Positions 1-64,000 of a stretch of DNA of 64,000 nt are shown here, one piece after another. Source of the DNA: an uncultured bacterium (GTDB taxonomy: Bacteria > Fermentibacterota > Fermentibacteria > Fermentibacterales > JCC-6); NCBI GenBank assembly GCA_964624405.1, contig CAZUXA010000005.1, positions 13,376-77,375 on the forward strand. Reading direction: 5' to 3'. Numbering within the stretch: position 1 is the stretch's first letter; each line of letters opens with the position of its first letter. The translations under genes and the position numbers were made by a program. Under the pieces are notes generated by a model. That model ran no database searches. It was given only the letters and a program-made list of their open reading frames with translations, and was not told the origin of the DNA.

Positions 1-102
1 ATTCGGTGAAGCCATCGCCATCTCTGCGCGAAGTGGCTCGGTTAGGAATGCCGCCGACGCCAGAGACGCCAGAAGCAATGTGATAATGAGGATGTGTTTC
101 AT
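1..102 (-). CDS. 5' fragment of a secreted protein (signal peptide MKHILIITLLLASLASAAF...); gene continues beyond the left edge of the window
   Basis: ATG at 102 on the minus strand, open in frame to position 1; hydrophobic signal-peptide-like N-terminus. Not in the ORF track because it is truncated. Confidence 0.4.
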   Translation of the reverse strand, partial: MKHILIITLLLASLASAAFLTEPLRAEMAMASPN

Positions 103-349
103 CAAGTTCCTTTCCTGGTTGTGGTTGATGTCAGGTCATCCCGGCAGCCTCATGTGTGCCGGGTCTGTATCGGCAGGTCATTCGTGTTACGAGAAATGCC
201 AGAAGAAAATGAGAATGGTTATCATCAAGTTCCCTTCAAAAAAGAATAGTTACAACGGTGAAGTGTCAATAATCATAAAATAGCATCAGCTGATGAGTTA
301 CGATAATTTCTTCCACATGAATATACACTTTTACAGCTCCGGGACAAGC

Positions 350-841
350 TCACTCATTGGCAGTGAGGTCGTCGGGTTGGATAACTCGTCTGGCAGTTGA
401 GTACCTTCTTACGTAGTTGGACTGATCAATGGGAGTGATTGTCACACCAATATTCCGGTACGAAGAGCTGTGGATGAAATTGCCGTCTCCGATGTAGATT
501 CCCACATGACCCGGGTTCTGGAAGATGATAAGGTCGCCGGGCTGAAGGTCTTCCCTTGATACCGCCTCTCCCATGGAAGCCATGGCTCCGGCTGTTCTGG
601 GCAATGGGATGCCGTGTTCTCCAAACACCTTGAATACAAGGCCGCTGCAGTCGAATCCGGAGGGGCCTGTTCCGCCGTACACATAGGGCACTCCCAGATG
701 GGAGAGAGCCTCGTCGACAATCAGAATCGAAAGCGTTGAATCCTGAACTTCAAGGGAGTCGGCGAACCGTTCCGGTTCCGGTGCCGCCGCCGGTATTGTC
801 AGAAGTAAACAGATAACTGAAAGCAAGCCAACACATCCCAT
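350..841 (-). CDS. NlpC/P60 (C40) family cell-wall peptidase, secreted/lipoprotein
   Basis: Signal peptide followed by the conserved C40 core GVPYVYGGTGPSGFDCSGLV...GDLIIFQNPGHVGIYIGDGNFIHSS (catalytic Cys and His context). Confidence 0.85.
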   Translation of the reverse strand: MGCVGLLSVICLLLTIPAAAPEPERFADSLEVQDSTLSILIVDEALSHLGVPYVYGGTGPSGFDCSGLVFKVFGEHGIPLPRTAGAMASMGEAVSREDLQPGDLIIFQNPGHVGIYIGDGNFIHSSSYRNIGVTITPIDQSNYVRRYSTARRVIQPDDLTANE

Positions 842-1005
842 CAGTTCAATATACTCTTACGGAAGGCAAAACCTTGAATGCTCGAACATAGTTTCAGGCG
901 AGCACAACATTTTGCCTGCACGCATAAGGATACTACCGTAGTGGGTAAATGGTTCCAAGGGCGAAGCAGAAAGCTCCGCCCTTGGGATTGGCAGCGATGG
1001 TTGGC

Positions 1006-1842
1006 CTAGAATGTGGCCTTGATGTTTCCCCAGGTGGAAGGTGCGAGGGACTGGGGGTCCCAGTCGAGGCTCAACTGGTAAAGGAAGGTGTTCTGGGGAT
1101 AGATGTAAAGGTATTCTCCGTCGAAGTCGATTCCTCCGTTGACCGCATCTTCCTCCCAGAATGTGGTGGACCAGATCGGCGCGGCACTGGGGGAGCCGTC
1201 CGCGGTTATCTCGTGAATGAAGATGTTGTCTTCGAACTCCAGACCGCAGGCGATGAAAAGGTAGTTCTCCCATACGGCCAGGCCGTAGACGGAGGTGTAA
1301 TCCATCTCACTCCAGGTGATTGAGGTTTCGGTTCCAGTGTACGGACCCCAGGCGAGCTTTGCCTGGTTGGGCGAGCCGATGTACATGTATCCGTTCCCGG
1401 CGCCGATTCCGAAGATGTTTGTGTATCCCGCGGGGCCGTTGATGTTGCGCAGGTATGTGCCGTCCTCGGCGAAAACCGAGAAGAAGCTGGCGGTGTAGTC
1501 CGTCATGAACCACTGGTTGCCCGTGGGGTACTCGCAGTATGCCTGGTCGTCGGGGTCGACCCCGCCGGTGATGGGCCAGGAGCCCAGGGGATTTCCGCTC
1601 TGCAGATCGAACTCGTAGTTGTACATCTCGTTCCAGTTGAGTATCCAGATGCTGTTCGGGACATTGGTTTTAAGGGCAAGCCCGTAGGAGTAGCTCAGAC
1701 CGCCGATGAGGGTATTGACAACGGTGTACGATCCCCGGCCCTGAACCGGATTGGCGGACTGGGTGACGCCCCCGGTCTTGACATCTGCAAACGCGCTTAG
1801 CGCAAGGCACACCAGTAAAACCGCAACGATTTTCATGTTCAT
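1006..1842 (-). CDS. hypothetical secreted protein; extreme C-terminus ...LAPSTWGNIKATF shared with the 19327..19992 paralog
   Basis: N-terminal signal peptide MNMKIVAVLLVCLALSAFA; aromatic- and Gly-rich body; conserved C-terminal tail also found in the 19327..19992 protein. Confidence 0.6.
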   Translation of the reverse strand: MNMKIVAVLLVCLALSAFADVKTGGVTQSANPVQGRGSYTVVNTLIGGLSYSYGLALKTNVPNSIWILNWNEMYNYEFDLQSGNPLGSWPITGGVDPDDQAYCEYPTGNQWFMTDYTASFFSVFAEDGTYLRNINGPAGYTNIFGIGAGNGYMYIGSPNQAKLAWGPYTGTETSITWSEMDYTSVYGLAVWENYLFIACGLEFEDNIFIHEITADGSPSAAPIWSTTFWEEDAVNGGIDFDGEYLYIYPQNTFLYQLSLDWDPQSLAPSTWGNIKATF

Positions 1843-1970
1843 CTCCGTTCATTGATATGATGCCACACACTGATTTCATATCCATTTCCTTCGGCACTGT
1901 CAAGCAAAGGATCAACAGCACAGCCGGTTATCCGGTATATTGCAGGGGGATAACAGAAAGGGGAGATGAC

Positions 1971-2582
1971 ATGAAAAAGCTGTTCCTTCCGGTTCTGGTG
2001 GCCTTGTCGGTCTGTGCAGCCCGGAGACCCGCCATGTATCCCGAACCGCGTTACGACGGTTCCGCCGGGTCGGTGTGGCTTGACCGCTTTCTTGCGGAAG
2101 GCGGCATGGAGTATCAGACGTTTCTCGCGGAACTCGACGCTTTTGAGGCGGGAATCGAAAGGGGTTGGGGACACCGGCCTTCCACCTGGCGATGGATTCA
2201 GAGAATTCGGGAGTGGGAGAGGATGGTTCCCGAGATGGAAGGCATGGGATACCTTCTGGGTCGTCTTAACCTGGAAAGATCGCAGCATGTCTACCTCGAC
2301 GCCCTTACCGCGTATGTGGAGTTCAACCTGTATCAGGTCGGCTCCACTTACGGCGGTGAAAGTGCACGAACTCTCTTCTTCGAGGCCTTCACCGGCGGCT
2401 CCTACAGCCCGGAATCGATGGCGATGATGTTTCGGGGAGGCGGTCATTACGATGATGAGGCCAGAGACATGATAGCATGGGCTTTGAGCGACATTCGGGG
2501 CATGCTGAGCGAAGCGCAGTTGGAAGAGGCCGCAAGACTGGTGGCCGGTTACGGAACAGGATTCAGGCCGGGTCGGTTCTGA
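1971..2582 (+). CDS. hypothetical lipoprotein
   Basis: Internal ATG at 1971 preceded by GAAAGGGGAG (SD); MKKLFLPVLVALSVCAA lipobox-type signal; upstream part of the track ORF (from 1857) has no RBS. Confidence 0.5.
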   Translation: MKKLFLPVLVALSVCAARRPAMYPEPRYDGSAGSVWLDRFLAEGGMEYQTFLAELDAFEAGIERGWGHRPSTWRWIQRIREWERMVPEMEGMGYLLGRLNLERSQHVYLDALTAYVEFNLYQVGSTYGGESARTLFFEAFTGGSYSPESMAMMFRGGGHYDDEARDMIAWALSDIRGMLSEAQLEEAARLVAGYGTGFRPGRF

Positions 2583-3129
2583 GACGGCCCAGAACGATGA
2601 TGTTCATATAGCTTCCATTCAGGAACAACGCTTCCCGCAGTCTGCCCTCCGGGGTGAACCCCGCACGCTGCAGAAGCTTGATTGATCCAAGGTTGCCTTC
2701 GGCGACCCTGGCTTCAATCCTGTTCAGACCCATCTTTCCGAAGCCGTATCTCAGAACGGCATCAATGGCTTCGGTCATCAGTCCCCTTCCGGCAAAGCCA
2801 ATGTCAAGTTCAAAGGCAACCTCCGCAACGCCGTCATAAAACATGAAATCCTGAAGGGATATGCTGCCCGCGTACCGGCCTTCGGCTTTCTCCTCGAGAA
2901 CCCAGTTGATGGAAACTCCGCTGCGGCAGCCGTGAATGTACTCATCGAGAACTCCCCTGAGGATTTCAGGCTCTTCGATCGGGGAGACCACATACCTTGC
3001 GGTGTCGGGGTTTGAAAGGCACATGAAAAGGGGGTGGAGGTCAGTATCCTGGAACGGCCGCAGTGAAAGTCTGGAGGTTTCCAGGAAAGGGAACTCGTTC
3101 GGCCATTCAACCTCCGGTGGAGAAGACAT
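2563..3129 (-). CDS. GNAT family N-acetyltransferase (RimJ/RimL-like)
   Basis: Acetyl-CoA binding region ...FELDIGFAGRGLMTEAIDAVLRYGFGKMGLNRIEARVAEGNLGSIKLLQRAGF typical of GNAT fold. Confidence 0.8.
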   Translation of the reverse strand: MSSPPEVEWPNEFPFLETSRLSLRPFQDTDLHPLFMCLSNPDTARYVVSPIEEPEILRGVLDEYIHGCRSGVSINWVLEEKAEGRYAGSISLQDFMFYDGVAEVAFELDIGFAGRGLMTEAIDAVLRYGFGKMGLNRIEARVAEGNLGSIKLLQRAGFTPEGRLREALFLNGSYMNIIVLGRLRTDPA

Positions 3130-3626
3130 TACCTGTTATCCGGATCCTGGATCAGCATGGCCTTTCTCAGTTCCACGGCGTTCTTCTTGAGTTCCCTGTT
3201 CATGACCGCCAGGGTTGTGAAGGTCTGGTCTGTGAATTGAAGGCGCCGGACGAGAACCCGCATGAAACCCATCAGGAACCTTGCGGCAAGCCCGGGTTTT
3301 TCGTCCATCAGAGCCTGGAATTTTTCGAAACTCATTCTGTAGACTATGGAGTCTTCATTGGCGACCACAGTGGCGGATCTGGGCGAACCATCGACAAAGC
3401 TCATCTCACCGAACACATCTCCTTCAGCGAATATTGCCAGTGGAACCACGTCTTCATCCCAGCTGTCCGCCGCGGTGGCGGAGCCGCTTTTCAACACGAA
3501 GAGATCCCTGCCAGTGTCGTTCTTGAGAATAATGGGAGCATCCTTTCGGTAGATCTCGGTTTCGCATCCCGAGAGAAACTCTTCCTTCTCCCGGGCTGAG
3601 AGGTGCTCAAAAAACAGGTTTGGCAT
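3129..3626 (-). CDS. cyclic-nucleotide-binding (Crp-like cNMP) domain protein without a DNA-binding domain
   Basis: cNMP-binding signature FAEGDVFGEMSFVDGSPRSATVVANEDSIVYRMSFEKF. Confidence 0.65.
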   Translation of the reverse strand: MPNLFFEHLSAREKEEFLSGCETEIYRKDAPIILKNDTGRDLFVLKSGSATAADSWDEDVVPLAIFAEGDVFGEMSFVDGSPRSATVVANEDSIVYRMSFEKFQALMDEKPGLAARFLMGFMRVLVRRLQFTDQTFTTLAVMNRELKKNAVELRKAMLIQDPDNR

Positions 3627-3676
3627 TTTCCGGCTCCTTTCGGGTATGTTTTCGCAGTGCTATTGTAATTGAAAGG

Positions 3677-4774
3677 ATGGCGATGGGAAAGAGACAGGTC
3701 CTGCTGTTCTGCATCCCGGTCCTGGTCGGCTGCGGCGGCGCGCCACGGGACGCTTCCGTTCTCCCCCCGGATACCCTTTACCTTGAGATAACAGATACCA
3801 TCGGCGAAATGTCGGGAAACGATACACTGATGTTCGGCTTTCTCACGGATTGCGCCGTTACCCCCGGGGGCAACCTGGCGGTACTGGACACCCAGAAGAC
3901 CATGATTCAGGTCTTCTCCCCGGATGGAAGCCAACTGCTTGGAATGGGCGGCCCCGGTTCCGCCCCCGGAGAACTGCTGCTTCCGGTGAGTCTGGCGGTG
4001 CTTCCAAACGGTTTCGCGGTTAACGATCTAATGGGGGGAAAGGTGGTTTTCTACGATGCCGAAGGAGTGCTGCAGAGGGAGCTTTCAGGGTTCTTTCCCA
4101 CGCCTCCGGTGAGCATCCGGGGGATGTCCGATGGAAGACTGCTGGGCATGGGAATGGTGATGGATCTCCATGCGGAAGAGGGCCCCAGCGCCGGGCTTGC
4201 TGTGGCTGCATGGGATACGTCCGCCACACCCTTCACCGTTTTTCACTCCCATGAGATTCGAATCACCGGAACCGGAACAAGAGCGCAACCGAACTTCCAT
4301 ATAGCCGCCGGCCTTGAAGGTACGGCATATCTTGCGGAGGAGTCCGATTCCCTGCTGCTTGTCATGGGCTTCGGCCCGGAAGGAGAAAGTGTTCTCACCA
4401 TCCGCGAGGAGTTCCGGAGAGTGCCCAGAAGCCCGGAGGAACTGGAGCGGGAAAGCGTCAGCATATCGCTTAACATCAGCAATGGTGAAACCACCGTTCA
4501 GCGCCACAGGAACAGAACAACCCACCTGTACAGGACTATCGTAACCGGTCTCGGTGTGGATCTCCTGGGCCGGATATGGCTGCAGATGGGGGATACCGGC
4601 GAAACATATTTCCGGGTGTACGAACCTGATGGAACCCTGACTTCCGTGGCGTTTCTCCGTTATCCCGAAACACTCTCCGATGCATCCTTCAGCATCACCC
4701 CCTACGGGTTTTCCGCCTTCGAGCCTGATCCGGAGGACTGGCCCAAAGTATATCTGCTGCAGACATCACAGTGA
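3677..4774 (+). CDS. hypothetical lipoprotein with NHL/beta-propeller-like repeats
   Basis: ATG 3677 after GAAAGG; MAMGKRQVLLFCIPVLVGCGG lipobox; repeated GxxxPGELLLPVSLAVLPNGFAVND-type units. Confidence 0.5.
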   Translation: MAMGKRQVLLFCIPVLVGCGGAPRDASVLPPDTLYLEITDTIGEMSGNDTLMFGFLTDCAVTPGGNLAVLDTQKTMIQVFSPDGSQLLGMGGPGSAPGELLLPVSLAVLPNGFAVNDLMGGKVVFYDAEGVLQRELSGFFPTPPVSIRGMSDGRLLGMGMVMDLHAEEGPSAGLAVAAWDTSATPFTVFHSHEIRITGTGTRAQPNFHIAAGLEGTAYLAEESDSLLLVMGFGPEGESVLTIREEFRRVPRSPEELERESVSISLNISNGETTVQRHRNRTTHLYRTIVTGLGVDLLGRIWLQMGDTGETYFRVYEPDGTLTSVAFLRYPETLSDASFSITPYGFSAFEPDPEDWPKVYLLQTSQ

Positions 4775-5277
4775 AAGCGAGGAAAGCAATGGTTGAACCC
4801 GGAACCACCGTTGACCGTTTCGTACTGAAAAACCAGCTCGGCGAGGAATTCGACTCACGGTCCCATCAGGGGAAGTGCATTCTGCTTTCGTTTCATCCCC
4901 TGGCCTGGACTCCGGTATGCGCCGCGCAGATGAAAGCCCTGGAAGAAAACATGGAGTTTTTCGAATCCATGGGCGTAATGCCTGTGGGAATCAGCGTAGA
5001 CGCCCATACCGCCAAGAAACCCTGGGCTGAAAGACTCGGCCTGGAAAAGCTGCAGCTCCTCTCGGATTTCTGGCCCCATGGGGGTCTGGCAGAGAAACTC
5101 GGGGTTTTCATCGAGGAAAAGGGGTTCAGCGGAAGGGCGAACATCCTGGTGAACCGGGACGATGAGGCGACAGTGGTGTGGACGAAGCAATACGATATTC
5201 CCCAGGTTCCCGACATCGATGAGGTGATGGCGGCGGTGAGGACCCATTGCGGAGGGTGCTGCTGCTGTTCCCACTGA
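4771..5277 (+). CDS. peroxiredoxin (AhpC/TSA / redoxin family)
   Basis: Peroxidatic-Cys motif PLAWTPVCAAQ; thioredoxin-fold architecture; C-terminal Cys-rich tail HCGGCCCCSH. Confidence 0.65.
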   Translation: MKARKAMVEPGTTVDRFVLKNQLGEEFDSRSHQGKCILLSFHPLAWTPVCAAQMKALEENMEFFESMGVMPVGISVDAHTAKKPWAERLGLEKLQLLSDFWPHGGLAEKLGVFIEEKGFSGRANILVNRDDEATVVWTKQYDIPQVPDIDEVMAAVRTHCGGCCCCSH

Positions 5278-5945
5278 CCGCTTACCGGGCGGTGGTCTTC
5301 GATCTGGACGGAACCCTTCTGGACACCATGCCGGACATAATCAAGGTGGGGAATGAGCTGCTTTCGGAACACGGCATACCCGGGAAGACCTGGGATGATT
5401 ACGCCGCCGCTGTGGGAATGGGGTTGGAAACCCTTTACGCGAAGCTTCTTGGGGGGCAGGTCGGGGAAAACCTTCTGGCTCGGCTGGTGAACAGGGCATC
5501 GGAAGCATTCAACAGGATGGATGATTTTCTGGCAGCTCCCTATCCGGGGATCAAAGAGCTTCTTGAGATGCTTTCCTCCCGTGGAATTCCAATGGCGATT
5601 CTTTCGAACAAACCCCAGAGGGCCGCGGAGATCTGCACGAAGCATTTTTTCCCGGATGTTCCCTTTCTGCAAATTGTGGGCTCCCAGCCGGGAAAACCGG
5701 TGAAGCCTGAAAAGTCATCAGCGGAAGCGATCATGAAGGCCATGGGAGTCTCCCCGGGGGAGACCCTGATGGCAGGCGACGGTGAACCGGACATGCTTGT
5801 CGCCGAGAACGCCGGCATGATCCCGGTGGCGTGTGCCTGGGGCTTCACCCCGGGCATCAGGCTGATGGAACTGGGTGCCCGCTTTCTTGCCAGGAAACCC
5901 ATGGATATATGGACTCTGGTCAACTCCGGGGCGCTGCAACCCTGA
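5247..5945 (+). CDS. HAD-superfamily hydrolase (phosphoglycolate phosphatase-like)
   Basis: HAD motif I VVFDLDGTLLDT near N-terminus, motif IV GDGEPDM near C-terminus. Confidence 0.75.
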   Translation: MRRVLLLFPLTAYRAVVFDLDGTLLDTMPDIIKVGNELLSEHGIPGKTWDDYAAAVGMGLETLYAKLLGGQVGENLLARLVNRASEAFNRMDDFLAAPYPGIKELLEMLSSRGIPMAILSNKPQRAAEICTKHFFPDVPFLQIVGSQPGKPVKPEKSSAEAIMKAMGVSPGETLMAGDGEPDMLVAENAGMIPVACAWGFTPGIRLMELGARFLARKPMDIWTLVNSGALQP

Positions 5946-6843
5946 GAACCGGCCCTGTGTTGAAGGTGATACTCTCCGGGGGCGAAGGGAAAACCCGATA
6001 CTCGCCGTCCATTTCAAGCAGGATTTCCCCGTGGGGAATCACGGTTATGGTTTCCGCCCTATCGGCCCTTGCCTGTCTGAGTTTCATCAGACTTCCGTCG
6101 AATACCCTGGAAAGGTTCCGGGCGATGGTGGAAAGACCAACGGGCAGAATGGTTACCGCATCCAGAAGGCCGTCATCGATAAGGGCATCCGGTGAGAGGC
6201 TCATGCCTCCGCCGCTGAATCTTCCCACGCCAATCGTGAGAGTGAAGTACTCACCTGAAACCAGTACCCTCCCGTCCGCGTAAACCTCGGCGTTCCACCT
6301 CGGGGGAACCAGAGCCGAGAAAGCCAGGGAAACCAGGTAGCCGCTCTTTCGCAGCGGAAGTGTTTTTCGCAATCCGAGGGTGCGTCTTAGAACCAGCGCG
6401 TCGAAACCAATACCGGCGGAGTTGATGAAAAGGCTCTTCAGTCCGTCTACAACGCAAAGCCCCGTATCCACTTTACGGGTACACCCATCCAGAAGGACCA
6501 TAGCGGCCTCCCGGGTTCTCTGGGAGATTCCAAGGGTTCGTATCCAGTCATTCCCGCTTCCCGCTGGAATCTGGCCAAGTATCGGAGGCGATGGAAGTTC
6601 GGAAATGGCAGAGGCGACAGTGGACAGGGTTCCGTCCCCGCCGTAAACCGCCAGGCCCGGGAAACCGTCGGCAACCGAGGCCAGCGCCAGCGCTTTTGTC
6701 TCCCCGGGGTTTGCGGTGAACACCGGAGAGAAGTCAAGCCCTATTTCACGCAGAATCCCCGCGGTAGCATGCCAACGGGAACCGGCCCTGCCTCCGGCGG
6801 CGGCAGGGTTCACAAGAACGCGCCACTTTCCGTCAAATCTCAT
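5920..6843 (-). CDS. diacylglycerol kinase catalytic-domain family lipid kinase (YegS/BmrU-like)
   Basis: GGDGTLSTVASAI catalytic motif and overall DAGK_cat architecture. Confidence 0.8.
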   Translation of the reverse strand: MRFDGKWRVLVNPAAAGGRAGSRWHATAGILREIGLDFSPVFTANPGETKALALASVADGFPGLAVYGGDGTLSTVASAISELPSPPILGQIPAGSGNDWIRTLGISQRTREAAMVLLDGCTRKVDTGLCVVDGLKSLFINSAGIGFDALVLRRTLGLRKTLPLRKSGYLVSLAFSALVPPRWNAEVYADGRVLVSGEYFTLTIGVGRFSGGGMSLSPDALIDDGLLDAVTILPVGLSTIARNLSRVFDGSLMKLRQARADRAETITVIPHGEILLEMDGEYRVFPSPPESITFNTGPVLRVAAPRS

Positions 6844-6906
6844 GGCTGCAATATGCTTGTAAAAGCCTGGGTTGACGAACGGCGGAAACCCGGTAGAATA
6901 CCATTA

Positions 6907-6924
6907 TTGTGAAAACAGTAACAG
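6907..6924 (+). promoter_or_regulatory. candidate Rex operator half-site (TTGTGAA) upstream of rex; a second TTGTGA at 6944
   Basis: TTGTGAAAACAGTAACAG; only the left half matches the Rex consensus TTGTGAAnnnnTTCACAA well. Confidence 0.2.
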
Positions 6925-6948
6925 CGTTACGGGAAGTACAATGGTTTT

Positions 6949-7605
6949 GTGATAGGTGATGTGATGAGAGAAAAAGCGGTGATAGCAGCGAACACGGTGG
7001 AACGGCTCAGCCTCTATCGAAGGCTTCTCGAGGCATGGCTTGAGAAGGGAACTTCCAGCCTCTACTCCCATCAGATTGCAGCCATGGCCTGCGTGACCCC
7101 CGCCCAGGTTCGAAGGGACCTAATGGCAATAGGATACTCCGGCAGCCCCAACAGGGGCTACTCTGTTGATGCCCTGGAGGAGAGTATCGGCACATTCCTC
7201 GGAAGCGACCGGGTTCGAAAGATCGGCCTGGTTGGCATGGGTAACCTGGGGAGAGCCCTCACCACCTACTTCACTTCCAGGGTTCCACGCTTCAAAATGG
7301 CCGCCGCCTTCGACATCGATCCGAAGAAGACCGGAAGAGTGATCGCCGGATGCATGGTTTACGGTATAGAAATGATCCCGGAGATTATTCCCGCGGAGGG
7401 AATTCGAACCGCGGTGCTGGCGCTTCCCGTCGAGAGCGCCCAGCACATGGCGGACATGCTTGTGAAGGCTGGAATAAAGGGGATTCTGAATTACGCTCCG
7501 GTGCCGCTTCGGTTGCCGGCGGATGTTTTTCTGGAAAACCGGGATGTCACCGCCGCCCTGGAAAAAGTGGCGTTCTTCTCCGGACCTTCCAGTGAAGGGA
7601 AATGA
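6949..7605 (+). CDS. rex: redox-sensing transcriptional repressor Rex
   Basis: Winged-helix N-terminus plus Rossmann NAD(H) domain GLVGMGNLGRAL; typical Rex length (218 aa). Confidence 0.85.
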   Translation: MIGDVMREKAVIAANTVERLSLYRRLLEAWLEKGTSSLYSHQIAAMACVTPAQVRRDLMAIGYSGSPNRGYSVDALEESIGTFLGSDRVRKIGLVGMGNLGRALTTYFTSRVPRFKMAAAFDIDPKKTGRVIAGCMVYGIEMIPEIIPAEGIRTAVLALPVESAQHMADMLVKAGIKGILNYAPVPLRLPADVFLENRDVTAALEKVAFFSGPSSEGK

Positions 7606-7608
7606 TCA

Positions 7609-8085
7609 ATGAGTGAGAGCAGTGTGGAAAAGATCATAGCAAGGTATCCCGGAGCGGAAAGGGACAAACTGATCCCCATTCTCCAGGAAGTCCAGGAATC
7701 CGAAGGTTTTCTGAAGAGGGATGCTGTGGTTCTGATAGGAAAGCACCTTGGTGTTCCCGCCAGCCGCATATACGGAGTGGCAACATTCTACAACCAGTTC
7801 AGATTCGAACCGATCGGCAGATTCCATATACAGGTGTGCAGGGGGACCGCCTGCCATGTGAAGGGCTCTCTGAAGGTTCTGGAGTCACTGAAGAGGGAGA
7901 TCGGAGTGGAACCGGGAAGAACCACCAGGGACGGTCTTTTCAGCATAGAGGTGGTGGCGTGCATAGGAGCCTGCGGGCTTGCCCCGGTCATTTCGATAAA
8001 CGGCGAGTTTCACGCCAAACTTACTCCGGATGATGTTCCGGTTCTGCTGGAAAGCTGCAGGAAGAAAGCCCTGGAGGTGGGATGA
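7609..8085 (+). CDS. hydC: NuoE-like [2Fe-2S] thioredoxin-like subunit of [FeFe]-hydrogenase (HydC/HndA type)
   Basis: CRGTACHVKGS...VVACIGACGLAPV four-Cys [2Fe-2S] motif of NuoE/HoxE family; start 4 nt after rex stop. Confidence 0.85.
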   Translation: MSESSVEKIIARYPGAERDKLIPILQEVQESEGFLKRDAVVLIGKHLGVPASRIYGVATFYNQFRFEPIGRFHIQVCRGTACHVKGSLKVLESLKREIGVEPGRTTRDGLFSIEVVACIGACGLAPVISINGEFHAKLTPDDVPVLLESCRKKALEVG

Positions 8086-10076
8086 TGCCGATAATCCTTG
8101 ACAGATGCTGCGAAAAGTGTTCCCACTCCCAGGCTGAACCCTGCCCAATGGCCATAGAATGTCTGCTGGACGGACCGCTCTGCCACGAAAGCCCCGCTTG
8201 CTCAGAAGCAAGGAACACCTGGAAAAGCAAGGTTCAAAGGTCAGGACTATCTCAGCCTGTTATCTTTGCCGGCGCGGGAACCTGCGGGTTGGGTGCCGGA
8301 GCCGGATCGACCATACAGGCCATCCGGGAGTTCCTTGACACCCGGTCCATTCCATGCACCATTGTTGAAGTGGGCTGCATCGGCCTTTGCGCCGTGGAAC
8401 CCATCGTGGACATCATGCTTCCGGGAAGGGCGAGAGTTTCCTTCGCCGGGGTCACCCACGACAGGGTTTGCGCACTACTGGAATCCATGCTTGAAAGGGG
8501 CGAAGTACCGGAAGACATGGCGCTTTGCCAGTTTACCGGCACGGGAGAAACCTGGAAGGGAGTCCCTCTCTTCAGTGAACACCCGTTTTTCGGCCCTCAG
8601 ACAAGATGGGTTCTGGAAAACTGCGGGACAATGAACCCGGAAAGCCTGGAGGAGTACCTGGCGGCCGGGGGATACCGCGCCTTTGCCGTCACGCTGAGAA
8701 CCCGGACACCGGAAAGCACCTGCGATATCGTTGAAGAAAGCGGTCTTCGGGGCAGGGGCGGAGGCGGCTTTCCCGCCGGCAGAAAATGGCGGTTCGCCCT
8801 GAATACACCATCCGGATCGAAGTATGTGATATGCAACGCCGACGAGGGCGACCCCGGGGCCTTCATGGACAGGGCCGTGATTGAGGGAGACCCCCACAAA
8901 CTGATCGAAGGCATCGCCATAGCCTCCTATGCGGTGGGCGCCAACAAAGCGTACATCTACATACGGGCTGAATACCCCCTGGCGATTCAGAGGCTGAGAA
9001 AGGCTTTGGAACAGGCGGAAAACCAGGGCATTCTTGGAACCAACATTTTCGACAGTGGCTTTGATCTCAACATTGTTATAAAAATGGGGGCGGGCGCCTT
9101 CGTTTGCGGCGAGGAAACCGCTCTCATCCACAGCATAGAAGGTCACCGGGGCATGCCTTCCCCGAAACCGCCTTTTCCCGCGGTAAGCGGTCTGTTCGGA
9201 AAACCAACGGTCATCAACAATGTTGAGACCCTGGCGAATGTGCCCGGCATTCTGAACAACGGTCCGGGTTGGTTCCGCTCCGCGGGCACCGAAAACAGCC
9301 CGGGAACAAAGGTGTTCGCCCTTTCCGGAAAAATCACCAACACCGGCCTCATTGAAGTCGCGATGGGAACCCCCATCCACGACATTCTGTTCAGCATGGG
9401 CGGGGGAATCCCGGACGGAAAGGCGTTCAAGGCGGTACAGATCGGTGGTCCTTCCGGAGGCTGCATCCCCGACGGACATACCGACCTTAGAATAGACTAC
9501 GAATCCCTTGGAGAGTTCGGCGCCATGATGGGCTCCGGGGGGCTTGTGGTCATGGATGAGGACACCTGCATGGTTGATGTAGCCAAGTTCTTCATGGATT
9601 TCATCCAGAGGGAGAGCTGCGGCAAGTGCATTCCCTGCAGGGAGGGGACAAGAAGACTTCTGGAGATACTCAACGCGATTACCCGGGGTTACCGTGACGA
9701 AACCCCGGAACAGGCGCTGGAAAGGTTCAGGGGCATCGTTAATCTGGAAAGGCTTGGACAGGTGATCAGGAAGACCAGCCTCTGCGGTCTGGGCCAGACC
9801 GCGCCGAATCCGGTTCTCAGTACTCTGCGGTGGTTCAGGGATGAGTACGAGGCTCATATTTTTGAACGAAAGTGCCCCGCCGGAGTATGCACCGGCCTGC
9901 TCACATTCTCCATAGACGAGGACGCTTGCCGCGGTTGCACCCTGTGCGCCGGAAAATGCCCTACAGGGGCAGTCAAGGGCGCCCGGAAGAGCCCCCACTA
10001 CATTGTGACCTCCGAATGCATTGGCTGCGGCGCCTGCCTCGAGGTATGTCCCTTCGACGCCGTCAGGGTTCACTGA
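8082..10076 (+). CDS. hydB: NuoF-like flavoprotein subunit of [FeFe]-hydrogenase (HydB/HndC type; NAD(P)H and FMN binding, multiple Fe-S)
   Basis: GRGGGGFPAGRKW NADH/FMN fingerprint, SCGKCIPCREG [4Fe-4S], C-terminal 2x CxxCxxCxxxCP ferredoxin motifs, Cys-rich N-terminal extension. Confidence 0.9.
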   Translation: MMPIILDRCCEKCSHSQAEPCPMAIECLLDGPLCHESPACSEARNTWKSKVQRSGLSQPVIFAGAGTCGLGAGAGSTIQAIREFLDTRSIPCTIVEVGCIGLCAVEPIVDIMLPGRARVSFAGVTHDRVCALLESMLERGEVPEDMALCQFTGTGETWKGVPLFSEHPFFGPQTRWVLENCGTMNPESLEEYLAAGGYRAFAVTLRTRTPESTCDIVEESGLRGRGGGGFPAGRKWRFALNTPSGSKYVICNADEGDPGAFMDRAVIEGDPHKLIEGIAIASYAVGANKAYIYIRAEYPLAIQRLRKALEQAENQGILGTNIFDSGFDLNIVIKMGAGAFVCGEETALIHSIEGHRGMPSPKPPFPAVSGLFGKPTVINNVETLANVPGILNNGPGWFRSAGTENSPGTKVFALSGKITNTGLIEVAMGTPIHDILFSMGGGIPDGKAFKAVQIGGPSGGCIPDGHTDLRIDYESLGEFGAMMGSGGLVVMDEDTCMVDVAKFFMDFIQRESCGKCIPCREGTRRLLEILNAITRGYRDETPEQALERFRGIVNLERLGQVIRKTSLCGLGQTAPNPVLSTLRWFRDEYEAHIFERKCPAGVCTGLLTFSIDEDACRGCTLCAGKCPTGAVKGARKSPHYIVTSECIGCGACLEVCPFDAVRVH

Positions 10077-10082
10077 GGAAGG

Positions 10083-11804
10083 TTGATGATGAAACTCACC
10101 ATAAACGGAAAAACAGTGGAAGCAAGGAATGGTGAAACCATTCTTGAAGCGGCGAGAAAGATTGGTCTGGATATTCCCACACTGTGTCACATGGAAGGTC
10201 TGGCGCCGACGGGGACATGCCGGGTCTGCGTGGTGGAAGACAGGAAAACCGGAAAACTCATACCTTCCTGCTCCTACCCCGCGGCGGAGGGAATGGAAAT
10301 CGCCACTCACTCCAATCAGGCTGTGGCAGCCCGGAAAACCATTATCGAGCTGCTTCTGGCCTCCCACCCTGACGATTGCCTGTACTGCCCCGGAAACGGC
10401 ACCTGTGTTCTCCAGCGCTACGCGCAGGAACTTGGCGTGAGGCAGAGAAGCTACTCCGGAGCCAGAAACCGGATCAATCTTGATGTCTCCAGCCCATCCA
10501 TAATCAGGGATCCGGAGAAGTGCATACTCTGCGGAAGATGCGTCAGGGTCTGTTCCGAAGTGCAGGGAGTGAGCGCCATAGATTTCACAGGAAGGGGAAG
10601 CGGCGCACAGGTGGCATGCGCCTTTGACGAGGGCCTGAATATTTCCAGCTGCGTTAACTGCGGACAGTGTGTGATGGTGTGCCCCACCGGCTCACTCACC
10701 GAGCGCAGGGATGTGGAACGGGTGATGAAAGCCCTTGACGATCCTGAAGTTACTGTGGTGGTTCAGCATGCTCCTGCGGTATCTGTAAGCCTTGCGGAGG
10801 AGTTCGGCTTGAAGCCCGGAAGCGACATCGTAGACAAGATGAACGCGGCCTTTCGTCGCATGGGGTTCGACAGTGTGTTCCCCACCAGCTTCAGCGCGGA
10901 CCTCACCGTAATGGAAGAAGCCAATGAGCTTGTGCAGCGAGTCAGAAACGGTGGCCCGTTTCCCATGTTCACCAGTTGTTCTCCGGGCTGGATCAAATTC
11001 CTGGAGGAGTTCCACCCGGAGATGCTGGGAAACGCATCCACCTGCAAGAGTCCCCAGCAGATGATGGGCGCGGTGATCAAACGACTCTGGGCTCCGGCAA
11101 ACAACCTTGACCCCCGGAAAGTCTTCAGCGTTTCGATAATGCCCTGCACCGCCAAAAAGTTCGAGGCGGCAAGGCCCGAAATGGGCGGGGACACCCAGGA
11201 TGTGGACGCGGTACTCACCACCCGGGAACTCGCGGAACTGATCAGGATTTTTGGAATCGACATAGCCATGCTCGAAGGCGAACCAGCGGACAGCCCCTTC
11301 GGGGACAGGAGTTCCGCGGGCAAGCTGTTCGGTGCATCGGGAGGCGTAATGGAGGCCGCGGCCAGAACGGCCTTTCACATGCTTACCGGCGAAAATCTGG
11401 CGGAGTTGAAGCTGGACGAGGTAAGAGGTCTTGACGAAGTGAAGGAAACCACGCTGCTCATCAACGGGCTTGAGTTAAGGGTCGCGGTGGTGAGCGGCCT
11501 CGGAAATGCCGGAAGACTGCTGAAAGACATCATTGCCGGAAAACGCACGTATCACTTCGTTGAAGTCATGTCATGCCCGGGAGGATGCATCAACGGCGGT
11601 GGCCAGCCATACCTTACAAACCCCGAGAGGGTCAGGGCGAGAATGCAGACCCTGTACGAAATCGACAGAAACGCAAGCCTCAGGGTCGCCCACGAAAACC
11701 CCTCCATCAAGGCCCTGTACAGGGATTTTCTGGAAGAACCGGGAAGCGAAAGGGCGCACCATCTTCTTCACACGGAGTACACCGCCCGGGAGGTGCTCAG
11801 GTAA
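10083..11804 (+). CDS. hydA: [FeFe]-hydrogenase catalytic subunit (HydA) with N-terminal 2Fe-2S and 4Fe-4S domains; L1 motif reads TSCSPGW
   Basis: Plant-type 2Fe-2S CHMEGLAPTGTCRVC; H-cluster L2 MPCTAKKFE and L3 EVMSCPGGCINGGGQP present; L1 FTSCSPGW (Ser at the second Cys position). Confidence 0.9.
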   Translation: MMMKLTINGKTVEARNGETILEAARKIGLDIPTLCHMEGLAPTGTCRVCVVEDRKTGKLIPSCSYPAAEGMEIATHSNQAVAARKTIIELLLASHPDDCLYCPGNGTCVLQRYAQELGVRQRSYSGARNRINLDVSSPSIIRDPEKCILCGRCVRVCSEVQGVSAIDFTGRGSGAQVACAFDEGLNISSCVNCGQCVMVCPTGSLTERRDVERVMKALDDPEVTVVVQHAPAVSVSLAEEFGLKPGSDIVDKMNAAFRRMGFDSVFPTSFSADLTVMEEANELVQRVRNGGPFPMFTSCSPGWIKFLEEFHPEMLGNASTCKSPQQMMGAVIKRLWAPANNLDPRKVFSVSIMPCTAKKFEAARPEMGGDTQDVDAVLTTRELAELIRIFGIDIAMLEGEPADSPFGDRSSAGKLFGASGGVMEAAARTAFHMLTGENLAELKLDEVRGLDEVKETTLLINGLELRVAVVSGLGNAGRLLKDIIAGKRTYHFVEVMSCPGGCINGGGQPYLTNPERVRARMQTLYEIDRNASLRVAHENPSIKALYRDFLEEPGSERAHHLLHTEYTAREVLR

Positions 11805-13823
11805 ATGGCGGTACAGATAGACCCGCTGGTGCAGTCAGTTCCCGAGAAATGCAAGGTATGCTATACATGCGTCAGGGAATGCCCCGCCAAGGCCATCAGG
11901 ATACTGGACGGGCAGGCCGAGGTGGTGGCGGAACGGTGTATTGGATGCGGCAACTGCGTCAAGGTCTGTACCCGGGGGGCCAAGAAGGCCAGGGTGAACA
12001 TTTCCGATGTGAAAACACTCCTGGAATCCGGCCGAAGGGTGGCTGCGGTTGTAGCCCCGAGTTTTCCCGCCGAGTTCCCGGACATACCTCCAAAAAAGCT
12101 TGTCGGCATGCTTATCAGGCTTGGTTTTCATCCGGTGACGGAAGTAGCTTTCGGCGCCGATATGGTGGCCCACGCATACCGGGAGCTCCTCAGAAAAAAC
12201 CCTGACCGGCAGTACATCGCAGTGAACTGCCCCGCGGTTGTGACTTACATCGAGAAGTACATGCCACAACTGGTGCCGTATCTGGCCCCGATCGTCTCTC
12301 CCATGACCGCGGAAGCCAGGGTGGTGAGAACCTTCTATGGAGAGGATACCGCCGTGGTGTTCATCGGACCCTGCATCGCAAAGAAGGATGAAGCTCCCGA
12401 TGAGTTGGACCAGGTTCTCACATTCATCGAACTCAGGGAGCTCTTCGCCGAGAAGGGCATCACCCCGGATGGAGTGGAGGAAGCACAGTTCAATCCTCCA
12501 AGCCCGGGTCTCGGCGCCATCTTTCCCATCAGCGGAGGAATGCTTCAGGCGGCGGACATGAAGGAGGATCTCGTTGCGGGAGACATAGTCACCGCCGAGG
12601 GAAGGGCGGGGTTTCTCGAAGCCCTCAAGGAGTTTGAGAACGACGATATGGACCCGAGGCTTCTTGAACTCCTGTGCTGTGACGGCTGCATCATGGGGCC
12701 CGGAATGTCCAGCAAAGCTCCGATTTTCAGAAGAAGGGCAAAAATAAGCCATTATGCCAGATCCAGGCTCAACGAAATCAACTTCAACAACTGGAATGTG
12801 GCCATGGACCGCTCCAGCGCCATCAATCTTGACAGAACCTTCAGTGAGAAGGACACAAGGCTAACCTCTCCAGGAGAAGAGGATGTTCAGGACATTCTCT
12901 GCAGGATGGGCAAGTCCACTCCGGAGGATGAGCTGAACTGCGGGGCCTGCGGTTACGACACATGCAGGGAACACGCGGTGGCGATTCTGAAAGGCCTTGC
13001 GGAAAGCGAAATGTGCCTTCCCTACGCCATAGACCAACTGAAACTCACGGTGGATGAGCTTGCCGGCACCAGGGTCGCCCTCAAACATGCGGAAAAGATG
13101 GCGGGAATGGGCCAGCTGGCCGCGGGAATAGCCCACGAGGTGAACAACCCGCTGGGAGTGGTTCTCATGTATGCCCACACACTTCTGGATGAACGGGCGA
13201 AGGAAGACCCTGAGCTGGCCGAAGACCTGAAAACCATAGCGGCACATGCGGACAGGTGCAAGAAAATCGTGGCTGGCCTGCTGGATTTCGCCAGACAGAA
13301 CAAGGTGTCCCGCAGGGATACTGATCTGCCGGTGTTCGCGTCGAAAGTGGCCGGCGATCTCCCCAGACCAGTGGGAGTTGAGCTTCTGGTTGAGAACCGG
13401 ATGAAAGACCCGATGGTGAGCGTTGACGACGACCAGTTCGCCCAGGTTGTGATAAACCTGGTTCAAAATGCCTACCAGGTTATGAATGAAGGCGGGAAGC
13501 TTGTTCTTTCTTTCGAAGACAGAGACAACAGAGTGATAATGAAGGTCACCGACAACGGCGCGGGAATAAGCCCGGAGAACATGAAGAAAATCTTCGAGCC
13601 CTTTTTCACAACCAAACCCAGGGGCAAGGGTACCGGGCTGGGGCTGGCGGTGACCTATGGAATTGTCAAGATGCACCGTGGGAGCATAACGGCGGTTTCC
13701 AACATCGACCCCGAAAAGGGTCCAACAGGAACCACGTTCACCGTAACCCTTCCCAGAAGGGTAAGCGAGGAAGAGGGAAGGAACCACAATGGAGCGGAAT
13801 CTGACCATACTGCTGGTGGATGA
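11805..13823 (+). CDS. sensory [FeFe]-hydrogenase-like (HydS-type) H-cluster domain fused to a histidine-kinase transmitter (HisKA + HATPase)
   Basis: Two N-terminal 4Fe-4S ferredoxin motifs; H-domain with L1-like VNCP, L2-like GPCIAKKDE, L3-like ELLCCDGCIMG; Cys cluster C-x14-C-x2-C-x4-C; H-box HEVNNPLG, N-box NLVQNAYQ, G1 DNGAGI, G2 GTGLGLAV. Confidence 0.8.
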   Translation: MAVQIDPLVQSVPEKCKVCYTCVRECPAKAIRILDGQAEVVAERCIGCGNCVKVCTRGAKKARVNISDVKTLLESGRRVAAVVAPSFPAEFPDIPPKKLVGMLIRLGFHPVTEVAFGADMVAHAYRELLRKNPDRQYIAVNCPAVVTYIEKYMPQLVPYLAPIVSPMTAEARVVRTFYGEDTAVVFIGPCIAKKDEAPDELDQVLTFIELRELFAEKGITPDGVEEAQFNPPSPGLGAIFPISGGMLQAADMKEDLVAGDIVTAEGRAGFLEALKEFENDDMDPRLLELLCCDGCIMGPGMSSKAPIFRRRAKISHYARSRLNEINFNNWNVAMDRSSAINLDRTFSEKDTRLTSPGEEDVQDILCRMGKSTPEDELNCGACGYDTCREHAVAILKGLAESEMCLPYAIDQLKLTVDELAGTRVALKHAEKMAGMGQLAAGIAHEVNNPLGVVLMYAHTLLDERAKEDPELAEDLKTIAAHADRCKKIVAGLLDFARQNKVSRRDTDLPVFASKVAGDLPRPVGVELLVENRMKDPMVSVDDDQFAQVVINLVQNAYQVMNEGGKLVLSFEDRDNRVIMKVTDNGAGISPENMKKIFEPFFTTKPRGKGTGLGLAVTYGIVKMHRGSITAVSNIDPEKGPTGTTFTVTLPRRVSEEEGRNHNGAESDHTAGG

Positions 13824-14178
13824 CGACCAGGATTACATCGAACAGATGAGGCTGATGCTGGAGACCGGAGGTTACACCGTTCACACATGCATCACCAGGG
13901 AGAAGGCCGAGGAGCTCCTCGGGACGATGAAGCCGGATATTGCGGTAATCGACCTGATGATGGAGCAGAACGACGACGGATTTGTTCTGGCCTACCGGCT
14001 CAAGAAGAAGTACCCCGATGTGCCTGTGATCATGGTGACCGCCGTTACCAGTGAAACCGGAATCGATTTTACATCAGCACCGGACACCGGAGGCTGGATG
14101 AAAGCCGATGCCCTGCTGCAGAAACCGGTTCGGTTCGAGCAACTGGAAGCCCAGATAAAACGGTTGTGCCATGGATAG
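13789..14178 (+). CDS. single-domain response regulator (CheY-like receiver)
   Basis: LLVDDDQDY, phospho-acceptor context AVIDLMM, VTAVT, LQKPV (Lys-Pro). Confidence 0.8.
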   Translation: MERNLTILLVDDDQDYIEQMRLMLETGGYTVHTCITREKAEELLGTMKPDIAVIDLMMEQNDDGFVLAYRLKKKYPDVPVIMVTAVTSETGIDFTSAPDTGGWMKADALLQKPVRFEQLEAQIKRLCHG

Positions 14179-15307
14179 GGAAATGACGCTGAAGCTTCTG
14201 GTGGTTGATGACGAAACCGGAATGCGCATGGGTATCCGCCGTGCTCTGAGGAACTTTCAGAGTGAGCCGGACGACACCGGCCTGATTGTCAGGCTGTCGG
14301 TTGAAGAGGCGGAAAGCGGTGAACAGGCCATCGAAAAGATAAAGGACTCCCCTCCGGATATTGTTCTGCTTGACCACAGGATGGGGGGAATAACCGGGCT
14401 CGATGTGCTGAACTGGATGGAGGACAACAGCCCGGATGTTCTTGCCATAATGATAACCGCCTACGCATCGCTGGAAAACGCCATAAACGCCACAAAAAAA
14501 GGAGCTTTCGACTTCCTTCCAAAACCCTTTACCCCTGCCGAACTCAAGGTTGCGGTGAGACAGGCGGTGAAGCACGTTCTGGCGGTTCGTGAAGCCAAAA
14601 GGCTCTCCGAAGAGAAACGGAGGGTTCGATTCCAGTTCATCAGCGTTCTCGCTCACGAGCTGAAGGCCCCCCTGGGGGCCATTGAGGGATATCTCTACCT
14701 GCTTCAGGACGGAACGGCTCTCAGTAATCCGGAAACACTTCCAAGGGTTGTGGAAAGAAGCCTCGTCAGGCTTCAGGGCATGAGAAAACTGATCTATGAC
14801 CTTCTCGACCTTACCAGGATCGAAAGCGGAGAAAAGAAGAGGGAGCTGGCGGAGGTTGATGTGGTGCAGGCGGCGAATGCCAGCGTTGAAACCATGGCGC
14901 CGGACGCGGCTTCCCGGGGAATTGAAATCGTGTTGAACGCGCCTGAGCACCTTCCCATGCTTGGTGATCGGAGCGAACTGGAGATCATTCTGAACAACCT
15001 GGTATCCAACGCCGTTAAGTACAACCGTGACAATGGAAAAGTTACGGTTACCCTGACGGAATCTCCGGAGGATGTGACCATTTCGGTTGCCGATACCGGA
15101 ATCGGTATGACCGAAGAGGAGAGGGAGCGGCTTTTCGGCGAGTTCGCAAGGATCAAGAACGAGAAGACCCGCAACATTCTGGGCAGCGGCCTGGGGCTCA
15201 ACATTGTAAAGCGGATAGCCGGGCTCTACGAAGGCAGCGTGACTGTGGAGAGCACGCCTGACGCCGGAAGCACCTTCACGGTAACACTCAAGAAGGCACT
15301 GGCATGA
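14171..15307 (+). CDS. hybrid receiver/histidine kinase (REC-HisKA-HATPase), no sensor domain
   Basis: N-terminal REC (LLVVDDE...IVLLDHRM...FLPKPF), H-box SVLAHELKAPLG, N-box NLVSNAVKYN, G boxes DTGIGM / GSGLGLNIV. Confidence 0.8.
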   Translation: MDREMTLKLLVVDDETGMRMGIRRALRNFQSEPDDTGLIVRLSVEEAESGEQAIEKIKDSPPDIVLLDHRMGGITGLDVLNWMEDNSPDVLAIMITAYASLENAINATKKGAFDFLPKPFTPAELKVAVRQAVKHVLAVREAKRLSEEKRRVRFQFISVLAHELKAPLGAIEGYLYLLQDGTALSNPETLPRVVERSLVRLQGMRKLIYDLLDLTRIESGEKKRELAEVDVVQAANASVETMAPDAASRGIEIVLNAPEHLPMLGDRSELEIILNNLVSNAVKYNRDNGKVTVTLTESPEDVTISVADTGIGMTEEERERLFGEFARIKNEKTRNILGSGLGLNIVKRIAGLYEGSVTVESTPDAGSTFTVTLKKALA

Positions 15308-15358
15308 GTTGGGTTCCCGCCCGGGCGCTGTGGATCCGGCCTCTCTGATTAGAAATCC

Positions 15359-15820
15359 CTACAGACCCAGGCCGATTCCCGCTGACAGAACCCAGTTGTG
15401 GTTTTCGTCGGAGCCGTATACATGCCGATAGCATCCCATGGTGCCTGTCACCAGGTGTACTCTCATCCGCAGTTCCGCGCCGGCATAGGTCTGGTTCCTT
15501 TCCAGGTGCCCCCAGGTCTTGCCCCAGGTCCGCATTACCGCCGCGGTAAGCTCAGTGTAGAAGATGTCCGTAAAAAACATGCTGAAGGCAAATCGACCTC
15601 CGGCGTGAAGCTTTCCCCCTCCCAGGCCGGGCTCCACCCTGAAAACAAGCCCCGTCCGGGGAGCACCCCATATCGAGGAACTTTTCATTGTGGCAATTCC
15701 GAAGGAAGCGTTGACGATCTGGGGTGTAGTAACCTGCAGACTTACAGTGGGAGTAAATGGAAGAGGCCGGGCAAGGCCGGCGGAGAACAGCAGCGTCAAC
15801 AGCGGCAATGCTGTTCGCAT
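15359..15820 (-). CDS. hypothetical secreted protein, possibly a small outer-membrane beta-barrel
   Basis: Signal peptide MRTALPLLTLLFSAGLA; alternating hydrophobic pattern; no recognisable enzymatic motif. Confidence 0.4.
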   Translation of the reverse strand: MRTALPLLTLLFSAGLARPLPFTPTVSLQVTTPQIVNASFGIATMKSSSIWGAPRTGLVFRVEPGLGGGKLHAGGRFAFSMFFTDIFYTELTAAVMRTWGKTWGHLERNQTYAGAELRMRVHLVTGTMGCYRHVYGSDENHNWVLSAGIGLGL

Positions 15821-15846
15821 GTTGCGGGCTCCTTCCTGGAAGCGGT

Positions 15847-16497
15847 CTAGGTGAACAACTCGGCCAGATCCATCATGGCTTCAATGGCAGGTTTCAGTTC
15901 ATTCGTCTCGGGAAAGTTTGCCTCGAGAGTCAGTATGATGCCCCCGTCCCGTATCTCCACGCCTTTTAGGAAGTAACCCGTAAAAACCTTCAGACCCTCT
16001 CGAATGCGTTTCCGGGAGAGAAGCTCGGTGATCTGTTCCCGGTTTCTTCCCCGGACAAGAAGCAACCTGTTCAGATTCCCTCCGTCGGGTATTGGAATGT
16101 ACCTCTTCCTGAACAACGCTCTGGCAAACCTTTGGGGAAGCCCGGCAAGGGTTATCACCATGTCGTGATGGTAGGGCCTGGGAAAGAGCACCACCACCCT
16201 GACAGCCGACCTGATGTTCTTGCCGCTCCGTACGCTGAACGGAAAGACATGATGCGAAAAACCCCTGCTTCTGCCGGACAGGCAGCCGACGATGGAATCT
16301 TCGATCATCTTCGCCCATTTTGGATCCTGGGAGAATTTCCGATACCTCTCTCCGTCATCGCCCGGTGCCCTCCACCATGCGCCGCTTCCCAATAGGGCCG
16401 GAGATTCCAGAAAGCCTTCCATTCCCGGTTTGAAAGACATTCCGAGCCTGGCGCCAAGATCCCGCCATCTTGCCCGGGTCTGTTCCATGTAACTCAT
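15847..16497 (-). CDS. hypothetical protein (co-transcribed with upstream NYN-CSD gene)
   Basis: ATG 16497 overlaps the stop of 16494..17345 in an ATGA junction; track ORF extends further upstream in frame but without support. Confidence 0.45.
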   Translation of the reverse strand: MSYMEQTRARWRDLGARLGMSFKPGMEGFLESPALLGSGAWWRAPGDDGERYRKFSQDPKWAKMIEDSIVGCLSGRSRGFSHHVFPFSVRSGKNIRSAVRVVVLFPRPYHHDMVITLAGLPQRFARALFRKRYIPIPDGGNLNRLLLVRGRNREQITELLSRKRIREGLKVFTGYFLKGVEIRDGGIILTLEANFPETNELKPAIEAMMDLAELFT

Positions 16498-17345
16498 GTC
16501 AGAGCCTTGATGCATCCGATGCTTCTGGCCTGAAGCTTTCCCGGTTCGGTACCCTCGGAAATCTGGAACTCGAAGACCAGGTTCCTGTCCGGAAGTCTGA
16601 AGTAATCCACATTGTCGGGCAGGTTGGAGTCGTGGAAAAAAATGTTGGCGAATGGGGACAGGGGATCCCGGTTGTCGATTCGCCACAGTTCGTCGTTGCT
16701 TTTCACCATGTAGCGGAAAAAACCGAATCCCTTGTCATGGCTGACGCACATTCCCCTGACCCAGGAGTTGACTTCCCCCCATGTTCCGGGGTTGTCCAGG
16801 CCCTTGAAGGGCAGGAGGTTCGGGATCAGATAGCCGGAAACGAACATGTCCGCCTCCCGGCGGAGCTCCAGGGCGATATTGTCAAAGGCCATCACTTCCA
16901 CACGACAGCCACGGCTCTGCAGGGCGTGAACCACCCGGACGAAGTCGCCGTCGCCGCTGGCAAGCAGGACCCGGTCAAGCCTTTCCGACTGCATGATGGC
17001 GTCTATGCCCATTTCCAGGTCCACGTTGGATTTTGCGTATCTGCTTCCCGAATCGTCGCTGTACCATTTTACAGTTTTGAGAATAACTTTGTATCCGATA
17101 TCCCGCAAAGCGGTGTGGAAGCGGTTCTGGCCTTCCTTGTACTCTCTGTCCGTTCTGGCCCTTGCCTCGTCAAAACTCACATAAGCGTTCAGCCTCACCG
17201 GATAACCGCCGCCCCTGCATGCGAACTGGCGCAGGATCTCGTAGCGCATTCCGAAGCCGCCGTTCATCGTAAGGTTGCTGACATCCACATAAACCCCGAC
17301 CTTGTTTCCGTGCCCCTGTAAAGACATGATTTCCTCCATAAGCAA
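16494..17345 (-). CDS. NYN (LabA/PIN-like) domain protein fused to a C-terminal cold-shock domain
   Basis: NYN motifs VYVDVSNL...NVDLEMGIDA...LASGDGDF; C-terminal CSD with KGFGFFRY RNP1-like motif. Confidence 0.7.
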   Translation of the reverse strand: MLMEEIMSLQGHGNKVGVYVDVSNLTMNGGFGMRYEILRQFACRGGGYPVRLNAYVSFDEARARTDREYKEGQNRFHTALRDIGYKVILKTVKWYSDDSGSRYAKSNVDLEMGIDAIMQSERLDRVLLASGDGDFVRVVHALQSRGCRVEVMAFDNIALELRREADMFVSGYLIPNLLPFKGLDNPGTWGEVNSWVRGMCVSHDKGFGFFRYMVKSNDELWRIDNRDPLSPFANIFFHDSNLPDNVDYFRLPDRNLVFEFQISEGTEPGKLQARSIGCIKALT

Positions 17346-17365
17346 TCAAAGAAGAGTGGCAAACA

Positions 17366-17956
17366 ATGAACAGAATTATACCCACAGGGCAGGTTTCCCA
17401 CAAACAGGGATTCTACCTGGGCTGGCTGAAAAGCCTGGGCGTGGACACCCGGCGCCTGACTGAAGAACAGTGCGAAAAGGCTGCGGAACCACCGGATTCG
17501 GACGGCTGTGAGAAACTGCGGAAAGTCACCGCCCTGGTGGTGCACCATTCAGCCACCGGGGAGGGGAGCGCGGAGGCGTTCAGGGTTCTGCACCGGCTTG
17601 TCAACCGATGGCGGGATGTGGGCTACCACCATGTCATCGGAAACGGCACCCACACCCAGGACGGCCTGCTTGAAGCAGGCAGACCGGAACACCTCAGGGG
17701 CGCCCATGCCAGGGGAGCCAACGATTTCGCCCTGGGTATCTGTCTTGTGGGGAATTTCAACATGACACACCCGACGAAGAGGCAAATGGCCACCCTGTCC
17801 GGGCTGCTCACCCGTCTCATGAAAGCTCACGGGCTTGCGGAAAAGGATATACTTCTGCACAGGCAGGTTCCGGGCAGCAGTACGGAATGCCCGGGAAAAA
17901 ACCTGACGCTGGATCGGGTGCTGCATTCAATTGGAGAACAGAGCGACAGCATCTGA
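17366..17956 (+). CDS. N-acetylmuramoyl-L-alanine amidase (Amidase_2 / PGRP domain, AmpD-like)
   Basis: VVHHSAT...GYHHVIGNG...GAHARGANDFALGICLVGNF...CPGKNL zinc-amidase signature. Confidence 0.75.
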   Translation: MNRIIPTGQVSHKQGFYLGWLKSLGVDTRRLTEEQCEKAAEPPDSDGCEKLRKVTALVVHHSATGEGSAEAFRVLHRLVNRWRDVGYHHVIGNGTHTQDGLLEAGRPEHLRGAHARGANDFALGICLVGNFNMTHPTKRQMATLSGLLTRLMKAHGLAEKDILLHRQVPGSSTECPGKNLTLDRVLHSIGEQSDSI

Positions 17957-18026
17957 CCCCATTCGGGTGTTGCGCGAAATCACCGGCTTTGCTATATATC
18001 CGCGTCACCGGAAGGGATGAACAGGA

Positions 18027-18251
18027 ATGACTTTTGTGCTGACCATACTTCACATCGTTGTGAGCCTTCTGCTTGTGGGGGTCGTGCTCCTTCAGAAATC
18101 CAAGGGTGACGGCCTGTCCGGCGCCTTCGGAGGCGGGGGAGCCCTTACCGCATCCTTCGGCAACACCGGGGCTGTGAACTTCCTGAGCAGGGCGACAACG
18201 GTGCTCGCTGTACTGTTCATGGTCTTTTCGTTTCTACTGGCCATTCTCTAG
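18027..18251 (+). CDS. secG: preprotein translocase subunit SecG
   Basis: 74 aa, two TM helices, GGGGALTASFGNTGAVNFLSRAT Gly-rich SecG loop. Confidence 0.85.
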   Translation: MTFVLTILHIVVSLLLVGVVLLQKSKGDGLSGAFGGGGALTASFGNTGAVNFLSRATTVLAVLFMVFSFLLAIL

Positions 18252-18258
18252 GAAATGT

Positions 18259-18346
18259 GCCGGGGTGGTGGAATTGGCAGACACGCTAGGCTAAGGACCT
18301 AGTGGGCGAATAGCCTGTGCGGGTTCAAATCCCGCCCCCGGTACCA
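18259..18346 (+). tRNA. tRNA-Leu (type II, long variable arm); anticodon loop CUAAGGA reads AAG
   Basis: Hand-folded cloverleaf: acceptor GCCGGGG/CCCCGGU, T-arm GCGGG-TTCAAAT-CCCGC, long variable arm, CCA end; the conserved tRNA-Leu follows secG. Confidence 0.85.
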
Positions 18347-18376
18347 GAAAAGTAAACCCCGCTTCGGCGGGGTTTT
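18340..18376 (+). repeat. direct repeat copy 1 (tRNA 3' end GGTACCA plus terminator), 37 bp
   Basis: GGTACCAGAAAAGTAAACCCCGCTTCGGCGGGGTTTT, identical to 19235..19271. Confidence 0.7.
18351..18376 (+). terminator. intrinsic terminator (AAACCCCGC-TTCG-GCGGGGTTTT)
   Basis: Perfect 6-bp GC stem, TTCG tetraloop, followed by a T-run; immediately after the tRNA. Confidence 0.6.
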
Positions 18377-19234
18377 CTTAAACCCATGTATTTTAGTAAA
18401 GTGAAGATACAGGGCAGATCAGTAGCAGTCATGAAACCAATCGGGTTTCAGATGTATGAACGAAGAACAGACTTTCCCGAGTTGACCGCTTGTGTTGCAG
18501 GAAACTGCAAAAACCTTCTTTGAATGTGCACGTGAAGCTTCCACTGCCGGTGTGAAATCACCGTCAGCCGAGAGCAGATAGGCTGAATCGTAGGCGTCTC
18601 TCACGGCCATAACAGCCATATCCACGGCAAGCATGACATCGACGGCTTTCTCAACAAGTACAGAGGATCTGTTGTGCTTTGCCGCGATCATCAAAAGGTC
18701 ATGAAAAACCGACTCATCTATTCGAACTTTCAAGTTGTTCAGATATGCAGTCAGTTCATCCGATGCCGCATTGTTATACGGCCTTCGTTCCAGGCGTCCG
18801 GTAAACACCTTTATGCGGGAATCCTGAGATTGGATGGTGGAGAAGAACCTTCGTTGGGCTGCATACAGTTCTGGAGATTCGTTCTGCGATACCCGACCGA
18901 TGTGATACCTTGTTTCCAGCCAGTGACGCCGGCCTGCGAGTTTTCTGCAGATCGATGCGTAGTTCAGTGCGCCTGGTTCTCTGATACCTTTCTCCTTCAG
19001 CGAGTGGTACCAGTTGTTACCATCGATGAATACTACGGCGCGGTCAGCCATGATACTCCCAAGAAAAAACCCCGGCGTGTGGTTGCCCAGACACCGGGGG
19101 AGATAAATGCTACGTCCCCTTGGGGCCGTACGAAAAATTGATAAAGAATCGCTGTCCGGTTGTCAAGACACCCCGGAAAACCTGATTATCGTCAGCCTCA
19201 AAGATGAAGCCGGTTCAAAAACCGTCCACTACGG
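18377..19234 (+). mobile_element. small low-GC insertion at the tRNA-Leu 3' end, bounded by 37-bp direct repeats; carries only a NYN-domain gene (possible island remnant)
   Basis: att-like duplication of the tRNA 3' end; GC visibly lower (about 50%) than flanks (about 60%+); no integrase present. Confidence 0.4.
18419..19051 (-). CDS. NYN (LabA-like) domain protein
   Basis: VFIDGNNWYHS...EKAVDVMLAVDM...LSADGDFTPAV NYN/PIN-like motifs. Confidence 0.7.
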   Translation of the reverse strand: MADRAVVFIDGNNWYHSLKEKGIREPGALNYASICRKLAGRRHWLETRYHIGRVSQNESPELYAAQRRFFSTIQSQDSRIKVFTGRLERRPYNNAASDELTAYLNNLKVRIDESVFHDLLMIAAKHNRSSVLVEKAVDVMLAVDMAVMAVRDAYDSAYLLSADGDFTPAVEASRAHSKKVFAVSCNTSGQLGKVCSSFIHLKPDWFHDCY

Positions 19235-19271
19235 GGTACCAGAAAAGTAAACCCCGCTTCGGCGGGGTTTT
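19235..19271 (+). repeat. direct repeat copy 2; preceded (19205-19234) by a degenerate copy of the tRNA-Leu T-arm
   Basis: Identical 37-mer; upstream GCCGGTTCAAAAACCG resembles the tRNA GCGGGTTCAAATCCCGC. Confidence 0.7.
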
Positions 19272-19326
19272 TCTGGTTGAAAGAAGGGAGCCGGCTTGAG
19301 CCGGCTCCCCCTGTGAATCGGATGAG

Positions 19327-19992
19327 TTACCAGGTGGCCTTGATCTGGCCCCAGGTGGAGGGAGTGAGTGCGGCACCGGGTTCCAGGCTCAGATCGTCCC
19401 AGTAGATGGTGCTTCCCATGTCCGAGAAGAGGTCGATGGCCCCGATTTCCATGGCGCCGGAGGTTGTCCAGGGGATTGTATCCAGCTGAATGCCGTTGTA
19501 ATAGATGGTCTGCTGGTTTTCGTCGAGGTTGATGTGAATCTCGACCTTGGTCCACTGGTCGTTTACAATGGGAGTGGAGCCGGAGCCTTCCATGACATTC
19601 ATCATACCGGTTGTGCTGTTGAATCTGAGCTGAACCGACCAGGAGTACGGGCCTCCGTGATTGTAGGTGTTGAGCAGAATGAAGTACTGGTGCCCCGAGG
19701 AACCGGTGGGGATGTAGCAGTAGCCGGACATGGTCCAAAGACCGCCGGCAATACCGGTGAACTGATGCACTATGTCTGAAGTGGGTGTTATGGCCACGGA
19801 GTTCGGAGCGCTTTGGGCCTGGTCCGCAGAGACAATGGCATCCCAGGCGGGGTTGTCATCCCATCCTGCCCAGCCCCCCTGGCCGATGATCAGGCTTCCC
19901 GAAGCATAGGAATCGAAATTCTCATTCCATTCGGCGCCGGCCAGACCCGCGGAAAGCATCAGGCAGGCAGCACACGCAAAAAATACTTTCAT
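19327..19992 (-). CDS. hypothetical secreted protein, paralog-like to 1006..1842 (C-terminus ...LTPSTWGQIKATW)
   Basis: ATG at 19992 gives MKVFFACAACLMLSAGLAGA signal peptide; track ORF (to 20208) has a non-signal N-terminal extension. Confidence 0.6.
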   Translation of the reverse strand: MKVFFACAACLMLSAGLAGAEWNENFDSYASGSLIIGQGGWAGWDDNPAWDAIVSADQAQSAPNSVAITPTSDIVHQFTGIAGGLWTMSGYCYIPTGSSGHQYFILLNTYNHGGPYSWSVQLRFNSTTGMMNVMEGSGSTPIVNDQWTKVEIHINLDENQQTIYYNGIQLDTIPWTTSGAMEIGAIDLFSDMGSTIYWDDLSLEPGAALTPSTWGQIKATW

Positions 19993-20086
19993 TGATAGAC
20001 CCCCGTTACAAGAGAAAAGGAAAACAAAGGTACTGTGGAAAGATGAAGATACCTGAATGCTTTTATTGCACAGTTTCGTACCGCTG

Positions 20087-23000
20087 TCAAGGCGAATCCG
20101 TGCTCCAGAAAGCAGGCCTGGTCGTTGAGACTCCCCTGGTTTCCAAAACCTCGATGAGTTGCCGGTAATCTTCAAGCATGCCCTGCTTGATTCGGTGCCT
20201 CTCCACATGAAGCCTGAGTTGGTCGCAGAGCGTCTCCGCTTCCTTCAGTCTGTCCAGTTCAACGAGAAGAAGTCCTTTTACCCCCATGGCGTAGGCGGTG
20301 TTGAGAACATCGTTGGTCAGGGCGTTGATTCTGAGTGATTCGTTCGCGCTCTCCATGGAGCCGTCGAAATCTCCGGTCATCCGCTGAATGTTCGCCTTGT
20401 TCACAAGGGCGATGGCAACGGTGCGGTAATTCCTGGTACGGCTTGCCAGCTCAATGGAGGCATCGGTGAATTCCATGGCTTCCCGGATGTTCCCGCGTTT
20501 TTTGGCAAGCAGGCCAAGGTTTCCGAGAAGCGTGGATTCATGGATTCTGTCTCCGGTTTTTCGCGAGGCATCAAGGGCCTCGAGGAAGAGTTCCTCGGCT
20601 CTTTCGAAACGCTCACGCCTGGCGCAGGCAATGGCGAGGCTGTTGAGGGAGTACCCCAGACCCAGAAGGTTACCCTGCTTTTTCTGGAGTCTGATGGCCT
20701 TTTCTGCGTAGCTTGCGGAAAGGGCGTCTTCGCCGAACCTGAAGGCGTGAACCGCCATGTTGGAATAGAGTGATGCCGCTTCGGGCTCCATGCCGTGTTT
20801 TTCCATCACATCCGTGGCTTCCCTGTACAGATCCATGACTCCTTCTGTGATGCCGGTGCTGCTTCTGTAGTTTGCCAGAGTCATGTTTATCTTCGCGGCG
20901 AGTATCTCATTCCTGCCCGCGAGGGCAATCTTCATGGCTTCTTCGATGGTGCTTTCAAACTCGGGGTTTCTTCCCAGTTCCTGAAGTACGGCAGCCCGGG
21001 CACGCAGGGCGATGCCCTCCCATGCGAGGCTGTTTTTCTCCCTTGCTTCCGAGGCAATCCGGTCGGCGGTGCGTATGGCATCCTCGTGTTCGCCCTTTCT
21101 CTTGAGAATCTCATGCCAGACCAGAAGGGCGTTCATTCTTTCCTCCCAGTACCGGTCATCCCCGGCTTTTCCGGCAAGTTCCATAATGCGCTTCGCGAAT
21201 CCCAGGGTTTCTTCGGGCCGTCCTCCATCCCTGGCTGTCATCATTGCCCTGCTTGCCCATTCCAGGGATTTCTTCCAGTCCTGCGCCGCTTCCCAGTGGG
21301 CGAACAGCACCGGCGCCAGGGCATCGAGCTCGGTGGGGTTCAGTTGCTCTATTGATTCCGCGGCGGCCTTGTGCAGAATTCTGGAATTGTGTTTCAGCAG
21401 TGTTTCGTAAGCGGCAACCCTGACCAGGGAGTGACGGAAGCTGAATGATTTGCCGTCTGCCCCGGAAAGAAATCCCCTGTTTTCCAGGTTGAGGAGTATC
21501 TCGCCGAGATTGTCCCCCAGCTCGGATACACGCCTCACCATCGAATCAAGAACCGTTGTCTCGAATCTTTCGCCAAGGACGGAAGCATACTGCAGGATTC
21601 TTCTCTCCTGTTTCGGAAGCCTGTCCATTCTGGCCTGAGTGAGAACCGAGATCGACCCCGGGATTTTTACCTGGTCGCAGGAAAGAGAAAGGGTGCAGCA
21701 ATCGTCGCTGTTCCTCAGTATGCCGTCGGATTCAATGAGGCTCAGCACGAGTTCCTCGACAAAGAAAGGGTTACCCCGGCCCACGGAGCGTATCAGGCGT
21801 TTGAGTTCGTCGTCCAGAAGGTCTGTCTGCAGGAGGTAAGCCGCAATGGAGAGACAGTCGTCATCACTCAGAGGCTCCAGATAAATTGTGTTCACCGACA
21901 GGGAGGGGTTCAGCAGAACAGGAGCCGGCAGACGGGTTGTCATGATTATTCCCGCGGGCTGGATAAAAAGGCCCTGGCTGAGAATGTCTTGCAGAAGCCT
22001 CATGGAGAGCTCATCCGCCCACTGAAGATCTTCCAGAAGAAGCAGGGTTCCCGAGGTGGAGAACACCGCTTCCAGGGCGGAACGGACTGTGTTGGTAACG
22101 GTGCTGAACTCCGGGGAGAAGTTTTCAAAGCCCGTGGCATCCATGCTCAGAATAGCCGCGAGTTGAGGGGCGCAGCTTTCCAGAACCGTTCTCGGCCTTT
22201 CCTCTCCGCAACTGGCGGCAAGCTCTTTGATTCCGGCTTGGTACCATTCGGCGGTTTCGCCCCCGGGGCTCCCGGCGTTGAAGTAGCCCCGCAGCAGGCT
22301 TATCCACAGCCAGCAGGAAGGCTGGGCGTGGGATAGGGCGTAGCCCCGCAGCACCCTGTACTCGCCCAATGAAACGATGCATTCGTGGGCCAGGCGGGAT
22401 TTCCCTATGCCCGGGTCTCCCACCATGATGAAAACCGGTGGTTCGCAGGCACTCAGGCCCGTGGGTTTCAGGGCTTTCCCTATGGATTCTCTGACCCTTG
22501 ATCTTCCGACAAAAGGCGCCCCATAAAGCCTGGAAGCCCGTTCCCACCTCTCGAACCGGATTTTGCCGGGACCGGTGGGCTCGAAAGAGGCCACCGGCGA
22601 ACTGATGCCGCGAATAGCCACTTTCCCGGTATCGATCCAGGTGTACAACTCTCCGCACTCGCGCCTGACCGCCTCGCTGACCAGAGCGGTTCCCGGGCTG
22701 CCAGACTCTTCCAGCCTGGAGGCAAGATTAACCGTAAGCCCGGTGGCGGTCAAATGGCCGGACGGGTCGGGAGCCACGGTCAGAGGGCCGAAATCGATGC
22801 CTATCCTGGCGGATAGGCCTGGAAACTCCGGCAAAGCCGGGCGAAGCTCGTCCAGAAGATCGAGCATGCGCAGAGCGCAACCAACGGCTCTGGCGCTGTC
22901 GTTCTCCGTGGAGGCTATGGCTCCGAACAGAGCCATCAGCCGGTCTCCCTCGAATTTGTCAACATAGCCGCCGCAGGAGTTTACCACCCTGGAGAGAAGG

Positions 23001-23239
23001 CCCATAACCCGTCCAAGAAGGACATGCAGATCTTCATGGTCAATTGCTTCCGAAAGCAGAGTGAAGCCGGTCAGGTCCAGAAAAAGAACCGCGGCCCGCC
23101 GTCTCTCACCTTCGATGATCCTGGATGTTTCTCCGCACGGGAAAAATGTGTTTCCCGGAACCCTTGCAAGGGCGTCGTCCAGAACGGAGGAAACCCGATC
23201 CATGGAAATACGGCTCGCCAGAGTCGTCCCTCCGTTCAT
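20087..23239 (-). CDS. class III adenylate/guanylate cyclase domain + STAND/AAA ATPase + TPR repeats signalling protein (1050 aa)
   Basis: Cyclase motif AVLFLDLTGFT...KFEGDRLMALFG; P-loop VGDPGIGKS; long C-terminal TPR-like helical repeats. Confidence 0.75.
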   Translation of the reverse strand: MNGGTTLASRISMDRVSSVLDDALARVPGNTFFPCGETSRIIEGERRRAAVLFLDLTGFTLLSEAIDHEDLHVLLGRVMGLLSRVVNSCGGYVDKFEGDRLMALFGAIASTENDSARAVGCALRMLDLLDELRPALPEFPGLSARIGIDFGPLTVAPDPSGHLTATGLTVNLASRLEESGSPGTALVSEAVRRECGELYTWIDTGKVAIRGISSPVASFEPTGPGKIRFERWERASRLYGAPFVGRSRVRESIGKALKPTGLSACEPPVFIMVGDPGIGKSRLAHECIVSLGEYRVLRGYALSHAQPSCWLWISLLRGYFNAGSPGGETAEWYQAGIKELAASCGEERPRTVLESCAPQLAAILSMDATGFENFSPEFSTVTNTVRSALEAVFSTSGTLLLLEDLQWADELSMRLLQDILSQGLFIQPAGIIMTTRLPAPVLLNPSLSVNTIYLEPLSDDDCLSIAAYLLQTDLLDDELKRLIRSVGRGNPFFVEELVLSLIESDGILRNSDDCCTLSLSCDQVKIPGSISVLTQARMDRLPKQERRILQYASVLGERFETTVLDSMVRRVSELGDNLGEILLNLENRGFLSGADGKSFSFRHSLVRVAAYETLLKHNSRILHKAAAESIEQLNPTELDALAPVLFAHWEAAQDWKKSLEWASRAMMTARDGGRPEETLGFAKRIMELAGKAGDDRYWEERMNALLVWHEILKRKGEHEDAIRTADRIASEAREKNSLAWEGIALRARAAVLQELGRNPEFESTIEEAMKIALAGRNEILAAKINMTLANYRSSTGITEGVMDLYREATDVMEKHGMEPEAASLYSNMAVHAFRFGEDALSASYAEKAIRLQKKQGNLLGLGYSLNSLAIACARRERFERAEELFLEALDASRKTGDRIHESTLLGNLGLLAKKRGNIREAMEFTDASIELASRTRNYRTVAIALVNKANIQRMTGDFDGSMESANESLRINALTNDVLNTAYAMGVKGLLLVELDRLKEAETLCDQLRLHVERHRIKQGMLEDYRQLIEVLETRGVSTTRPAFWSTDSP

Positions 23240-23272
23240 GATTCAACAACCGGCGGCTTTCAGCAGGTGTCG

Positions 23273-24361
23273 TCAAGGAACTCTGGTGCTTCTGAGTTCA
23301 TCCAGAGCGCTGCGCAGCAGAACTTCGTCGTCGGGTGCCGAGCCTCTCATGGCGAAGGCTATCTTCGCTTCGCGATCCAGAAGATATATGACCGGAACGC
23401 TTCTGACCACATAGTCTTCGGCAAGGTGGTCGCCGTATACGAAGACTCTGCCCGGAACCGCGAGATCTCTTAGTCTGAAGGCGGGGGTGCCCTTCTCCCA
23501 GATGAAGACCGTGGCCACATTCAGATCGGAATAGTCTGTCATCAGCCTCGACAGCAGGGCAAGTGCCCCGAGACTGGGGTTGCTCCAGGAACTGACAAAT
23601 GCCAGTACGAGAGGTTCGCCCCGAAAGTCAGCAAGTCTTGCCACCATGCCGTCGATGTCTGCCAGAATGAAGCCCGGTGCCGGAGTACCCGGAAGAAGAA
23701 CCGGCGAATAGGGGACAAGGCGATAGCCTTCAGGAAGCGCCGGGGCGACGATTACCGGGTTTTCAGCGACAAGGGAACTGATGGAGAGAATCTGGGCTCC
23801 GGGGGTTCGGGGATCGCCGCTTATCCTTTCCACCCTTCTTGGAAGATGATCCTCGGTCGATATCGACCAGAGCGCCGCGTCGCCGCTGGGGTATATGGAA
23901 AGAAGGGTATGGCACGGGATCCCTGAAAGGGTGTCATAACCCAGCCATGCGATGCTGTCCGCGTTGATCTCATCCCGGAAAGGATCGGTGAGCATGAACT
24001 CCACCGGCAAAACCCAGGGAGGGAATACCAGGAGCTCGCCGGCCCCGGCGCGCAGGGATCCTGAATGGAACCGCTGTCTGCCGTGGTCGGTGAACCACAC
24101 ACTGTCGCCCAGCACATGGAAAACCGAGGGTACCGGGAATGCTCCGGCGGTTTCGCCGTGGGATTCGGTGAACTCCAGCCGGAGAAGGGAATCGCCGGAT
24201 ATGGAAGCGTTCCCCTCAAGCCAGGGCAGAATCGCTTCGAACCAGCCTGTGCCCCTGAAGACAAAGTCGTAACTCACCCCGGGCAAGGCCGTGCAGGCGG
24301 AGTCGGCCAGGGTGAAGATATCCTGGGGCGACGGTTGAAGAAGGATGAAAAGAAGAATCAT
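23273..24361 (-). CDS. secreted thioredoxin-fold (TlpA/redoxin-like) protein whose CxxC is replaced by SxxS
   Basis: C-terminal domain ...GEPLVLAFVSSWSNPSLGA... aligns to FWASWCGPC of TlpA/ResA; start at 24361 (MILLFILL signal-anchor) rather than the track start 24481. Confidence 0.55.
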   Translation of the reverse strand: MILLFILLQPSPQDIFTLADSACTALPGVSYDFVFRGTGWFEAILPWLEGNASISGDSLLRLEFTESHGETAGAFPVPSVFHVLGDSVWFTDHGRQRFHSGSLRAGAGELLVFPPWVLPVEFMLTDPFRDEINADSIAWLGYDTLSGIPCHTLLSIYPSGDAALWSISTEDHLPRRVERISGDPRTPGAQILSISSLVAENPVIVAPALPEGYRLVPYSPVLLPGTPAPGFILADIDGMVARLADFRGEPLVLAFVSSWSNPSLGALALLSRLMTDYSDLNVATVFIWEKGTPAFRLRDLAVPGRVFVYGDHLAEDYVVRSVPVIYLLDREAKIAFAMRGSAPDDEVLLRSALDELRSTRVP

Positions 24362-24440
24362 GCTGCAACCTCCTGAATGGAATATAGCTGATCGGACACT
24401 TCTCCTGATTGACATCCCGGAAAAGCCGAACATATTCTGA

Positions 24441-24456
24441 CTGACCGTTCGGTCAG
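24441..24456 (+). promoter_or_regulatory. perfect 16-bp palindrome CTGACCGTTCGGTCAG in the tetR / thioredoxin-like divergent intergenic region (candidate TetR operator)
   Basis: Perfect inverted repeat 16 nt upstream of the TetR start codon. Confidence 0.35.
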
Positions 24457-24471
24457 GAAGGATGACGACTG

Positions 24472-25074
24472 ATGAACGCAAAGGAAAGAATACTCGATTC
24501 CGCCGAAAAGATCTTTCGGGAGAGCGGCTTCGCCGGGGCTTCCATGCAGAGGATAGCCAGAAGGGCGGGGGTCTCCAAAAGCCTCATCTATCACCATTTC
24601 GCGTCCAAGAAAGAACTCTGGCGGGCCATGGTCAACGACTACTTCGCCCGTTCCGGGATTATGGAGCGCTTCTATCAGATAATCGCCAAAGGCGATATCA
24701 GCACTCTGGAGGACTTTGCCGTAGGAGAAGAGGGATTCTTCCACTTCCTCAGAAGGAATCCCGGGCTTGTGCGAATGATGAACCGGCTCGATCTCGAGGG
24801 GGGATTCGACAGCGGTTTTCCCGATCCGGGAAACCGGGACAGGGTGATTGCCCGGATGAAGGAGCTGGTCGCCGACGGGGTTTTCCGCTCGGATATCGAT
24901 CCCGTGGTTCTTCCCATAGTTTACATGTCAATTTGCGTGAACTGGTTCAGCTCCCGCTGGAAATACCTGGACTGGTTTGGTGACGAGACCGACAGCAGCC
25001 AGATTGACAACAGGTTCATAAAGGGCGCGATTGACATTCTGAAAAGGGGTACCGTTCCCGATGCGAAAAACTAG
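24472..25074 (+). CDS. TetR/AcrR family transcriptional regulator
   Basis: N-terminal HTH ILDSAEKIFRESGFAGASMQRIARRAGVSKSLIYHHFASKKELW. Confidence 0.85.
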   Translation: MNAKERILDSAEKIFRESGFAGASMQRIARRAGVSKSLIYHHFASKKELWRAMVNDYFARSGIMERFYQIIAKGDISTLEDFAVGEEGFFHFLRRNPGLVRMMNRLDLEGGFDSGFPDPGNRDRVIARMKELVADGVFRSDIDPVVLPIVYMSICVNWFSSRWKYLDWFGDETDSSQIDNRFIKGAIDILKRGTVPDAKN

Positions 25075-26110
25075 CCTGGCATTTCTTCTTCTGTGCGCAT
25101 GCGGGTCTCCCGGTGTTCAGCAGGAAACCGTGATTCCGGTTACGGTGATAGTTGCGGAGCCGGGCGGAATATCAAGAATAGTAATGTCGCCCGGGTGGCT
25201 GGAATCCGCGGATGAGGCGATACTTTCCGTTTCGCTGCCCGGCAGGATTTCCGGGGTGAATGTATCCGAGGGAGAGATGGTCGAGGCGGGAGACATCCTT
25301 GTCACCACGGTTACCGACAGGGTTCACGATTCCGGGCTGCTTTCGGCCTCCGCCAGGGTTTCCGCCGCGGCGGCAAACGAGGCCTACACCCGGGAAAACC
25401 TGCAGAGAAAATCTGACCTGCTGCAATCAGGCTCCGCCAGTTCATGGGAGTATGAGATGGCACTCATTGATTTCAGAACCGCCTCAGCTACCCTTGCTTC
25501 AGCCAGGGCGGCTTATGCCCAGGCAAGAGACGGTGTTTCCAGGGGAGTTCTTTCGGCGCCTTTCCCGGGAAGGGTGACAAGAGTGTGGGCCAGGGAGGGA
25601 AACCCCGCTGCCGGTCCCCTGGTGGCCATCTCCGGCGGCGGCATTCTCAAGTGCGGAGTGCTTCTTCCTTCGAGGGCGCTTCCCTGGTTGTCACCGGGTC
25701 TTCCGGCCTTTTTCACTACACCTCACCATCCCGGAGCGCTGTTTCAGGGCACGGTTTCCTCCGCATCTTCCTCGGTCGATCCGATCACCGGCCTTGTCCA
25801 GGCCACGGTTCAGCTGGGGGACTCATCGGGACTTCTGCTTCCCGGAATGTCCGGCATGGTCTCGATCGCCCTTGAAACCGCTCCCGAGGCGATTTCCCTG
25901 CCCAGAAACGCCTTCGTGCACAGCCCCGACGGCTCATTGCGGGTCATGGTGATCGATGGGGGACGTGCTGTTGGAAGAACCGTGGAAACCGGGTTTGAAA
26001 GCGGCTACAGAACCGCTCTTCTTTCGGGAATAGACAGCGGAGACAGCGTAATCGTTCTGGGAAACCGAATCGTATCCGACGGTGACCGGGTAAGAGTGGT
26101 GGAGCCATGA
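25061..26110 (+). CDS. RND efflux periplasmic adaptor (MFP/HlyD family) lipoprotein
   Basis: Lipoprotein signal MRKTSLAFLLLCACG; coiled-coil and beta-barrel adaptor architecture. Confidence 0.8.
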   Translation: MRKTSLAFLLLCACGSPGVQQETVIPVTVIVAEPGGISRIVMSPGWLESADEAILSVSLPGRISGVNVSEGEMVEAGDILVTTVTDRVHDSGLLSASARVSAAAANEAYTRENLQRKSDLLQSGSASSWEYEMALIDFRTASATLASARAAYAQARDGVSRGVLSAPFPGRVTRVWAREGNPAAGPLVAISGGGILKCGVLLPSRALPWLSPGLPAFFTTPHHPGALFQGTVSSASSSVDPITGLVQATVQLGDSSGLLLPGMSGMVSIALETAPEAISLPRNAFVHSPDGSLRVMVIDGGRAVGRTVETGFESGYRTALLSGIDSGDSVIVLGNRIVSDGDRVRVVEP

Positions 26111-29100
26111 GCCTGCCCGGCCTCGCGGTCGGCCGAAGAACCGCTTTTTCAATGCTGTTCCTGCTCATGGCCGGAGCGGGAGTGTACGGCTTTCTTCAGA
26201 TGGGACTGGACTACTTCCCTCCGGTGGATACCGGCACGATCGTGATTGTCACCATTGTTCCCGGCGCGGGACCGGAAGAGGTGGAAAGCCTGGTCACCGA
26301 CATCATCGAGGGTGCTGTCAGCGGAGTGGAATCGGTTCGCACCGTTGAGTCTGAAAGCGGCGCTTCTGTCAGCGGAGTTACGGTGAAAGTTGCTCTGGGC
26401 GCGGACATTCACGCCGTCGAGGAAGATATCCGCAAGGCTGTTGAGAGGGTGAGAAGCAGCCTTCCCGACAATGCCCGTGATCCCTTGATCATGGCCTTGG
26501 AATCCAGTTTCAAACCCCTGATGATCGTGGGCTTCGAAAGCCCGGTGCTTCCCAGTCATGAACTCCGGCGCCTGGTTGAGGAGGAAATCCTTCCTGTTCT
26601 GGGAAGGGTGGAGGGGATTTCCGGAACCAGCATCAGCGGTGGAGAGGTCAGGATGATCCGGGTCGAGGTGGATCCGGTGCTTCTCTGGCGCAGGGGAATA
26701 TCCATCGCCCAGGTTTACGGCGCCCTTTCCGCAGTCAGGTCCGATCAGCCGGGGGGTATGCTGGAAAGCCGGGATCTGGAAACCTCGCTTGGAGTGAAAA
26801 CCGGTTACAGAAGCATTGAGCAACTGATGGAAACCGTTGTGGGGAGCCACGGAGGCGTTCCTGTAAGGCTGATGGATGTGGCTCTGGTGGAAGACGGCCA
26901 CAGGAACCCGGTGAATCGGGTGCGTCTGGACGGGAGCAACACGGTGATCGGTGTGTTCCGCAAGAGCGCTGACGCCAACACGGTTCAGACCTGCCGGGCA
27001 CTGGAGGCGGAGATAGACAGAGTTACCCGGAACTACTCCCACCTTCTTACCCCGAACATCGTCTACACCCAGGAAAGCTTCATAATGGACTCGGTGGAAA
27101 GCCTGGCCCTTACCGGCATTCAGGCTGTCATTCTGGCGGCCGCGGTGCTGGTGCTGTTCCTTGGTTCCTTTGCCAACGCGGGCATAGTGAGCGTCTCAAT
27201 GCCCCTTTCCTTCATTGCCACCTTCGGTGCAATGAGGCTTTTCGGGGTGAACCTGAACATCATGTCGCTGGCGGGTCTCAGCATATCCATCGGCATGATA
27301 GTAGACAATTCGGTGGTTGTGCTGGAGAACATTCACAGGCTCAGAAGGGAGGGGGCAGGCAGGCGGGACGGCGCAGAAAGAGGGGCGTCCCAGGTGGGAA
27401 TGGCGGTAACCGCGTCGGCGCTTACCACTGTGGCGGTCTTTGTTCCCATGCTCTTTGTGAAGGGAATGACAGGCCAGATATTCCGGGATCTCAGCATAAC
27501 CATTTCCGCAGCGATTCTGATCAGCCTGTTTGTCAGCCAGACCCTGATCCCCCTTCTTGCCTCGATTCCGAAGTCCGTTGTGAAGAGACACAGGCCCGGA
27601 TCTCCGCTTCTCTGGTTCGGAAACCAGGTTCAAAGGCTTGAGATTTCCTACGAAAAGGCTTTGGCCTGGTCACTTTCCCACAAGGCTCTTCTGATTGTTC
27701 TCCTTGTACTTGCGATCACGGGTTCCGTGGCGCTTCTCCCCATGATACCCGCGGCTTTTCTGCCGGAGCTTGAGGAGGGAGTGATTGAGATCAATGCCTC
27801 ACTTCCGCAGGGAACGAGCCTCGCCTTCGCGGACAGTGTGGCCGCGGCCCTGGAAGATTCTGTTCTGAAAGTGATCCATCCATCAGATCTTCGGCACACA
27901 TGGCTTCAGACGGGGAGAAGCGAGGGGATCGGGGCGATATTCGGCTCCGACGCATCGTGCAGAATCAGTATCTCTCTCTACTTCAGGGAAGAATCTGAGA
28001 TGTCGCGATCCATCGGTGAATACGACTTCCTGGTACGGAAGGTTCTGGACGGTTTTCCAGGGCTTGAGTACACCGTTGAGACCGGCATACCCATCGGCAA
28101 CAGGTTCCCGATTGAGTTGGCCCTGTACGGCTCCGACCTTTCTGAACTCCGGGAGGGGGGGGACAGGCTGAAAAGCGCGCTCGCCGGAATTCCGGGAACC
28201 GTTGACCACCGCTCTTCCCTGGACGAATGGGTTCCACAGATCGATTTTGTGCCGGATCCTTCGGCCCTGTCCCTTCGCGGAGTCTCTCCGGCGGCGGTGG
28301 CGGCGGAGATCACCATAGGTCTTCTGGGGATGAACGCCTCGGTATTCTATCTCCAGGGCCGTGAACTTGATATTCATCTTCAATACACCGCGGAAGCCAG
28401 GTCCACCCCCGAAGCGGTGGCAGCGCTTCCGGTCCTGGGGGCTCCGCTGGGAAGCTGGGGCAGCCTTGAGCGTGTGCTGTCGCCCCGGGTGATCAACAGG
28501 AGAGACAGAAGCCGCTGTGTGCTGGTTTCCTGCGGAATCCGGGGAAGACCCCTGGGGGCAATGGAAGCGGAGATAAACGCCATCATGGACACCCTCGACA
28601 TCGGGGAACTGAGATGGGAGCTTCTTGGGGACATCCCCGACCAGAGGGAAGCCTTCGGGGCCATGAAACTGGCCATAGCGGTGGCGGTGCTGCTTGTTTA
28701 CATGGTGATGGCATCCCAGTTCGAATCGCTTCTCGAGCCCTTCATACTCATCTTCGAGATTCCCATGGCCATGGTGGGGGTTGTTCTGGTGCACCTTCTC
28801 ACCGGAACCACTCTTGGGCTAACATCACTGGTGGGAATTCTGATGCTCTCCGGCATCGTTGTGAACAATGGAATCGTGCTGGTGGATTTCGCCAACACCT
28901 GGCGAAGGGAGCGGGGAGGCTCGGCGGTTCAGGCGGTAACAGCCGCGGGGCGGGCCAGAATGCGCCCAATCCTCATGACGGCATCAACCACCATTCTTGC
29001 CCTGCTTCCCCTCTCTCTGGGGGGCACACCAAGTGCGGCTGTATGGGCGCCCATGGCTCGCACCGTTGCCGGTGGAATGCTGCTGGCCACGCCGCTGACT

Positions 29101-29175
29101 CTGCTGGTTCTTCCGGTTCTTTATGTGATTCTGGACCGGATGCGACTCCAGTTCCGGAGAGGAGCAGGGGAATGA
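26107..29175 (+). CDS. RND family efflux transporter permease (AcrB/HAE1-like), 1022 aa
   Basis: 12-TM AcrB-like topology with two large periplasmic loops; conserved ...AIGMIVDNSVVVLENI... and ...GIVVNNGIVLVDF... motifs. Confidence 0.9.
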   Translation: MSLPGLAVGRRTAFSMLFLLMAGAGVYGFLQMGLDYFPPVDTGTIVIVTIVPGAGPEEVESLVTDIIEGAVSGVESVRTVESESGASVSGVTVKVALGADIHAVEEDIRKAVERVRSSLPDNARDPLIMALESSFKPLMIVGFESPVLPSHELRRLVEEEILPVLGRVEGISGTSISGGEVRMIRVEVDPVLLWRRGISIAQVYGALSAVRSDQPGGMLESRDLETSLGVKTGYRSIEQLMETVVGSHGGVPVRLMDVALVEDGHRNPVNRVRLDGSNTVIGVFRKSADANTVQTCRALEAEIDRVTRNYSHLLTPNIVYTQESFIMDSVESLALTGIQAVILAAAVLVLFLGSFANAGIVSVSMPLSFIATFGAMRLFGVNLNIMSLAGLSISIGMIVDNSVVVLENIHRLRREGAGRRDGAERGASQVGMAVTASALTTVAVFVPMLFVKGMTGQIFRDLSITISAAILISLFVSQTLIPLLASIPKSVVKRHRPGSPLLWFGNQVQRLEISYEKALAWSLSHKALLIVLLVLAITGSVALLPMIPAAFLPELEEGVIEINASLPQGTSLAFADSVAAALEDSVLKVIHPSDLRHTWLQTGRSEGIGAIFGSDASCRISISLYFREESEMSRSIGEYDFLVRKVLDGFPGLEYTVETGIPIGNRFPIELALYGSDLSELREGGDRLKSALAGIPGTVDHRSSLDEWVPQIDFVPDPSALSLRGVSPAAVAAEITIGLLGMNASVFYLQGRELDIHLQYTAEARSTPEAVAALPVLGAPLGSWGSLERVLSPRVINRRDRSRCVLVSCGIRGRPLGAMEAEINAIMDTLDIGELRWELLGDIPDQREAFGAMKLAIAVAVLLVYMVMASQFESLLEPFILIFEIPMAMVGVVLVHLLTGTTLGLTSLVGILMLSGIVVNNGIVLVDFANTWRRERGGSAVQAVTAAGRARMRPILMTASTTILALLPLSLGGTPSAAVWAPMARTVAGGMLLATPLTLLVLPVLYVILDRMRLQFRRGAGE

Positions 29176-30230
29176 AAGCGTCGGCTGCTGTCACCGCCTT
29201 TGTTCTGATATCCGTCGGCTGTGCAGGAAACGCAGGTATTGACCGGGAACCGGTTGCGGTGAAAACACTGTTGCTTGGCCCTCAACGGATAGAGCGAACA
29301 CTTGAGTTCAGCGCCAGACTCGAGGCCGGAAGGGAGGCACTCCTTTTCCCGCCGGGGGGTGTGGTGGAACAGGTGCTGGTCAGAGAGGGCGACATGGTCT
29401 CTCCGGGGCAGCTTCTGGTCAGGCTCAGCGGTGACATGACCGCCAGGTCCGCGGAAACCGCCGCAATCGCAGGAATGCAGGCGGCGGCAACTCAGGCTGA
29501 GCTTGCGCTCAGGAATTACGAACGAAGCCTTGAACTCTTCGATGCCGGCGCTTTGAGCGAAAGCGACCTCAATGGTGCGCTTGTCCGGAGGGATGCGGCA
29601 GCCGCGTCTCTGATCGGCGCCAGGGCGGGCTACACAGCCGCGGCCGCCGGTGCCGACGCCGGCCTGCTGGTTGCGCCCTTCGAGGGTCGGGTGGGTATGG
29701 TCAGAGCTTCGGAAGGTTCCATGGCACACCCTTCAACACCGTTGCTATCAGTGACTGGCGAGGGTCTTGTGGCAAGGCTTCTGGTTCCGGAACGCCACCT
29801 TCTGGAAATCCGGCCGGGAATGAAAGCCCACTTCACACCCTGGCTGGCCGAGTACAGCAGTCTCGATGGAGTCGTGGCAAGCTGCGCCGCCTCTGTTGAT
29901 CCGCTTACGGCACTGGTTTCCGTGACGATTGATTTCACCGGTTCCGGCGGTTCTTCAGCTCCGGTGGGTTTGAACGGAACACTGTTGATCGTTACGGAGT
30001 CCGCGGAAGATGCCATGGTGATTCCATTGCGGACTGTTGTGCTTTCCGAGGAAAGCCTCAGAGTTCCGGTCATGGTGGAGGGAGCCGTTGAACTCAGAGA
30101 GGTTACCACTGGAATCCGTGCCGGCGACTCGATTCAGATAGTATCCGGCCTCGGATTTGGTGACGCGGTTATCATTGAGGCTCCGGTCAGCCTGGAGCAG
30201 GGCCTTTCGGTAATCGAAACAGCACCCTGA
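29172..30230 (+). CDS. second RND periplasmic adaptor (MFP) lipoprotein
   Basis: ATG 29172 overlapping the RND stop; MKASAAVTAFVLISVGCAG lipobox; the track ORF from 28614 is an out-of-frame extension. Confidence 0.75.
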   Translation: MKASAAVTAFVLISVGCAGNAGIDREPVAVKTLLLGPQRIERTLEFSARLEAGREALLFPPGGVVEQVLVREGDMVSPGQLLVRLSGDMTARSAETAAIAGMQAAATQAELALRNYERSLELFDAGALSESDLNGALVRRDAAAASLIGARAGYTAAAAGADAGLLVAPFEGRVGMVRASEGSMAHPSTPLLSVTGEGLVARLLVPERHLLEIRPGMKAHFTPWLAEYSSLDGVVASCAASVDPLTALVSVTIDFTGSGGSSAPVGLNGTLLIVTESAEDAMVIPLRTVVLSEESLRVPVMVEGAVELREVTTGIRAGDSIQIVSGLGFGDAVIIEAPVSLEQGLSVIETAP

Positions 30231-30506
30231 TTCCATTCCGTTTTCCTTTTGCGTATTTTTGCCCGGACAAAGGAGGCTACGCACTGGCTAAGCTTTTTCT
30301 TCCCGCCTTTCTGATTCCGGCCTGCCCCGGGCGGGATGCTCCCGACCCGGCGGAAGAAGCCTTTCTCCGGATTATCCGGGAGCAGGAACACAGCTCGCGG
30401 CTGTTTACGGCATGCCGGGCCGCTTTGATGATAAGGAAATGATTCCCCTGGTTTCGGATTCCACCATGTGTATGCAGTTGATTCTGAGAATGGAGGCGCA
30501 TTCCCC

Positions 30507-31130
30507 ATGAACCCGGACACGGTTTCCGTTCGTTGCTTGACTCTGGGTCCCCTGGCCACCAATTGCTGGATACTTAAGTGCCCCGTCACCGGTCTCGCCC
30601 TGATTGTGGACCCCGGAGGAAGCACTGAAGCGCTTCCGGCAATACTGAACCAGATGAAAGTAGTCGGAGTAGAAATGGTGGTAAACACCCACGGTCACTT
30701 TGATCATGTCTGGGGAAACGCTGAAATCCGGGCCGAAACCGCCATTCACAGCCTTGATGCCCCGATGCTTCCCCTCGCCCGGGAAATGGCGGCCTCCTGG
30801 GGCTTCAGCGTTTCGCCCCCCCCGGCTCCCGGCAGGCTTCTTTCAGATGGGGATGTTGTAATAGCTGGAAAAATAGCCTTTAAAGTGCTGCACAGCCCCG
30901 GCCATTCCCCGGGAAGCATCTGTCTTCTGGGCCACGGTCTTCTGGTGTCGGGAGACACTCTTTTTCAGGGTTCCATAGGAAGGACCGACCTTCCCGGGGG
31001 AGACAGCCGAACCATGATGAAAACCCTGAAAAATGTGCTTCTTCCCCTTGATGACTCCCTGAGGGTGCTTCCCGGTCACGGCCCGGAAACCTGCATGAGA
31101 ATTGAAAAACTCGAAAATCCCTGGCTGTGA
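30507..31130 (+). CDS. MBL-fold metallo-hydrolase (glyoxalase II-like)
   Basis: HxHxDH motif VVNTHGHFDHVWG, later HSPGHSPGS and GDTLF; ATG 30507 (track start 30468 is GTG). Confidence 0.75.
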   Translation: MNPDTVSVRCLTLGPLATNCWILKCPVTGLALIVDPGGSTEALPAILNQMKVVGVEMVVNTHGHFDHVWGNAEIRAETAIHSLDAPMLPLAREMAASWGFSVSPPPAPGRLLSDGDVVIAGKIAFKVLHSPGHSPGSICLLGHGLLVSGDTLFQGSIGRTDLPGGDSRTMMKTLKNVLLPLDDSLRVLPGHGPETCMRIEKLENPWL

Positions 31131-32539
31131 GACCGGTAAAACCTCATTCCGCCGCCCTTGACATGACCGCGGGATCCGTGTCGGGAAAACTCATGAAGCT
31201 TGCGTGGCCGGTGATGGCCGCCCAACTCCTTCAAACCCTGTACAACCTCGCCGATGCCTTCTGGCTGGGGAAACTGGGCAGGCAGGCACTGGTTGCCCCT
31301 ACGATATCCATGCATGTGGTGTTCGTGGTTATGGCTGTTGCGATGGGCCTGGGCAGCGCCGGAACCACACTGGTCTCCCAGTACCGGGGCGCCGGCAGGA
31401 TGGACCGGGCTGTGAAGGCGGGAGGGCAGACCTTCATTCTTCTGGCGGTGGTCAGTGTTACCCTTGGAATCCTTGGGTTTCTGTTCACTCCATGGGTGCT
31501 CAGACTTCTCAACACACCTCCGGACGCGCTGATCGAAACCCGGATATACATGCGTTGGATCTTTGCCGGAATTCCCCTGATGTTTCCATTCTTTGTCTAC
31601 CAGGGAATCAGTACCGGGCTTGGGGACACCATGGGCCCTCTTCAGGTGAGCCTTGTCACTGTGATCCTTAACATTGTGCTTGACCCGCTGCTGATTTTCG
31701 GCTTGGGTCCGATTCCGGCGCTGGGTGTCACCGGGGCGGTGGCCGCCACGGTGTTCTGCCACGGACTGGCTTCCATGATAGGCGCTGTTCGGCTGTTCAA
31801 GGGAAGAAACGGATTCAGGCTTTCCCTGCCGGCACTGCGGCCGGATTCGAAAACCATCTCCAAAATTCTTTCCATCGGTCTTCCCATGAGCCTGGGGCAG
31901 GCTGGAACAAGCCTGGGCTTCACGGTGATGATAGGAATAGTAAACTCCTTCGGAAGCGCGGTCACCGCAGCATTTGGCGTTGGCAACCGAATCATCCACC
32001 TGGCCCTGGTGCCGGCAATGGCGCTCTCACAGGCCAATGCCGCCGCGGTGGGGCAGAGCCTGGGCGCGGGGATGACATACCGTGCGGAGAGGTCCACTCG
32101 CAGCGCCCTGCTGATAATCGCTGTCATTCTCCTTCCGGTAACCATTCCGATGTTTTTCTACGGCGCGTCGATTTCCCGGATTTTCGTCGACGATCCCCAG
32201 GTGATGGAGATCGGGAGAACCATGTTTCGTATTACTACGCCTTCCGTGTTCGCCTTCGGGTTCGTAACCGTGCTTTTCGGTGCTTTTCAGGGCTCCGGTC
32301 ACACCTTTCCGGTAATGGTTCTGAACGTGGCAAGATTGTGGCTTCTTCGTATTCCACTTGCCTACATGCTTTCTCTGCATGCGGGACTCGGCGCGAATGG
32401 GCTGTGGTGGGCCATGTTCATATCCAACACCGCCACGGTGGTCGCCGGGGGCTTCTGGTTCTCAACCGGTTCCTGGAAGAGAAAGAGCAGGGAGATACTG
32501 GGAGGCCCGGCCCTTGTTTCCGAAGGCGTATTGGAATAA
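31127..32539 (+). CDS. MATE family efflux transporter
   Basis: 12 TM helices; MATE N-terminal MKLAWPVMAAQLLQTLYNLAD; alternative ATG start at 31163. Confidence 0.8.
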   Translation: MRPVKPHSAALDMTAGSVSGKLMKLAWPVMAAQLLQTLYNLADAFWLGKLGRQALVAPTISMHVVFVVMAVAMGLGSAGTTLVSQYRGAGRMDRAVKAGGQTFILLAVVSVTLGILGFLFTPWVLRLLNTPPDALIETRIYMRWIFAGIPLMFPFFVYQGISTGLGDTMGPLQVSLVTVILNIVLDPLLIFGLGPIPALGVTGAVAATVFCHGLASMIGAVRLFKGRNGFRLSLPALRPDSKTISKILSIGLPMSLGQAGTSLGFTVMIGIVNSFGSAVTAAFGVGNRIIHLALVPAMALSQANAAAVGQSLGAGMTYRAERSTRSALLIIAVILLPVTIPMFFYGASISRIFVDDPQVMEIGRTMFRITTPSVFAFGFVTVLFGAFQGSGHTFPVMVLNVARLWLLRIPLAYMLSLHAGLGANGLWWAMFISNTATVVAGGFWFSTGSWKRKSREILGGPALVSEGVLE

Positions 32540-32753
32540 AATCGAAGGGGGATGAAGGGAGAGCCTGGCAACTTGAAACCCGAAGGAGTTCAAACCACCC
32601 CCGATCCGGTTGAACGAAATCTGCCCGCCTTCAATGTCAGCCATACCGCAGGAGCGCGGGGAGTTTTTTGCAGGAATCATCCGCGGCTCAGAAACGGTCA
32701 GGCGGTTTTTATCCACGGTAAAGGTATATTCAGATCTGTAACTTCTCTTTGCA

Positions 32754-35027
32754 TTGAAAACACCGAAAGGGGACGGCATGCTGCTTCTTGTTATCACCCT
32801 GCTTTCAGCATCGGGATTTAATGGCGTTTACGGGGATTGGTACAGCCTTGGCGGTGAGTACGGCGGCGAAACCTCTGTAACCACTCGAGATTACGGCATG
32901 GAGGGATTGTCGGTGGAGGTCACTGTTCCCGGGTTCGAAATACTCCAGGCAAACGGATATACCCGGCTGAGACTTTTTGATCGTAAGTGGGACCTTGACC
33001 TGCCTTCAGGTTCTCCGGAGCTTCCCATAGTTCCCATAGCCATAGGCCTTCCGTCCGGAATGGGGGCGGAGGTTTCATCGGTGGATGTGACCTGGGTTTC
33101 TGTGGGTGATGTCACGGTGCATCCGGTTCAGCCCCTGGAGTACGACTGCGCCGGAGAACGCCCGGCCTTTGTGGAGCTCTCCACTGAACTGGTTGGCGTT
33201 CATCCGGCTGAAGCGGTGGTTATCGGGGAGACGGGAAGCCTTTTCGGTGTGGATGTGGCAAGGGTGTTGATAAACCCCTTCCGCTGGAATGCCGACACCG
33301 GGCTTCTCGAGGCGGCCTCCACCGTATCGGTGAACATTGCCTTCACCGGCTCCCCCGGATTTCAGATTCCCGTCCGGCCCGAAACCGCCCGGATTCTTCG
33401 CAGTCTGCTTCTTAACTACGACGAGATGGGGATACCGGTGAACAACAGCCCGGTAACCTCTGAAGACGTGGTTTACATAGTGCTCACAGTGGAGGAGAAT
33501 CTGCCCGAGATAACTCCCCTTCTATCAATGGTGCACCTTCTCGGTTACCGGGTTGCCATTGAGTTGTTCGAAACCACTCCTTCGGCCTTTCAGATCCGTT
33601 CCACCATTCTGTCCCACTATCAACCCGGGGTAACCCGCTTCGCGCTTATTGCCGGAACTCACCAGCAGCTTCCATCCTTCAATTTCGGATCCTTCGTGGG
33701 TGACTTTTTCTACCAGACCCTCGACGGCGACAACCTGCCGGACATCGCCGTTGGCCGTTTCCCGGGGGGCGAAGGCCTTCTGGCCAACATGGTGGATAAA
33801 TCCATGGCCTATTCCAACTTCACCGGAACCCCGGGGGAACCTTCGATTCCTGCCGTCACCATGCTCTGCGCCCACGAAGAGGAATATCCGGGGAAGTACA
33901 CCTTCAACAAGAACGAGATAATGAACTGGAACTATTCGATAATGAACCCGGTTTTTCACACCTTCTACCCGCCGGAAGGCGCCACCCAGCAGCAGGTGAA
34001 AGACATGATCAACGCCGGGGTCGGAACGGTGAACTACAGAGGCCACGGCTCGGTGACAACATGGCAGTGGTCACCGGGCTGGAACGCCGGAGCCATCTAC
34101 TCCCTGGAGAACACATTCTTTCCCCCAGTTTTCAACATAGCGTGCGACAACGGCAAACACGATGTCACATACCAGTGCCTGTGCAAAAGCTGGCTGTACG
34201 CCCAGGGCCGGGGGGCAAGCGGCACCTGCGGAGCCAGCGCTCCTTCCGCCACAATTGTGAACAACACCTTCGACAAAGCGATATACAAGCAGCTTTACGA
34301 TGAGGGCAACACCTGCGCCGCCGAAATGCACGCCGCCGCCCAGACCACCATCATCCTCACTCACGGCTCGTCCGGCATCAACAACGCCAGAATGTACCAC
34401 TGGTTCGGCGATCCCTCCATGGATATTTTCAACTGCGACGAAACGGGTTCACCGTTTCCGATGGAGCTTGAATGCCCTGAGTATGTCTATCACGGCGCGA
34501 ACAGCATGGTCGTCACGGTTACCTCCCGGGGATTGCCGGTGCAGGGGGCGGTGGTCACCGCGTCGGACGGCATAGGCAATCACACGGACCACCCTGAAAC
34601 CTTCTACGCCCAGGGCATCACCGACTCGGCGGGCCAGACCGTGCTGGATTTTGAGGCACAGAGCGGTTCCACGGTGAATGTCGGCGCAAGGATGCACAAC
34701 CTTACCCCGGCGTTTGCAGCGGTGAACACATACTCCGAAGGAGTCCAGGGCGATGAGGCTGCGGTATTCGCCCTGCTTCCCGCCTCGCCGAATCCATCCG
34801 CTTCCCGGGTCACCCTGGGCATGGACCTTCCCTCGGCAGGAGCGTATGACCTGAGCGTCTTCGATCTTGCGGGGCGCCTTGTGGATTCTGTATGCAGCGG
34901 CTACCTGGAAGCGGGTCAGCACCGCTATTCATACTCGACGGAACAGCTCTCTCCGGGGCTTTACTTCGTTGTTCTCAGAGGCGGGGAAATCACCGCCACC
35001 ACGAACATGCTGGTCATAGGCCGATGA
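32754..35027 (+). CDS. peptidase C25 (gingipain-like) family cysteine protease with T9SS C-terminal sorting domain
   Basis: C25 core NYRGHGSVTTWQW...FNIACDNGKHD (His/Cys dyad context); C-terminal VFDLAGRLV...GLYFVVLRGG...NMLVIGR matches the Por/T9SS CTD pattern. Confidence 0.75.
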   Translation: MKTPKGDGMLLLVITLLSASGFNGVYGDWYSLGGEYGGETSVTTRDYGMEGLSVEVTVPGFEILQANGYTRLRLFDRKWDLDLPSGSPELPIVPIAIGLPSGMGAEVSSVDVTWVSVGDVTVHPVQPLEYDCAGERPAFVELSTELVGVHPAEAVVIGETGSLFGVDVARVLINPFRWNADTGLLEAASTVSVNIAFTGSPGFQIPVRPETARILRSLLLNYDEMGIPVNNSPVTSEDVVYIVLTVEENLPEITPLLSMVHLLGYRVAIELFETTPSAFQIRSTILSHYQPGVTRFALIAGTHQQLPSFNFGSFVGDFFYQTLDGDNLPDIAVGRFPGGEGLLANMVDKSMAYSNFTGTPGEPSIPAVTMLCAHEEEYPGKYTFNKNEIMNWNYSIMNPVFHTFYPPEGATQQQVKDMINAGVGTVNYRGHGSVTTWQWSPGWNAGAIYSLENTFFPPVFNIACDNGKHDVTYQCLCKSWLYAQGRGASGTCGASAPSATIVNNTFDKAIYKQLYDEGNTCAAEMHAAAQTTIILTHGSSGINNARMYHWFGDPSMDIFNCDETGSPFPMELECPEYVYHGANSMVVTVTSRGLPVQGAVVTASDGIGNHTDHPETFYAQGITDSAGQTVLDFEAQSGSTVNVGARMHNLTPAFAAVNTYSEGVQGDEAAVFALLPASPNPSASRVTLGMDLPSAGAYDLSVFDLAGRLVDSVCSGYLEAGQHRYSYSTEQLSPGLYFVVLRGGEITATTNMLVIGR

Positions 35028-35938
35028 AAAGCCTGGCGCCGGTTCTTCTCCTGATGCTTGGATGCCTTCAGGATCCGGGACCGGCGCCGATCTACCCATC
35101 CCACATCGTGGGTCAGGCCGGTCTCTCTTCAACCCCTTCACGAAATTGCGTGTTCAGCCGGGATGGGCGGTACGCGGTGGTGGGGGATGGCCGGATGGTT
35201 CTTTTTCTGGAACTGATGCATGGAAGGGTACACGGTTCCGTGGAACTTGCATCACAGGTTCTCCATCTGGCCGTCCACAGCAGTCAGAACCGGGTCTACG
35301 CCGTTACCGCGGATTCAATGTACAGTATCACTCCGGGTTCGTTCCAGGTCGGAGTTCGGGCGGAGCTGCCCGAAGGAGTGGCGGCGGCGGCCTTTTCCGG
35401 TTCCAGATTGTTTGTGGGATTCGATGATGGAACCGTAAGGGGTTATCTGCCTGAAACCTTCGAGGAAACGATATCAGGTTTTGCGCTTCCGGAGATAACC
35501 CTTATTGCCGGCACTCCTGAGTATCTTACGGTTTCCGCGGGTTCCGCCATGGTGGTCTGCCACCCCGGGGATTTAAGGGTGCTGGGCGATTACCAGGCAT
35601 GGGGAGATGTGGTTCATCTTTCACCGGTGGGAAATCGGATGGTTTCCGCCTCGATTCGTGGCGGCAATGAGGTTGCAATCCTTTCCCTGCCGGGTCTCGA
35701 ACTGGACCTGTTGTTCACCGTTCCTGGAACCCCTCTGGTCTCGGCAGCCTCGCCTTATCCCGATTCAGGGTATGTTTTCTCCTGCACAGACACTGAAATC
35801 CTGGCGGTGGTGACTTCCGGCGGCAGAATCGAGTGGAGTACCGGGGAGTTCGGCGCCATAAGGGATATCGTCATATCGTCCGACGGTTGGAACGCGGTTC
35901 TTCTGGGAAGAGACATCGTTCACATTCTGGAAAAGTAG
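35024..35938 (+). CDS. hypothetical lipoprotein (beta-propeller-like), translationally coupled to the C25 peptidase
   Basis: ATG 35024 overlaps the peptidase stop (ATGA); MKSLAPVLLLMLGC lipobox. Confidence 0.5.
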   Translation: MKSLAPVLLLMLGCLQDPGPAPIYPSHIVGQAGLSSTPSRNCVFSRDGRYAVVGDGRMVLFLELMHGRVHGSVELASQVLHLAVHSSQNRVYAVTADSMYSITPGSFQVGVRAELPEGVAAAAFSGSRLFVGFDDGTVRGYLPETFEETISGFALPEITLIAGTPEYLTVSAGSAMVVCHPGDLRVLGDYQAWGDVVHLSPVGNRMVSASIRGGNEVAILSLPGLELDLLFTVPGTPLVSAASPYPDSGYVFSCTDTEILAVVTSGGRIEWSTGEFGAIRDIVISSDGWNAVLLGRDIVHILEK

Positions 35939-35942
35939 GCTG

Positions 35943-36794
35943 TCAGCGGACGAGAAGGCTGAGAGTGGTTCCGTCACGGTAGACGGAAATCTCGATGTTT
36001 TCTTCGGTCTGGATGATTCCCCTCAGGGTTTCGGGATGATAAATCCGGATTCCCCCGGCGGTGAGTACGAGGTCGCCCCTGACAAGGCCGCAGGCCTGTG
36101 CCCTGGAGTTTTGACAGACATCGATGATAAGGACTCCCGACGGTGTTTCATCGTCGATATCGCCCATCGCGTAGGCGATGGCGGAGACTCCGAAGGGAGT
36201 TCCGGACGGATTGACCCCGGCCACAAGGTTGCCGCTCCAGACCCCCCAGAGCTGCGAGGGAAGAAGGGCCAGTCTCGTGTTGCCGGAGCTGTCCGACAGG
36301 GTTCCGGTAATGATGCCGACCAGTTTTCCCGAGCCGTTGTAGGCGGCGGCACCCATCAAACCCGGAGCCGGAGGGACTGAAAGAACAACGGTGCCGTCGT
36401 TTCTGAACTCCATTGCATGAGCCTGGATGAGGGTGATTCCGTCGGACCTGTATCCCGCGACGAAAATCGTTTCTCCCGCCAGTGGCGGTTCAAGCTGGGG
36501 ATCATTCCACCTTCTGAAGGGGGTTCCTTCGAACACCATCATTGCCAGGCCCAGGTCTCTGAAAAAGATGGTTGAATCCGGAATGAGACGTCCTTCAGGG
36601 GTGATCGCGAAGGGCGAAGATGAAGACGCGAAGCCGAAAAGCGTAACCACATGGCTTTCGGAAACCGGGGTTCCGTTGCATACCTCAACAAGTCCCGAGG
36701 AATCAAGCCTGCCCAGGGAAACCACCGCGGGCATCGGATCTGTAATCGGCCCCATAGTCAACCGACCGGCAAGAACAAGGAACAGCAGGAACAT
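35943..36794 (-). CDS. secreted trypsin-like/HtrA-like protein with C-terminal PDZ domain (catalytic motif degenerate)
   Basis: Signal MFLLFLVLAGRL; PDZ-like GVLIIDVCQNSRAQACGLVRGDLVLTAGGIRIY; GDSGGP position reads SDSSGN; start 36794 (track ORF extends in frame to 37148 but overlaps the anti-sigma gene). Confidence 0.45.
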   Translation of the reverse strand: MFLLFLVLAGRLTMGPITDPMPAVVSLGRLDSSGLVEVCNGTPVSESHVVTLFGFASSSSPFAITPEGRLIPDSTIFFRDLGLAMMVFEGTPFRRWNDPQLEPPLAGETIFVAGYRSDGITLIQAHAMEFRNDGTVVLSVPPAPGLMGAAAYNGSGKLVGIITGTLSDSSGNTRLALLPSQLWGVWSGNLVAGVNPSGTPFGVSAIAYAMGDIDDETPSGVLIIDVCQNSRAQACGLVRGDLVLTAGGIRIYHPETLRGIIQTEENIEISVYRDGTTLSLLVR

Positions 36795-36801
36795 CGGCCT
36801 C

Positions 36802-37245
36802 CTAAAAAGTGGTGAGTGTAACTGGACGGGTGTAGGCCGAAGCGGGGAGGGGAATGTACTGCTCCTCCACAACCTCGGACGCAGCGGCGGTGTCGGGGGA
36901 GACGGACGGCATGAACACCCTGGCTGCGATAACAAGGGTTGCCGCGAAGGGCAGAACCACCGCGGCCCGCCGAAGCAGGAGGAACCGTCGGGGATTTTCA
37001 AGGGGGGAAGTGTCGTAGTCCTGGAATTCCAGCCTTGCCCTGACCAGGTTTTCCAGGTCTGCGGAAGGTTGGGGGTCGGGAAGAGAAGCCACGGCCGTGG
37101 AAATTGTTCGGGACATTTCCAGAGCCCTGCGGCATGAAGCGCAACCATTGATATGGAAACGAAGCATGCGTTCCTGTTTGGAGTCCGCCTCGCCGTCGAT
37201 GGTGAGGCTGATCAGTTCAAGAGCTTCACTGCATTTCATCGCCAC
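36802..37245 (-). CDS. zinc-finger (HxxxCxxC) anti-sigma factor, membrane-spanning
   Basis: zf-HC2 motif HINGCASCRRAL, central TM helix; overlaps the ECF sigma gene. Confidence 0.7.
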   Translation of the reverse strand: MAMKCSEALELISLTIDGEADSKQERMLRFHINGCASCRRALEMSRTISTAVASLPDPQPSADLENLVRARLEFQDYDTSPLENPRRFLLLRRAAVVLPFAATLVIAARVFMPSVSPDTAAASEVVEEQYIPLPASAYTRPVTLTTF

Positions 37246-37829
37246 TGCTCCCAGACATCCTTGAGTTCTTCCCTGAGGGCTGCCCTGGCCCGGTTTATTC
37301 GCGATTTCACTGTTCCTATCCTTATCTTCAATATTTCGGCAATTTCCTCATATGACAATCCCTCTTTCTCCCTCAAAAGAAACGGCATTCTGTAGTGTGG
37401 GGGAAGGAGGGATATGGCGTTTTCCAGTTTAAGGTTAAGATCCCGGCTGCCTTCCATGCTATGGGGTGAGTCCACATCCTGGGATGCGACAACGGTGTTT
37501 TCCAGGGGGACACTGTTCCAACGGGACCTGCGCCGCCATTCCTTCTTCGCCAGATTGCCGGCGATGGTGAAAATCCATGTGACCAGAGGCCTTTCCGGGT
37601 CGTAGTTCGAACGATACCTGTATACTCTGCAGAATGTTATCTGAAGCATCTCCTCCGCGTCGTCTTCGTTTCCCAGCATCCTGAGAAGCAGGGAATACAC
37701 GGGCTTGCTGAATCGTCGCATCACTTCGCCGAAGGCGTTCTCATCACCCCGGCAGAGATCAACCATCAGCTCCGAGTCTGTTCTGGCATCACGCTTGTTT
37801 TTCATAATGCCTGAGACAAGCACTCCCAT
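37236..37829 (-). CDS. RNA polymerase ECF-type sigma-70 factor
   Basis: Region 2 LQITFCRVYRYRSNYDPERPLVTWIFTIAGNL and region 4 LSYEEIAEILKIRIGTVKSRINRAR. Confidence 0.85.
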   Translation of the reverse strand: MGVLVSGIMKNKRDARTDSELMVDLCRGDENAFGEVMRRFSKPVYSLLLRMLGNEDDAEEMLQITFCRVYRYRSNYDPERPLVTWIFTIAGNLAKKEWRRRSRWNSVPLENTVVASQDVDSPHSMEGSRDLNLKLENAISLLPPHYRMPFLLREKEGLSYEEIAEILKIRIGTVKSRINRARAALREELKDVWEQWR

Positions 37830-37932
37830 TTCAGCAACCTCCGGAGTATGTTTTCAGCTTCTATTACTCCGTGGTCGGCCTGTTGTTCCCGTTCCTTGAC
37901 CGTGCGGTACCTCCTTCGTAAGGATACCCACT

Positions 37933-39837
37933 ATGGAATCCGGAAAACCAGTGTTCAGAAGGCTTCTTTCCTGCGCCAGGCCCTACAGGGCCAGGGTGGG
38001 GCTTGCCATTGGATTCTCAATGGTGTTCGCCCTCTCCAGCGGCGCAACACTTGGTATGATACTTCCCCTCTTCGACGATGTCCTGACCCAGCGGGTACAA
38101 GATGGAGAATCCCCGGATCTGATAGCGTCAATGAGACAAAACGCTTCGGAACCATGGAGCGGCTTCATCGGCAGCCTGACCAGCGGTGACCCCGGGGCAG
38201 CGGCCGGATACCTGAAGGATACCGGCATAGAGCTCAGGAACAGCCTCAGAACAGCCCCGCCCGGGCAATCCCTTCTCGCGGTGATTCTGGTGGTTGTCGG
38301 GCTCATCTTCATAAAGAACCTCGCGGCGTTCATGCAGGCGTTTCATCTGACCCTGGTCGAGGAGCGGATGCTGGAAGATCTCAGAACCAGAATCTACCGC
38401 CACATCCTCAGCCTTCATCTGGGTTTCTTCACCGGAAGCAGAACCGGCGAACTGACCACCCTGCTTACCGCTGATGTGATGAGAATCAAGGGAGCAGTAA
38501 CCCAGTCGCTGGTTCATGTACTGAAGGAGGCGGTCCTTCTCATTGTCTTCCTTTCCCTGGCGATTCTGGCCTCCTGGCGCCTCACCCTTGTTGCGCTTTT
38601 TGTCTTTCCGCCGGGAATGGCCATGGTTACATCACTGGCAAGGAAACTGCGAAAAAGCACACACAGCTCCCAGGAGAGAATGGCTGATTTCGCAAGCATT
38701 CTTCAGGAATCGCTGCTGGGGATAAGGGTGGTAAAGGCATTCGGAATGGAGGGTTTCGAGGAGGGCAGGTTCAGAAACGCTTCCGGGGAGCACAGACGAC
38801 ACGAACTGCATCTGCGCAGGGTCAAAGCGATATCCGGCCCGCTCACGGAACTCCTTGGAGCACTGGTAAGCGCCACGGTTCTCTGGTTCGGGGGAAGGGA
38901 AGTCATCCGGGGCGATGGAATGAGCGCCGGCAGATTTCTGGTTTTTCTCGCGGCGGCCCTCAGCATGATGGACCCTGTAAAGGCCCTGGGAAAGGCTTGG
39001 GCCGGAATTCAGGAAGGGCTGGCCTCCGCGGACCGGCTCTTCGGCATTCTGGACACGAAGCCCCTGGTGACCGACGCGCCTGAACCCCGGAAGATATCCT
39101 CCTTCAAAGACTCCATCGTCTTCAGCAACGTGTGCTTCTCCTACATTCCGGGAAAGCCTGTCCTGACCGATGTCAGCCTTGTGGTGAAGAAGGGTGAGAT
39201 GGTGGCTCTGGTCGGGCCGAGCGGAGGTGGAAAAAGCACTCTGGCGGATATGATTCCCAGGTTTCACGACCCGGTATCCGGAATGGTGACAATTGACGGA
39301 ATCGACCTCAAAACCGTGGATATCCGCAGCCTGAGACAACTGCTTGGCCTGGTTACCCAGGAAACCATTCTCTTCAACGACACGGTAAGAAACAACATCG
39401 CCTACGGCGACTCGTCCATCCCCCTGGACGAGATAGAGAGGGCGGCGAAAACCGCTCATGCGCTGGAGTTCATAAACCGGCTGCCCATGGGTTTTGACAC
39501 GATCATAGGGGAAAGGGGGGCAACCCTTTCCGGTGGTCAGAGACAGCGGCTGGCCATCGCCAGGGCGGTTCTGAAAGACCCTCCCATACTGGTCTTCGAC
39601 GAAGCAACCTCCAGCCTTGATACAAGAAGTGAAAAACAGGTGCAGAAAGCCGTCGAAAGCCTGGTCAGCGGCAGAACATCCGTGGTGACGGCCCACAGGC
39701 TGAGCACCATCAGAAAGGCCGACCGGGTCATCTACATCGAAGACGGCCGTATTCTCGAGGAAGGCACCCATGAAACCCTGCTGGCTCTGGAAGGCAGGTA
39801 CCGTTCCCTCTATGAACTGCAGTTTTCCGAGGACTGA
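37933..39837 (+). CDS. ABC transporter permease/ATPase fusion (MsbA-like lipid exporter)
   Basis: 6-TM domain plus Walker A GPSGGGKST, signature LSGGQRQRLAIARA, Walker B ILVFDEATSSLD. Confidence 0.85.
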   Translation: MESGKPVFRRLLSCARPYRARVGLAIGFSMVFALSSGATLGMILPLFDDVLTQRVQDGESPDLIASMRQNASEPWSGFIGSLTSGDPGAAAGYLKDTGIELRNSLRTAPPGQSLLAVILVVVGLIFIKNLAAFMQAFHLTLVEERMLEDLRTRIYRHILSLHLGFFTGSRTGELTTLLTADVMRIKGAVTQSLVHVLKEAVLLIVFLSLAILASWRLTLVALFVFPPGMAMVTSLARKLRKSTHSSQERMADFASILQESLLGIRVVKAFGMEGFEEGRFRNASGEHRRHELHLRRVKAISGPLTELLGALVSATVLWFGGREVIRGDGMSAGRFLVFLAAALSMMDPVKALGKAWAGIQEGLASADRLFGILDTKPLVTDAPEPRKISSFKDSIVFSNVCFSYIPGKPVLTDVSLVVKKGEMVALVGPSGGGKSTLADMIPRFHDPVSGMVTIDGIDLKTVDIRSLRQLLGLVTQETILFNDTVRNNIAYGDSSIPLDEIERAAKTAHALEFINRLPMGFDTIIGERGATLSGGQRQRLAIARAVLKDPPILVFDEATSSLDTRSEKQVQKAVESLVSGRTSVVTAHRLSTIRKADRVIYIEDGRILEEGTHETLLALEGRYRSLYELQFSED

Positions 39838-40759
39838 TTTCCTTCTGGTGCGGCTGCATTCCCTTGGGGATGTTGTCCTGGCGGCGCCGGCGGCGGCGGC
39901 TCTCGCGGAAAGAGGTTCCGCCTCATTCATCGTGCGGAGAGCCTATCTTCCAGTGGTGGAGAGGTTCCATCCGCGGGTAACCCCCATCGGCTGTGACGGC
40001 GGTCCCGGGGCCCTTAGGAGTGATTCGGCAGGTCATGGTTCGAAGGGGGTGGTGGACCTTCAGAACAACCTTGCCACAAGGCTTGCGTTTCCCCGGGCAA
40101 AGCGTTTCAGGGTGAACAGGGGGCTGCGCAGAAGAATAACCGCACTGGGCGCAGCTTCCGGTGCCATGGCCTACCGGGCCGAATCTTTCCTTGAAGTGGC
40201 CGGTTGCGGCGGAGATCCAGCCCCGAAACTGGAAAGGCGGAGGCAACCCTCGGAAGACGCTTTCCGTGTGGGGCTCGTGGCCGGAGGCAGGTGGCCGCTC
40301 AAAACGATTCCAGCAGATGTTCTGTCCGAACTCGCGAGGCTCTTCCATGATATGAACCGTGCTGAGGTCCATCTCATCGGAGACCGGAGGGACGCCGCCA
40401 GAGCTGAAATGGTCATAGAGCGGAGCGGGGGAAGGAGTGGAGTGTTCAATTTCTGCGGGGAAGGTGACACCGGAGCCCTGATTTCCCGCCTTGAAGGGCT
40501 TGACCTGGTGATATCTCCCGATAGCGGTCCGGCACACCTGGCCCGGGCACTGGGGGTTCCAACCCTGGTTGTTTTCACTTCCACATCCCCGGAGCTTGGC
40601 TTCTGGAGCCGGGATACCAAGGGCTTCCACATGGTGGACATGGTTCCCTGCAGGCCATGTCACCGGCACGGAGGGTCAAAATGTCCCCAGGTCGTTCCCG
40701 CATGCCGGAACAGGCTTGTACCCCGGGAGATTCACGGCAAGGCCATGGCGCTTCTATGA
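39812..40759 (+). CDS. glycosyltransferase family 9 (LPS heptosyltransferase-like)
   Basis: FLLVRLHSLGDVVLAAPA N-terminus and C-terminal VISPDSGPAHLARALGVPTLVVF; ATG 39812 chosen. Confidence 0.75.
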   Translation: MNCSFPRTDFLLVRLHSLGDVVLAAPAAAALAERGSASFIVRRAYLPVVERFHPRVTPIGCDGGPGALRSDSAGHGSKGVVDLQNNLATRLAFPRAKRFRVNRGLRRRITALGAASGAMAYRAESFLEVAGCGGDPAPKLERRRQPSEDAFRVGLVAGGRWPLKTIPADVLSELARLFHDMNRAEVHLIGDRRDAARAEMVIERSGGRSGVFNFCGEGDTGALISRLEGLDLVISPDSGPAHLARALGVPTLVVFTSTSPELGFWSRDTKGFHMVDMVPCRPCHRHGGSKCPQVVPACRNRLVPREIHGKAMALL

Positions 40760-43308
40760 AAACTATCGGCGACAGCCCCATGATGCGGCAGTATCTCGGC
40801 ATAAAGAAAAAGCATCCCGAATGCGTTCTGCTTTTTCGAATGGGGGACTTCTACGAATCATTCTATGAAGACGCGAAAAGGATATCCCGCATTCTGGGAA
40901 TAGCCCTGACCGCAAGGCAGAAGAAGGATGACGGCGCCGGCATTCCCCTGGCGGGATTTCCCCACCACGCCCTGGACGGCTACCTGGCCAAACTGCTTGA
41001 CTCAGGGTGCCGGGTAGCCATCTGTGAACAGATGGAGGATCCGTCAAAGGCCAGGGGACTGGTGCGCCGGGAAGTAATCGAGGTGGTCACCCCGGGAACC
41101 GTAATGGAAGGCTCGAACCTCGACCCGAAGCAGACAGTTCTTCTTGGGGCCGCGTGCAGCCGTGGCGGGGTTTCGGCCCTGGCCCTCTGCGACCTCTCAA
41201 CCGGAGAAATCCGGTCGATCCGGCTTGACTGCTCCCTGCTGCCCCTGGAAATAGGCAGAATGGCTCCCCGGGAGATTCTTGTTCCCGAGGGAGCCTTTGA
41301 AGCAGGTTTCCCGGACTGCGAAGTGACAGAGATGGAACCATGGAAGTTCGACCCGGATCACGGAAGACGGATGGTGGAGAACAGGTTTGGCAAGGGCGCT
41401 CCCGAGGGATTTCAGATCGCTGAATGCCCCGCCCTTCTTGGCGCGATGGGCGCGCTTCTATCCTACATCGAGGAAACCAAGAGATCCGGCCTTTCCCACC
41501 TGGACTTCTGCGGCATCTACCGCAGGGAGGACTGCCTGGTTATGGATCACGAAACAGCCCGCTCATTGGGGATTACACATTCGATTCCCGGCGAGGAACA
41601 GGCTGTTCTTGCAGACATCGCGGATCGAACGGTAACACCGGCCGGAGCCAGGCTCTGGAGGGAATGGCTGTCAGCGCCTCCAAGGAATCCGGAAACCATC
41701 TCTTTCAGGCATTCCGCCATTGCGGAGTGCATCGACAAGGGCCTCACGGAACCGCTCCAGGCGCTGATGAGAAACTGTGCCGATCTGGTGAGGCTGGCGG
41801 GCAGGCTCGGTACTCTCCGAGCCACACCCCGAGACCTTCGGGCAATTTGGAGAACCGCCGTTACACTTCCCGAGATAGCCGCCCTTTTGAGTACGGCGGA
41901 AAACCCACTGCTTTCCCGGGCCGCGGAACTGGATACCCTTCGGGATCTGGCGGATACCATCGATGGCACAATATCGCCGGACCCTCCGGCAAGGCTTTCC
42001 GACGGGGGAGTCGTGAGACCCGGGGTGAACCCCGAGCTGGATCAGCTCCGCAGCGTAAAGGCGGGCGGCCGCGAATGGATGACATCCATGCTCGACCGGG
42101 AGAAGGAGGCAACGGGAATAGGCCGAATGTCCATAGGCTACAACAGGGTGTTCGGCTACTACATCGAGGTATCGAGGTCATTTCTTTCCCAGGTTCCGGA
42201 CAGTTGGATCAGGAGGCAGACTCTTGTAGGGGCCGAGCGCTTCGTCACCCCTGAACTGAAGGACTGGGAGGGGAGAATTCTCAGGGCAGACCACGAACTC
42301 TCCGCTCTGGAGGAGAGAATTTTTACGGAAACCAGGACGGAGATCGCTGAGCATCTGCACAGGGTTTCCGCTGCCGGCAGAACACTGGCAATGCTGGATG
42401 TCATCTCCTCTCTGGCTGCGCTGGCGGAGGAAAGACAGTGGGTAAGGCCCGGGCTCTGTGAAGAACCCCGGCTGCGGATTGTTGAGGGAAGGCATCCTGT
42501 TCTGGAAAAGCTGCTCCCCGCCGGGGAGTGCGTTCCCAATACGATCATCCTTGAGCCGGGCAGGCGGATTCTTCTGGTTACGGGGCCCAACATGGCGGGA
42601 AAGTCCACATGCCTCCGCCAGGCCGCTCTGACACTGGTGCTGGCCCAGGCCGGATCGTTCGTTCCGGCGGAGTCCATGGTGTTCAGCCCGATGGAAAGCC
42701 TGTACACAAGGATAGGTGGGGCGGACCGGCTCACCAGGGGACAGTCCACCTTTCTTGTGGAGATGGCCCAGGCCGCGTCAATTCTCAATGGCTCCACCCC
42801 GTACAGTCTCGCGGTGCTGGACGAGGTGGGGAGGGGGACCAGCACATTCGACGGCCTTTCCCTGGCCTGGGCGATGCTTGAATATCTTCACGACCACAGG
42901 GAACACAGACCCCTGGTTCTGTTCGCAACCCACTACCATGAACTTGTCGCCCTGGTTTCCAGGCTTCCCGAAGCGGCAAATGTAAATGTGCTTGTCAGGG
43001 AGACCGAAAGTGGTGTGGCCTTTCTCTACAGGATTGAGGACGGCGCCACCGACAGATCCTACGGCATTCATGTCGCATCCATGGCCGGTGTTCCCTCCGG
43101 GGTGATTCGCCGGGCCGCCAGGGTTCTCGCTGACCTTGAGTCCGGCAGACACCTGTCCCCGTTAGGAAGCGCCTGCGAAGGCCAGCTTGCCCTTCCCTTC
43201 TCGAACCCCGCCCACCCGGTTCTCGAGGAGATAAGAAACCTTGATCCCGACACTCTTACGCCCAGGAAGGCCATGGAGCTTCTCTACGATCTCAGGAACA
43301 AACTCTGA
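40756..43308 (+). CDS. mutS: DNA mismatch repair protein MutS
   Basis: N-terminal TPMMRQYLGIKKKHPECVLLFRMGDFYE mismatch-binding motif; Walker A GPNMAGKST; ATG 40756 overlaps upstream stop. Confidence 0.9.
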   Translation: MKTIGDSPMMRQYLGIKKKHPECVLLFRMGDFYESFYEDAKRISRILGIALTARQKKDDGAGIPLAGFPHHALDGYLAKLLDSGCRVAICEQMEDPSKARGLVRREVIEVVTPGTVMEGSNLDPKQTVLLGAACSRGGVSALALCDLSTGEIRSIRLDCSLLPLEIGRMAPREILVPEGAFEAGFPDCEVTEMEPWKFDPDHGRRMVENRFGKGAPEGFQIAECPALLGAMGALLSYIEETKRSGLSHLDFCGIYRREDCLVMDHETARSLGITHSIPGEEQAVLADIADRTVTPAGARLWREWLSAPPRNPETISFRHSAIAECIDKGLTEPLQALMRNCADLVRLAGRLGTLRATPRDLRAIWRTAVTLPEIAALLSTAENPLLSRAAELDTLRDLADTIDGTISPDPPARLSDGGVVRPGVNPELDQLRSVKAGGREWMTSMLDREKEATGIGRMSIGYNRVFGYYIEVSRSFLSQVPDSWIRRQTLVGAERFVTPELKDWEGRILRADHELSALEERIFTETRTEIAEHLHRVSAAGRTLAMLDVISSLAALAEERQWVRPGLCEEPRLRIVEGRHPVLEKLLPAGECVPNTIILEPGRRILLVTGPNMAGKSTCLRQAALTLVLAQAGSFVPAESMVFSPMESLYTRIGGADRLTRGQSTFLVEMAQAASILNGSTPYSLAVLDEVGRGTSTFDGLSLAWAMLEYLHDHREHRPLVLFATHYHELVALVSRLPEAANVNVLVRETESGVAFLYRIEDGATDRSYGIHVASMAGVPSGVIRRAARVLADLESGRHLSPLGSACEGQLALPFSNPAHPVLEEIRNLDPDTLTPRKAMELLYDLRNKL

Positions 43309-43389
43309 TCTCAAGAATTGACCTTTACCTAGAAGATGGGTAAGATATACCGGAATGCGTTTCACGAACCTGAGAAGAGGTGTAAACTG

Positions 43390-43752
43390 ATGTTTTTCAA
43401 GGCATTTGCGGTCTGCGTCCTGGCGCTTTCCTTTCCGCTGCCCGGAGCGACTGTGGTGAACAGCTTCGATGCCCCGGATACGGGAATCACCGGACTGGCA
43501 TGGGGTGACGGAGTTCTATGGGCTGTAGACGGAACCACTCAGTACGTCTATCAGCTGAATCCCGAAACCGGCGCAGTCATCTCCTCATTCTACATAACCG
43601 ACCAGACTCCGAGCTACGATCCGGTTCCAAGCGGTCTCGCCTGGGGCGCCGGTGTGCTTTACGCTCCCATGACATACGCCTCAACCTATGGCAAAGTTTA
43701 CAAATACGACGAGTCGGGGGTTTTGCAGGGCACCTTCGACTCGTACTGTTGA
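43390..43752 (+). CDS. N-terminal part of a secreted beta-propeller-repeat T9SS cargo protein; ends at an in-frame TGA
   Basis: Signal MFFKAFAVCVLALSFPLPGA; repeats LAWGDGVLWAVDG / LAWGAGVLYAP; same frame as 43774..44400. Confidence 0.5.
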   Translation: MFFKAFAVCVLALSFPLPGATVVNSFDAPDTGITGLAWGDGVLWAVDGTTQYVYQLNPETGAVISSFYITDQTPSYDPVPSGLAWGAGVLYAPMTYASTYGKVYKYDESGVLQGTFDSYC

Positions 43753-43773
43753 GGCAGCCCGTTATACTCGTCG

Positions 43774-44400
43774 GTGACGGGTGCATGTTTCGATTCAAAC
43801 TACATCTACATTCTCGGGGGAAACTATTCGGGCGCTCCGGTGGTGGCCCGGTTTACGCCAACCGGTACGGTCAGCAGCTACATGAGTTCTTTTCCCGGGC
43901 TCAGTGCGCCCTTCCATGACATCGCCTGGCTTGACGGCGGAGGATTCTGGGTGGCCCGGGACAATTCCGACAGCCCGATACTCGCGTACAACAGCGGTGG
44001 AACACTGGTCGGCCACATTTCCGGTTCGCTTGTATCTGAGGCCAGAGGCCTTGCCATTGATTCGTCGGGCCACCTGTGGGTAAGCAATCCCGGCAACGAA
44101 ACAATCTATCAAATTGACCTTTCCACTGGCTTTTCCGAAGAGGGCTCAATTCCCGAACAGCCCAGGATGCTTTCCGCGGACCGAAACCCGGTCACAGCAT
44201 CGGTGGTCATTACCGGTACCGGTTTCTCCGGAGCATCACTTGAGATATTCGATGTTTTCGGCAGAAGGCTTGAGAGTTCGCCCTTCACCGGAACTTACCT
44301 TTGGAACGCTTCCGGCGTTGCTCACGGCATCTATTTTGTCCGGGTTTCAGATGCGAACGAAACCCGGGTTCTGAAGCTTGTCAGAACAAGTTCCCGGTGA
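43774..44400 (+). CDS. C-terminal part of the same beta-propeller protein, with T9SS C-terminal sorting domain
   Basis: Further repeats IAWLDGGGFWVARD, GLAIDSSGHLWVSNPGN; C-terminal LEIFDVFGRRL...GIYFVRVSD...VLKLV matches the T9SS CTD pattern. Confidence 0.55.
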   Translation: MTGACFDSNYIYILGGNYSGAPVVARFTPTGTVSSYMSSFPGLSAPFHDIAWLDGGGFWVARDNSDSPILAYNSGGTLVGHISGSLVSEARGLAIDSSGHLWVSNPGNETIYQIDLSTGFSEEGSIPEQPRMLSADRNPVTASVVITGTGFSGASLEIFDVFGRRLESSPFTGTYLWNASGVAHGIYFVRVSDANETRVLKLVRTSSR

Positions 44401-44413
44401 TTCTTCAGAACGG

Positions 44414-44431
44414 GGCGGTCTTCGGACCGCC
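44414..44431 (+). terminator. GC-rich hairpin GGCGGTC-TTCG-GACCGCC after the T9SS cargo gene (weak T-tract)
   Basis: 7-bp perfect stem with TTCG tetraloop 14 nt after the stop codon. Confidence 0.3.
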
Positions 44432-44827
44432 TCTTCCATGCCCGGGGTACTGCACAGGTGTTTACATTCGACGGCAAACCTGTTATGTAATCCCCGGGAG
44501 GTATACAAATGAACACATGGATTGTTTCCACGGAGTTGGGCGGGGCGAAAACAGCACCCCGCAGGGTGTATCTTAACGGGAACGGCGGCGCGGCTGTTCT
44601 ATTGAGTCTCGCGGATCCGGCGTCGGGGGCAGTTATGGGTGAAGGGTTATGGTCGCTGTCCGGCCCCGGAATAAGCGGAAGCGCTCTTTTCAGAACTGTT
44701 TCGGCGAAACGGGCAAAAACCGCCGGAGTAATGGTTCTAAGAGGGGTGAGAGTGGTTGACGAGGGGCGCGCCATGGAGAATAAAACCATTCGTCTTATTC
44801 GTGACCTTCTCGACCTGGATGTGATGC

Positions 44828-45562
44828 ATGCTTCTTTTTCCGATTCCGGAAACCCGGCAGGGTGTCTTTCTGAAAAGACTGAACAGGTTTGCCGGGCTGG
44901 TAAGAGTCTGTACGGAAACCACAACGGCTCATGTGCCTGATCCCGGCAGGCTGAAAGAACTGCTTTTTCCGGGAAACAGCATTCTTCTGGCGCCCCGGCT
45001 GAAACCCGGTGGAAAAACATCATGCGTGTTAATCGCTGCCAGGAAGCGGAACAGCTGGATTCTCACAAACACCACTTTTCATTCCAGAATTGCCGAAGCT
45101 TTGATATGGAAGGGCCTGCTCGGGTTCGAACCCCGTTCCGTTGAACGGGAGGTCAGGCTTCCCGGATATCTGTCCCGGTTCGACTTTCTTGTAAATGATG
45201 GAATGATTCTCGAGGTTAAGGGATGCACCCTTGAAACCAGGGAAACAGGCCTTTTTCCAGACGCTCCCACATCCCGGGGAGCAAGGCAGGTTCGGGAAAT
45301 GGCCCGATACATCAGAGATGGCGGGGAGGGAACGATTCTCTTCATTGTAACGGTTCCATGGGCTCAGGCCGTCTGTTCCAATCCCGAAACCGACCCATCC
45401 TTCGCGGGGGCCATAGACGATGCCCTTGAAGCCGGAGGCCGGGTTGTCACCGCCGTTGTCTCGCTGCGGGAAAGCGGAATACACTATGAAGGCATGATAC
45501 CCTTCAAAGGCCGCTTTGATTATCGTAGCAGCATTCATCAAACCCGGGGGGGGCAATGCTGA
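44828..45562 (+). CDS. sfsA: SfsA family protein (sugar fermentation stimulation / nuclease-like)
   Basis: LKRLNRFAGLV N-terminus, RFDFLVNDGMILEVKGCTL, FPDAPTSRGARQVREM closely parallel E. coli SfsA motifs. Confidence 0.75.
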   Translation: MLLFPIPETRQGVFLKRLNRFAGLVRVCTETTTAHVPDPGRLKELLFPGNSILLAPRLKPGGKTSCVLIAARKRNSWILTNTTFHSRIAEALIWKGLLGFEPRSVEREVRLPGYLSRFDFLVNDGMILEVKGCTLETRETGLFPDAPTSRGARQVREMARYIRDGGEGTILFIVTVPWAQAVCSNPETDPSFAGAIDDALEAGGRVVTAVVSLRESGIHYEGMIPFKGRFDYRSSIHQTRGGQC

Positions 45563-45939
45563 AAGGCAGAAACACAGTTCAGAAGCTGGCGATCGTTGAT
45601 GCTCTGAAACAGAAGAAGGATCACCCGTGCGCCGCCCTTATCCATGAGAGGGTAAGGAAAACGATACCCGGAATCAGCCTGGCCACTGTGTACAGAAACC
45701 TTGAGACCATGGCGGAATCGGGGTATCTGGTCAGGATTCTCGGAACCCGGGAATGCCGTTACGATTTGGACACCTCACCGCATCATCATCTGCTGTGCCT
45801 TCAGTGCCGGGAGTTGGTTGACATCCCCCCGGGGAACAGCCGACTTCGGCCAGTACACCCCGAACACCTCAACGGCTGCAGGATCACCAGCGTGCAGCTG
45901 ATGTTCTTCGGTTACTGCAGTGCCTGCAACTCCGTTTGA
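45556..45939 (+). CDS. Fur family transcriptional regulator (Fur/PerR-like, two CxxC pairs)
   Basis: DNA-binding helix ISLATVYRNLETMAESGYLV; HHHLLCLQC and CSAC metal sites. Confidence 0.8.
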   Translation: MLKGRNTVQKLAIVDALKQKKDHPCAALIHERVRKTIPGISLATVYRNLETMAESGYLVRILGTRECRYDLDTSPHHHLLCLQCRELVDIPPGNSRLRPVHPEHLNGCRITSVQLMFFGYCSACNSV

Positions 45940-46472
45940 GCCCACATACTCAGGAAAAGAGGTTTGCGATGGATCCAAGGGCATTTCACAAAATCAGTTA
46001 CGGAATGTATGTGGTTGCCTCCGGCATTGATGACGACTGCAATGCCCAGATCTGCAACACGGTCTTCCAGATAACCTCCGACCCTCCGAGAATGGGAATC
46101 AGCATCAACAAGCAGAACTACACACATGATTTTTTCGTGAAAAGCGGAGTGTTCTCCGTATCGGTAATCACCGAAGAAGCGGACATGGTTTTCATCGGCC
46201 GTTTCGGGTTCCGCTGCGGCAGAGAGTATCCCAAGCTGAAGGGAGTTCCGGTTCGCAAAGGCATCACCGGCGCTCCTATTCTGATGGAGCACACCTGCGC
46301 CTTTCTGGAGGGAAAGATTACCGGATCTCTTGACTGCGGAACCCATACGCTCTTCCTCGGTGAAGTGCTGGACGCCGGACTGACAGGTGAGCAGCCACCC
46401 ATGACATACGCCTACTACCATCTGGTGAAGAACGGCAAATCACCGAAAACAGCCCCCACATACATAGGTTGA
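45936..46472 (+). CDS. flavin reductase-like (FMN-binding split-barrel) domain protein
   Basis: ISYGMYVVASG...VFQITSDPPRMGISINKQNYTHDF pattern of the flavin-reductase-like domain. Confidence 0.6.
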   Translation: MSPHTQEKRFAMDPRAFHKISYGMYVVASGIDDDCNAQICNTVFQITSDPPRMGISINKQNYTHDFFVKSGVFSVSVITEEADMVFIGRFGFRCGREYPKLKGVPVRKGITGAPILMEHTCAFLEGKITGSLDCGTHTLFLGEVLDAGLTGEQPPMTYAYYHLVKNGKSPKTAPTYIG

Positions 46473-47212
46473 TTTCCGAATTGGAAGGAATCAGCCTTTT
46501 CCTCCCCACCTACAACGAGGAGGAGAATGTGGCCTACATGGTGAACACCGCCTGCGGAGTTCTGGAAGAAATCGCCGGTGACAACTGGGAAGTTCTGGTG
46601 GTGAATGACGGCTCCACGGATAGAACCCGAGAGATCACCCTTGAACTCGCAGCCGCTGAACCAAGGGTGCGGCTTGTTGATCATCCGGCAAACCTGGGTT
46701 TCGGCAGAGCGGTACGAACCGGCATAGAGAATTCCATCCACGATTGGGTTTTCTACACCGACTGCGACGGCCAGTTCGATCTGGGAGAGTTGAACATCCT
46801 CTGGGCACACAGAAATGAAGCGGATGTCGTTTCCGGATTTCGCCGCCGCAGACGGGATCCGGGAATGAGGCTGGTATACTCCCTGGGCTGGAATCTGATC
46901 ACCTGCATGCTGTTCATGAGGGGCTTCAAGGATGTGGATGCCTCATTCAAGCTCTACAGGAGAAGCATCTTCGAGAAGGTCGTACCGGAATCCACCAGCG
47001 GGGTTGTGGATTTCGAGATTATGACCCTTGCCAGGGGAAAAGGGTTCCGGATTCTGCAGATTCCGGTTTCCCACTACCCCAGAAGGGCCGGCACCGTAAG
47101 CTTCGAAACATCCCGCAGGGGATTCTTCGCGTTTGTCAGGTTCGGTGCCATATGGGAGCTTTGGGTTCAATTGCTCGCGTTTAAACTCAGGACATGGCGT
47201 GGCCGGGTATGA
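46469..47212 (+). CDS. glycosyltransferase family 2 (polyprenyl-phosphate sugar transferase-like)
   Basis: LFLPTYNEEENV...VVNDGSTDRT...DCDGQ DxD context typical of GT2. Confidence 0.8.
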   Translation: MISELEGISLFLPTYNEEENVAYMVNTACGVLEEIAGDNWEVLVVNDGSTDRTREITLELAAAEPRVRLVDHPANLGFGRAVRTGIENSIHDWVFYTDCDGQFDLGELNILWAHRNEADVVSGFRRRRRDPGMRLVYSLGWNLITCMLFMRGFKDVDASFKLYRRSIFEKVVPESTSGVVDFEIMTLARGKGFRILQIPVSHYPRRAGTVSFETSRRGFFAFVRFGAIWELWVQLLAFKLRTWRGRV

Positions 47213-48363
47213 AACGGCGCGCCCTTCTCGTGAGCCCCCTTCCGCCCCTTGAGACGGGCCTGGCAACCTATGCCGCGAGAATGGTGCGAATAACCGGAAA
47301 CAGCATTGACTGGACAGCAGCCTACACCGAAGGAAGCGAACCCCTTCATGAATGCCGCTGTCTTCCCCTGCGGGAACTGCGCGAGACCAGCCTTCCCGAG
47401 GGAAGGCTTTTTCAACTCGGCAACTCACCCCACTGCTCGGAAGTGGTTTCCGCTCTGAAACGATGGGGTGGGGGGGGCATACTGCACGAGGTGAACTTCC
47501 ATCACCTTCTCCGGCACATGGCGGACACTTCCGGCGGGTGGGAGGAGTATCGGAAACACATTGTCTTCGAATACGGTCCCAAGGCGGAGAAGGTTCTTCG
47601 CGTAATGAACAGGAAGGCGAAGAGCAAGGCGGAATACGACCTTAGGCTGCGGAGATATCCCCTCTTTAAAAGGATACTTGGATGGTGCACATCCCTTGTC
47701 TGTCTGAACGGTTGCGCGGGTGAAGAGATTTCCACCGCCACGGGAGGAAGGGCCGTCATCGTTATTGGCCACCCTCTCGAATCACTTCCGGAGCCTCTTC
47801 CCCGCCCTGTCGCCCCGAAACCCTCGGACACCATTGTGCTGGGAATGGCCGGCGGGTTCGGTTACGGAAGGGGGTGGGACCACGCCCTGAAAGTGGTGGC
47901 TGAGCTTAGAAGAAAAAGAGATTGTGTTCTGGTTGCGGCTGGGGCCGGATGGCCCGATCCCGGCCTGAAATGGGTAAAGATCACCGGCCGTCTTCCAGAA
48001 CCTGAGTACCAGCGGATCATTCGTACTTTCCACATCGCCCTTGACCTCCGAACCGGCTCGTGTGGAGAAACATCCGGCAGTCTGCTTGAAATCCTCAGGG
48101 CAGGAGTCCCTGCCATAATCACCGACTCCGGAGCATTCCGTCGGATTCCCTCCGGGGCTGTGGTCAGGGTTCCTTCCGGCGGTCTGCCGGATTCCGCCGC
48201 CGCAGCCGCTTCTTATCTAATCGATAACCCGGAAGTCATGACGGCTGTCGCCACTGAAGCCGGGGCATTCGCGGAAACCCAGGGAAACCATGAAGCTTAC
48301 GAAAAGCAGATTCACTCGATTCTGGACGCTTTGGAAAGGAAGCCTTCGTGTCCCGTTCCCTGA
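47194..48363 (+). CDS. GT-B fold glycosyltransferase (GT4-like)
   Basis: C-terminal ETSGSLLEILRAGVPAIITD resembles the GT4 E-x7-E sugar-donor region. Confidence 0.5.
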   Translation: MAWPGMKRRALLVSPLPPLETGLATYAARMVRITGNSIDWTAAYTEGSEPLHECRCLPLRELRETSLPEGRLFQLGNSPHCSEVVSALKRWGGGGILHEVNFHHLLRHMADTSGGWEEYRKHIVFEYGPKAEKVLRVMNRKAKSKAEYDLRLRRYPLFKRILGWCTSLVCLNGCAGEEISTATGGRAVIVIGHPLESLPEPLPRPVAPKPSDTIVLGMAGGFGYGRGWDHALKVVAELRRKRDCVLVAAGAGWPDPGLKWVKITGRLPEPEYQRIIRTFHIALDLRTGSCGETSGSLLEILRAGVPAIITDSGAFRRIPSGAVVRVPSGGLPDSAAAAASYLIDNPEVMTAVATEAGAFAETQGNHEAYEKQIHSILDALERKPSCPVP

Positions 48364-49937
48364 GCTTCGGAGTTGTTGCAACGGTAACATCGCTGGCGGT
48401 ACTGGCCCCCTGGCCCCGGGTTCTTTCCGGGACCGAGCCGGTGGGCCTCTACGCTGATGCAAGGGATGTGGTTGCGCGACAGGATTCCGATGTCTACGAC
48501 GGGGTGTGGCACTTCTGGTGGACGGCTCGCGCGGTCTCCGAGAAAGTCGATCCAATGTTCTGCCCCCTGATATTCCACCCTTCCGGGGCATCCCTTTCCC
48601 TGCATAACATCGGGTGGACTTCCACTCTTCTACATGCGGTTTCGGGTTTTCCTTCGAATCCCGTCCGCGCCCTCAATATCTCCCTTTTTCTCGGAACCCT
48701 GATGACCTTTGCCGCAGCCGCGCTGCTTGCCAGGCAATGGGGGGCGGGCGGGGAGGGGGCAATGCTTTCCGGTATGATTATGGCCCTGACACCGTCAAGA
48801 ATCGCGCATCTGTACCAGCATTACAACATCGCCCAGACCGGGTGGGTCCTGCTTGCCCTGTTCTTCATCACCAGGTACCTGAGAAAGGGCAGGGGAGGAG
48901 CGATGATAGCCGTCTTCACAGCCCTGGCTACCCTTGAGAGTCTCTACCATTCCCTGCTGGTTGCGCTGGGGTTCATTGCTGTTCTTGTTCTTCTTCGAAC
49001 AGAAATCAGCGGGAAAAGGATGCTGAAAGCGGGGATTCTGATGGCCTGCGCCATGATTGCCGCCGGCTGCTGGTTCATTCCCAGGCACGGAGCAACACCC
49101 ACTGATAATTACACATGGAGGGAGGCGGTGCACTGGAGCGCCGAACCGGTGTCCTACCTTCTTCCGTCATCCTTTGGACTGGGCGCAGCGGCGTTCGGCT
49201 TTCCCCTCAAGTATCCGTGGATGCCCAACACCTTCGAGGGGCAGGTATCTTCCGGCATCACGGTGTTGCTGGTGTTTTCGGCATTTTGCGTAAAGAGGCG
49301 AAAACTCTCCCTGGCAGTGGTTTCCCTGGGAATCCTTCTGCTCAGTTTCGGGCCCCTGTTGAAATGGAACGGATCACCCACACCGCTGCCGCTTCCCTGG
49401 ATGCTTCCGGCAAGAGTTCCTCTGCTCGCCCAGGCCCGGGTTCCCGCCAGGCTTGCATTGCTTTTCGGCGGATTGACCGCGGTAACCGCGGGAGTGGTTT
49501 TTCACCACCTCAAGGGGGCGGTCCGATGGGTGTTGCTGGCCCTGATTGCTTTCGAGCTGACCATTCCAAGGCTTTCCACGGTCTCCGCCTCGTTCCCCGG
49601 GGGGATTCTTCACGCCCGGGGTCCGGTTCTGGACATTCCCGCGGGAAGCATGACAAGGATCACCGCCTTCTATCAGACGCATCACCGGCACCCAAGGCTA
49701 ACCGCCTTTCTTGCGCGGGGGGGGGAGGAAGCCCTTTCGAGCGCGGGCCTGTCGAACCTTCTAATGGGCGATTCCTCCATGGTAACCGATGGTACCCTCA
49801 GGGAAACCGCCGCGGAAACGGTGCTCTACCACAGAATGCTGCTTTCCCGGCGGGAAAGGCTCTTCTACGACTCCCTCTATGCCCCGGCTTTTCCGGAAGC
49901 TTCACCGGAAGAAAGTGTATGGGTATGGCACCGCTGA
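48348..49937 (+). CDS. polytopic membrane protein, possible membrane glycosyltransferase (GT39/83/YfhO-like)
   Basis: More than 10 predicted TM helices; sits within a glycosyltransferase cluster. Confidence 0.5.
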   Translation: MSRSLSFGVVATVTSLAVLAPWPRVLSGTEPVGLYADARDVVARQDSDVYDGVWHFWWTARAVSEKVDPMFCPLIFHPSGASLSLHNIGWTSTLLHAVSGFPSNPVRALNISLFLGTLMTFAAAALLARQWGAGGEGAMLSGMIMALTPSRIAHLYQHYNIAQTGWVLLALFFITRYLRKGRGGAMIAVFTALATLESLYHSLLVALGFIAVLVLLRTEISGKRMLKAGILMACAMIAAGCWFIPRHGATPTDNYTWREAVHWSAEPVSYLLPSSFGLGAAAFGFPLKYPWMPNTFEGQVSSGITVLLVFSAFCVKRRKLSLAVVSLGILLLSFGPLLKWNGSPTPLPLPWMLPARVPLLAQARVPARLALLFGGLTAVTAGVVFHHLKGAVRWVLLALIAFELTIPRLSTVSASFPGGILHARGPVLDIPAGSMTRITAFYQTHHRHPRLTAFLARGGEEALSSAGLSNLLMGDSSMVTDGTLRETAAETVLYHRMLLSRRERLFYDSLYAPAFPEASPEESVWVWHR

Positions 49938-51115
49938 ACCCCGATTCGAATGTTACGGCGATCATCGTTCTCCACAACAATTCGGGGCTTGTCGCCGATC
50001 TGGCCCAGACCCTCTCCCATCTTCCGGTCAGGGTTGTGATCTACGACAGCGGATCAACAGACGGCTCGCTGGAAGCCGCCCTCGAACTGATTCCCGGGGC
50101 CCGGTTCATAACCGGTGAAAACCTGGGGTTCGGACATGGAAACAACGCAGCGGCGCGTCTGGTGGACACCGAGTACACTCTTCTATTGAACAGCGATGCG
50201 CGAATCGATTCCGGATCGCTTGCGATGCTTGTGGCACACCTCGAGGAAAACTCCTCGACTGCCGCGGCGCAACCCTTGATCAGGGCCTGGAAATGGCCTC
50301 TGGTTACAGCGGGAAGCGGTGTGTTCGTAACTCCGTTCGGAGAGGCCTGGGACGCGAAGTTCATGCACCTTGAGCGGGAACCGGGAAGCGATGTGCTTCG
50401 CCCGCCCGCGGTATCCGCTGCGGTCTCTTTGTGGAGAACCTCTGTTTTCCACGATGTCGGGGGGTTCGATCCCGGCTACTTCATGTATTTTGAGGATGCG
50501 GATCTGTGTCTCAGGGCATCGGTGGAGGGGTGGACTTTTTCTGTTCTGAGGGAAGCCCGGGCGCTTCACAGAGTGGGGGCTTCCAGCAGGCGCCCCATGG
50601 CGGCCCGCTGGGAAGTGGCATCCTCGGTCAGGTTGGCGAAAAGGTTCCTTGGCGGAGGAAGGCTTCCGAAAGGTTTTCTTGCCAGACAGGCACGGATTCA
50701 GCTGCGTCTTGTGCTGTCGGGAAAGCCCTGGGCAGGAAGGTTCATGGCCCTTGTCCAAGCCCTGAACAGCCCTGTGAACCCGATAGCGCTGCCGGCCCGG
50801 GTCAGGCCCGTTCTTCACGGCAGCCCCGGGGACTATCCTCTTCCCAGGCCCGGCCCCGAAGGCCCGGGGGTCCGGGGGAGATTTCTGGCTCCATATGGTG
50901 TGTTTCCCGCCGGCGGAGGAAGCATTCGCATCAGTTCTCCCTTCGATGATGTATCCGCAGGTATTTGCGGCGCGGATGGTATGTTACGGGAGAGTTTCAC
51001 CATTCCCCGCGGAACCGGAAGGTTGGTTGAGCTTTCCGGAGACGGGGGATTGCTGTACATTTTCTGTAACGATCCCCGGGCGAGACTGGAGGTGACCGGT
51101 GGGGAAGTCTTCTGA
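49919..51115 (+). CDS. glycosyltransferase family 2
   Basis: ATG 49919; IIVLHNNSGL...VIYDSGSTDGS...LLLNSDARI GT2 N-terminal motifs. The R/G-rich upstream part of the 49115 track ORF is judged spurious. Confidence 0.7.
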   Translation: MGMAPLNPDSNVTAIIVLHNNSGLVADLAQTLSHLPVRVVIYDSGSTDGSLEAALELIPGARFITGENLGFGHGNNAAARLVDTEYTLLLNSDARIDSGSLAMLVAHLEENSSTAAAQPLIRAWKWPLVTAGSGVFVTPFGEAWDAKFMHLEREPGSDVLRPPAVSAAVSLWRTSVFHDVGGFDPGYFMYFEDADLCLRASVEGWTFSVLREARALHRVGASSRRPMAARWEVASSVRLAKRFLGGGRLPKGFLARQARIQLRLVLSGKPWAGRFMALVQALNSPVNPIALPARVRPVLHGSPGDYPLPRPGPEGPGVRGRFLAPYGVFPAGGGSIRISSPFDDVSAGICGADGMLRESFTIPRGTGRLVELSGDGGLLYIFCNDPRARLEVTGGEVF

Positions 51116-51875
51116 ACGGGGAGAGCTGGCCTTCACCCTGGCGGGAGTATCGGTCTGGCTCGTGCTGGTTCTTTTCAGAGGATTCTCACTGGAGTGGACC
51201 GCCCTTCCCCTGGCGGCGGCGGCGGTGGCATCCCTTACGGGAACGCCGCTGTTCTTACCGGGTTTTGTCATCCTCCTGGCATCGGTGTTTTCTCTCTCCG
51301 GCCCTGGGGCGGCGGCGGCGGCGGGAATCTACACGGTACTTGTTTCTCCCGGGCTGAAGGGAAGGCTTCTTGGAGTTCTCTCCGTCATCCCCTGGTTATC
51401 GGGGCATTATTCCCCTGAAGCGGCAACACTTGTTGCGGCCCTTATGATTCCGGTGTTTTTGGGATCATTCAGAATCAGAGCCGTTGTTTCGACGGCACTT
51501 TTCATCGCGGTTCTATTGTTCCTGGGTCCTCCCGGACCCGTCGCCTCACATCCCGTTCCCGCACGGTGCTTTCTTCGGGAAGGACATGCCTGGTGGACAG
51601 TTGAGTCCATCACCCTCGCCAACCCCGAAGCCATACTGGCACCACCAGTTCCGGCTCCTTTCAGCATCACCCTTGAAATGGATTGCGGCGGCATCCGGGA
51701 TTCGCTTCCCATGGCGCTTCTCATCGCGGGAGAGAACACGGTCGAGCTGCCGGAGGGCACCCATACGGTGAGTTTGGAGCTCACGGGATCCGACTCCATT
51801 TTCGTTACCCTGATCAGGGGCCATTCTCCATTCAATCACCCGGTTATTCACATTAAGGCTGTTGCCGAATGGTAA
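51099..51875 (+). CDS. hypothetical membrane protein
   Basis: Several hydrophobic helices and Ala/Gly-rich segments (GGC repeats in the DNA). Confidence 0.4.
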   Translation: MGKSSERGELAFTLAGVSVWLVLVLFRGFSLEWTALPLAAAAVASLTGTPLFLPGFVILLASVFSLSGPGAAAAAGIYTVLVSPGLKGRLLGVLSVIPWLSGHYSPEAATLVAALMIPVFLGSFRIRAVVSTALFIAVLLFLGPPGPVASHPVPARCFLREGHAWWTVESITLANPEAILAPPVPAPFSITLEMDCGGIRDSLPMALLIAGENTVELPEGTHTVSLELTGSDSIFVTLIRGHSPFNHPVIHIKAVAEW

Positions 51876-53845
51876 AGAGGGAAGACTTGCTCGCTCCGGT
51901 TCTGTGTGCCATGGCGGGGGTCTGGGTCTTTCTCGCATGGCGGCTGGCCGGGATGCCTGATCCGGGAGGAATGGGGCGCATGCTGCCTCTGACCTGGTTT
52001 CTTTGCGGGCTGATGTGCTTTCACTGCAGAGATACGAAGTTCGTTCCCGTTTCAATGGTGGTGTTCACGGTGTTCTGCATTCTATGGAGGGTTCTTCCAT
52101 TGGGTCATCACGCCGCCGCCGCCGCGTCCGTCGCCGGTGTAATCGCCATGGGTCTCCGGGTGTCGGGACAACGGTTCGGAGTTCTTAGGGGTATTCTTCC
52201 AGTTTTCTTTCTTGCGGTGATCGTTCTGCCCTTCACATCGGATGAGGTCCGTTTCGCCGAGATTGCCGGAGACATAACGGGAGTAAGAGGGTACACATTC
52301 ATAACCCGCCCCGGCGATCCCAGCCCCGGGGACAGCCACCATACGCCGGTCTTTCCCCTCATGATATCCCCGGGGCTTCCCTTCGGAACTGCGGGTATCC
52401 GGGTCATGGGTTTTCTTCCGGTGCTGGCCTGCGCCCTGCTTATGCTGAAGCTTCTGCGGCGGCACTCCATGCCATCCCCGGAGTTCATCGCGGTGGCCGC
52501 GGTGTTCATGATGCCGGGATTCACCCTTCTTGGGCCTGCTTTAACGGGCTGGACCGCAGCGGCTGTAATCTGCGGATACGCCGTTCTGCCCCGGGGAAGA
52601 ACCGGGCTGGCGGTGACCATTCTGCTCTCGGTGTTTCTTGTGGCCCTGAAAATGAGGTTTGTCGGGGCCGCGGCGGGAATGATCGCAGTTGCATACCTTG
52701 AAAACACCGGAAAGGCAAAGGGAAGGTTTCTTGTTCCCCTGGGCGTCGCAGCGTTTCTCTTTCTGGCAATTGCCGGGGACAGGTTGCTCCTCGGCGGCAG
52801 GTTGATCTGGTTGCGCTACGGAACCCCGGAAACAGTTCTCCTGTTGGTGATGAACACCATCCACAATCCCAGGGTGATGCTGTTCTCCGCGGTGAACATG
52901 CTTTTTGACGCGGAGTCCGGCCTTCTTCCCAAAGCGCCATGGGTTATCGCGGCCCTGGCCGCTCTTCCGGTGCTTTACCGGAAGCACAGGGATGTTTTCT
53001 TTCGTCTTGCGGTTCCCGGGGTGCTTTACACAATCGTTCACCTGGTCTGGACCGGTGAGGCATGGCATGGGTTGCCCGCCCCGTCAACACGGGTTTTCAT
53101 GCCCTTGCTGCCCCTCTTTGCCGTCTCGCTTTCGGCTGTTCTGGCAAGAAAGACCAGCAGACTCCTGATTGGGGTATCACTTGCGGTTTCTGCCCTTATA
53201 CTGGTGGTTCCCGAATCGAGATTCAACATGGCATCAGGCAGCGACAATCTCATGAACCTGTTTCAGGCTCGGGGAATGATGGTTTCCATGCTGCGCCCCT
53301 CTGGCATGGCGGCGGCATTCTGGCTTTTCTTCGGTATGACAGGGGTTTTTATGGCATCAAGGGACAGCATGACGGGAATGAAAGTGCTGTTCCTTTCAGG
53401 AGCCCTGGCAATGGCGCTGCCGGGAAACCGGGGAAGAACAGAGGCGGAGAATGCGGAACCACCATTGGTTCACGGAGCACTGCTTTACCCGGAAAACCCC
53501 GACCCCGCCCTGCGTTCCTTGTGGTTGTTCTCAAAACAGAGGCTTCTAATGCTCGACCATCCGGATCAGCACCTTTTCATTCAACGGGGAAGAAGGCTTT
53601 TCATAAGGGCGTCCGGCGGCCCGGGAGCTTTGCTGGTCATCGACGGAGACACAATCGATGTGCACTCACCCCTGCTTCCGATTCCAGAGATTCTCGCGCA
53701 GATGGGACGACACGGCATCGCCCCGGACAGACCGGAAAACCGGGCAATGAGGGAGTACTCCCTGGATATCCGGGAATCGGCATACCTGAGAGTTCCCATG
53801 GGCGGGGCTCCGGTATTCATCGACTGGCTTGAGGTTCTGGAATGA
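51869..53845 (+). CDS. large polytopic membrane protein of unknown function (possible polysaccharide polymerase/glycosyltransferase)
   Basis: 658 aa, at least 12 hydrophobic segments; located in the glycan cluster. Confidence 0.5.
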   Translation: MVKREDLLAPVLCAMAGVWVFLAWRLAGMPDPGGMGRMLPLTWFLCGLMCFHCRDTKFVPVSMVVFTVFCILWRVLPLGHHAAAAASVAGVIAMGLRVSGQRFGVLRGILPVFFLAVIVLPFTSDEVRFAEIAGDITGVRGYTFITRPGDPSPGDSHHTPVFPLMISPGLPFGTAGIRVMGFLPVLACALLMLKLLRRHSMPSPEFIAVAAVFMMPGFTLLGPALTGWTAAAVICGYAVLPRGRTGLAVTILLSVFLVALKMRFVGAAAGMIAVAYLENTGKAKGRFLVPLGVAAFLFLAIAGDRLLLGGRLIWLRYGTPETVLLLVMNTIHNPRVMLFSAVNMLFDAESGLLPKAPWVIAALAALPVLYRKHRDVFFRLAVPGVLYTIVHLVWTGEAWHGLPAPSTRVFMPLLPLFAVSLSAVLARKTSRLLIGVSLAVSALILVVPESRFNMASGSDNLMNLFQARGMMVSMLRPSGMAAAFWLFFGMTGVFMASRDSMTGMKVLFLSGALAMALPGNRGRTEAENAEPPLVHGALLYPENPDPALRSLWLFSKQRLLMLDHPDQHLFIQRGRRLFIRASGGPGALLVIDGDTIDVHSPLLPIPEILAQMGRHGIAPDRPENRAMREYSLDIRESAYLRVPMGGAPVFIDWLEVLE

Positions 53846-54660
53846 CCCCGTCGCTCGCGGCGGTGATTCCGTCCAGGAACGGTCTGAAGCTTCTTCAGAG
53901 GCTGTTGCCGGTGCTGCTTGAGGAAGGGCTCGGAGAAATCGTGGTGGTGGATGACAATTCTGAAGACGACACCGTGGAGTTCGTCCGAAGAAGCTATCCC
54001 GGAGTCAGGCTGATCAGCAGATCGGGCCCCCCGGGGTTCTGCCATGCGGTTAACCTGGGCATGGCGGAGGCCTCATCCGAAATGCTTCTGCTCCTGAACA
54101 ACGATGTGATGCCTGAAGGCGGCTGCCTGTCCGGAATGGCGTCAATGCTGGACGGCTCACAGAAACGGGTCGCCGTGGTGGTACCCAGAATCACAAGACC
54201 TGACGGAACCGACGACGGCTCTTATCAGTGGGGTTTTCGCAGGGGTCTGGCATTCACCGCCCCCGGCGCCGGACATTCCTACCCCTCCGGGGCGTGCGCA
54301 CTGTGGAGAAAAAGCGCGTGGATCAGCCTGAAAGGGCTGAGTTCCCGTTACGCCCCGATATACTGGGAAGACGCGGACCTGGGAGCAAGGCTCGCCGGGT
54401 CCGGCATGAGCATGAGCAGATTCTCCGGTCCGGGAGTGTTCCACGATCACGGGGCAACCATGGGGGTCAGCCTTGAAAGCCAGGTTCTCAGGGAAAGGAA
54501 CCGTTTCATATTCATGGATTCCTGGTGCTCAACCCCGGCCATGCGCTTTTCCACCCTGGCATGGCTTCCTGTTCACATGCTGACATCGGCATTGAAAGGA
54601 AACCCGGCGTTCGTCATGGGATATCGCAGCTACCGGAAGTGGAAGCATGGCAGCCGGTAA
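53842..54660 (+). CDS. glycosyltransferase family 2
   Basis: AAVIPSRNGL...VVVDDNSEDDT and DAD/ED motifs. Confidence 0.75.
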   Translation: MTPSLAAVIPSRNGLKLLQRLLPVLLEEGLGEIVVVDDNSEDDTVEFVRRSYPGVRLISRSGPPGFCHAVNLGMAEASSEMLLLLNNDVMPEGGCLSGMASMLDGSQKRVAVVVPRITRPDGTDDGSYQWGFRRGLAFTAPGAGHSYPSGACALWRKSAWISLKGLSSRYAPIYWEDADLGARLAGSGMSMSRFSGPGVFHDHGATMGVSLESQVLRERNRFIFMDSWCSTPAMRFSTLAWLPVHMLTSALKGNPAFVMGYRSYRKWKHGSR

Positions 54661-56257
54661 GAAGTACGCCTTCGGAGTTGAAGCCCTGGCTGGGCTTGTT
54701 GCCGGGGCCTCTGCCCTGGCGGCTCTGGTGGTGGTAATGGTCCTTTTTCTTCTCGTAAGGGAAAACACCAGGTGGTCCAACTCGCTGGCAACCGGGGTCG
54801 CGGCCCGAATCGCCGTGGAAATCGGAACTCAGCCGGATCAGGCGGGTCTCGAAGCGGCATGCAGAGGGCTCGTTCCTTCGGACGGACTGGCAACCGCGGT
54901 CTACCTGGACAGTCTGGGCGAGCCTCTGTTTGCCTATCCCGAGTTCAGTCATGACCGTTTCAACCGGTCGGAATGGGTTTTTGTCCCGGCGCGCACCACA
55001 GGGACAATCGGTGTTCTGCCGGCGAAACCGCCAGTAGTTGCCCTGGCGGGGCCGGTTCTGGCCGCGCTTGCCTTCATATGCCTCGCCCTGGCGATCACCG
55101 CACTCATGATGCCAGCTTACCTCCGATCCAGGGTTATTGACCCGCTGAGAAATCTGCTGCTGGAAGCGGATCGCTATAGAAGCGGAAGCGGAACCAGTCC
55201 CGGAGCGGCTTCGGTTTCATTTCATGAACTCGTTACATTGCTCTCCGAAAAGGAAAGGGAACTGGATACCCTTCGAATACAGGCGGTGGCCAGGGCTGAG
55301 CTGGCGGAAAGCAGGGCGGGAGCGGTACTGGAAACCCTGGACTCCGCGGTTGCGGCCCTGGATTCATCGGGAAGGGTCATACTATGGAACGCCCGGGCGT
55401 CGGAGCTCTTCGGCCTTTCCGAAGAGGATCGGGGAAACCCCTTTCCCCGGGAAAGAACCCCGATTGCCGGGGGAGCCGATTATCCTAAAGGTGAAGTGGC
55501 TTTCCGGGGAAGGGCATACAGGGTAAAAACCCTGGCCCATTCCAACGGTGAAATGATTTTGACCGCCACGGACATAACCGATGCCCTTCAAATGGAAAGA
55601 CGGCTTGCGGAGGAGAGGTACCTTGCGGACCTGGGAGCTTTTTCCGGCGGGGTCGTGCATGAGATAGGCAATACCCTCTGCGCCATGAAGGGCTTTTTGG
55701 AGCTTCTTTCCAGGGGAATGGACGATTCCAGAACAGGAAGGATAATGGCCGAGGCCAGGCTTGAACTTGATGCCGCCAGCGGAGTCGTAGATGCCTTCAG
55801 AACCCTCGCAGGAAGGGAAGGCCCGGAGTTCACCCTGGTATCCGCCGGGGATCTGGCCGCTTCCATCGGGGATGAATGCTCTGGAAGCGGCGTTCCATTC
55901 GTCTCCCGGGACATCTGCGACGGCAGGATTCGTACCGATGCGGTGCTGCTTGCCAGATGCGTAAGGAACCTTCTGGACAACGCCCTTGAGTATTGCCCTC
56001 CGGAAGATATCCGGGTGACAATGACCTGCTCGAATCAGCTTGTCATTCAGGTCTCCGACTCCGGTCCCGGCCTTCCGGAACCTCCCGACATTGTCTTCCG
56101 TCCCCTATACTCCACCGGACGAGAGAAGGGTCACATGGGAATAGGGCTTACTGTAAGCCGGCGCATTATTCTGGCCATGGGTGGCGAAATCGAGCCTCAA
56201 AACACAGGGAAGGGAGCTTCCTTTGTGATAACCCTGCCCCGGGAGGATCGGATTTGA
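54647..56257 (+). CDS. membrane sensor histidine kinase (NtrY/AtoS-like)
   Basis: Two TM helices; H-box VHEIGNTLCAMKG; N-box LDNALEY; G boxes DSGPGL / GIGLTVSRRI. Confidence 0.8.
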   Translation: MAAGKKYAFGVEALAGLVAGASALAALVVVMVLFLLVRENTRWSNSLATGVAARIAVEIGTQPDQAGLEAACRGLVPSDGLATAVYLDSLGEPLFAYPEFSHDRFNRSEWVFVPARTTGTIGVLPAKPPVVALAGPVLAALAFICLALAITALMMPAYLRSRVIDPLRNLLLEADRYRSGSGTSPGAASVSFHELVTLLSEKERELDTLRIQAVARAELAESRAGAVLETLDSAVAALDSSGRVILWNARASELFGLSEEDRGNPFPRERTPIAGGADYPKGEVAFRGRAYRVKTLAHSNGEMILTATDITDALQMERRLAEERYLADLGAFSGGVVHEIGNTLCAMKGFLELLSRGMDDSRTGRIMAEARLELDAASGVVDAFRTLAGREGPEFTLVSAGDLAASIGDECSGSGVPFVSRDICDGRIRTDAVLLARCVRNLLDNALEYCPPEDIRVTMTCSNQLVIQVSDSGPGLPEPPDIVFRPLYSTGREKGHMGIGLTVSRRIILAMGGEIEPQNTGKGASFVITLPREDRI

Positions 56258-57504
56258 GAAGAATTCTTCTTGTGGAGGACAAGAGGGGCATGCGGGCCAT
56301 GCTTCGAACCGCCCTGGAAGAGGACGGCTGGACCGTAACCGAGGCCGCCAACGCCGCGGATGCCGCGAAGGAACTGATGGAATCGTGTTTCGAGGCAGTG
56401 CTTACCGACATATGTCTGCCTGGCGAAGGCGACGGCCTCAAGATTCTCGCGGGTACACCCTCGGGTGTGCCGGTATTGCTGATGACCGCGTATGGAACCA
56501 TAGACATGGCGGTTGAAGCCATGAAGGCCGGAGCCCGGGACTTCATCACCAAACCCTTCGAGCTTGACCACCTTCTGAAGAAGCTTTCCTCTCTTCCCGC
56601 GGAAATCGGAGAGGAAATCATAGGCGCAGCCCCGGGGCTTCTCGATGCCCTTAAGAGGGCCGATGCCGCCGCGGAATCCGATCTGAACATTCTGGTATGC
56701 GGAGAGAGTGGTACCGGAAAGGAGCTTCTGGTAAAAAGGATACACAGGTTGAGCCGGCGGTCCGGTGGACCCCTCATTCCGGTGAACTGCGCGGCGATTC
56801 CCAGGGATCTTCTTGAAAGCGAGCTCTTCGGAACCGAGAAAGGTGCCTATACCGGGGCGGGAGAGGCAAAACCCGGACGCTTCGAGCTTGCCGGCGGGGG
56901 CACCGTGTTTCTGGACGAGATAGGAGATCTGGAGCTGTCTCTTCAGGGTAAGCTTCTGCGGGTTCTGGAGGGAAGCTCATTCACCAGGGTTGGAGGCACG
57001 AGGCAGATTCACAGCAATGCAAGAACCGTGGCGGCCAGCAACCGGGATCTTCTTTCAATGGCTGAAGCCGGAGACTTCAGAGAGGATCTGTACTACAGGC
57101 TCAGCGAATTCATCGTTCACATTCCACCTCTTCGCGAGCGAACAGGTGACATACAGCTTCTTGCCGAGCACTTCCTGAAAAACCGCGGCGTTCTGGGTTC
57201 CGATTCCCTCGATACACTGCAGAGCTACCATTGGCCCGGCAATGTGAGACAACTCCGAAACATACTTGTCAGGGCCTCCATTCTTGCCGACGGGTGTCCC
57301 ATTACGCCAGAAATGCTGGAGATACCCGCAGCAAAAGCCACTTCGCTGATGACGGAATCCGCCAGGGTCTCACGGGATCGGGAAAGGCGCATGATTCGCG
57401 ATGCCCTGGAAAAATGCCAGGGAAACCGATCCCGGGCGGCGAAGCTGCTTGGGGTCAGTTACCGGACCATCCTCAAGAAGATAAAGGAGATGGATCAGGT
57501 CTGA
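56254..57504 (+). CDS. sigma-54-dependent response regulator (NtrC/AtoC family: REC + AAA+ + Fis HTH)
   Basis: TTG 56254 after GGGAGGA; REC ILLVEDKRGMR; Walker A GESGTGKE; GAFTGA-type motif ESELFGTEKGAYTGA; C-terminal AAKLLGVSYRTILKKIKE. Confidence 0.85.
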   Translation: MRRILLVEDKRGMRAMLRTALEEDGWTVTEAANAADAAKELMESCFEAVLTDICLPGEGDGLKILAGTPSGVPVLLMTAYGTIDMAVEAMKAGARDFITKPFELDHLLKKLSSLPAEIGEEIIGAAPGLLDALKRADAAAESDLNILVCGESGTGKELLVKRIHRLSRRSGGPLIPVNCAAIPRDLLESELFGTEKGAYTGAGEAKPGRFELAGGGTVFLDEIGDLELSLQGKLLRVLEGSSFTRVGGTRQIHSNARTVAASNRDLLSMAEAGDFREDLYYRLSEFIVHIPPLRERTGDIQLLAEHFLKNRGVLGSDSLDTLQSYHWPGNVRQLRNILVRASILADGCPITPEMLEIPAAKATSLMTESARVSRDRERRMIRDALEKCQGNRSRAAKLLGVSYRTILKKIKEMDQV

Positions 57505-59194
57505 CCGCCTCGAAGGCCTGGTCGGGTGTCTGTTCCGGCCTGGCCGCAAGGTAATCGAGGATCATCCGGGCGCCAACCGGGCTGATTCTGTTTCCATTGG
57601 CCCAGACAAGTGTTTCGGTGATTCTTTCACAGCCCAGAACCCCCATCCAGTCAAGCCCGTTTCTTCTGGAAGCACGGATTCTGTCCGCGAGCAGGTTGGC
57701 CAGGGCCGACGGCTTCCAGTCCACCAGTTTGAGGAGTTCGTCGAACATGTCGCACAACTCCAGGTTCAGAAGCCTGTCCACCAGGTGTTCGCTGACCCCT
57801 ATGAGACCGTATCTGCGGCGCCTTTCCCATGGAGGGGGAGGAAGCGTTGTCTTCAGCCTGTCGAAGGTTCCAGGGCTGATGGGCTCGGGGGGGAGGTCTG
57901 TGTCCGGATACATTCTGTCAGCACCGGGAAGTATTCTTTCAAAGGTGGTTGTTCCACCGGGAAGCGCCTGACGGGTTTCCGGCGGAACACCCTGGAATGC
58001 TTCGGATATCCGGATGTGGATCTCCTTTCCGGCGGTTTCGACATCATCGGCGGTTCCGCACAGCACCAGGAGCGAGTCATCCGGAGTAACTCCCATGTCC
58101 GCCCGAAGCCTGTCCGATGCTTCCATTACCACAGGGGAACCCTCGAGACACGCGATGACCCTTACCCGACCGTCCAACTCGTCGAGAAAGGTCATTCCAG
58201 GCTGTGTTTCCCGGCGAAGGAAGGGAGAAAACTCCCTTAGAACCAGGGCGGCGGCATGAAAACCCCTGCTTGACAGGTAACCCGGGTCGAAGCCTTCGGT
58301 TTCGGCCTGTTCCGGTGAGAGAGCCATGGGAAGCGCGCTGAAACCATCCGGCCTGAGCCGTGACGATATCAGATCGCTGCGAAGATCAAGCAAAGCTTTC
58401 TGTCTGTAGGCTTCGATGCGGCACAGAGGTTCTATCATGGCAATTCTCGGGACTCCCTTGATCTCCACCCGGTGCCCGCCCCGTATGGAGACATTCACAT
58501 CCTGTCGAACGCTGCCGATTCCCCGTCTTACCAGATGGGTGGAGCGCATGGTTTCTCCAACCAGTTTCGCAGCCAGGGCCATTTCCAGAGGAGTTTCCAG
58601 CTCCGGGGCGGTCACAGGCTCAACCAGGGGGATGCTCAGCCTGTCCGTCCGGAACCAGACGTGATGCCCCACATCGGAAACCTCTCTGCAGGCGTCCTCC
58701 TCGAGGCTCATCTGGATAAATCTCAGTTGCCTTCCCAGGAAAGGGATCATCCCGTTGACCCCCACGATCGCCGTTCTCTGAAAACCGGTGGGAATGCTTC
58801 CGTCCAGGTACTGCTTTCTTGTGATGTGGATTTCATCCACGAGGGACATGTTGAACATCATTGCCAGACGGAGGGCAATGGATACCGCCTGTGAATCGGC
58901 CTTGAAGGGGGGGGTGTCGTCCATTTCGTAGGTGCATACCGAATCGTTGTACAGGAGGTAATGCACCTGTTTCTTTGTTTTGAACTCCATCAGGGCGGTT
59001 CCGTCGTACTCGCCGAACTCGCTCAGGGTGGGGCGCATGTGGCGAAGAAGCTCCTGGTGGTGGGAGTCGTTTCTAATGGTGGTGGGGCATCGGCAGAACA
59101 GCTTGCTTGGGGTGGCAAGCTGTTGGTGGGTTTCCAGGCCTCCCTTGAAACCGAGTTCCCGCAGTTCGCTGTAGTCGTGCTGGTGGGGCTTCAT
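57473..59194 (-). CDS. gatE: glutamyl-tRNA(Gln) amidotransferase subunit E-like protein (GatE/GatB superfamily, archaeal-type N-terminal motif)
   Basis: ATG 59194 with GGAGG SD; LGFKGGLETHQQLATPSKLFCRCPTTI resembles the GatE GLEIHQQL...KLFC.CP motif; about 574 aa, consistent with GatE-like length rather than the shorter GatB. Confidence 0.6.
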   Translation of the reverse strand: MKPHQHDYSELRELGFKGGLETHQQLATPSKLFCRCPTTIRNDSHHQELLRHMRPTLSEFGEYDGTALMEFKTKKQVHYLLYNDSVCTYEMDDTPPFKADSQAVSIALRLAMMFNMSLVDEIHITRKQYLDGSIPTGFQRTAIVGVNGMIPFLGRQLRFIQMSLEEDACREVSDVGHHVWFRTDRLSIPLVEPVTAPELETPLEMALAAKLVGETMRSTHLVRRGIGSVRQDVNVSIRGGHRVEIKGVPRIAMIEPLCRIEAYRQKALLDLRSDLISSRLRPDGFSALPMALSPEQAETEGFDPGYLSSRGFHAAALVLREFSPFLRRETQPGMTFLDELDGRVRVIACLEGSPVVMEASDRLRADMGVTPDDSLLVLCGTADDVETAGKEIHIRISEAFQGVPPETRQALPGGTTTFERILPGADRMYPDTDLPPEPISPGTFDRLKTTLPPPPWERRRRYGLIGVSEHLVDRLLNLELCDMFDELLKLVDWKPSALANLLADRIRASRRNGLDWMGVLGCERITETLVWANGNRISPVGARMILDYLAARPEQTPDQAFEAVRPDPSPLSS

Positions 59195-59406
59195 GTGGCT
59201 GCCTCCGAATAGGGGGTTGGGTTCACTTGATCTGATGGCCGAAGATAACCAAAGAAGATGACCCGGGGGAGTTGACACCGCATGAAGCGGGCAGTCATAG
59301 TTGTTTCGTGACATTGAACGGAAAACAACCGCACGAATTCTGTCGAAACAACCGACAGATTCTGCGGTTGTTCACTTCCGTTCGTGATAACAGGGAGGAG
59401 ATTTGA

Positions 59407-59949
59407 ATGAACATCGAAATCAGCGCAAGGCACTTCGACCTGACCGACGCACTCAAGGATCATGTCGCGCGAAAACTTTCCTCACTCGAGAGGTACTACG
59501 ACGGAATCGACGATGTTCAGGTAATTCTTGAACTGTCAAAGGGAATGAGTTCTTCCCATGTTCAAATCAGGGGCGACCAGCTGCGTCTTGACGCCCGAAG
59601 CGGCGGACATGACATGTATGCCTGTTTTGACGATTGCTTTTCATCACTGGAGGGGCAGATTCGAAAATTCAAGGAAAGGCGCCACAATCATCCGCACAGG
59701 GAAAGTGCCGAAAACGGTGTGTGGATTACACAATACGAGCCCAGTGTGCCCTCGGAGCTGGTGGGTCCCATCACAATCGACAACAGCGCGAAACTGGCCT
59801 CCCTTTCCACCAACCAGGCAATGACCGAGCTGGAAGTAAGAGGCCTCGACAGTTTTGTTTTCTACAACGAAGAAACCGGAATGATCAGCGCCGCATACCG
59901 GACATCCTCCGGCGGCACGCAGGTTGTCGAACTAAACAAGATCGGCTGA
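59407..59949 (+). CDS. hpf: ribosome hibernation promoting factor (long HPF/RaiA)
   Basis: MNIEISARHFDLTDALKDHVARKLSSLERYY N-terminal HPF domain plus C-terminal dimerisation extension. Confidence 0.85.
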   Translation: MNIEISARHFDLTDALKDHVARKLSSLERYYDGIDDVQVILELSKGMSSSHVQIRGDQLRLDARSGGHDMYACFDDCFSSLEGQIRKFKERRHNHPHRESAENGVWITQYEPSVPSELVGPITIDNSAKLASLSTNQAMTELEVRGLDSFVFYNEETGMISAAYRTSSGGTQVVELNKIG

Positions 59950-59955
59950 TACTCC

Positions 59956-60921
59956 ATGCAGGACCGATATCCGGATGCCTCGGGTTTCAATGTTGACAAG
60001 CTTCAGCGGCACATTGGAGAGCGCCTGGGTCTTCAGAGTCTTACCGGCGTTCTTGGATTTGAACGAATCCTCACATCTCCGGATATCAGCCGCCCCGGAC
60101 TGTGCCTTACCGGGTACACCCACAAGTTCCTCAACCACAGGGTTCAGATATTCGGAGAAACCGAGATCACAATGCTCTCCGGTATGAGCCCGGGCAAGAG
60201 GCGCAGGGCGCTGTCGAATGTTTTCGGCTTTCCTGTGTTGTGCTCCATTGTTTCCAAGGGCCTGGAAATACCCTGTGAACTGCGGGATGCCTCTCTGATG
60301 GCGGGCTCTGCCCTGTTCAGAAGCCCCCGGGACACAACCCCGCTCATTCACGATCTAACCGCTTTTCTGAGTGAGGTTTTCGCGCCACAGGAGACCATGC
60401 ACGGCACCCTGGTGGATGTTTTCGGGGAAGGCGTCCTCTGCACCGGGCGCAGCGCCATCGGCAAAAGCGAAGCGGTACTGGGGCTTGTTGAGAGGGGACA
60501 CCGGCTCATAGCCGACGACACGGTCAGCGTCCGAAGAAACGGAGACACCCTGGTCGGCTCCGGAGATCCGGTGATCGGGTATCACATGGAGCTTAGGGGT
60601 CTGGGATTCGTGAATGTTCCTGAACTCTTCGGCGTCGGAGCAGTCAAGGAGCGACAGCAGCTTGACCTGGTGGTCCTGCTGGTGGACGCTGACAGGATGG
60701 GTGAAATGGACCGGTCCGGGCTTGAAAGCATGACCACCAAAATACTGGGACTGAGCATACCTCTGGTGGAGATACCGGTTCTGCCCGGCAGAAACCTTAC
60801 GGTACTTCTTGAAGCTGCGGCAATGCTCAACATCCGCCGCAAGAACACCGGATCTTCAACATCGGAACAGCTCAACAGGATTCTCCTTTCAAAACTGGAG
60901 AAGAGGAGAGGACCGGAGTAA
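59956..60921 (+). CDS. hprK: HPr kinase/phosphorylase
   Basis: P-loop GRSAIGKSE and HprK signature RLIADD...ELRGLGF. Confidence 0.9.
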   Translation: MQDRYPDASGFNVDKLQRHIGERLGLQSLTGVLGFERILTSPDISRPGLCLTGYTHKFLNHRVQIFGETEITMLSGMSPGKRRRALSNVFGFPVLCSIVSKGLEIPCELRDASLMAGSALFRSPRDTTPLIHDLTAFLSEVFAPQETMHGTLVDVFGEGVLCTGRSAIGKSEAVLGLVERGHRLIADDTVSVRRNGDTLVGSGDPVIGYHMELRGLGFVNVPELFGVGAVKERQQLDLVVLLVDADRMGEMDRSGLESMTTKILGLSIPLVEIPVLPGRNLTVLLEAAAMLNIRRKNTGSSTSEQLNRILLSKLEKRRGPE

Positions 60922-60927
60922 CAATCC

Positions 60928-61203
60928 ATGAAAACCAGAACCCTCACCGTCCCCAACAGGCTTGGTATTCACGCAAGACCCGCCGCGCTCATCGTCCGGA
61001 AAGCATCGGAGTTCAGAAGTGAGGTTTTCATCTCCAACGGAGTGGACGAGATCAACGCGAAAAGCATAATGGGTGTGATGACTTTGGCCGCCGCTGGAGG
61101 CTCCCGAATCACCATAAGCACCGACGGCCCTGACGAGGAGACGGCACTGGACGGAGTGTGCGCCGTTATTGAATCAGGCTTTGGCGAGGAAATGCTTCCA
61201 TGA
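60928..61203 (+). CDS. ptsH: phosphocarrier protein HPr
   Basis: GIHARPAA (His15) and the regulatory Ser region AKSIMGVM. Confidence 0.85.
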   Translation: MKTRTLTVPNRLGIHARPAALIVRKASEFRSEVFISNGVDEINAKSIMGVMTLAAAGGSRITISTDGPDEETALDGVCAVIESGFGEEMLP

Positions 61204-62954
61204 GGCTGAAGGGAATTGCTGCTTCTCCGGGCATTGCCATAGGTCCGGCATTCCTTCTCAAGGTGCGGGATTTCAAGGTGGCAAGGAGAACTCTTTCGTC
61301 CCCGGAGGAAGCCGACGGCGAGATCGGAAGACTGAGAGACGCTGTGGATCAGCTGGACGCCGACCTGGAAAAGCTGTCGAACGACATCGGTCATGTTGTT
61401 GAAGGAAGACAGATCATGGAGTTCCTTCGGCTTCTCCTGCGTGACCCCATGATTCATCGCGATGTTGAGGAAAGAATATCCCAAAACCTGGAGAGCGCCG
61501 AATACGCCGTCAGTACAGTACTTCAAGAGGTGGTCTCGAAGTTTCTCGAGCTGGACGACCCCTATATCAGGGAAAGGGTTGCCGATGTCAGGGACATCGG
61601 AAGAAGGCTTCTGGAAAAGCTTCTGGGAACCGAGAAGGATTTTCTGGCCAGATCCGAAGTACCGATGATCCTGGTGACCGAGGACCTGGATCCAACCGAT
61701 ACCGCAAGCATAGATACAAGCCAGGTTCTCGCCATAATAACCGACCTGGGAGGCAGCACCTCCCATACGGCAATAATCGCCAGGAGCATGGGAATTCCAG
61801 CGGTTGTGGCGCTGGGAAACATCACATCCTCCGTGGGACCCCGGGACATCGTGGTGGTTGACGGAATACACGGCCAGGTGACAGTCAATCCAACTGATAC
61901 GGAACTCCTCTTCGCAACGGAGATCAGGGAAAAATACATCGAGGCAGAGCGCCGTATGGCGGAAAACACCGGTTCACCCACGGTAACCGCCGATGGGGTG
62001 AAGATAGAGCTATCGGCAAACATCGAGTTTCCACAGGAAGTGGCGCTGGTGAAGAAGTACGGAGGCTTCGGTGTCGGTCTTTTCCGAACCGAGTTCCTTC
62101 GACTGCTCAACCGTGGTACGGAAACCGAAGAGGATCATTTCAGAGTGTACGACGGAGTCGCCGCGTCCCTCGCCCCTGACCCGGTCATCATCCGCACATA
62201 CGACATGGGAGGTGACAAGTTTAGGAAGGGGATGGCGGAGGAGGCCAATCCATTCCTCGGTTACAGGGGAGTGAGAATCTGTCTGGACAATCCCGAGGAG
62301 TTCAGCATTCAGCTCAGGGCAATCATGAGGGCATCCAGGCACGGCAATGTGAAGATGATGTTTCCAATGATTACCCATGTGGAGCAGTTGAGGCGGATCA
62401 GGGAGATTCTTACGAACATCCGCCAGGAGCTTTACAGGGAGGGGATTCCATTTGATGGTGGGATGCCCGTGGGTTTCATGGTTGAAACCCCGGCTGCGGT
62501 GGTGGCCCTTGACCTGCTTCTGCCCTACGCGGATTTCGTAAGCATAGGCACCAACGATCTGACCCAGTACACCCTTGCCGTTGATCGTGGAAGCCCTCTG
62601 GTTGCGGACTTGTACGATCCCTTCCATCCCGCGGTTCTTCGACAGATCGATCGGGTGGTTCGATACACCCATTCCCAGGGTAAATGGGTTGGAGTATGCG
62701 GAATCATGGCGGGCGACCCTCTGGCGGTTCCGCTTCTCCTCGGAATGGGCGTTGATGAACTGAGTGTGGCATCATCACTGATTCCAGATGTGAAGAAGAT
62801 GATCAGTGTGTTCACCACCACATCGGCAGCTGAAATTGCGGCTGATGCCATGAAGATGGAAACCGGAAGAGACATAAGGGCCATGGTGTTTTCACAGGTG
62901 GTGGGCAGGTATCCGGAGATTCTGCTGGATGAAAGCCTTGGAGTAAGGAAGTAG
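61200..62954 (+). CDS. ptsI: phosphoenolpyruvate-protein phosphotransferase (PTS Enzyme I)
   Basis: Phospho-His region GGSTSHTAIIARSMGIP; PEP-utilising C-terminal domain; 584 aa. Confidence 0.9.
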   Translation: MRLKGIAASPGIAIGPAFLLKVRDFKVARRTLSSPEEADGEIGRLRDAVDQLDADLEKLSNDIGHVVEGRQIMEFLRLLLRDPMIHRDVEERISQNLESAEYAVSTVLQEVVSKFLELDDPYIRERVADVRDIGRRLLEKLLGTEKDFLARSEVPMILVTEDLDPTDTASIDTSQVLAIITDLGGSTSHTAIIARSMGIPAVVALGNITSSVGPRDIVVVDGIHGQVTVNPTDTELLFATEIREKYIEAERRMAENTGSPTVTADGVKIELSANIEFPQEVALVKKYGGFGVGLFRTEFLRLLNRGTETEEDHFRVYDGVAASLAPDPVIIRTYDMGGDKFRKGMAEEANPFLGYRGVRICLDNPEEFSIQLRAIMRASRHGNVKMMFPMITHVEQLRRIREILTNIRQELYREGIPFDGGMPVGFMVETPAAVVALDLLLPYADFVSIGTNDLTQYTLAVDRGSPLVADLYDPFHPAVLRQIDRVVRYTHSQGKWVGVCGIMAGDPLAVPLLLGMGVDELSVASSLIPDVKKMISVFTTTSAAEIAADAMKMETGRDIRAMVFSQVVGRYPEILLDESLGVRK

Positions 62955-62960
62955 GAAAAC

Positions 62961-63947
62961 ATGCACTGCATAGTTCCCGCGGCAGGAATCGGCAAAAGGA
63001 TGAGGCCCCATACCTGGTCCGTTCCAAAACCCCTGCTTCCCGTGGCGGGCAAACCCATTTTAAGCCACCTCATCGATTCCCTCGCCGCCGCCGGCGTTGA
63101 CAGGCTGACCCTGATCACCGGCTATCTCGGCGACATGCTTGTGGACTGGGCGAGAAACGCCCACCCCGAGTTGAGGGTGGACTTCGTGGAACAGAAAACC
63201 CCTGACGGTCTCGGGTCGGCGGTGGCCCTTGCCAGGGATTTCGTTGATGACGGTCCTGTCATGGTAGCTCTGGCGGATACTCTTTTTGCTTCCGATCTCT
63301 CCCACCTGAGGGGTTCGAACCAGAGCAACATGATTGCGGTCTGCCCGGTCAGTGAACCGGAACGGTTTGGAATCGTTCTAACCGATGCTTCCGGAAATGT
63401 TGTCCGCCTGGTGGAGAAGCCGAAGGAGTATGTGGGAAACCTGGCCATCGTGGGGATCTACTATTTCACCTCGGGAAAGTCGCTGATGGAGGCATGTGAA
63501 GAACTGAAGCGAAGGGATCTGAGAACCAGGGGTGAGTATCAGCTGACCGACGCGATGCAGCTGTTGCTTCAGAAAGGCGAGCCCTTCTCGACATGGGCGG
63601 TTGAAGAGTGGTACGACTGCGGCAAGACGGAAACCCTTCTGGAGACCAACAGAGCGCTTCTGGACAGGGTCGGTGGAAGCGGACAACCGGTTCTCGAGAA
63701 CAGCACTGTTGTTCCTCCCTGCGCCTTCGGTCCCGGAGCGGTGCTGAGAAACTCCGTGGTTGGTCCGCATGTAACCGTGGGGGAGGGGGTTCTGATAGAG
63801 CGGTGTGTGGTTGCCGACTCGGTGATCGGCCGGAACTCCCATCTGAAGGGGGTTGTTCTCAAAGGCAGCATGCTTGGAGCCGGAACCAGGGTTCAGCAAC
63901 GGAATAGAAGCCTTTCAATCGGAGACGACAGCACCCTTGAAATCTGA
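62961..63947 (+). CDS. sugar-phosphate nucleotidyltransferase with C-terminal left-handed beta-helix
   Basis: N-terminal IVPAAGIGKRMRP...KPLLPVAGKPIL NTP-transferase motif; hexapeptide-repeat C-terminus. Confidence 0.7.
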   Translation: MHCIVPAAGIGKRMRPHTWSVPKPLLPVAGKPILSHLIDSLAAAGVDRLTLITGYLGDMLVDWARNAHPELRVDFVEQKTPDGLGSAVALARDFVDDGPVMVALADTLFASDLSHLRGSNQSNMIAVCPVSEPERFGIVLTDASGNVVRLVEKPKEYVGNLAIVGIYYFTSGKSLMEACEELKRRDLRTRGEYQLTDAMQLLLQKGEPFSTWAVEEWYDCGKTETLLETNRALLDRVGGSGQPVLENSTVVPPCAFGPGAVLRNSVVGPHVTVGEGVLIERCVVADSVIGRNSHLKGVVLKGSMLGAGTRVQQRNRSLSIGDDSTLEI

Positions 63948-64000
63948 GAAACGGGTTGCGTTCTGCGCCGCCGGTTCCGGGAATCGAGGCGGCACAGGCG

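Follow-up and report, generated by a model that had tools for sequence, protein, structure and literature searches.

The [NiFe] hydrogen-sensing systems HupUV-HupT-HupR and HoxBC-HoxJ-HoxA consist of a separate sensor and kinase, which contact each other via a PAS-like region, and the NtrC-type DNA-binding regulator through which they act is encoded within the same cluster. Among the [FeFe] enzymes, HydDB lists putative sensory hydrogenases that are linked to a histidine kinase, designated class C1, "histidine kinase-linked (putative)" (PMC5037454). A group C3 protein with a histidine-kinase domain, named BfuT, has been reported in 2024 to adjoin bfuA in Hydrogenedentota, where it belongs to sub-type V clusters, and in Caldithrix abyssi (WP_006928132.1) (PMC11406978). 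Two further points of comparison come from outside the hydrogenases. The LvrA-LvrB-LvrC system of Leptospira is a cascade built on a Rec-controlled histidine kinase (PMC13269768), and control of bifurcating hydrogenases by the repressor Rex is already established in other systems (PMC8579813).

The locus described here lies in a 64,000-nucleotide stretch of DNA (the window), between positions 6949 and 15307, where seven genes of the forward strand follow one another end to end. The ORF list returned all seven as originally predicted. Their order is rex, hydC, hydB, hydA, sensor-HK, stand-alone REC and REC-HK, and upstream of them a promoter and an operator-like box are found:

6872-6899, forward strand: sigma-70-like promoter TTGACG-16-TAGAAT, found by consensus scan
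6907-6924, forward strand: Rex-operator-like box TTGTGAAAACAGTAACAG, 7 nt past the -10 hexamer
6949-7605, forward strand: rex, redox-sensing repressor (NF003995; PF06971 and PF02629)
7609-8085, forward strand: hydC, NuoE-like [2Fe-2S] subunit (PF01257, 4e-51; NuoE and HoxE models)
8082-10076, forward strand: hydB, NuoF-like flavoprotein subunit (Pfam, NCBIfam)
10083-11804, forward strand: hydA, group A [FeFe]-hydrogenase catalytic subunit (FeFe_hydrog_A6)
10971-10991, forward strand: P1 motif TSCSPGW of HydA
11805-13823, forward strand: hydS-HK, sensory [FeFe]-hydrogenase core with a histidine-kinase transmitter, 672 aa (Pfam, AF2, Foldseek)
13789-14178, forward strand: stand-alone receiver REC1 (D55), PhoB/MtrA/OmpR-like, with no output domain (PF00072 only)
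14171-15307, forward strand: REC-HK, Rec-controlled histidine kinase, 378 aa (Pfam, NCBIfam)

The junctions, which range from -35 to +6 nt, bear out the single unit that had been proposed: a 3-nt gap separates rex from hydC, hydC and hydB overlap by 4 nt, a 6-nt gap precedes hydA, no nucleotide lies between hydA and the sensor gene, and overlaps of 35 and 8 nt join the sensor to REC and REC to REC-HK. For comparison, 152 non-redundant related loci were used, which carry ~18 phylum-level labels and include Hydrogenedentota and Calditrichota loci (L023, L026, L031, L040). The complete set in the same order recurs in 36 of the 81 loci with sufficient flanking sequence, so this adjacency is not due to chance. 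Across the related loci, a median of 24.5 nt separates hydA from the sensor gene, and radical-SAM genes resembling the maturases hydE and hydG are often found downstream of the relay. The predicted signalling module is conserved over ~18 phylum-level labels, many of them uncultured. On balance, we consider the locus to be a Rex-controlled [FeFe] hydrogenase operon of the Bfu/HydABC type with a signalling module of its own encoded at the 3' end, a reading in which we have moderate confidence.

The assignment of the first four genes to Rex and a trimeric [FeFe]-hydrogenase is upheld by profile matches for all of them. HydB holds an N-terminal CCxxC prefix, the Complex1_51K and NADH_4Fe-4S domains and a C-terminal 2x[4Fe-4S] domain, and its residues 64-661 match the B subunits of bifurcating Bfu enzymes (7q4v_B, HydB of A. 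woodii, and 7t2r_B) at E ~1e-210 over nearly their full length. HydA scores 799.5 bits against the NCBIfam model FeFe_hydrog_A6 (cut-off 765); its L2 and L3 motifs are canonical, and its closest PDB match is the bifurcating HydA1 of T. kivui (8a6t, 1e-185). With its three subunits, HydABC has the composition of a trimeric, Bfu-type enzyme, to be read together with the NCBIfam label "NADH-dependent, group A6", since the sequence does not separate bifurcating from NADH-only activity.

Rex itself scores 197 bits against NF003995 (cut-off 126), and its true start is possibly the in-frame ATG at 6964. Both promoter hexamers are kept at the orthologous position in three relatives of the Fermentibacteria clade (L001, L005, L086), and the -35 hexamer is conserved in L004 and L087 as well. 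The box at 6907-6924 differs from TTGTGAA-N4-TTCACAA at three positions, a match that is not significant alone; it is orthologously conserved in the relatives, and family-wide a box with at most three mismatches occurs at 38 of 78 operon heads versus 26 of 1560 control windows, a ~29-fold enrichment. The operon thus combines a Rex protein with a predicted operator at its promoter, the features of a Rex regulon member. Given this conserved predicted operator, transcription of the operon, relay included, is probably set by the NADH/NAD+ ratio via Rex. In Bacteroidota relatives, rex is the last gene of the operon.

The fifth gene encodes the putative sensor, whose core and transmitter are made up as follows:

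11835-11981, forward strand: F-domain with 2x[4Fe-4S], residues 11-59 (Fer4 family matches)
12036-12701, forward strand: H-domain Fe_hyd_lg_C, residues 78-299 (PF02906, 1.8e-43)
12939-13016, forward strand: C-terminal [4Fe-4S] motif Cx2Cx4Cx16C, C379/C382/C387/C404 (PF04060, residues 377-406)
13017-13133, forward strand: helical signalling linker C404-H444, 40 residues (length statistics, AF2)
13110-13757, forward strand: HisKA (residues 436-498, H444) and HATPase_c (541-651), AtoS/ZraS-like (Pfam, NCBIfam)

The protein had been predicted to contain a second, non-catalytic-looking H-domain fused directly to a kinase, and both parts of this description proved correct. The PF02906 match places it inside the H-domain family; in the AF2 model this domain has a pLDDT >90, and a Foldseek search with the model returned [FeFe] hydrogenases as top matches (E ~1e-20 over ~430 columns). 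Its core is 39% identical to that of a PAS-type HydS encoded in related locus L062. The H-cluster ligands are C142, C190, C292 and C295, accompanied by K193 and E196, and all of these residues, like the cysteines of the F-domain, are invariant in an alignment covering several phyla (alignment A1). Residues were numbered by mapping onto CpI. MAFFT puts C142 under C299, but since the invariant Pro comes after it, it has been equated with C300; on this numbering the sensor holds equivalents of C300, C355, C499, C503 and K358, the full set of four ligands. The Cx2Cx4Cx16C motif, reported for the M2e and M2f classes of HydS (PMC8163306), recurs in 80 of 81 relatives.

While the ligands are kept, other positions around them are changed. 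The sensor shows N in place of C299 (T, S or N across its relatives), G188 in place of M353 and L290 in place of M497, the last two being invariant in 41 sensors. The equivalents of E279, S319 and R286 are lost or replaced and are not conserved among the sensors, so that the group A proton pathway is gone. The spacing of the L3 motif is also unusual in this family, with CxGC in place of Cx2GC (Cx2C versus Cx3C). This signature of ligands kept and proton relay lost is the one reported for TmHydS and TamHydS (PMC8163306; PMC10055695); at the sequence level, the second H-domain looks like that of a sensor and not of a catalyst.

Some of these features could also be read as signs that the protein monitors electron flux and not H2. 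In such a redox sensor, the FeS chain would equilibrate with ferredoxin or HydABC and the kinase would report reducing power, the H-cluster site being vestigial or structural. The three accessory [4Fe-4S] clusters, the non-canonical L3 spacing and the Leu at the M497 position fit this idea. The change M497L hinders insertion of [2Fe] in prototypical enzymes (PMC10055695), which counts against an H-cluster here; TamHydS carries the same Leu (PMC8163306). The 2024 survey found H-cluster motifs hard to detect in some group C proteins (PMC11406978), and H2 does not affect the C-terminal cluster of TamHydS (PMC13104023), which makes a redox relay through such a cluster doubtful. Set against this, the four Cys ligands and the equivalents of K358, E361, P324 and F417 show little or no variation among the 41 sensors, which argues for a maintained [2Fe] site. 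Moreover, the similarly substituted TmHydS and TamHydS do bind an H-cluster (PMC8163306; PMC10055695), and the sensor gene nearly always adjoins a hydrogenase and often maturases. We therefore regard a pure redox sensor as improbable.

A third role has been implied by the name BfuT, which treats the protein as a subunit (PMC11406978): it could be a fourth, catalytic or electron-transferring T subunit of HydABC, in which the kinase part regulates the enzyme and does not serve a pathway. The zero-nucleotide junction with hydA would suit such a subunit, and work on Cloacimonadota has considered that a group C1 enzyme encoded within a bifurcating cluster may be metabolic. Nevertheless, the loss of the proton-relay residues, the low turnover of the characterised HydS enzymes (PMC8163306) and the presence of a complete transmitter with a conserved, dedicated receiver-kinase partner make this reading very improbable indeed.

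As for the transmitter, HisKA starts 31 residues after the PF04060 match ends (406 to 436), and Pfam gave no match to a PAS domain following the C-terminal cluster, the domain that defines M2f/group C in most descriptions. All kinase boxes are present and the catalytic residues of this kinase (HK1) are intact: H444 in AHEVNNPL, N551/N555, D583xGxG, FEPFFTTK and G609TGLGL. Its closest PDB match is ZraS (9jfj, 2.7e-30), and helix 1 of its DHp domain, which forms the interface, is nearly invariant in 153 sequences. Counted from the last cluster Cys to the phospho-accepting His, 121 relatives have 47 residues, nine have 40 and one has 49, so the two main linker lengths differ by one heptad. The linker is helical in the AF2 model, although at low confidence as a monomer, and is modelled as a coiled-coil-like helix that joins the core to the AtoS/NtrB-like transmitter.

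The last two genes provide the putative partners. REC1 keeps the residues of its phosphorylation site (D11, D12, D55, T84 and K112). REC-HK comprises a receiver (REC2, residues 10-129, D68), HisKA (155-220, H162) and HATPase (265-375), in which REC2 retains D13, D14, D68, T96 and K118, and the kinase, HK2, retains H162 and the N, G1 and G2 boxes. According to the best NCBIfam matches, HK1 resembles AtoS and ZraS, and REC2 resembles AtoC, NtrC and LuxO; HK2 resembles PnpS, PhoR and WalK, and REC1 resembles MtrA, PhoB and OmpR. Counted over 107 loci, REC-HK follows the sensor in 99 (93%), and a stand-alone REC is present within the cluster in 80 (75%), the remaining 25% having no stand-alone REC nearby. 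This difference in constancy, together with the pairing of family types, favours an order from sensor-HK to REC-HK to stand-alone REC, with the logic of LvrA-LvrB-LvrC. The order of the original prediction, from HK to REC to REC-HK, is less supported by these data. Family resemblance, on which the assignment of partners rests, suggests these pairs.

A different wiring has to be weighed here, in which the stand-alone REC, as an output or a phosphate sink, takes its phosphoryl group straight from the sensor kinase, and REC-HK forms a branch in parallel or serves as a phosphatase-type modulator; it would also include the predicted HK to REC to REC-HK relay and branched forms. Modulation of kinases by single-domain receivers is known, DivK being one example, the genes stand in the order HK, REC, REC-HK in most loci, and three loci (L009, L023, L074) have a REC but no REC-HK. 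Besides the lesser constancy of REC and the concordance of family types, this wiring is opposed by the shifting position of REC, which may lie before the sensor, between the kinases or after REC-HK, and by the fact that fusions of sensor and REC occur in 0 of 164 loci. In addition, the helix-1 interface positions of REC1 are variable, whereas the DHp helix of HK1 is nearly invariant, and helix 1 of REC2 is more conserved than that of REC1. We hold this wiring to be possible but doubtful.

With sensor-HK, REC-HK and REC as the favoured order, a scheme for H2 signalling can be proposed as the best explanation of the locus, and we think it somewhat likely to be right. H2 reacting at a slow, non-catalytic H-cluster would alter the core in its redox state or its conformation. 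As the linker statistics suggest, this change would travel through the C-terminal cluster domain and a rigid helix to the DHp bundle, where the balance between autokinase and phosphatase would be shifted. The phosphoryl group would then pass to the NtrC-like receiver of REC-HK and activate its PhoR-like kinase core, comparable to the step from LvrA to LvrB, as co-occurrence and family-type concordance point to. Finally, and this is the weakest step, the kinase of REC-HK may phosphorylate the PhoB-like stand-alone REC or an unlinked regulator. Against the scheme as a whole stands that in vivo signalling has been shown for no HydS protein.

With regard to output, no DNA-binding response regulator is encoded in the locus or recurs across the related loci, so the predicted absence of a DNA-binding output regulator holds for response regulators; it does not hold for DNA-binding regulators at large, given Rex and its conserved predicted operator. 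Lacking an output domain, the stand-alone REC would work by protein-protein contact on some target. It is conceivable, although we give it only a small chance, that the module is a self-contained H2-to-phosphorylation cascade in ~18 mostly uncultured phylum-level lineages, whose terminal REC acts post-translationally, e.g., on HydABC or Rex. If so, a single operon would integrate H2 partial pressure with the NADH/NAD+ ratio, and no earlier [FeFe]-based pathway of H2 signal transduction would have had a direct enzymatic readout. The module offers a direct route to testing how cells sense hydrogen.

Compared with the [NiFe] systems (HydDB group 2b), the locus shares the logic of a slow hydrogenase that senses H2 and controls a histidine kinase (PMC5037454). 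The likeness that had been drawn to them stands at this level and goes no further than analogy: the metal sites are unrelated, the sensors are not homologous, and the locus holds no [NiFe] subunits, has its kinase fused to the sensor and encodes no DNA-binding response regulator.

Closer relatives are the HydS proteins. TmHydS from Thermotoga maritima (group C, M2f, PAS-type) likewise has an F-domain, an H-domain and a C-terminal four-Cys cluster, has lost C299, shows Gly at M353 and neighbours a group A hydrogenase. In contrast, its C-terminal part is a PAS domain and not a kinase, whereas in the window sensor HisKA-HATPase comes straight after the cluster domain. The window's sensor family also differs from it in having Asn/Ser/Thr instead of Ala at position 299, Leu instead of Ser at 497, Phe instead of Tyr at 417, and Cx2C spacing in L3. 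TamHydS from Thermoanaerobacter mathranii (group D, M2e) resembles the sensor in the absence of PAS, the Leu at the M497 position, the C-terminal Cx2Cx4Cx16C motif and its place in the operon of a bifurcating hydrogenase, near which a histidine-kinase-like ATPase has a gene of its own. It differs in having no fused output domain and in its Ser, versus Gly, at the M353 position.

REC-HK shares with LvrB the Rec-helix-DHp-CA architecture with an acceptor Asp and His (D56/H161 in LvrB versus D68/H162 here), a similar size and, as in the Lvr cascade, a place next to the upstream kinase; heptad-quantised signalling helices also typify that class (PMC13269768). LvrB is not close in sequence, being absent among the PDB matches at E<=1e-25, and the downstream partner in the Lvr system is a Rec-anti-sigma protein, while the sole candidate in the present locus is a bare receiver. 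As regards Rex, the regulated bifurcating hydrogenase operons of Firmicutes (e.g., Caldicellulosiruptor) likewise combine Rex with a TTGTGAA-N4-TTCACAA-type operator at the HydABC promoter. Unlike in those operons, rex is here the first gene, predicted to be co-transcribed with the putative H2-sensor relay, and this lineage has GTAACAG as its right half-site.

The nearest counterpart is BfuT, which has the same fusion of H-domain and histidine kinase directly 3' of the bfuA/hydA of a trimeric Bfu enzyme. The paper describing it (PMC11406978) is a genomic catalogue, in which "response regulator" and "Rex" appear 0 times each and no mention is made of a stand-alone REC, a Rec-HK, a Rex operator, the C-terminal cluster, the linker or the residue pattern. 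The original prediction therefore overstated the novelty of the fused sensor, a kind already catalogued (PMC5037454; PMC11406978); it was right that such proteins are uncharacterised, as the literature searched contained no purification or biochemical study of a kinase-fused sensory [FeFe] hydrogenase. Nor did that literature contain a report of a conserved relay, a heptad linker or a Rex operator for this sensor type, and the claim of an undescribed system stands to that extent. Relative to the literature searched, what is new is what surrounds a known type of sensor: a conserved relay, a heptad linker and a predicted Rex operator.

All seven genes of the hydrogenase and relay operon are present at exactly the predicted coordinates, on the forward strand and with junctions that range from a 35-nt overlap up to a 6-nt gap. 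The unit and its signalling genes are the following.

6949-15307, forward strand: operon of rex, hydC, hydB, hydA, sensor-HK, REC1 and REC-HK
11805-13823, forward strand: sensor-HK, 672 aa, with 2x[4Fe-4S], H-domain, PF04060 ("putative Fe-S cluster"), HisKA and HATPase_c; its transmitter is HK1 (H444)
13789-14178, forward strand: REC1, 129 aa, a receiver domain (D55) and no further domain
14171-15307, forward strand: REC-HK, 378 aa, receiver-HisKA-HATPase, comprising REC2 (D68) and HK2 (H162)

Profile searches identify the first two products as Rex and a NuoE-like [2Fe-2S] subunit, and the third (HydB) as a NuoF-like flavoprotein of 664 aa holding a CCxxC prefix domain and, at its C-terminus, a 2x[4Fe-4S] domain, with which the B subunits of bifurcating Bfu-type enzymes (7q4v_B and 7t2r_B) align almost over the full length. 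HydA belongs to group A (NCBIfam FeFe_hydrog_A6, 799.5 bits against a cut-off of 765), and its closest match is the bifurcating HydA1 of T. kivui (8a6t, 1e-185). The P1 motif of HydA (10971-10991, residues 297-303) reads TSCSPGW instead of TSCCPGW, so that a Ser replaces the cluster ligand C300 of the reference enzyme CpI; TSCSPGW is also found in 49 of 63 HydA proteins adjoining this sensor family and in the active HydA1 of A. woodii (7q4v), and the T. kivui HydA1 motif is TSCCPSW. No hydE, hydF or hydG maturase genes were found among the candidate ORFs scanned in the window. The sensor-HK falls inside the H-domain family (PF02906, 1.8e-43), and the HisKA and HATPase domains claimed to be fused to it are both detected by profile; phosphorylation and ATP-binding residues are all intact in the kinases and receivers.

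The genes on either side are unrelated (upstream, a peroxiredoxin, a HAD hydrolase and a divergent diacylglycerol-kinase-like gene; downstream, convergent small ORFs and an NYN-domain gene), which sets the 3' limit of the operon at 15307. One of the convergent ORFs (15359-15820, reverse strand) encodes 149-153 aa in the window and in L001, the closest related locus. In L001, a 691-aa arylsulfotransferase-like secreted protein (13592-15667) lies between REC-HK and this ORF; its absence from the window indicates a local indel at the 3' end of the operon.

The second H-domain had been described as non-catalytic in appearance, and its residues bear this out. After transfer of CpI numbering through the PDB sequence and an alignment of 41 sensors with 31 adjacent HydA proteins, the H-cluster ligands C142, C190, C292 and C295 are kept in all sensors, as are K193 (K358), E196 (E361) and P166 (P324), and F240 (F417) is kept in 39/41. 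The position of C299, an Asn in the window sensor, is occupied by Thr, Ser or Asn across the family, the group A proton-pathway residues E279, S319 and R286 are not conserved, and in the 41 aligned sensors M353 is always Gly and M497 always Leu. The same substitution pattern has been reported for TmHydS of Thermotoga maritima and TamHydS of Thermoanaerobacter mathranii, both putative sensors (PMC8163306; PMC10055695). M497L harms [2Fe] insertion in prototypical enzymes (PMC10055695), yet TamHydS tolerates Leu there (PMC8163306). A C-terminal Cx2Cx4Cx16C motif (C379-C404), common to TmHydS and TamHydS, is present in the window and in 80/81 relatives; the C-terminal cluster of TamHydS gives no H2 response (PMC13104023). 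In an AlphaFold model, the H-domain has a pLDDT above 90, and structure searches with the model match [FeFe] hydrogenases best. These features identify the second H-domain as a sensor core of the HydS type. It shares 39% identity with a PAS-type HydS from a related Elusimicrobia locus and differs from it in the L3 motif (12675-12689, residues 291-295), which reads [C/A/S]-C-x-G-C; only the second Cys is invariant, so the ligand spacing in the kinase-fused sensors is Cx2C, whereas it is Cx3C in group A and in the PAS-type relative.

The window sensor lacks a PAS domain, and HisKA starts 31 residues past the end of the PF04060 match. Among 131 non-redundant sequences, the distance from the last cluster Cys to the phospho-accepting His is 47 residues in 121, 40 in nine (the window included) and 49 in one. 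The two main lengths are exactly one heptad apart, which points to a continuous coiled-coil signalling helix joining the C-terminal cluster domain to the DHp bundle. An AlphaFold monomer model predicts a helical linker, and the low confidence of this prediction is what a dimeric element should give.

The fused architecture is common. All of the 120 best database clusters fall within 650-695 aa, with an identical domain set and 55-100% identity, and their annotation is limited to "histidine kinase" or "4Fe-4S binding protein". Several thousand loci are available; the matches listed exceed 580 in genomes and 560 in metagenomes, and 80 of each were analysed, all 160 being MAG or metagenome contigs. 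The 80 genome loci carry about 18 phylum labels: Fermentibacteria, Planctomycetota, Myxococcota, Hydrogenedentota, Bacteroidota, Acidobacteriota, Fibrobacterota, Lentisphaerota, Calditrichota, Elusimicrobiota, Sumerlaeota, Nitrospirota, Gemmatimonadota, Eisenbacteria, Marinimicrobia, Desulfobacterota, Bdellovibrionota and others. The window groups with Fermentibacteria-like MAGs, with which its flanking genes share synteny. Its sensor shows 83-86% identity to those of other assemblies and 65% to those of Candidatus Fermentibacteria and Sabulitectum.

Gene-neighbourhood conservation, drawn from 152 non-redundant loci and restricted to those with enough flanking sequence
Receiver-kinase after sensor: 99/107 (loci with enough downstream sequence)
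Stand-alone receiver within cluster: 80/107
NuoF, HydA, sensor and REC-HK: 55/81 (loci with sequence on both sides)
Whole seven-gene set: 36/81 (loci with sequence on both sides)

This conservation of gene order rules out a chance adjacency of the seven genes. In the first locus set, HydA adjoins the sensor upstream in 46/56 and Rex is present in 37/56; in Bacteroidota, rex lies behind the relay and not ahead of hydC. The stand-alone receiver is mostly found between the two kinases, and sometimes ahead of the sensor or behind REC-HK. A Pfam scan of 145 ORFs 3' of the relay often returned hydE/hydG-like matches (Radical_SAM 30/145, BATS 18/145), the others being Rex, FAD synthetase and miscellaneous families. 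Such radical-SAM and BATS genes stand directly behind REC-HK in L013, L021, L024, L031, L054, L076 and other loci, which places the module between structural and maturation genes in those lineages.

Some loci hold additional sensory genes. A second HydS-type sensor accompanies the kinase-fused one in L057 (2343-4190), L065 (1287-3137), L062 (523-2229) and L074 (1668-3269). The Bacteroidota and Elusimicrobia examples have the same core, and a PAS domain was detected in those of L062 and L065 and not in that of L057; in one Hydrogenedentota locus, an N-terminal HATPase_c_2 is fused to a truncated H-domain protein. In L029, from a Myxococcota MAG, a receiver fused to a formate/nitrite transporter (FNT; 7667-8956) lies directly upstream of sensor-HK, beside a 209-aa protein with a receiver as the sole domain detected. 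This receiver-channel fusion is unusual, and its setting is both hydrogen- and formate-related.

The original prediction ordered the relay as HK, REC and REC-HK. The component proteins are as proposed, but three lines of evidence favour placing REC-HK before REC, with phosphoryl groups passing from sensor-HK to REC2 of REC-HK, then to HK2 and finally to REC1, an order to which about an even chance is given. First, REC-HK is the constant partner and REC1 is dispensable or mobile, although three loci retain REC1 without REC-HK. Second, the presumed interface is conserved on the sensor DHp and REC2 and not on REC1: DHp helix 1 of the sensor is almost invariant from H-4 to H+8 (153 sequences), and conservation at the helix-1 interface is high for REC2 (0.93, 0.77, 0.80, 0.95, 0.47) and poor for REC1 (0.97, 0.46, 0.81, 0.19, 0.26). 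HK2 is variable at H+7 and from H+14 to H+17. Third, family types match HK1 (AtoS, ZraS) with REC2 (AtoC, NtrC, LuxO), and HK2 (PnpS, PhoR, WalK) with REC1 (MtrA, PhoB, OmpR). Mutual information with APC, computed for each kinase DHp against each receiver over 84 non-redundant loci, is uninformative on specificity, since the same few clade-marker columns dominate all four comparisons and coupling is not separable from phylogeny. Sensor-receiver Rosetta-stone fusions are absent from the 164 loci searched; apparent fusions in L045 and L058 are ORF-calling artefacts in GC-rich DNA.

As had been predicted, the locus encodes no DNA-binding response regulator, and none recurs in relatives. No output-domain family is among the 25 families shown for the 145 downstream ORFs, and NtrC-type regulators are nearby in only 8/152 loci, the majority from Planctomycetota and Myxococcota. 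Within the window, a single DNA-binding response regulator was found, an NtrC-type sigma-54 activator (REC, Sigma54_activat, HTH_8; about 56.2-57.5 kb) in a forward-strand pair (54647-57504) with a PAS histidine kinase (54647-56257). It was rejected as the relay output, as it lies beside its own kinase and 40 kb from the operon. The window also encodes a 1050-aa protein (20087-23239, reverse strand) with an adenylate/guanylate cyclase domain, an AAA_16 ATPase and TPR repeats.

Transcription of the operon would be controlled from two elements ahead of rex.

6872-6899: sigma-70-like promoter
6907-6924: Rex-like box TTGTGAAAACAGTAACAG, 7 nt past the -10, with three mismatches

On its own score the box is not significant (9/100 shuffles reach as many matches), and it was accepted on the family-wide and orthologous comparisons. 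Promoter and box are kept at the same position in relatives with sensors 65-84% identical, and boxes with at most three mismatches occur within 250 nt in 38/78 operon heads against 26/1560 random windows of the same loci (at most two mismatches, 22/78 against 6/1560). A perfect palindrome, GTAAC-AGC-GTTAC (6918-6930), overlaps the right half of the box and is kept in L001 and L004/L087; possible readings are a second operator and a Rex half-site specific to the lineage. In Caldicellulosiruptor, Rex is an established regulator of bifurcating hydrogenases (PMC8579813). Given this precedent and the conserved, enriched boxes, a rise in NADH/NAD+ most likely relieves repression of the whole operon with its relay genes. 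H2 sensing through the relay would then be superimposed on Rex control, with an output that would not pass through a DNA-binding domain encoded in the locus.

HydABC hydrogenases of many uncultured anaerobes, among them Fermentibacteria, Planctomycetota, Hydrogenedentota, Bacteroidota and Myxococcota, come with this module, and H2 release by fermentation in sediments and digesters may therefore be under its control. The only characterised putative sensors are TmHydS and TamHydS, neither of which has a kinase or a measurable enzymatic output (PMC13104023; PMC8163306), and the sensory role of HydS is still termed putative (PMC13104023). The direct kinase fusion and the adjacent partner genes bring the question of HydS signalling within standard assays, namely autophosphorylation with and without H2 and phosphotransfer to the two receivers.

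Reviews still describe group C as nothing more than PAS fusions whose role is putative. In HydDB, its subtypes are defined by linked regulators, for instance "C1 histidine kinase-linked (putative)" (PMC5037454), and group C3 "BfuT" proteins bear a PAS or histidine-kinase domain (PMC11406978). The kinase type adjoins bfuA in sub-type V clusters of Hydrogenedentota and in Caldithrix abyssi, with the HydDB hit WP_006928132.1; response regulators and Rex are not mentioned in that paper (PMC11406978). The claim that the arrangement is not a described system was thus too strong, and the locus belongs to a known but uncharacterised kind, the kinase-fused putative sensory [FeFe] hydrogenases. What stands of the claim is the conserved REC-HK and receiver, unreported in the literature searched, as are the heptad-quantised linker, the Cx2C variant of L3 and the Rex operator. 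To the known kind, the comparative data add that no DNA-binding regulator is present, that REC-HK is a near-universal partner, that the helix is heptad-stepped and that the Rex operator is conserved. The proposed likeness to HupUV/HoxBC-HupT-HupR holds for the logic, in which alone the [NiFe] system is an analogue. REC-HK shares the Rec-helix-DHp-CA architecture of "Rec-controlled histidine kinases" with their prototype, LvrB of Leptospira, which is activated by LvrA, its upstream kinase, and in turn phosphorylates LvrC (PMC13269768); it was rejected as a sequence orthologue of LvrB, the likeness being architectural and not close in sequence.

Follow-up and report, generated by a model that had tools for sequence, protein, structure and literature searches.

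The gene at positions 11805–13823 (+ strand) of the window, the 64,000-nucleotide stretch of DNA analysed here, is a real coding gene, and its 672-residue product, judged by domain order and motifs, is a sensory [FeFe]-hydrogenase module of the group C type fused to a HisKA/HATPase_c histidine kinase. We consider it probable (about 70%) that this product, hydS-HK, works as a one-polypeptide hydrogen-sensing histidine kinase with the hydrogenase module as its input, and it probably helps to regulate the adjoining hydrogenase. The open reading frame has the Pfam domain order Fer4x2, Fe_hyd_lg_C, FeS (PF04060), HisKA, HATPase_c, and the protein is 100% identical to protein P0001 in JGI data. The domain matches have E-values of 1e-9 to 1e-43 and every ligand cysteine is invariant in the family, so these domains and motifs are not due to chance. 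Conservation was assessed in 77 close family members and in 137 wider relatives, and the spacing of the linker in 179 direct kinase fusions.

The H-domain and the Fe-S motifs of the sensor

The N-terminal F-domain (residues 11–59, positions 11835–11981, +), matched by Pfam Fer4 families, carries two [4Fe-4S] motifs, whose eight cysteines are all conserved in the 77-member family. A preliminary description of this DNA had read both motifs as CxxCxxCxxxCP, which is correct for the first one (C16-x2-C19-x2-C22-x3-C26-P); in the second one (C45, C48, C51, and C55), the last cysteine is followed by Thr, and this residue is Ser or Thr across the family, never Pro. The H-domain (residues 78–299, positions 12036–12701, +) matches Fe_hyd_lg_C (PF02906) with an E-value of 1.8e-43 and 149 bits, over positions 2–245 of the 245 in the profile. 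Foldseek gave E-values of about 1e-19 to CbA5H, HydABC, DdH, and CpI, with a target TM-score of 0.67 for DdH, and both the non-kinase PDB sequence matches listed and the non-kinase structures among the best 50 are all [FeFe]-hydrogenases. A NuoG- or formate dehydrogenase-type Fe-S module was rejected, as Pfam returned no NADH-G_4Fe-4S_3, Fer2_4, or molybdopterin match on the sensor; NuoG-type families would have been detected there, since the same scan finds them at the N terminus of the neighbouring HydA. The H-domain is thus a genuine one, as had been proposed.

In the phmmer alignment to HydA1 of T. kivui (8a6t), ‘avnCP’ of the L1 motif V-N141-C142-P (residues 140–143, positions 12222–12233, +) lies over ‘TSCCP’, placing Asn141 at the position of CpI Cys299 and Cys142 at that of the ligand Cys300. 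This agrees with the earlier reading that VNCP replaces TSCCP and that the ligand cysteine alone is kept. C142 and P143 are invariant in the family, while position 141 is Thr in 36 members, Ser in 28, Asn in 11, and Ala and Pro in one each, but never Cys, and the sensor does not have the group A proton pathway through Cys299 and Glu279/Glu282/Arg286. The same pairwise alignment, with CpI numbers mapped by us, puts Ala at the Glu279 position and a three-residue gap over Arg286, and columns 124 and 127, in the proton-pathway region, are not conserved in the family. The loss of Cys299 is a general published trait of sensory [FeFe]-hydrogenases, only about 17% of which have Cys at this position (PMC10055695). 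A literature search for the motif ‘TSCSP’ gave no relevant match.

The L2 and L3 motifs lie where they had been assigned: G188-P-C190-IAK193-KD-E196 (residues 188–196, positions 12366–12392, +) aligns with MPCxxKxxE, and E288-LL-C291-C292-DG-C295-IMG (residues 288–298, positions 12666–12698, +) aligns with L3. In L2, Gly188 occupies the CpI Met353 position, and G188, P189, C190, K193, and E196 are invariant (77/77). The conserved ligands of L3 are C292 and C295, in Cx2C spacing, invariant in 77/77 and kept in 136 of the 137 wider relatives; the adjacent C291 is specific to the family (Cys in 73/77), the wider group having mostly Phe, Ala, or Tyr there (Cys in 8/137). None of the four H-cluster ligands, C142, C190, C292, and C295, varies in the 77 members, and each is kept in no fewer than 135 of the 137 wider relatives; at the positions that align with those binding [2Fe], A84-P85-S86, K193, and E196 do not vary in the family either, and F240 is found at ≥90%. 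This pattern argues for a real bound H-cluster, which the sensor would be expected to incorporate.

The preliminary description also held that such a sensor binds H2 without turnover, which overstates the case: a low but measurable catalytic activity is kept both by TmHydS, which has Ala at the 299 position, and by TamHydS, which uses an alternative proton pathway. The characterized HydS enzymes act slowly on H2, with high affinity, and a role as sensors has been proposed for them.

Downstream of the H-domain, the C-terminal [4Fe-4S] motif C379-x2-C382-x4-C387-x16-C404 (positions 12939–13016, +) matches PF04060 ‘FeS’ with an E-value of 3.3e-9, and its four cysteines are all invariant in 77/77. 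It had been described as an extra C-x14-C-x2-C-x4-C cluster; the cysteines 379, 382, and 387 of that pattern stand, but its first spacer has 12 residues (C366-x12-C379), and the true fourth cysteine is C404. Cys366 (positions 12900–12902, +), previously counted as a ligand, is Cys in only one of the 77 members, the others having Ala, Glu, or Gln, and Cys is not among the eight commonest residues at this position in the 137 wider relatives; it is therefore ruled out as a fourth or fifth ligand. Nor is the cluster a novelty of this sensor. The pattern Cx2Cx4Cx16C has already been described for TmHydS and TamHydS (PMC8163306; PMC13104023) and, as a published hallmark of group C and D HydS, does not count as an additional feature.

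The sensor shares with group C HydS (M2f) the two N-terminal [4Fe-4S] motifs and the C-terminal Cx2Cx4Cx16C, and lacks their C-terminal PAS domain. When compared with TmHydS (group C, M2f), it has the same N-terminal pair of [4Fe-4S] motifs, four H-cluster cysteines, and C-terminal motif, the same absence of Cys at CpI position 299, the same Gly at the Met353 position, and it is likewise encoded beside another hydrogenase. TmHydS, however, has a PAS domain at its C terminus and lacks a kinase, whereas here HisKA/HATPase_c follows the Fe-S domain directly; position 299 is Ala in TmHydS and Asn, Thr, or Ser in the present family, and the Met497 position is Ser there and Leu here. TamHydS (group D, M2e, from Thermoanaerobacter mathranii) also has no PAS domain, its C-terminal cluster ligands share the residue numbers C379 and C404, and a kinase-like ATPase gene lies nearby; unlike hydS-HK, it is not fused to a kinase, and it has Ser/Thr instead of Gly188 at the Met353 position. 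The Glu found at position 252 of TamHydS occurs in no relative, residue 246, to which it was mapped through the description ‘Val after GG’ (PMC10407848) and not through an alignment with TamHydS, being Met here and Met, Leu, or Ile in the family. These active-site signatures indicate a group C like family, and membership of group D was ruled out by Met246 and Gly188 (77/77). HydDB group C has also been assigned to the kinase-fused proteins of Caldithrix and Hydrogenedentota (PMC11406978).

The kinase and the helical linker

The kinase half consists of a HisKA (DHp) domain (positions 13110–13298, +; Pfam E=1.9e-15), with the phospho-accepting His444 in HEVNNPLG, and a HATPase_c catalytic domain (positions 13425–13757, +; E=3.4e-24). 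Among PDB sequences, the ZraS kinase 9jfj matches it best (2.7e-30), and the fold agrees with that of ZraS as well. H444 is invariant in the 77-member family, as are N551, N555, D583, G585, G587, and G609–L614, which we read as the N, G1, and G2 boxes, so the protein has the conserved H-box His and the HATPase_c with N and G boxes of the HisKA class. It can be expected to autophosphorylate and to pass phosphoryl groups to partners. Since the motifs of the H-domain and the H, N, and G boxes of the kinase are all invariant, both halves are under selection.

No PAS domain was detected by Pfam in the sensor-kinase at E≤0.01, and the same tool detects PAS in the relatives P0181, P0158, and P0125. 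Residues 300–464 are essentially all helical in the AF2 model, with a single-residue strand or bridge at 343 and no β-sheet, which, together with the Pfam result, bears out the earlier statement that the kinase is joined without a PAS domain; the spacing of 40 residues between Cys404 and His444 further excludes a hidden PAS between the Fe-S motif and the kinase. The H-box had been correctly recognized, whereas its distance, given as roughly 60 residues, is 57 after Cys387 and only 40 after Cys404, the true last ligand. The intervening segment (positions 13017–13133, +) is a putative signalling helix, modelled by AF2 as helices 405–419 and 424–464, with the pLDDT of the monomer falling below 50 over 419–456, a stretch that coincides with the linker and the DHp region.

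The distance from Cys404 to the His is 33, 40, 47, 54, or 68 residues in 174 of the 179 direct fusions, all equal to 5 modulo 7, these being counts over related sequences and not independent events. Spacing thus shifts almost only by whole heptads, which fits an unbroken helix from the cluster to the kinase; compared with most relatives, the linker here lacks one heptad. This heptad-locked distance is a new observation in the kinase-fused HydS family. In the Fourier spectrum of linker hydrophobicity, where a period of 3.5 residues was sought, the peak lies at 3.6, and the linker consensus, inspected by eye, is hydrophobic at +1, +8, +15, +22, and +29 after Cys404. In an AF2 homodimer model of TamHydS, the protomers run parallel along the C-terminal helix, and a C-terminal helix pairing in a parallel dimer is likewise predicted here.

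The C-terminal tails of the 137 wider relatives were clustered and representatives scanned with Pfam for output domains. Other proteins carry the same input module in direct fusion with a sigma54-AAA+, GGDEF, or MCP output; with such a range of partners, the HydS input acts like a portable sensor domain.

The gene cluster and the proposed function

The cluster opens with a rex-like gene encoding Put_DNA-bind_N and CoA_binding domains (positions 6949–7605, +), followed by hydC (7609–8085, +), hydB (8082–10076, +), and hydA (10083–11804, +), all assigned by Pfam, which together (7609–11804) encode a trimeric group A, HydABC-type [FeFe]-hydrogenase; HydA matches HydA1 of T. kivui at 1e-185. The ATG of the sensor-kinase gene comes directly after the hydA stop codon, and the two genes are probably translationally coupled. 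The sensor is directly preceded by hydA in 57 of 68 loci, the other 11 having no adjacent hydA; of 55 related loci, 31 have a Rex homologue upstream, and in Bacteroidota loci the homologue lies downstream. On the other side lie a stand-alone receiver of 129 residues (Pfam Response_reg; positions 13789–14178, +), whose listed open reading frame overlaps the 3′ end of the sensor gene by 35 nt, and a REC-HisKA-HATPase_c hybrid kinase of 378 residues (Pfam; positions 14171–15307, +). The receiver adjoins the sensor in 61/72 related loci and the hybrid is directly downstream in 67/70. No DNA-binding response regulator is encoded in the conserved hydS-HK cluster, nor was one of the NtrC type or any other type found elsewhere in the window among the open reading frames scanned. 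A consensus scan upstream of rex (positions 6872–6924, +) found the promoter-like TTGACG-16-TAGAAT (6872–6899), followed by TTGTGAAAACAGTAACAG (6907–6924), a candidate site that resembles what we take to be the Rex operator consensus. A sigma54 promoter of the operon, suggested by the NtrB/ZraS-like kinase, was rejected: 17 matches were found where 29 were expected, none near the operon start.

In the proposed mechanism, H2 would react slowly at an H-cluster without the proton relay of group A, and the resulting redox-state or conformational change would reach the C-terminal Fe-S domain. With Cys404 placed at the start of the helix that would run into the DHp helix bearing His444, the signal would cross a dimeric coiled coil and switch autophosphorylation. 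Phosphoryl groups may then pass to the stand-alone receiver and the REC-kinase hybrid encoded just downstream, and the sensor-kinase and Rex, which senses NADH, would jointly tune the HydABC hydrogenase encoded with them. We infer H2 as the signal, and likewise the direction in which the kinase is controlled, its partners in phosphotransfer, and the final output. [quoted passage not shown]

An unlikely alternative is that the protein senses electron flux or redox poise rather than H2, either docked on HydABC as an accessory ‘T’ subunit or by way of ferredoxin, reading the reduction of the Fe-S chain by its N- and C-terminal clusters and reporting ferredoxin/NADH status to the kinase. [quoted passage not shown] Sensing of O2 or oxidants is quite improbable. 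Oxidative damage to a [4Fe-4S] cluster, for instance the C-terminal one, would then switch the kinase as in NreB-type Fe-S kinases and protect the O2-sensitive hydrogenase; Cys404 directly abuts the signalling helix, the integrity of Fe-S clusters is an established sensing principle (PMC13104023), and TamHydS reacts unusually with O2, but the conservation of the whole H-domain with all [2Fe]-site residues and the use of the module with chemotaxis, c-di-GMP, and sigma54 outputs would be left unexplained. Least probable of all is a mainly catalytic, slow hydrogenase whose kinase serves another purpose, or a degenerate H-domain binding only the [4Fe-4S] subcluster: TmHydS and TamHydS do retain measurable H2 evolution and oxidation, and standard H-cluster motifs are hard to find in some group C1 sequences of the Hydrogenedentota survey (PMC11406978), but the family motifs are present and invariant once aligned, as are the H, N, and G boxes of the kinase, and the canonical proton pathway is missing, Cys299 being replaced by Asn, Thr, or Ser.

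A hydrogen-sensing kinase has a functional parallel in the [NiFe] HoxBC/HoxJ system (HydDB group 2b), where a low-activity hydrogenase is also the H2 input to a histidine kinase; the metal site and fold are unrelated, the sensor is not fused to its kinase there, and HoxJ contains a PAS-like domain. The HoxBC-HoxJ two-component system controls hydrogenase genes. Only tentatively do we extend the hydrogen-sensing reading further, to a HydS input module that, with its C-terminal [4Fe-4S] cluster, might form a portable, PAS-independent H2 device, the last ligand anchoring a register-locked coiled coil and the same lever driving kinase, sigma54-AAA+, GGDEF, and MCP outputs, and that here would feed a conserved three-protein phosphorelay of sensor kinase, stand-alone receiver, and REC-kinase hybrid. 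As such a relay would have no DNA-binding member, the bifurcating hydrogenase might, on the same tentative reading, be controlled post-transcriptionally or at the level of the protein and not simply through its genes.

Family distribution and earlier reports

The characterized HydS-type [FeFe]-hydrogenases, which have no measurable output, are all called ‘putative’ sensors in the literature, and signalling has been demonstrated for no type of HydS in vivo or in vitro. A direct kinase fusion offers a one-protein assay, H2-dependent autophosphorylation, and the Cys404–His444 helix is a defined lever for mutation; no biochemical study of any PAS-less kinase-fused member was found in the literature.

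The family of PAS-less fusions has already been described in two papers (2020 and 2024), and hydS-HK is an ordinary member of it; the gene of this window adds nothing qualitatively new to the family picture. Méheust et al. (bioRxiv 10.1101/765248) reported in lineage V of Elusimicrobia a group C kinase fusion beside a trimeric group A hydrogenase, and the same architecture, named ‘BfuT’, was noted in sub-type V BfuABC clusters of Hydrogenedentota, Caldithrix abyssi, and Bacteroidota (PMC11406978). Both share hydCBA, the sensor-kinase, and a nearby Rex, and nothing essential differs here; these reports do not analyse how well the ligands are conserved, how long the linker is, or the partners REC and REC-HK. 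At least 593 species genomes, under roughly 19 phylum-level labels, carry a kinase fusion without PAS, which nearly always lies within a rex-hydCBA-hydS/HK-REC-REC/HK cluster. Cultured carriers include Caldithrix abyssi and Ignavibacterium album. Being very widespread in uncultured anaerobes and placed beside electron-bifurcating hydrogenases, the family probably matters for the response of fermenters to hydrogen partial pressure. Related loci include MAGs of Hydrogenedentota, Calditrichota, Elusimicrobia, and Bacteroidota, among them the MAG CSSed162cmA_463, the example used in PMC11406978. The nearest species-level relative of the sensor-kinase, 64% identical, comes from a Fermentibacteraceae MAG.

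Domain architecture and active-site motifs of the sensor

The sensor gene at 11805–13823 (+) is a genuine open reading frame of 672 residues whose ATG abuts the hydA stop codon with zero gap, and a 100% identical protein is present in JGI metagenome data (P0001). Pfam places two Fer4 motifs at residues 11–59, an Fe_hyd_lg_C domain at 78–299 (E = 1.8e-43), a small 'FeS' domain (PF04060) at 377–406, HisKA at 436–498 and HATPase_c at 541–651. Two CxxCxxCxxxCP ferredoxin motifs had been proposed in the preliminary description: both strings are found, CKVCYTCVRECP at residues 16–27 and CIGCGNCVKVCT at residues 45–56, but the second closes with Thr and not Pro. The L1, L2 and L3 motifs are VNCP (residues 140–143), GPCIAKKDE (188–196) and ELLCCDGCIMG (288–298), and the H-box is HEVNNPLG (444–451). 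Farther along the kinase, Cys485 in DHp helix 2 (ADRC485KKIV, window 13257–13259) is kept in 76/77 family members.

When aligned with phmmer to T. kivui HydA1 of the solved structure 8a6t, the sensor segments 'yiavnCP', 'figPCiaKKdEa' and 'ellccd-gC' fall over 'MFTSCCP', 'VMPCIGKKFEA' and 'EVMACPgGC', respectively. The first pairing sets Asn141 against the proton-relay Cys299 of CpI and Cys142 against its ligand Cys300. In an alignment of 77 family members (56–100% identity), C142, P143, G188, P189, C190, K193, E196, C292 and C295 are invariant, and position 141 is occupied by Thr (36), Ser (28), Asn (11), Ala (1) or Pro (1), never by Cys. The motif assignments and the absence of the proton-relay Cys from the H-domain, both proposed earlier, are thereby borne out. 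Within the L3 'CC' pair, C292 is the universal Cys; C291 is Cys in 73/77 members but in only 8/137 of the wider sensor group, where Phe, Ala or Tyr predominate.

An AlphaFold2 model computed from the same alignment has a mean pLDDT of 81.6, with values above 90 across most of residues 60–360. The 50 PDB matches shown for it are only [FeFe]-hydrogenases, including CbA5H, HydABC, DdH (target TM-score 0.67) and CpI, with E near 1e-19, besides ZraS kinase chains matching the C-terminal third. The alternative raised in the preliminary description, a NuoG or formate-dehydrogenase module, is excluded: the corresponding Pfam families match the N-terminus of the neighbouring HydA, not the sensor.

The loss of Cys299 is a textbook trait of sensory [FeFe]-hydrogenases, which retain this residue in only about 17% of sequences, Ala being the commonest replacement. 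The 137 representatives of the wider relatives reproduce this published pattern (A 52, P 21, T 17, S 16, C 11, N 8). As judged from the sequence, the H-cluster site is complete and conserved, without the group A proton relay.

The C-terminal cluster and its junction with the kinase

The extra cluster, initially described as C-x14-C-x2-C-x4-C, is indeed absent from group A enzymes, but its boundaries were misplaced. The gap between C366 and C379 is 12 residues, the fourth Cys is C404, and C366 is Cys in this sequence alone of the 77 (Ala, Glu or Gln elsewhere), which rules it out as a cluster ligand. The invariant set C379, C382, C387 and C404 forms C-x2-C-x4-C-x16-C and matches exactly the C-terminal [4Fe-4S] motif reported for the two characterised HydS proteins (PMC8163306); the cluster is therefore extra with respect to group A, but a HydS hallmark and not a peculiarity of the sensor. 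In TamHydS even the residue numbers C379 and C404 are identical, and PMC13104023 calls the cluster a 'unifying structural feature' shared by groups C and D.

The proposed direct fusion without PAS domain also stands. Pfam reports no PAS family in the sensor even at E ≤ 0.01, a meaningful negative because the same tool detects PAS in the relatives P0181, P0158 and P0125. From L3 to the H-box, the secondary structure of the model is all helical (307–324, 327–336, 358–367, 387–395, 405–419 and 424–464) apart from a single-residue strand/bridge at 343, and the last ligand, Cys404, lies just 40 residues before His444. The helix running from the cluster ligand Cys404 bears the kinase His.

Among 179 direct fusions, the last cluster Cys lies 47 residues from the phospho-accepting His in 148, 40 in 19, 54 in 4, 33 in 2 and 68 in 1, a heptad phase common to 174 sequences, which are related, so that the counts are not independent; the five out-of-phase fusions have spacings of 24, 38, 48, 49 and 49. 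The Cys404–His444 linker of the sensor (window 13017–13133) and those of its closest relatives belong to the 40-residue class, one heptad shorter than most of the family, the missing heptad being 'AEKNDEL' in P0012. A continuous coiled-coil transmitter predicts just such a restriction of length changes to whole heptads; a simple periodicity spectrum of the linker gave no decisive signal.

Group D proteins of the TamHydS type likewise lack PAS, and are marked by Glu at Tam-252 and Ser/Thr at the Met353 position. The sensor has Met246 (M, L or I in the family) at the former and Gly188 (77/77) at the latter, where TmHydS also has Gly, and Glu at Tam-252 occurs in 0/137 wider representatives, so on these residue markers it is filed as group C like.

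Gene neighbourhood, distribution and portability of the input module

The neighbourhood of the sensor is strikingly conserved. Counting only loci with sufficient flanking DNA, hydA lies directly upstream in 57/68, hydB is present in 49/58 and hydC in 50/58, Rex is upstream in 31/55 (downstream in Bacteroidota), a stand-alone receiver is adjacent in 61/72, and a REC-HisKA-HATPase hybrid follows directly downstream in 67/70. In the window, the sensor kinase gene is followed by those for a 129-residue stand-alone receiver and the hybrid (window 13789–15307), the three making up the signalling module with overlaps of 35 nt and 8 nt between successive frames. No DNA-binding regulator was found in the cluster or among the scanned window ORFs, and none belongs to the conserved module. 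The sensor has three accessory clusters, an intact kinase and conserved receiver partners. Gene order is not uniform: the stand-alone receiver is encoded between the hydA and sensor genes in about eight loci (L036, L040, L041, L044, L056, L070, L071, L028). In Bacteroidales loci (L049, L057, L059, L067), Rex is encoded downstream, and the upstream side carries a second HydS-like gene in the opposite orientation, in agreement with the 'two bfuT' remark in PMC11406978.

A word-indexed protein search listed 120 clusters that share one domain set and a length of about 665 residues. When one genome per GTDB species was scanned, at least 593 encoding loci were found; the best 80 of these, all from MAGs, carry about 19 phylum-level labels, including Fermentibacteria, Planctomycetota, Hydrogenedentota, Myxococcota, Calditrichota, Bacteroidota, Acidobacteriota, Elusimicrobia and Verrucomicrobiota. 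The closest species genome among the matches listed is a Fermentibacteraceae MAG, only 64% identical, which agrees with the C25 peptidase with a T9SS sorting tail encoded at 32754–35027 (+), itself fitting an FCB-group (Fermentibacteria-like) organism.

The PAS-less kinase-fused architecture is already in two papers. One noted it in Elusimicrobia (bioRxiv 10.1101/765248). The other, a survey of Hydrogenedentota from 2024, gives the name 'BfuT' to a group C hydrogenase that bears a histidine-kinase domain and is encoded downstream of bfuA in Hydrogenedentota, Caldithrix abyssi and Bacteroidota (PMC11406978), and HydDB has listed a 'histidine kinase-linked' group C1 since 2016. The sensor is a further member of this known, widespread, biochemically uncharacterised sensory [FeFe]-hydrogenase subfamily.

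The input module was followed in 137 representatives of 50%-identity clusters matching residues 1–420 (1073 clusters at E ≤ 1e-30), whose tails after Cys404 were clustered and their representatives scanned with Pfam. The outputs are PAS only (61 representatives), histidine kinase, some with PAS or GAF between (38), sigma54-AAA+ with HTH, with or without PAS (16), GGDEF (3) and MCP signalling domains (3); on these domain combinations, the HydS input module is portable. In P0165, P0171, P0134 and P0160, the Fe-S/H-domain/FeS module is joined without PAS to sigma54-AAA+ with HTH, GGDEF and MCP signalling domains. Such fusions, apparently little described so far, are candidate one-component H2-responsive regulators, cyclases and chemoreceptors.

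Proposed signalling route, promoter-like region and further genes of the window

The H-cluster would react slowly with H2, like those of TmHydS and TamHydS. The resulting change would reach the DHp by way of the C-terminal Fe-S domain and the coiled coil and alter autophosphorylation there, and phosphotransfer would follow to the receiver, the REC-kinase hybrid or both. [quoted passage not shown] A sensor that binds H2 but does not turn over, as originally put, is too strong a wording: by analogy with its characterised relatives, it is predicted to turn over slowly. The preliminary description was thus largely correct in its observations, with one motif mis-specified, and right in outline in its interpretation, although it treated known family hallmarks as special. 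The interest of the sensor is modest, its main value being that of a convenient single-polypeptide system for direct tests of H2 sensing.

A promoter-like TTGACG-16-TAGAAT at 6872–6899 (10/12 matches) is followed by TTGTGAAAACAGTAACAG (region 6872–6924). This element, just upstream of the rex gene, resembles an imperfect Rex operator. The sensor, HydABC and Rex are co-located under the promoter-like site, and no internal terminator is predicted on the coding strand. The promoter-like site and the putative operator together suggest autoregulation of the whole rex-hydCBA-hydS cluster.

The catalytic HydA carries T-S-C-S-P instead of TSCCP at residues 297–301 (window 10971–10985); its numbering coincides with that of CpI at this point, so that Ser stands in for Cys300, a [4Fe-4S]H ligand, with Cys299 retained. 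Our literature search found no discussion of this variant. Of the partner HydAs at related loci, 51/62 share TSCSP, as does A. woodii HydA1, whose structure is solved (7q4v); the variant therefore occurs naturally in active bifurcating enzymes. Elsewhere in the window, 20087–23239 (−) encodes a 1050-residue adenylate/guanylate cyclase-AAA-TPR protein.
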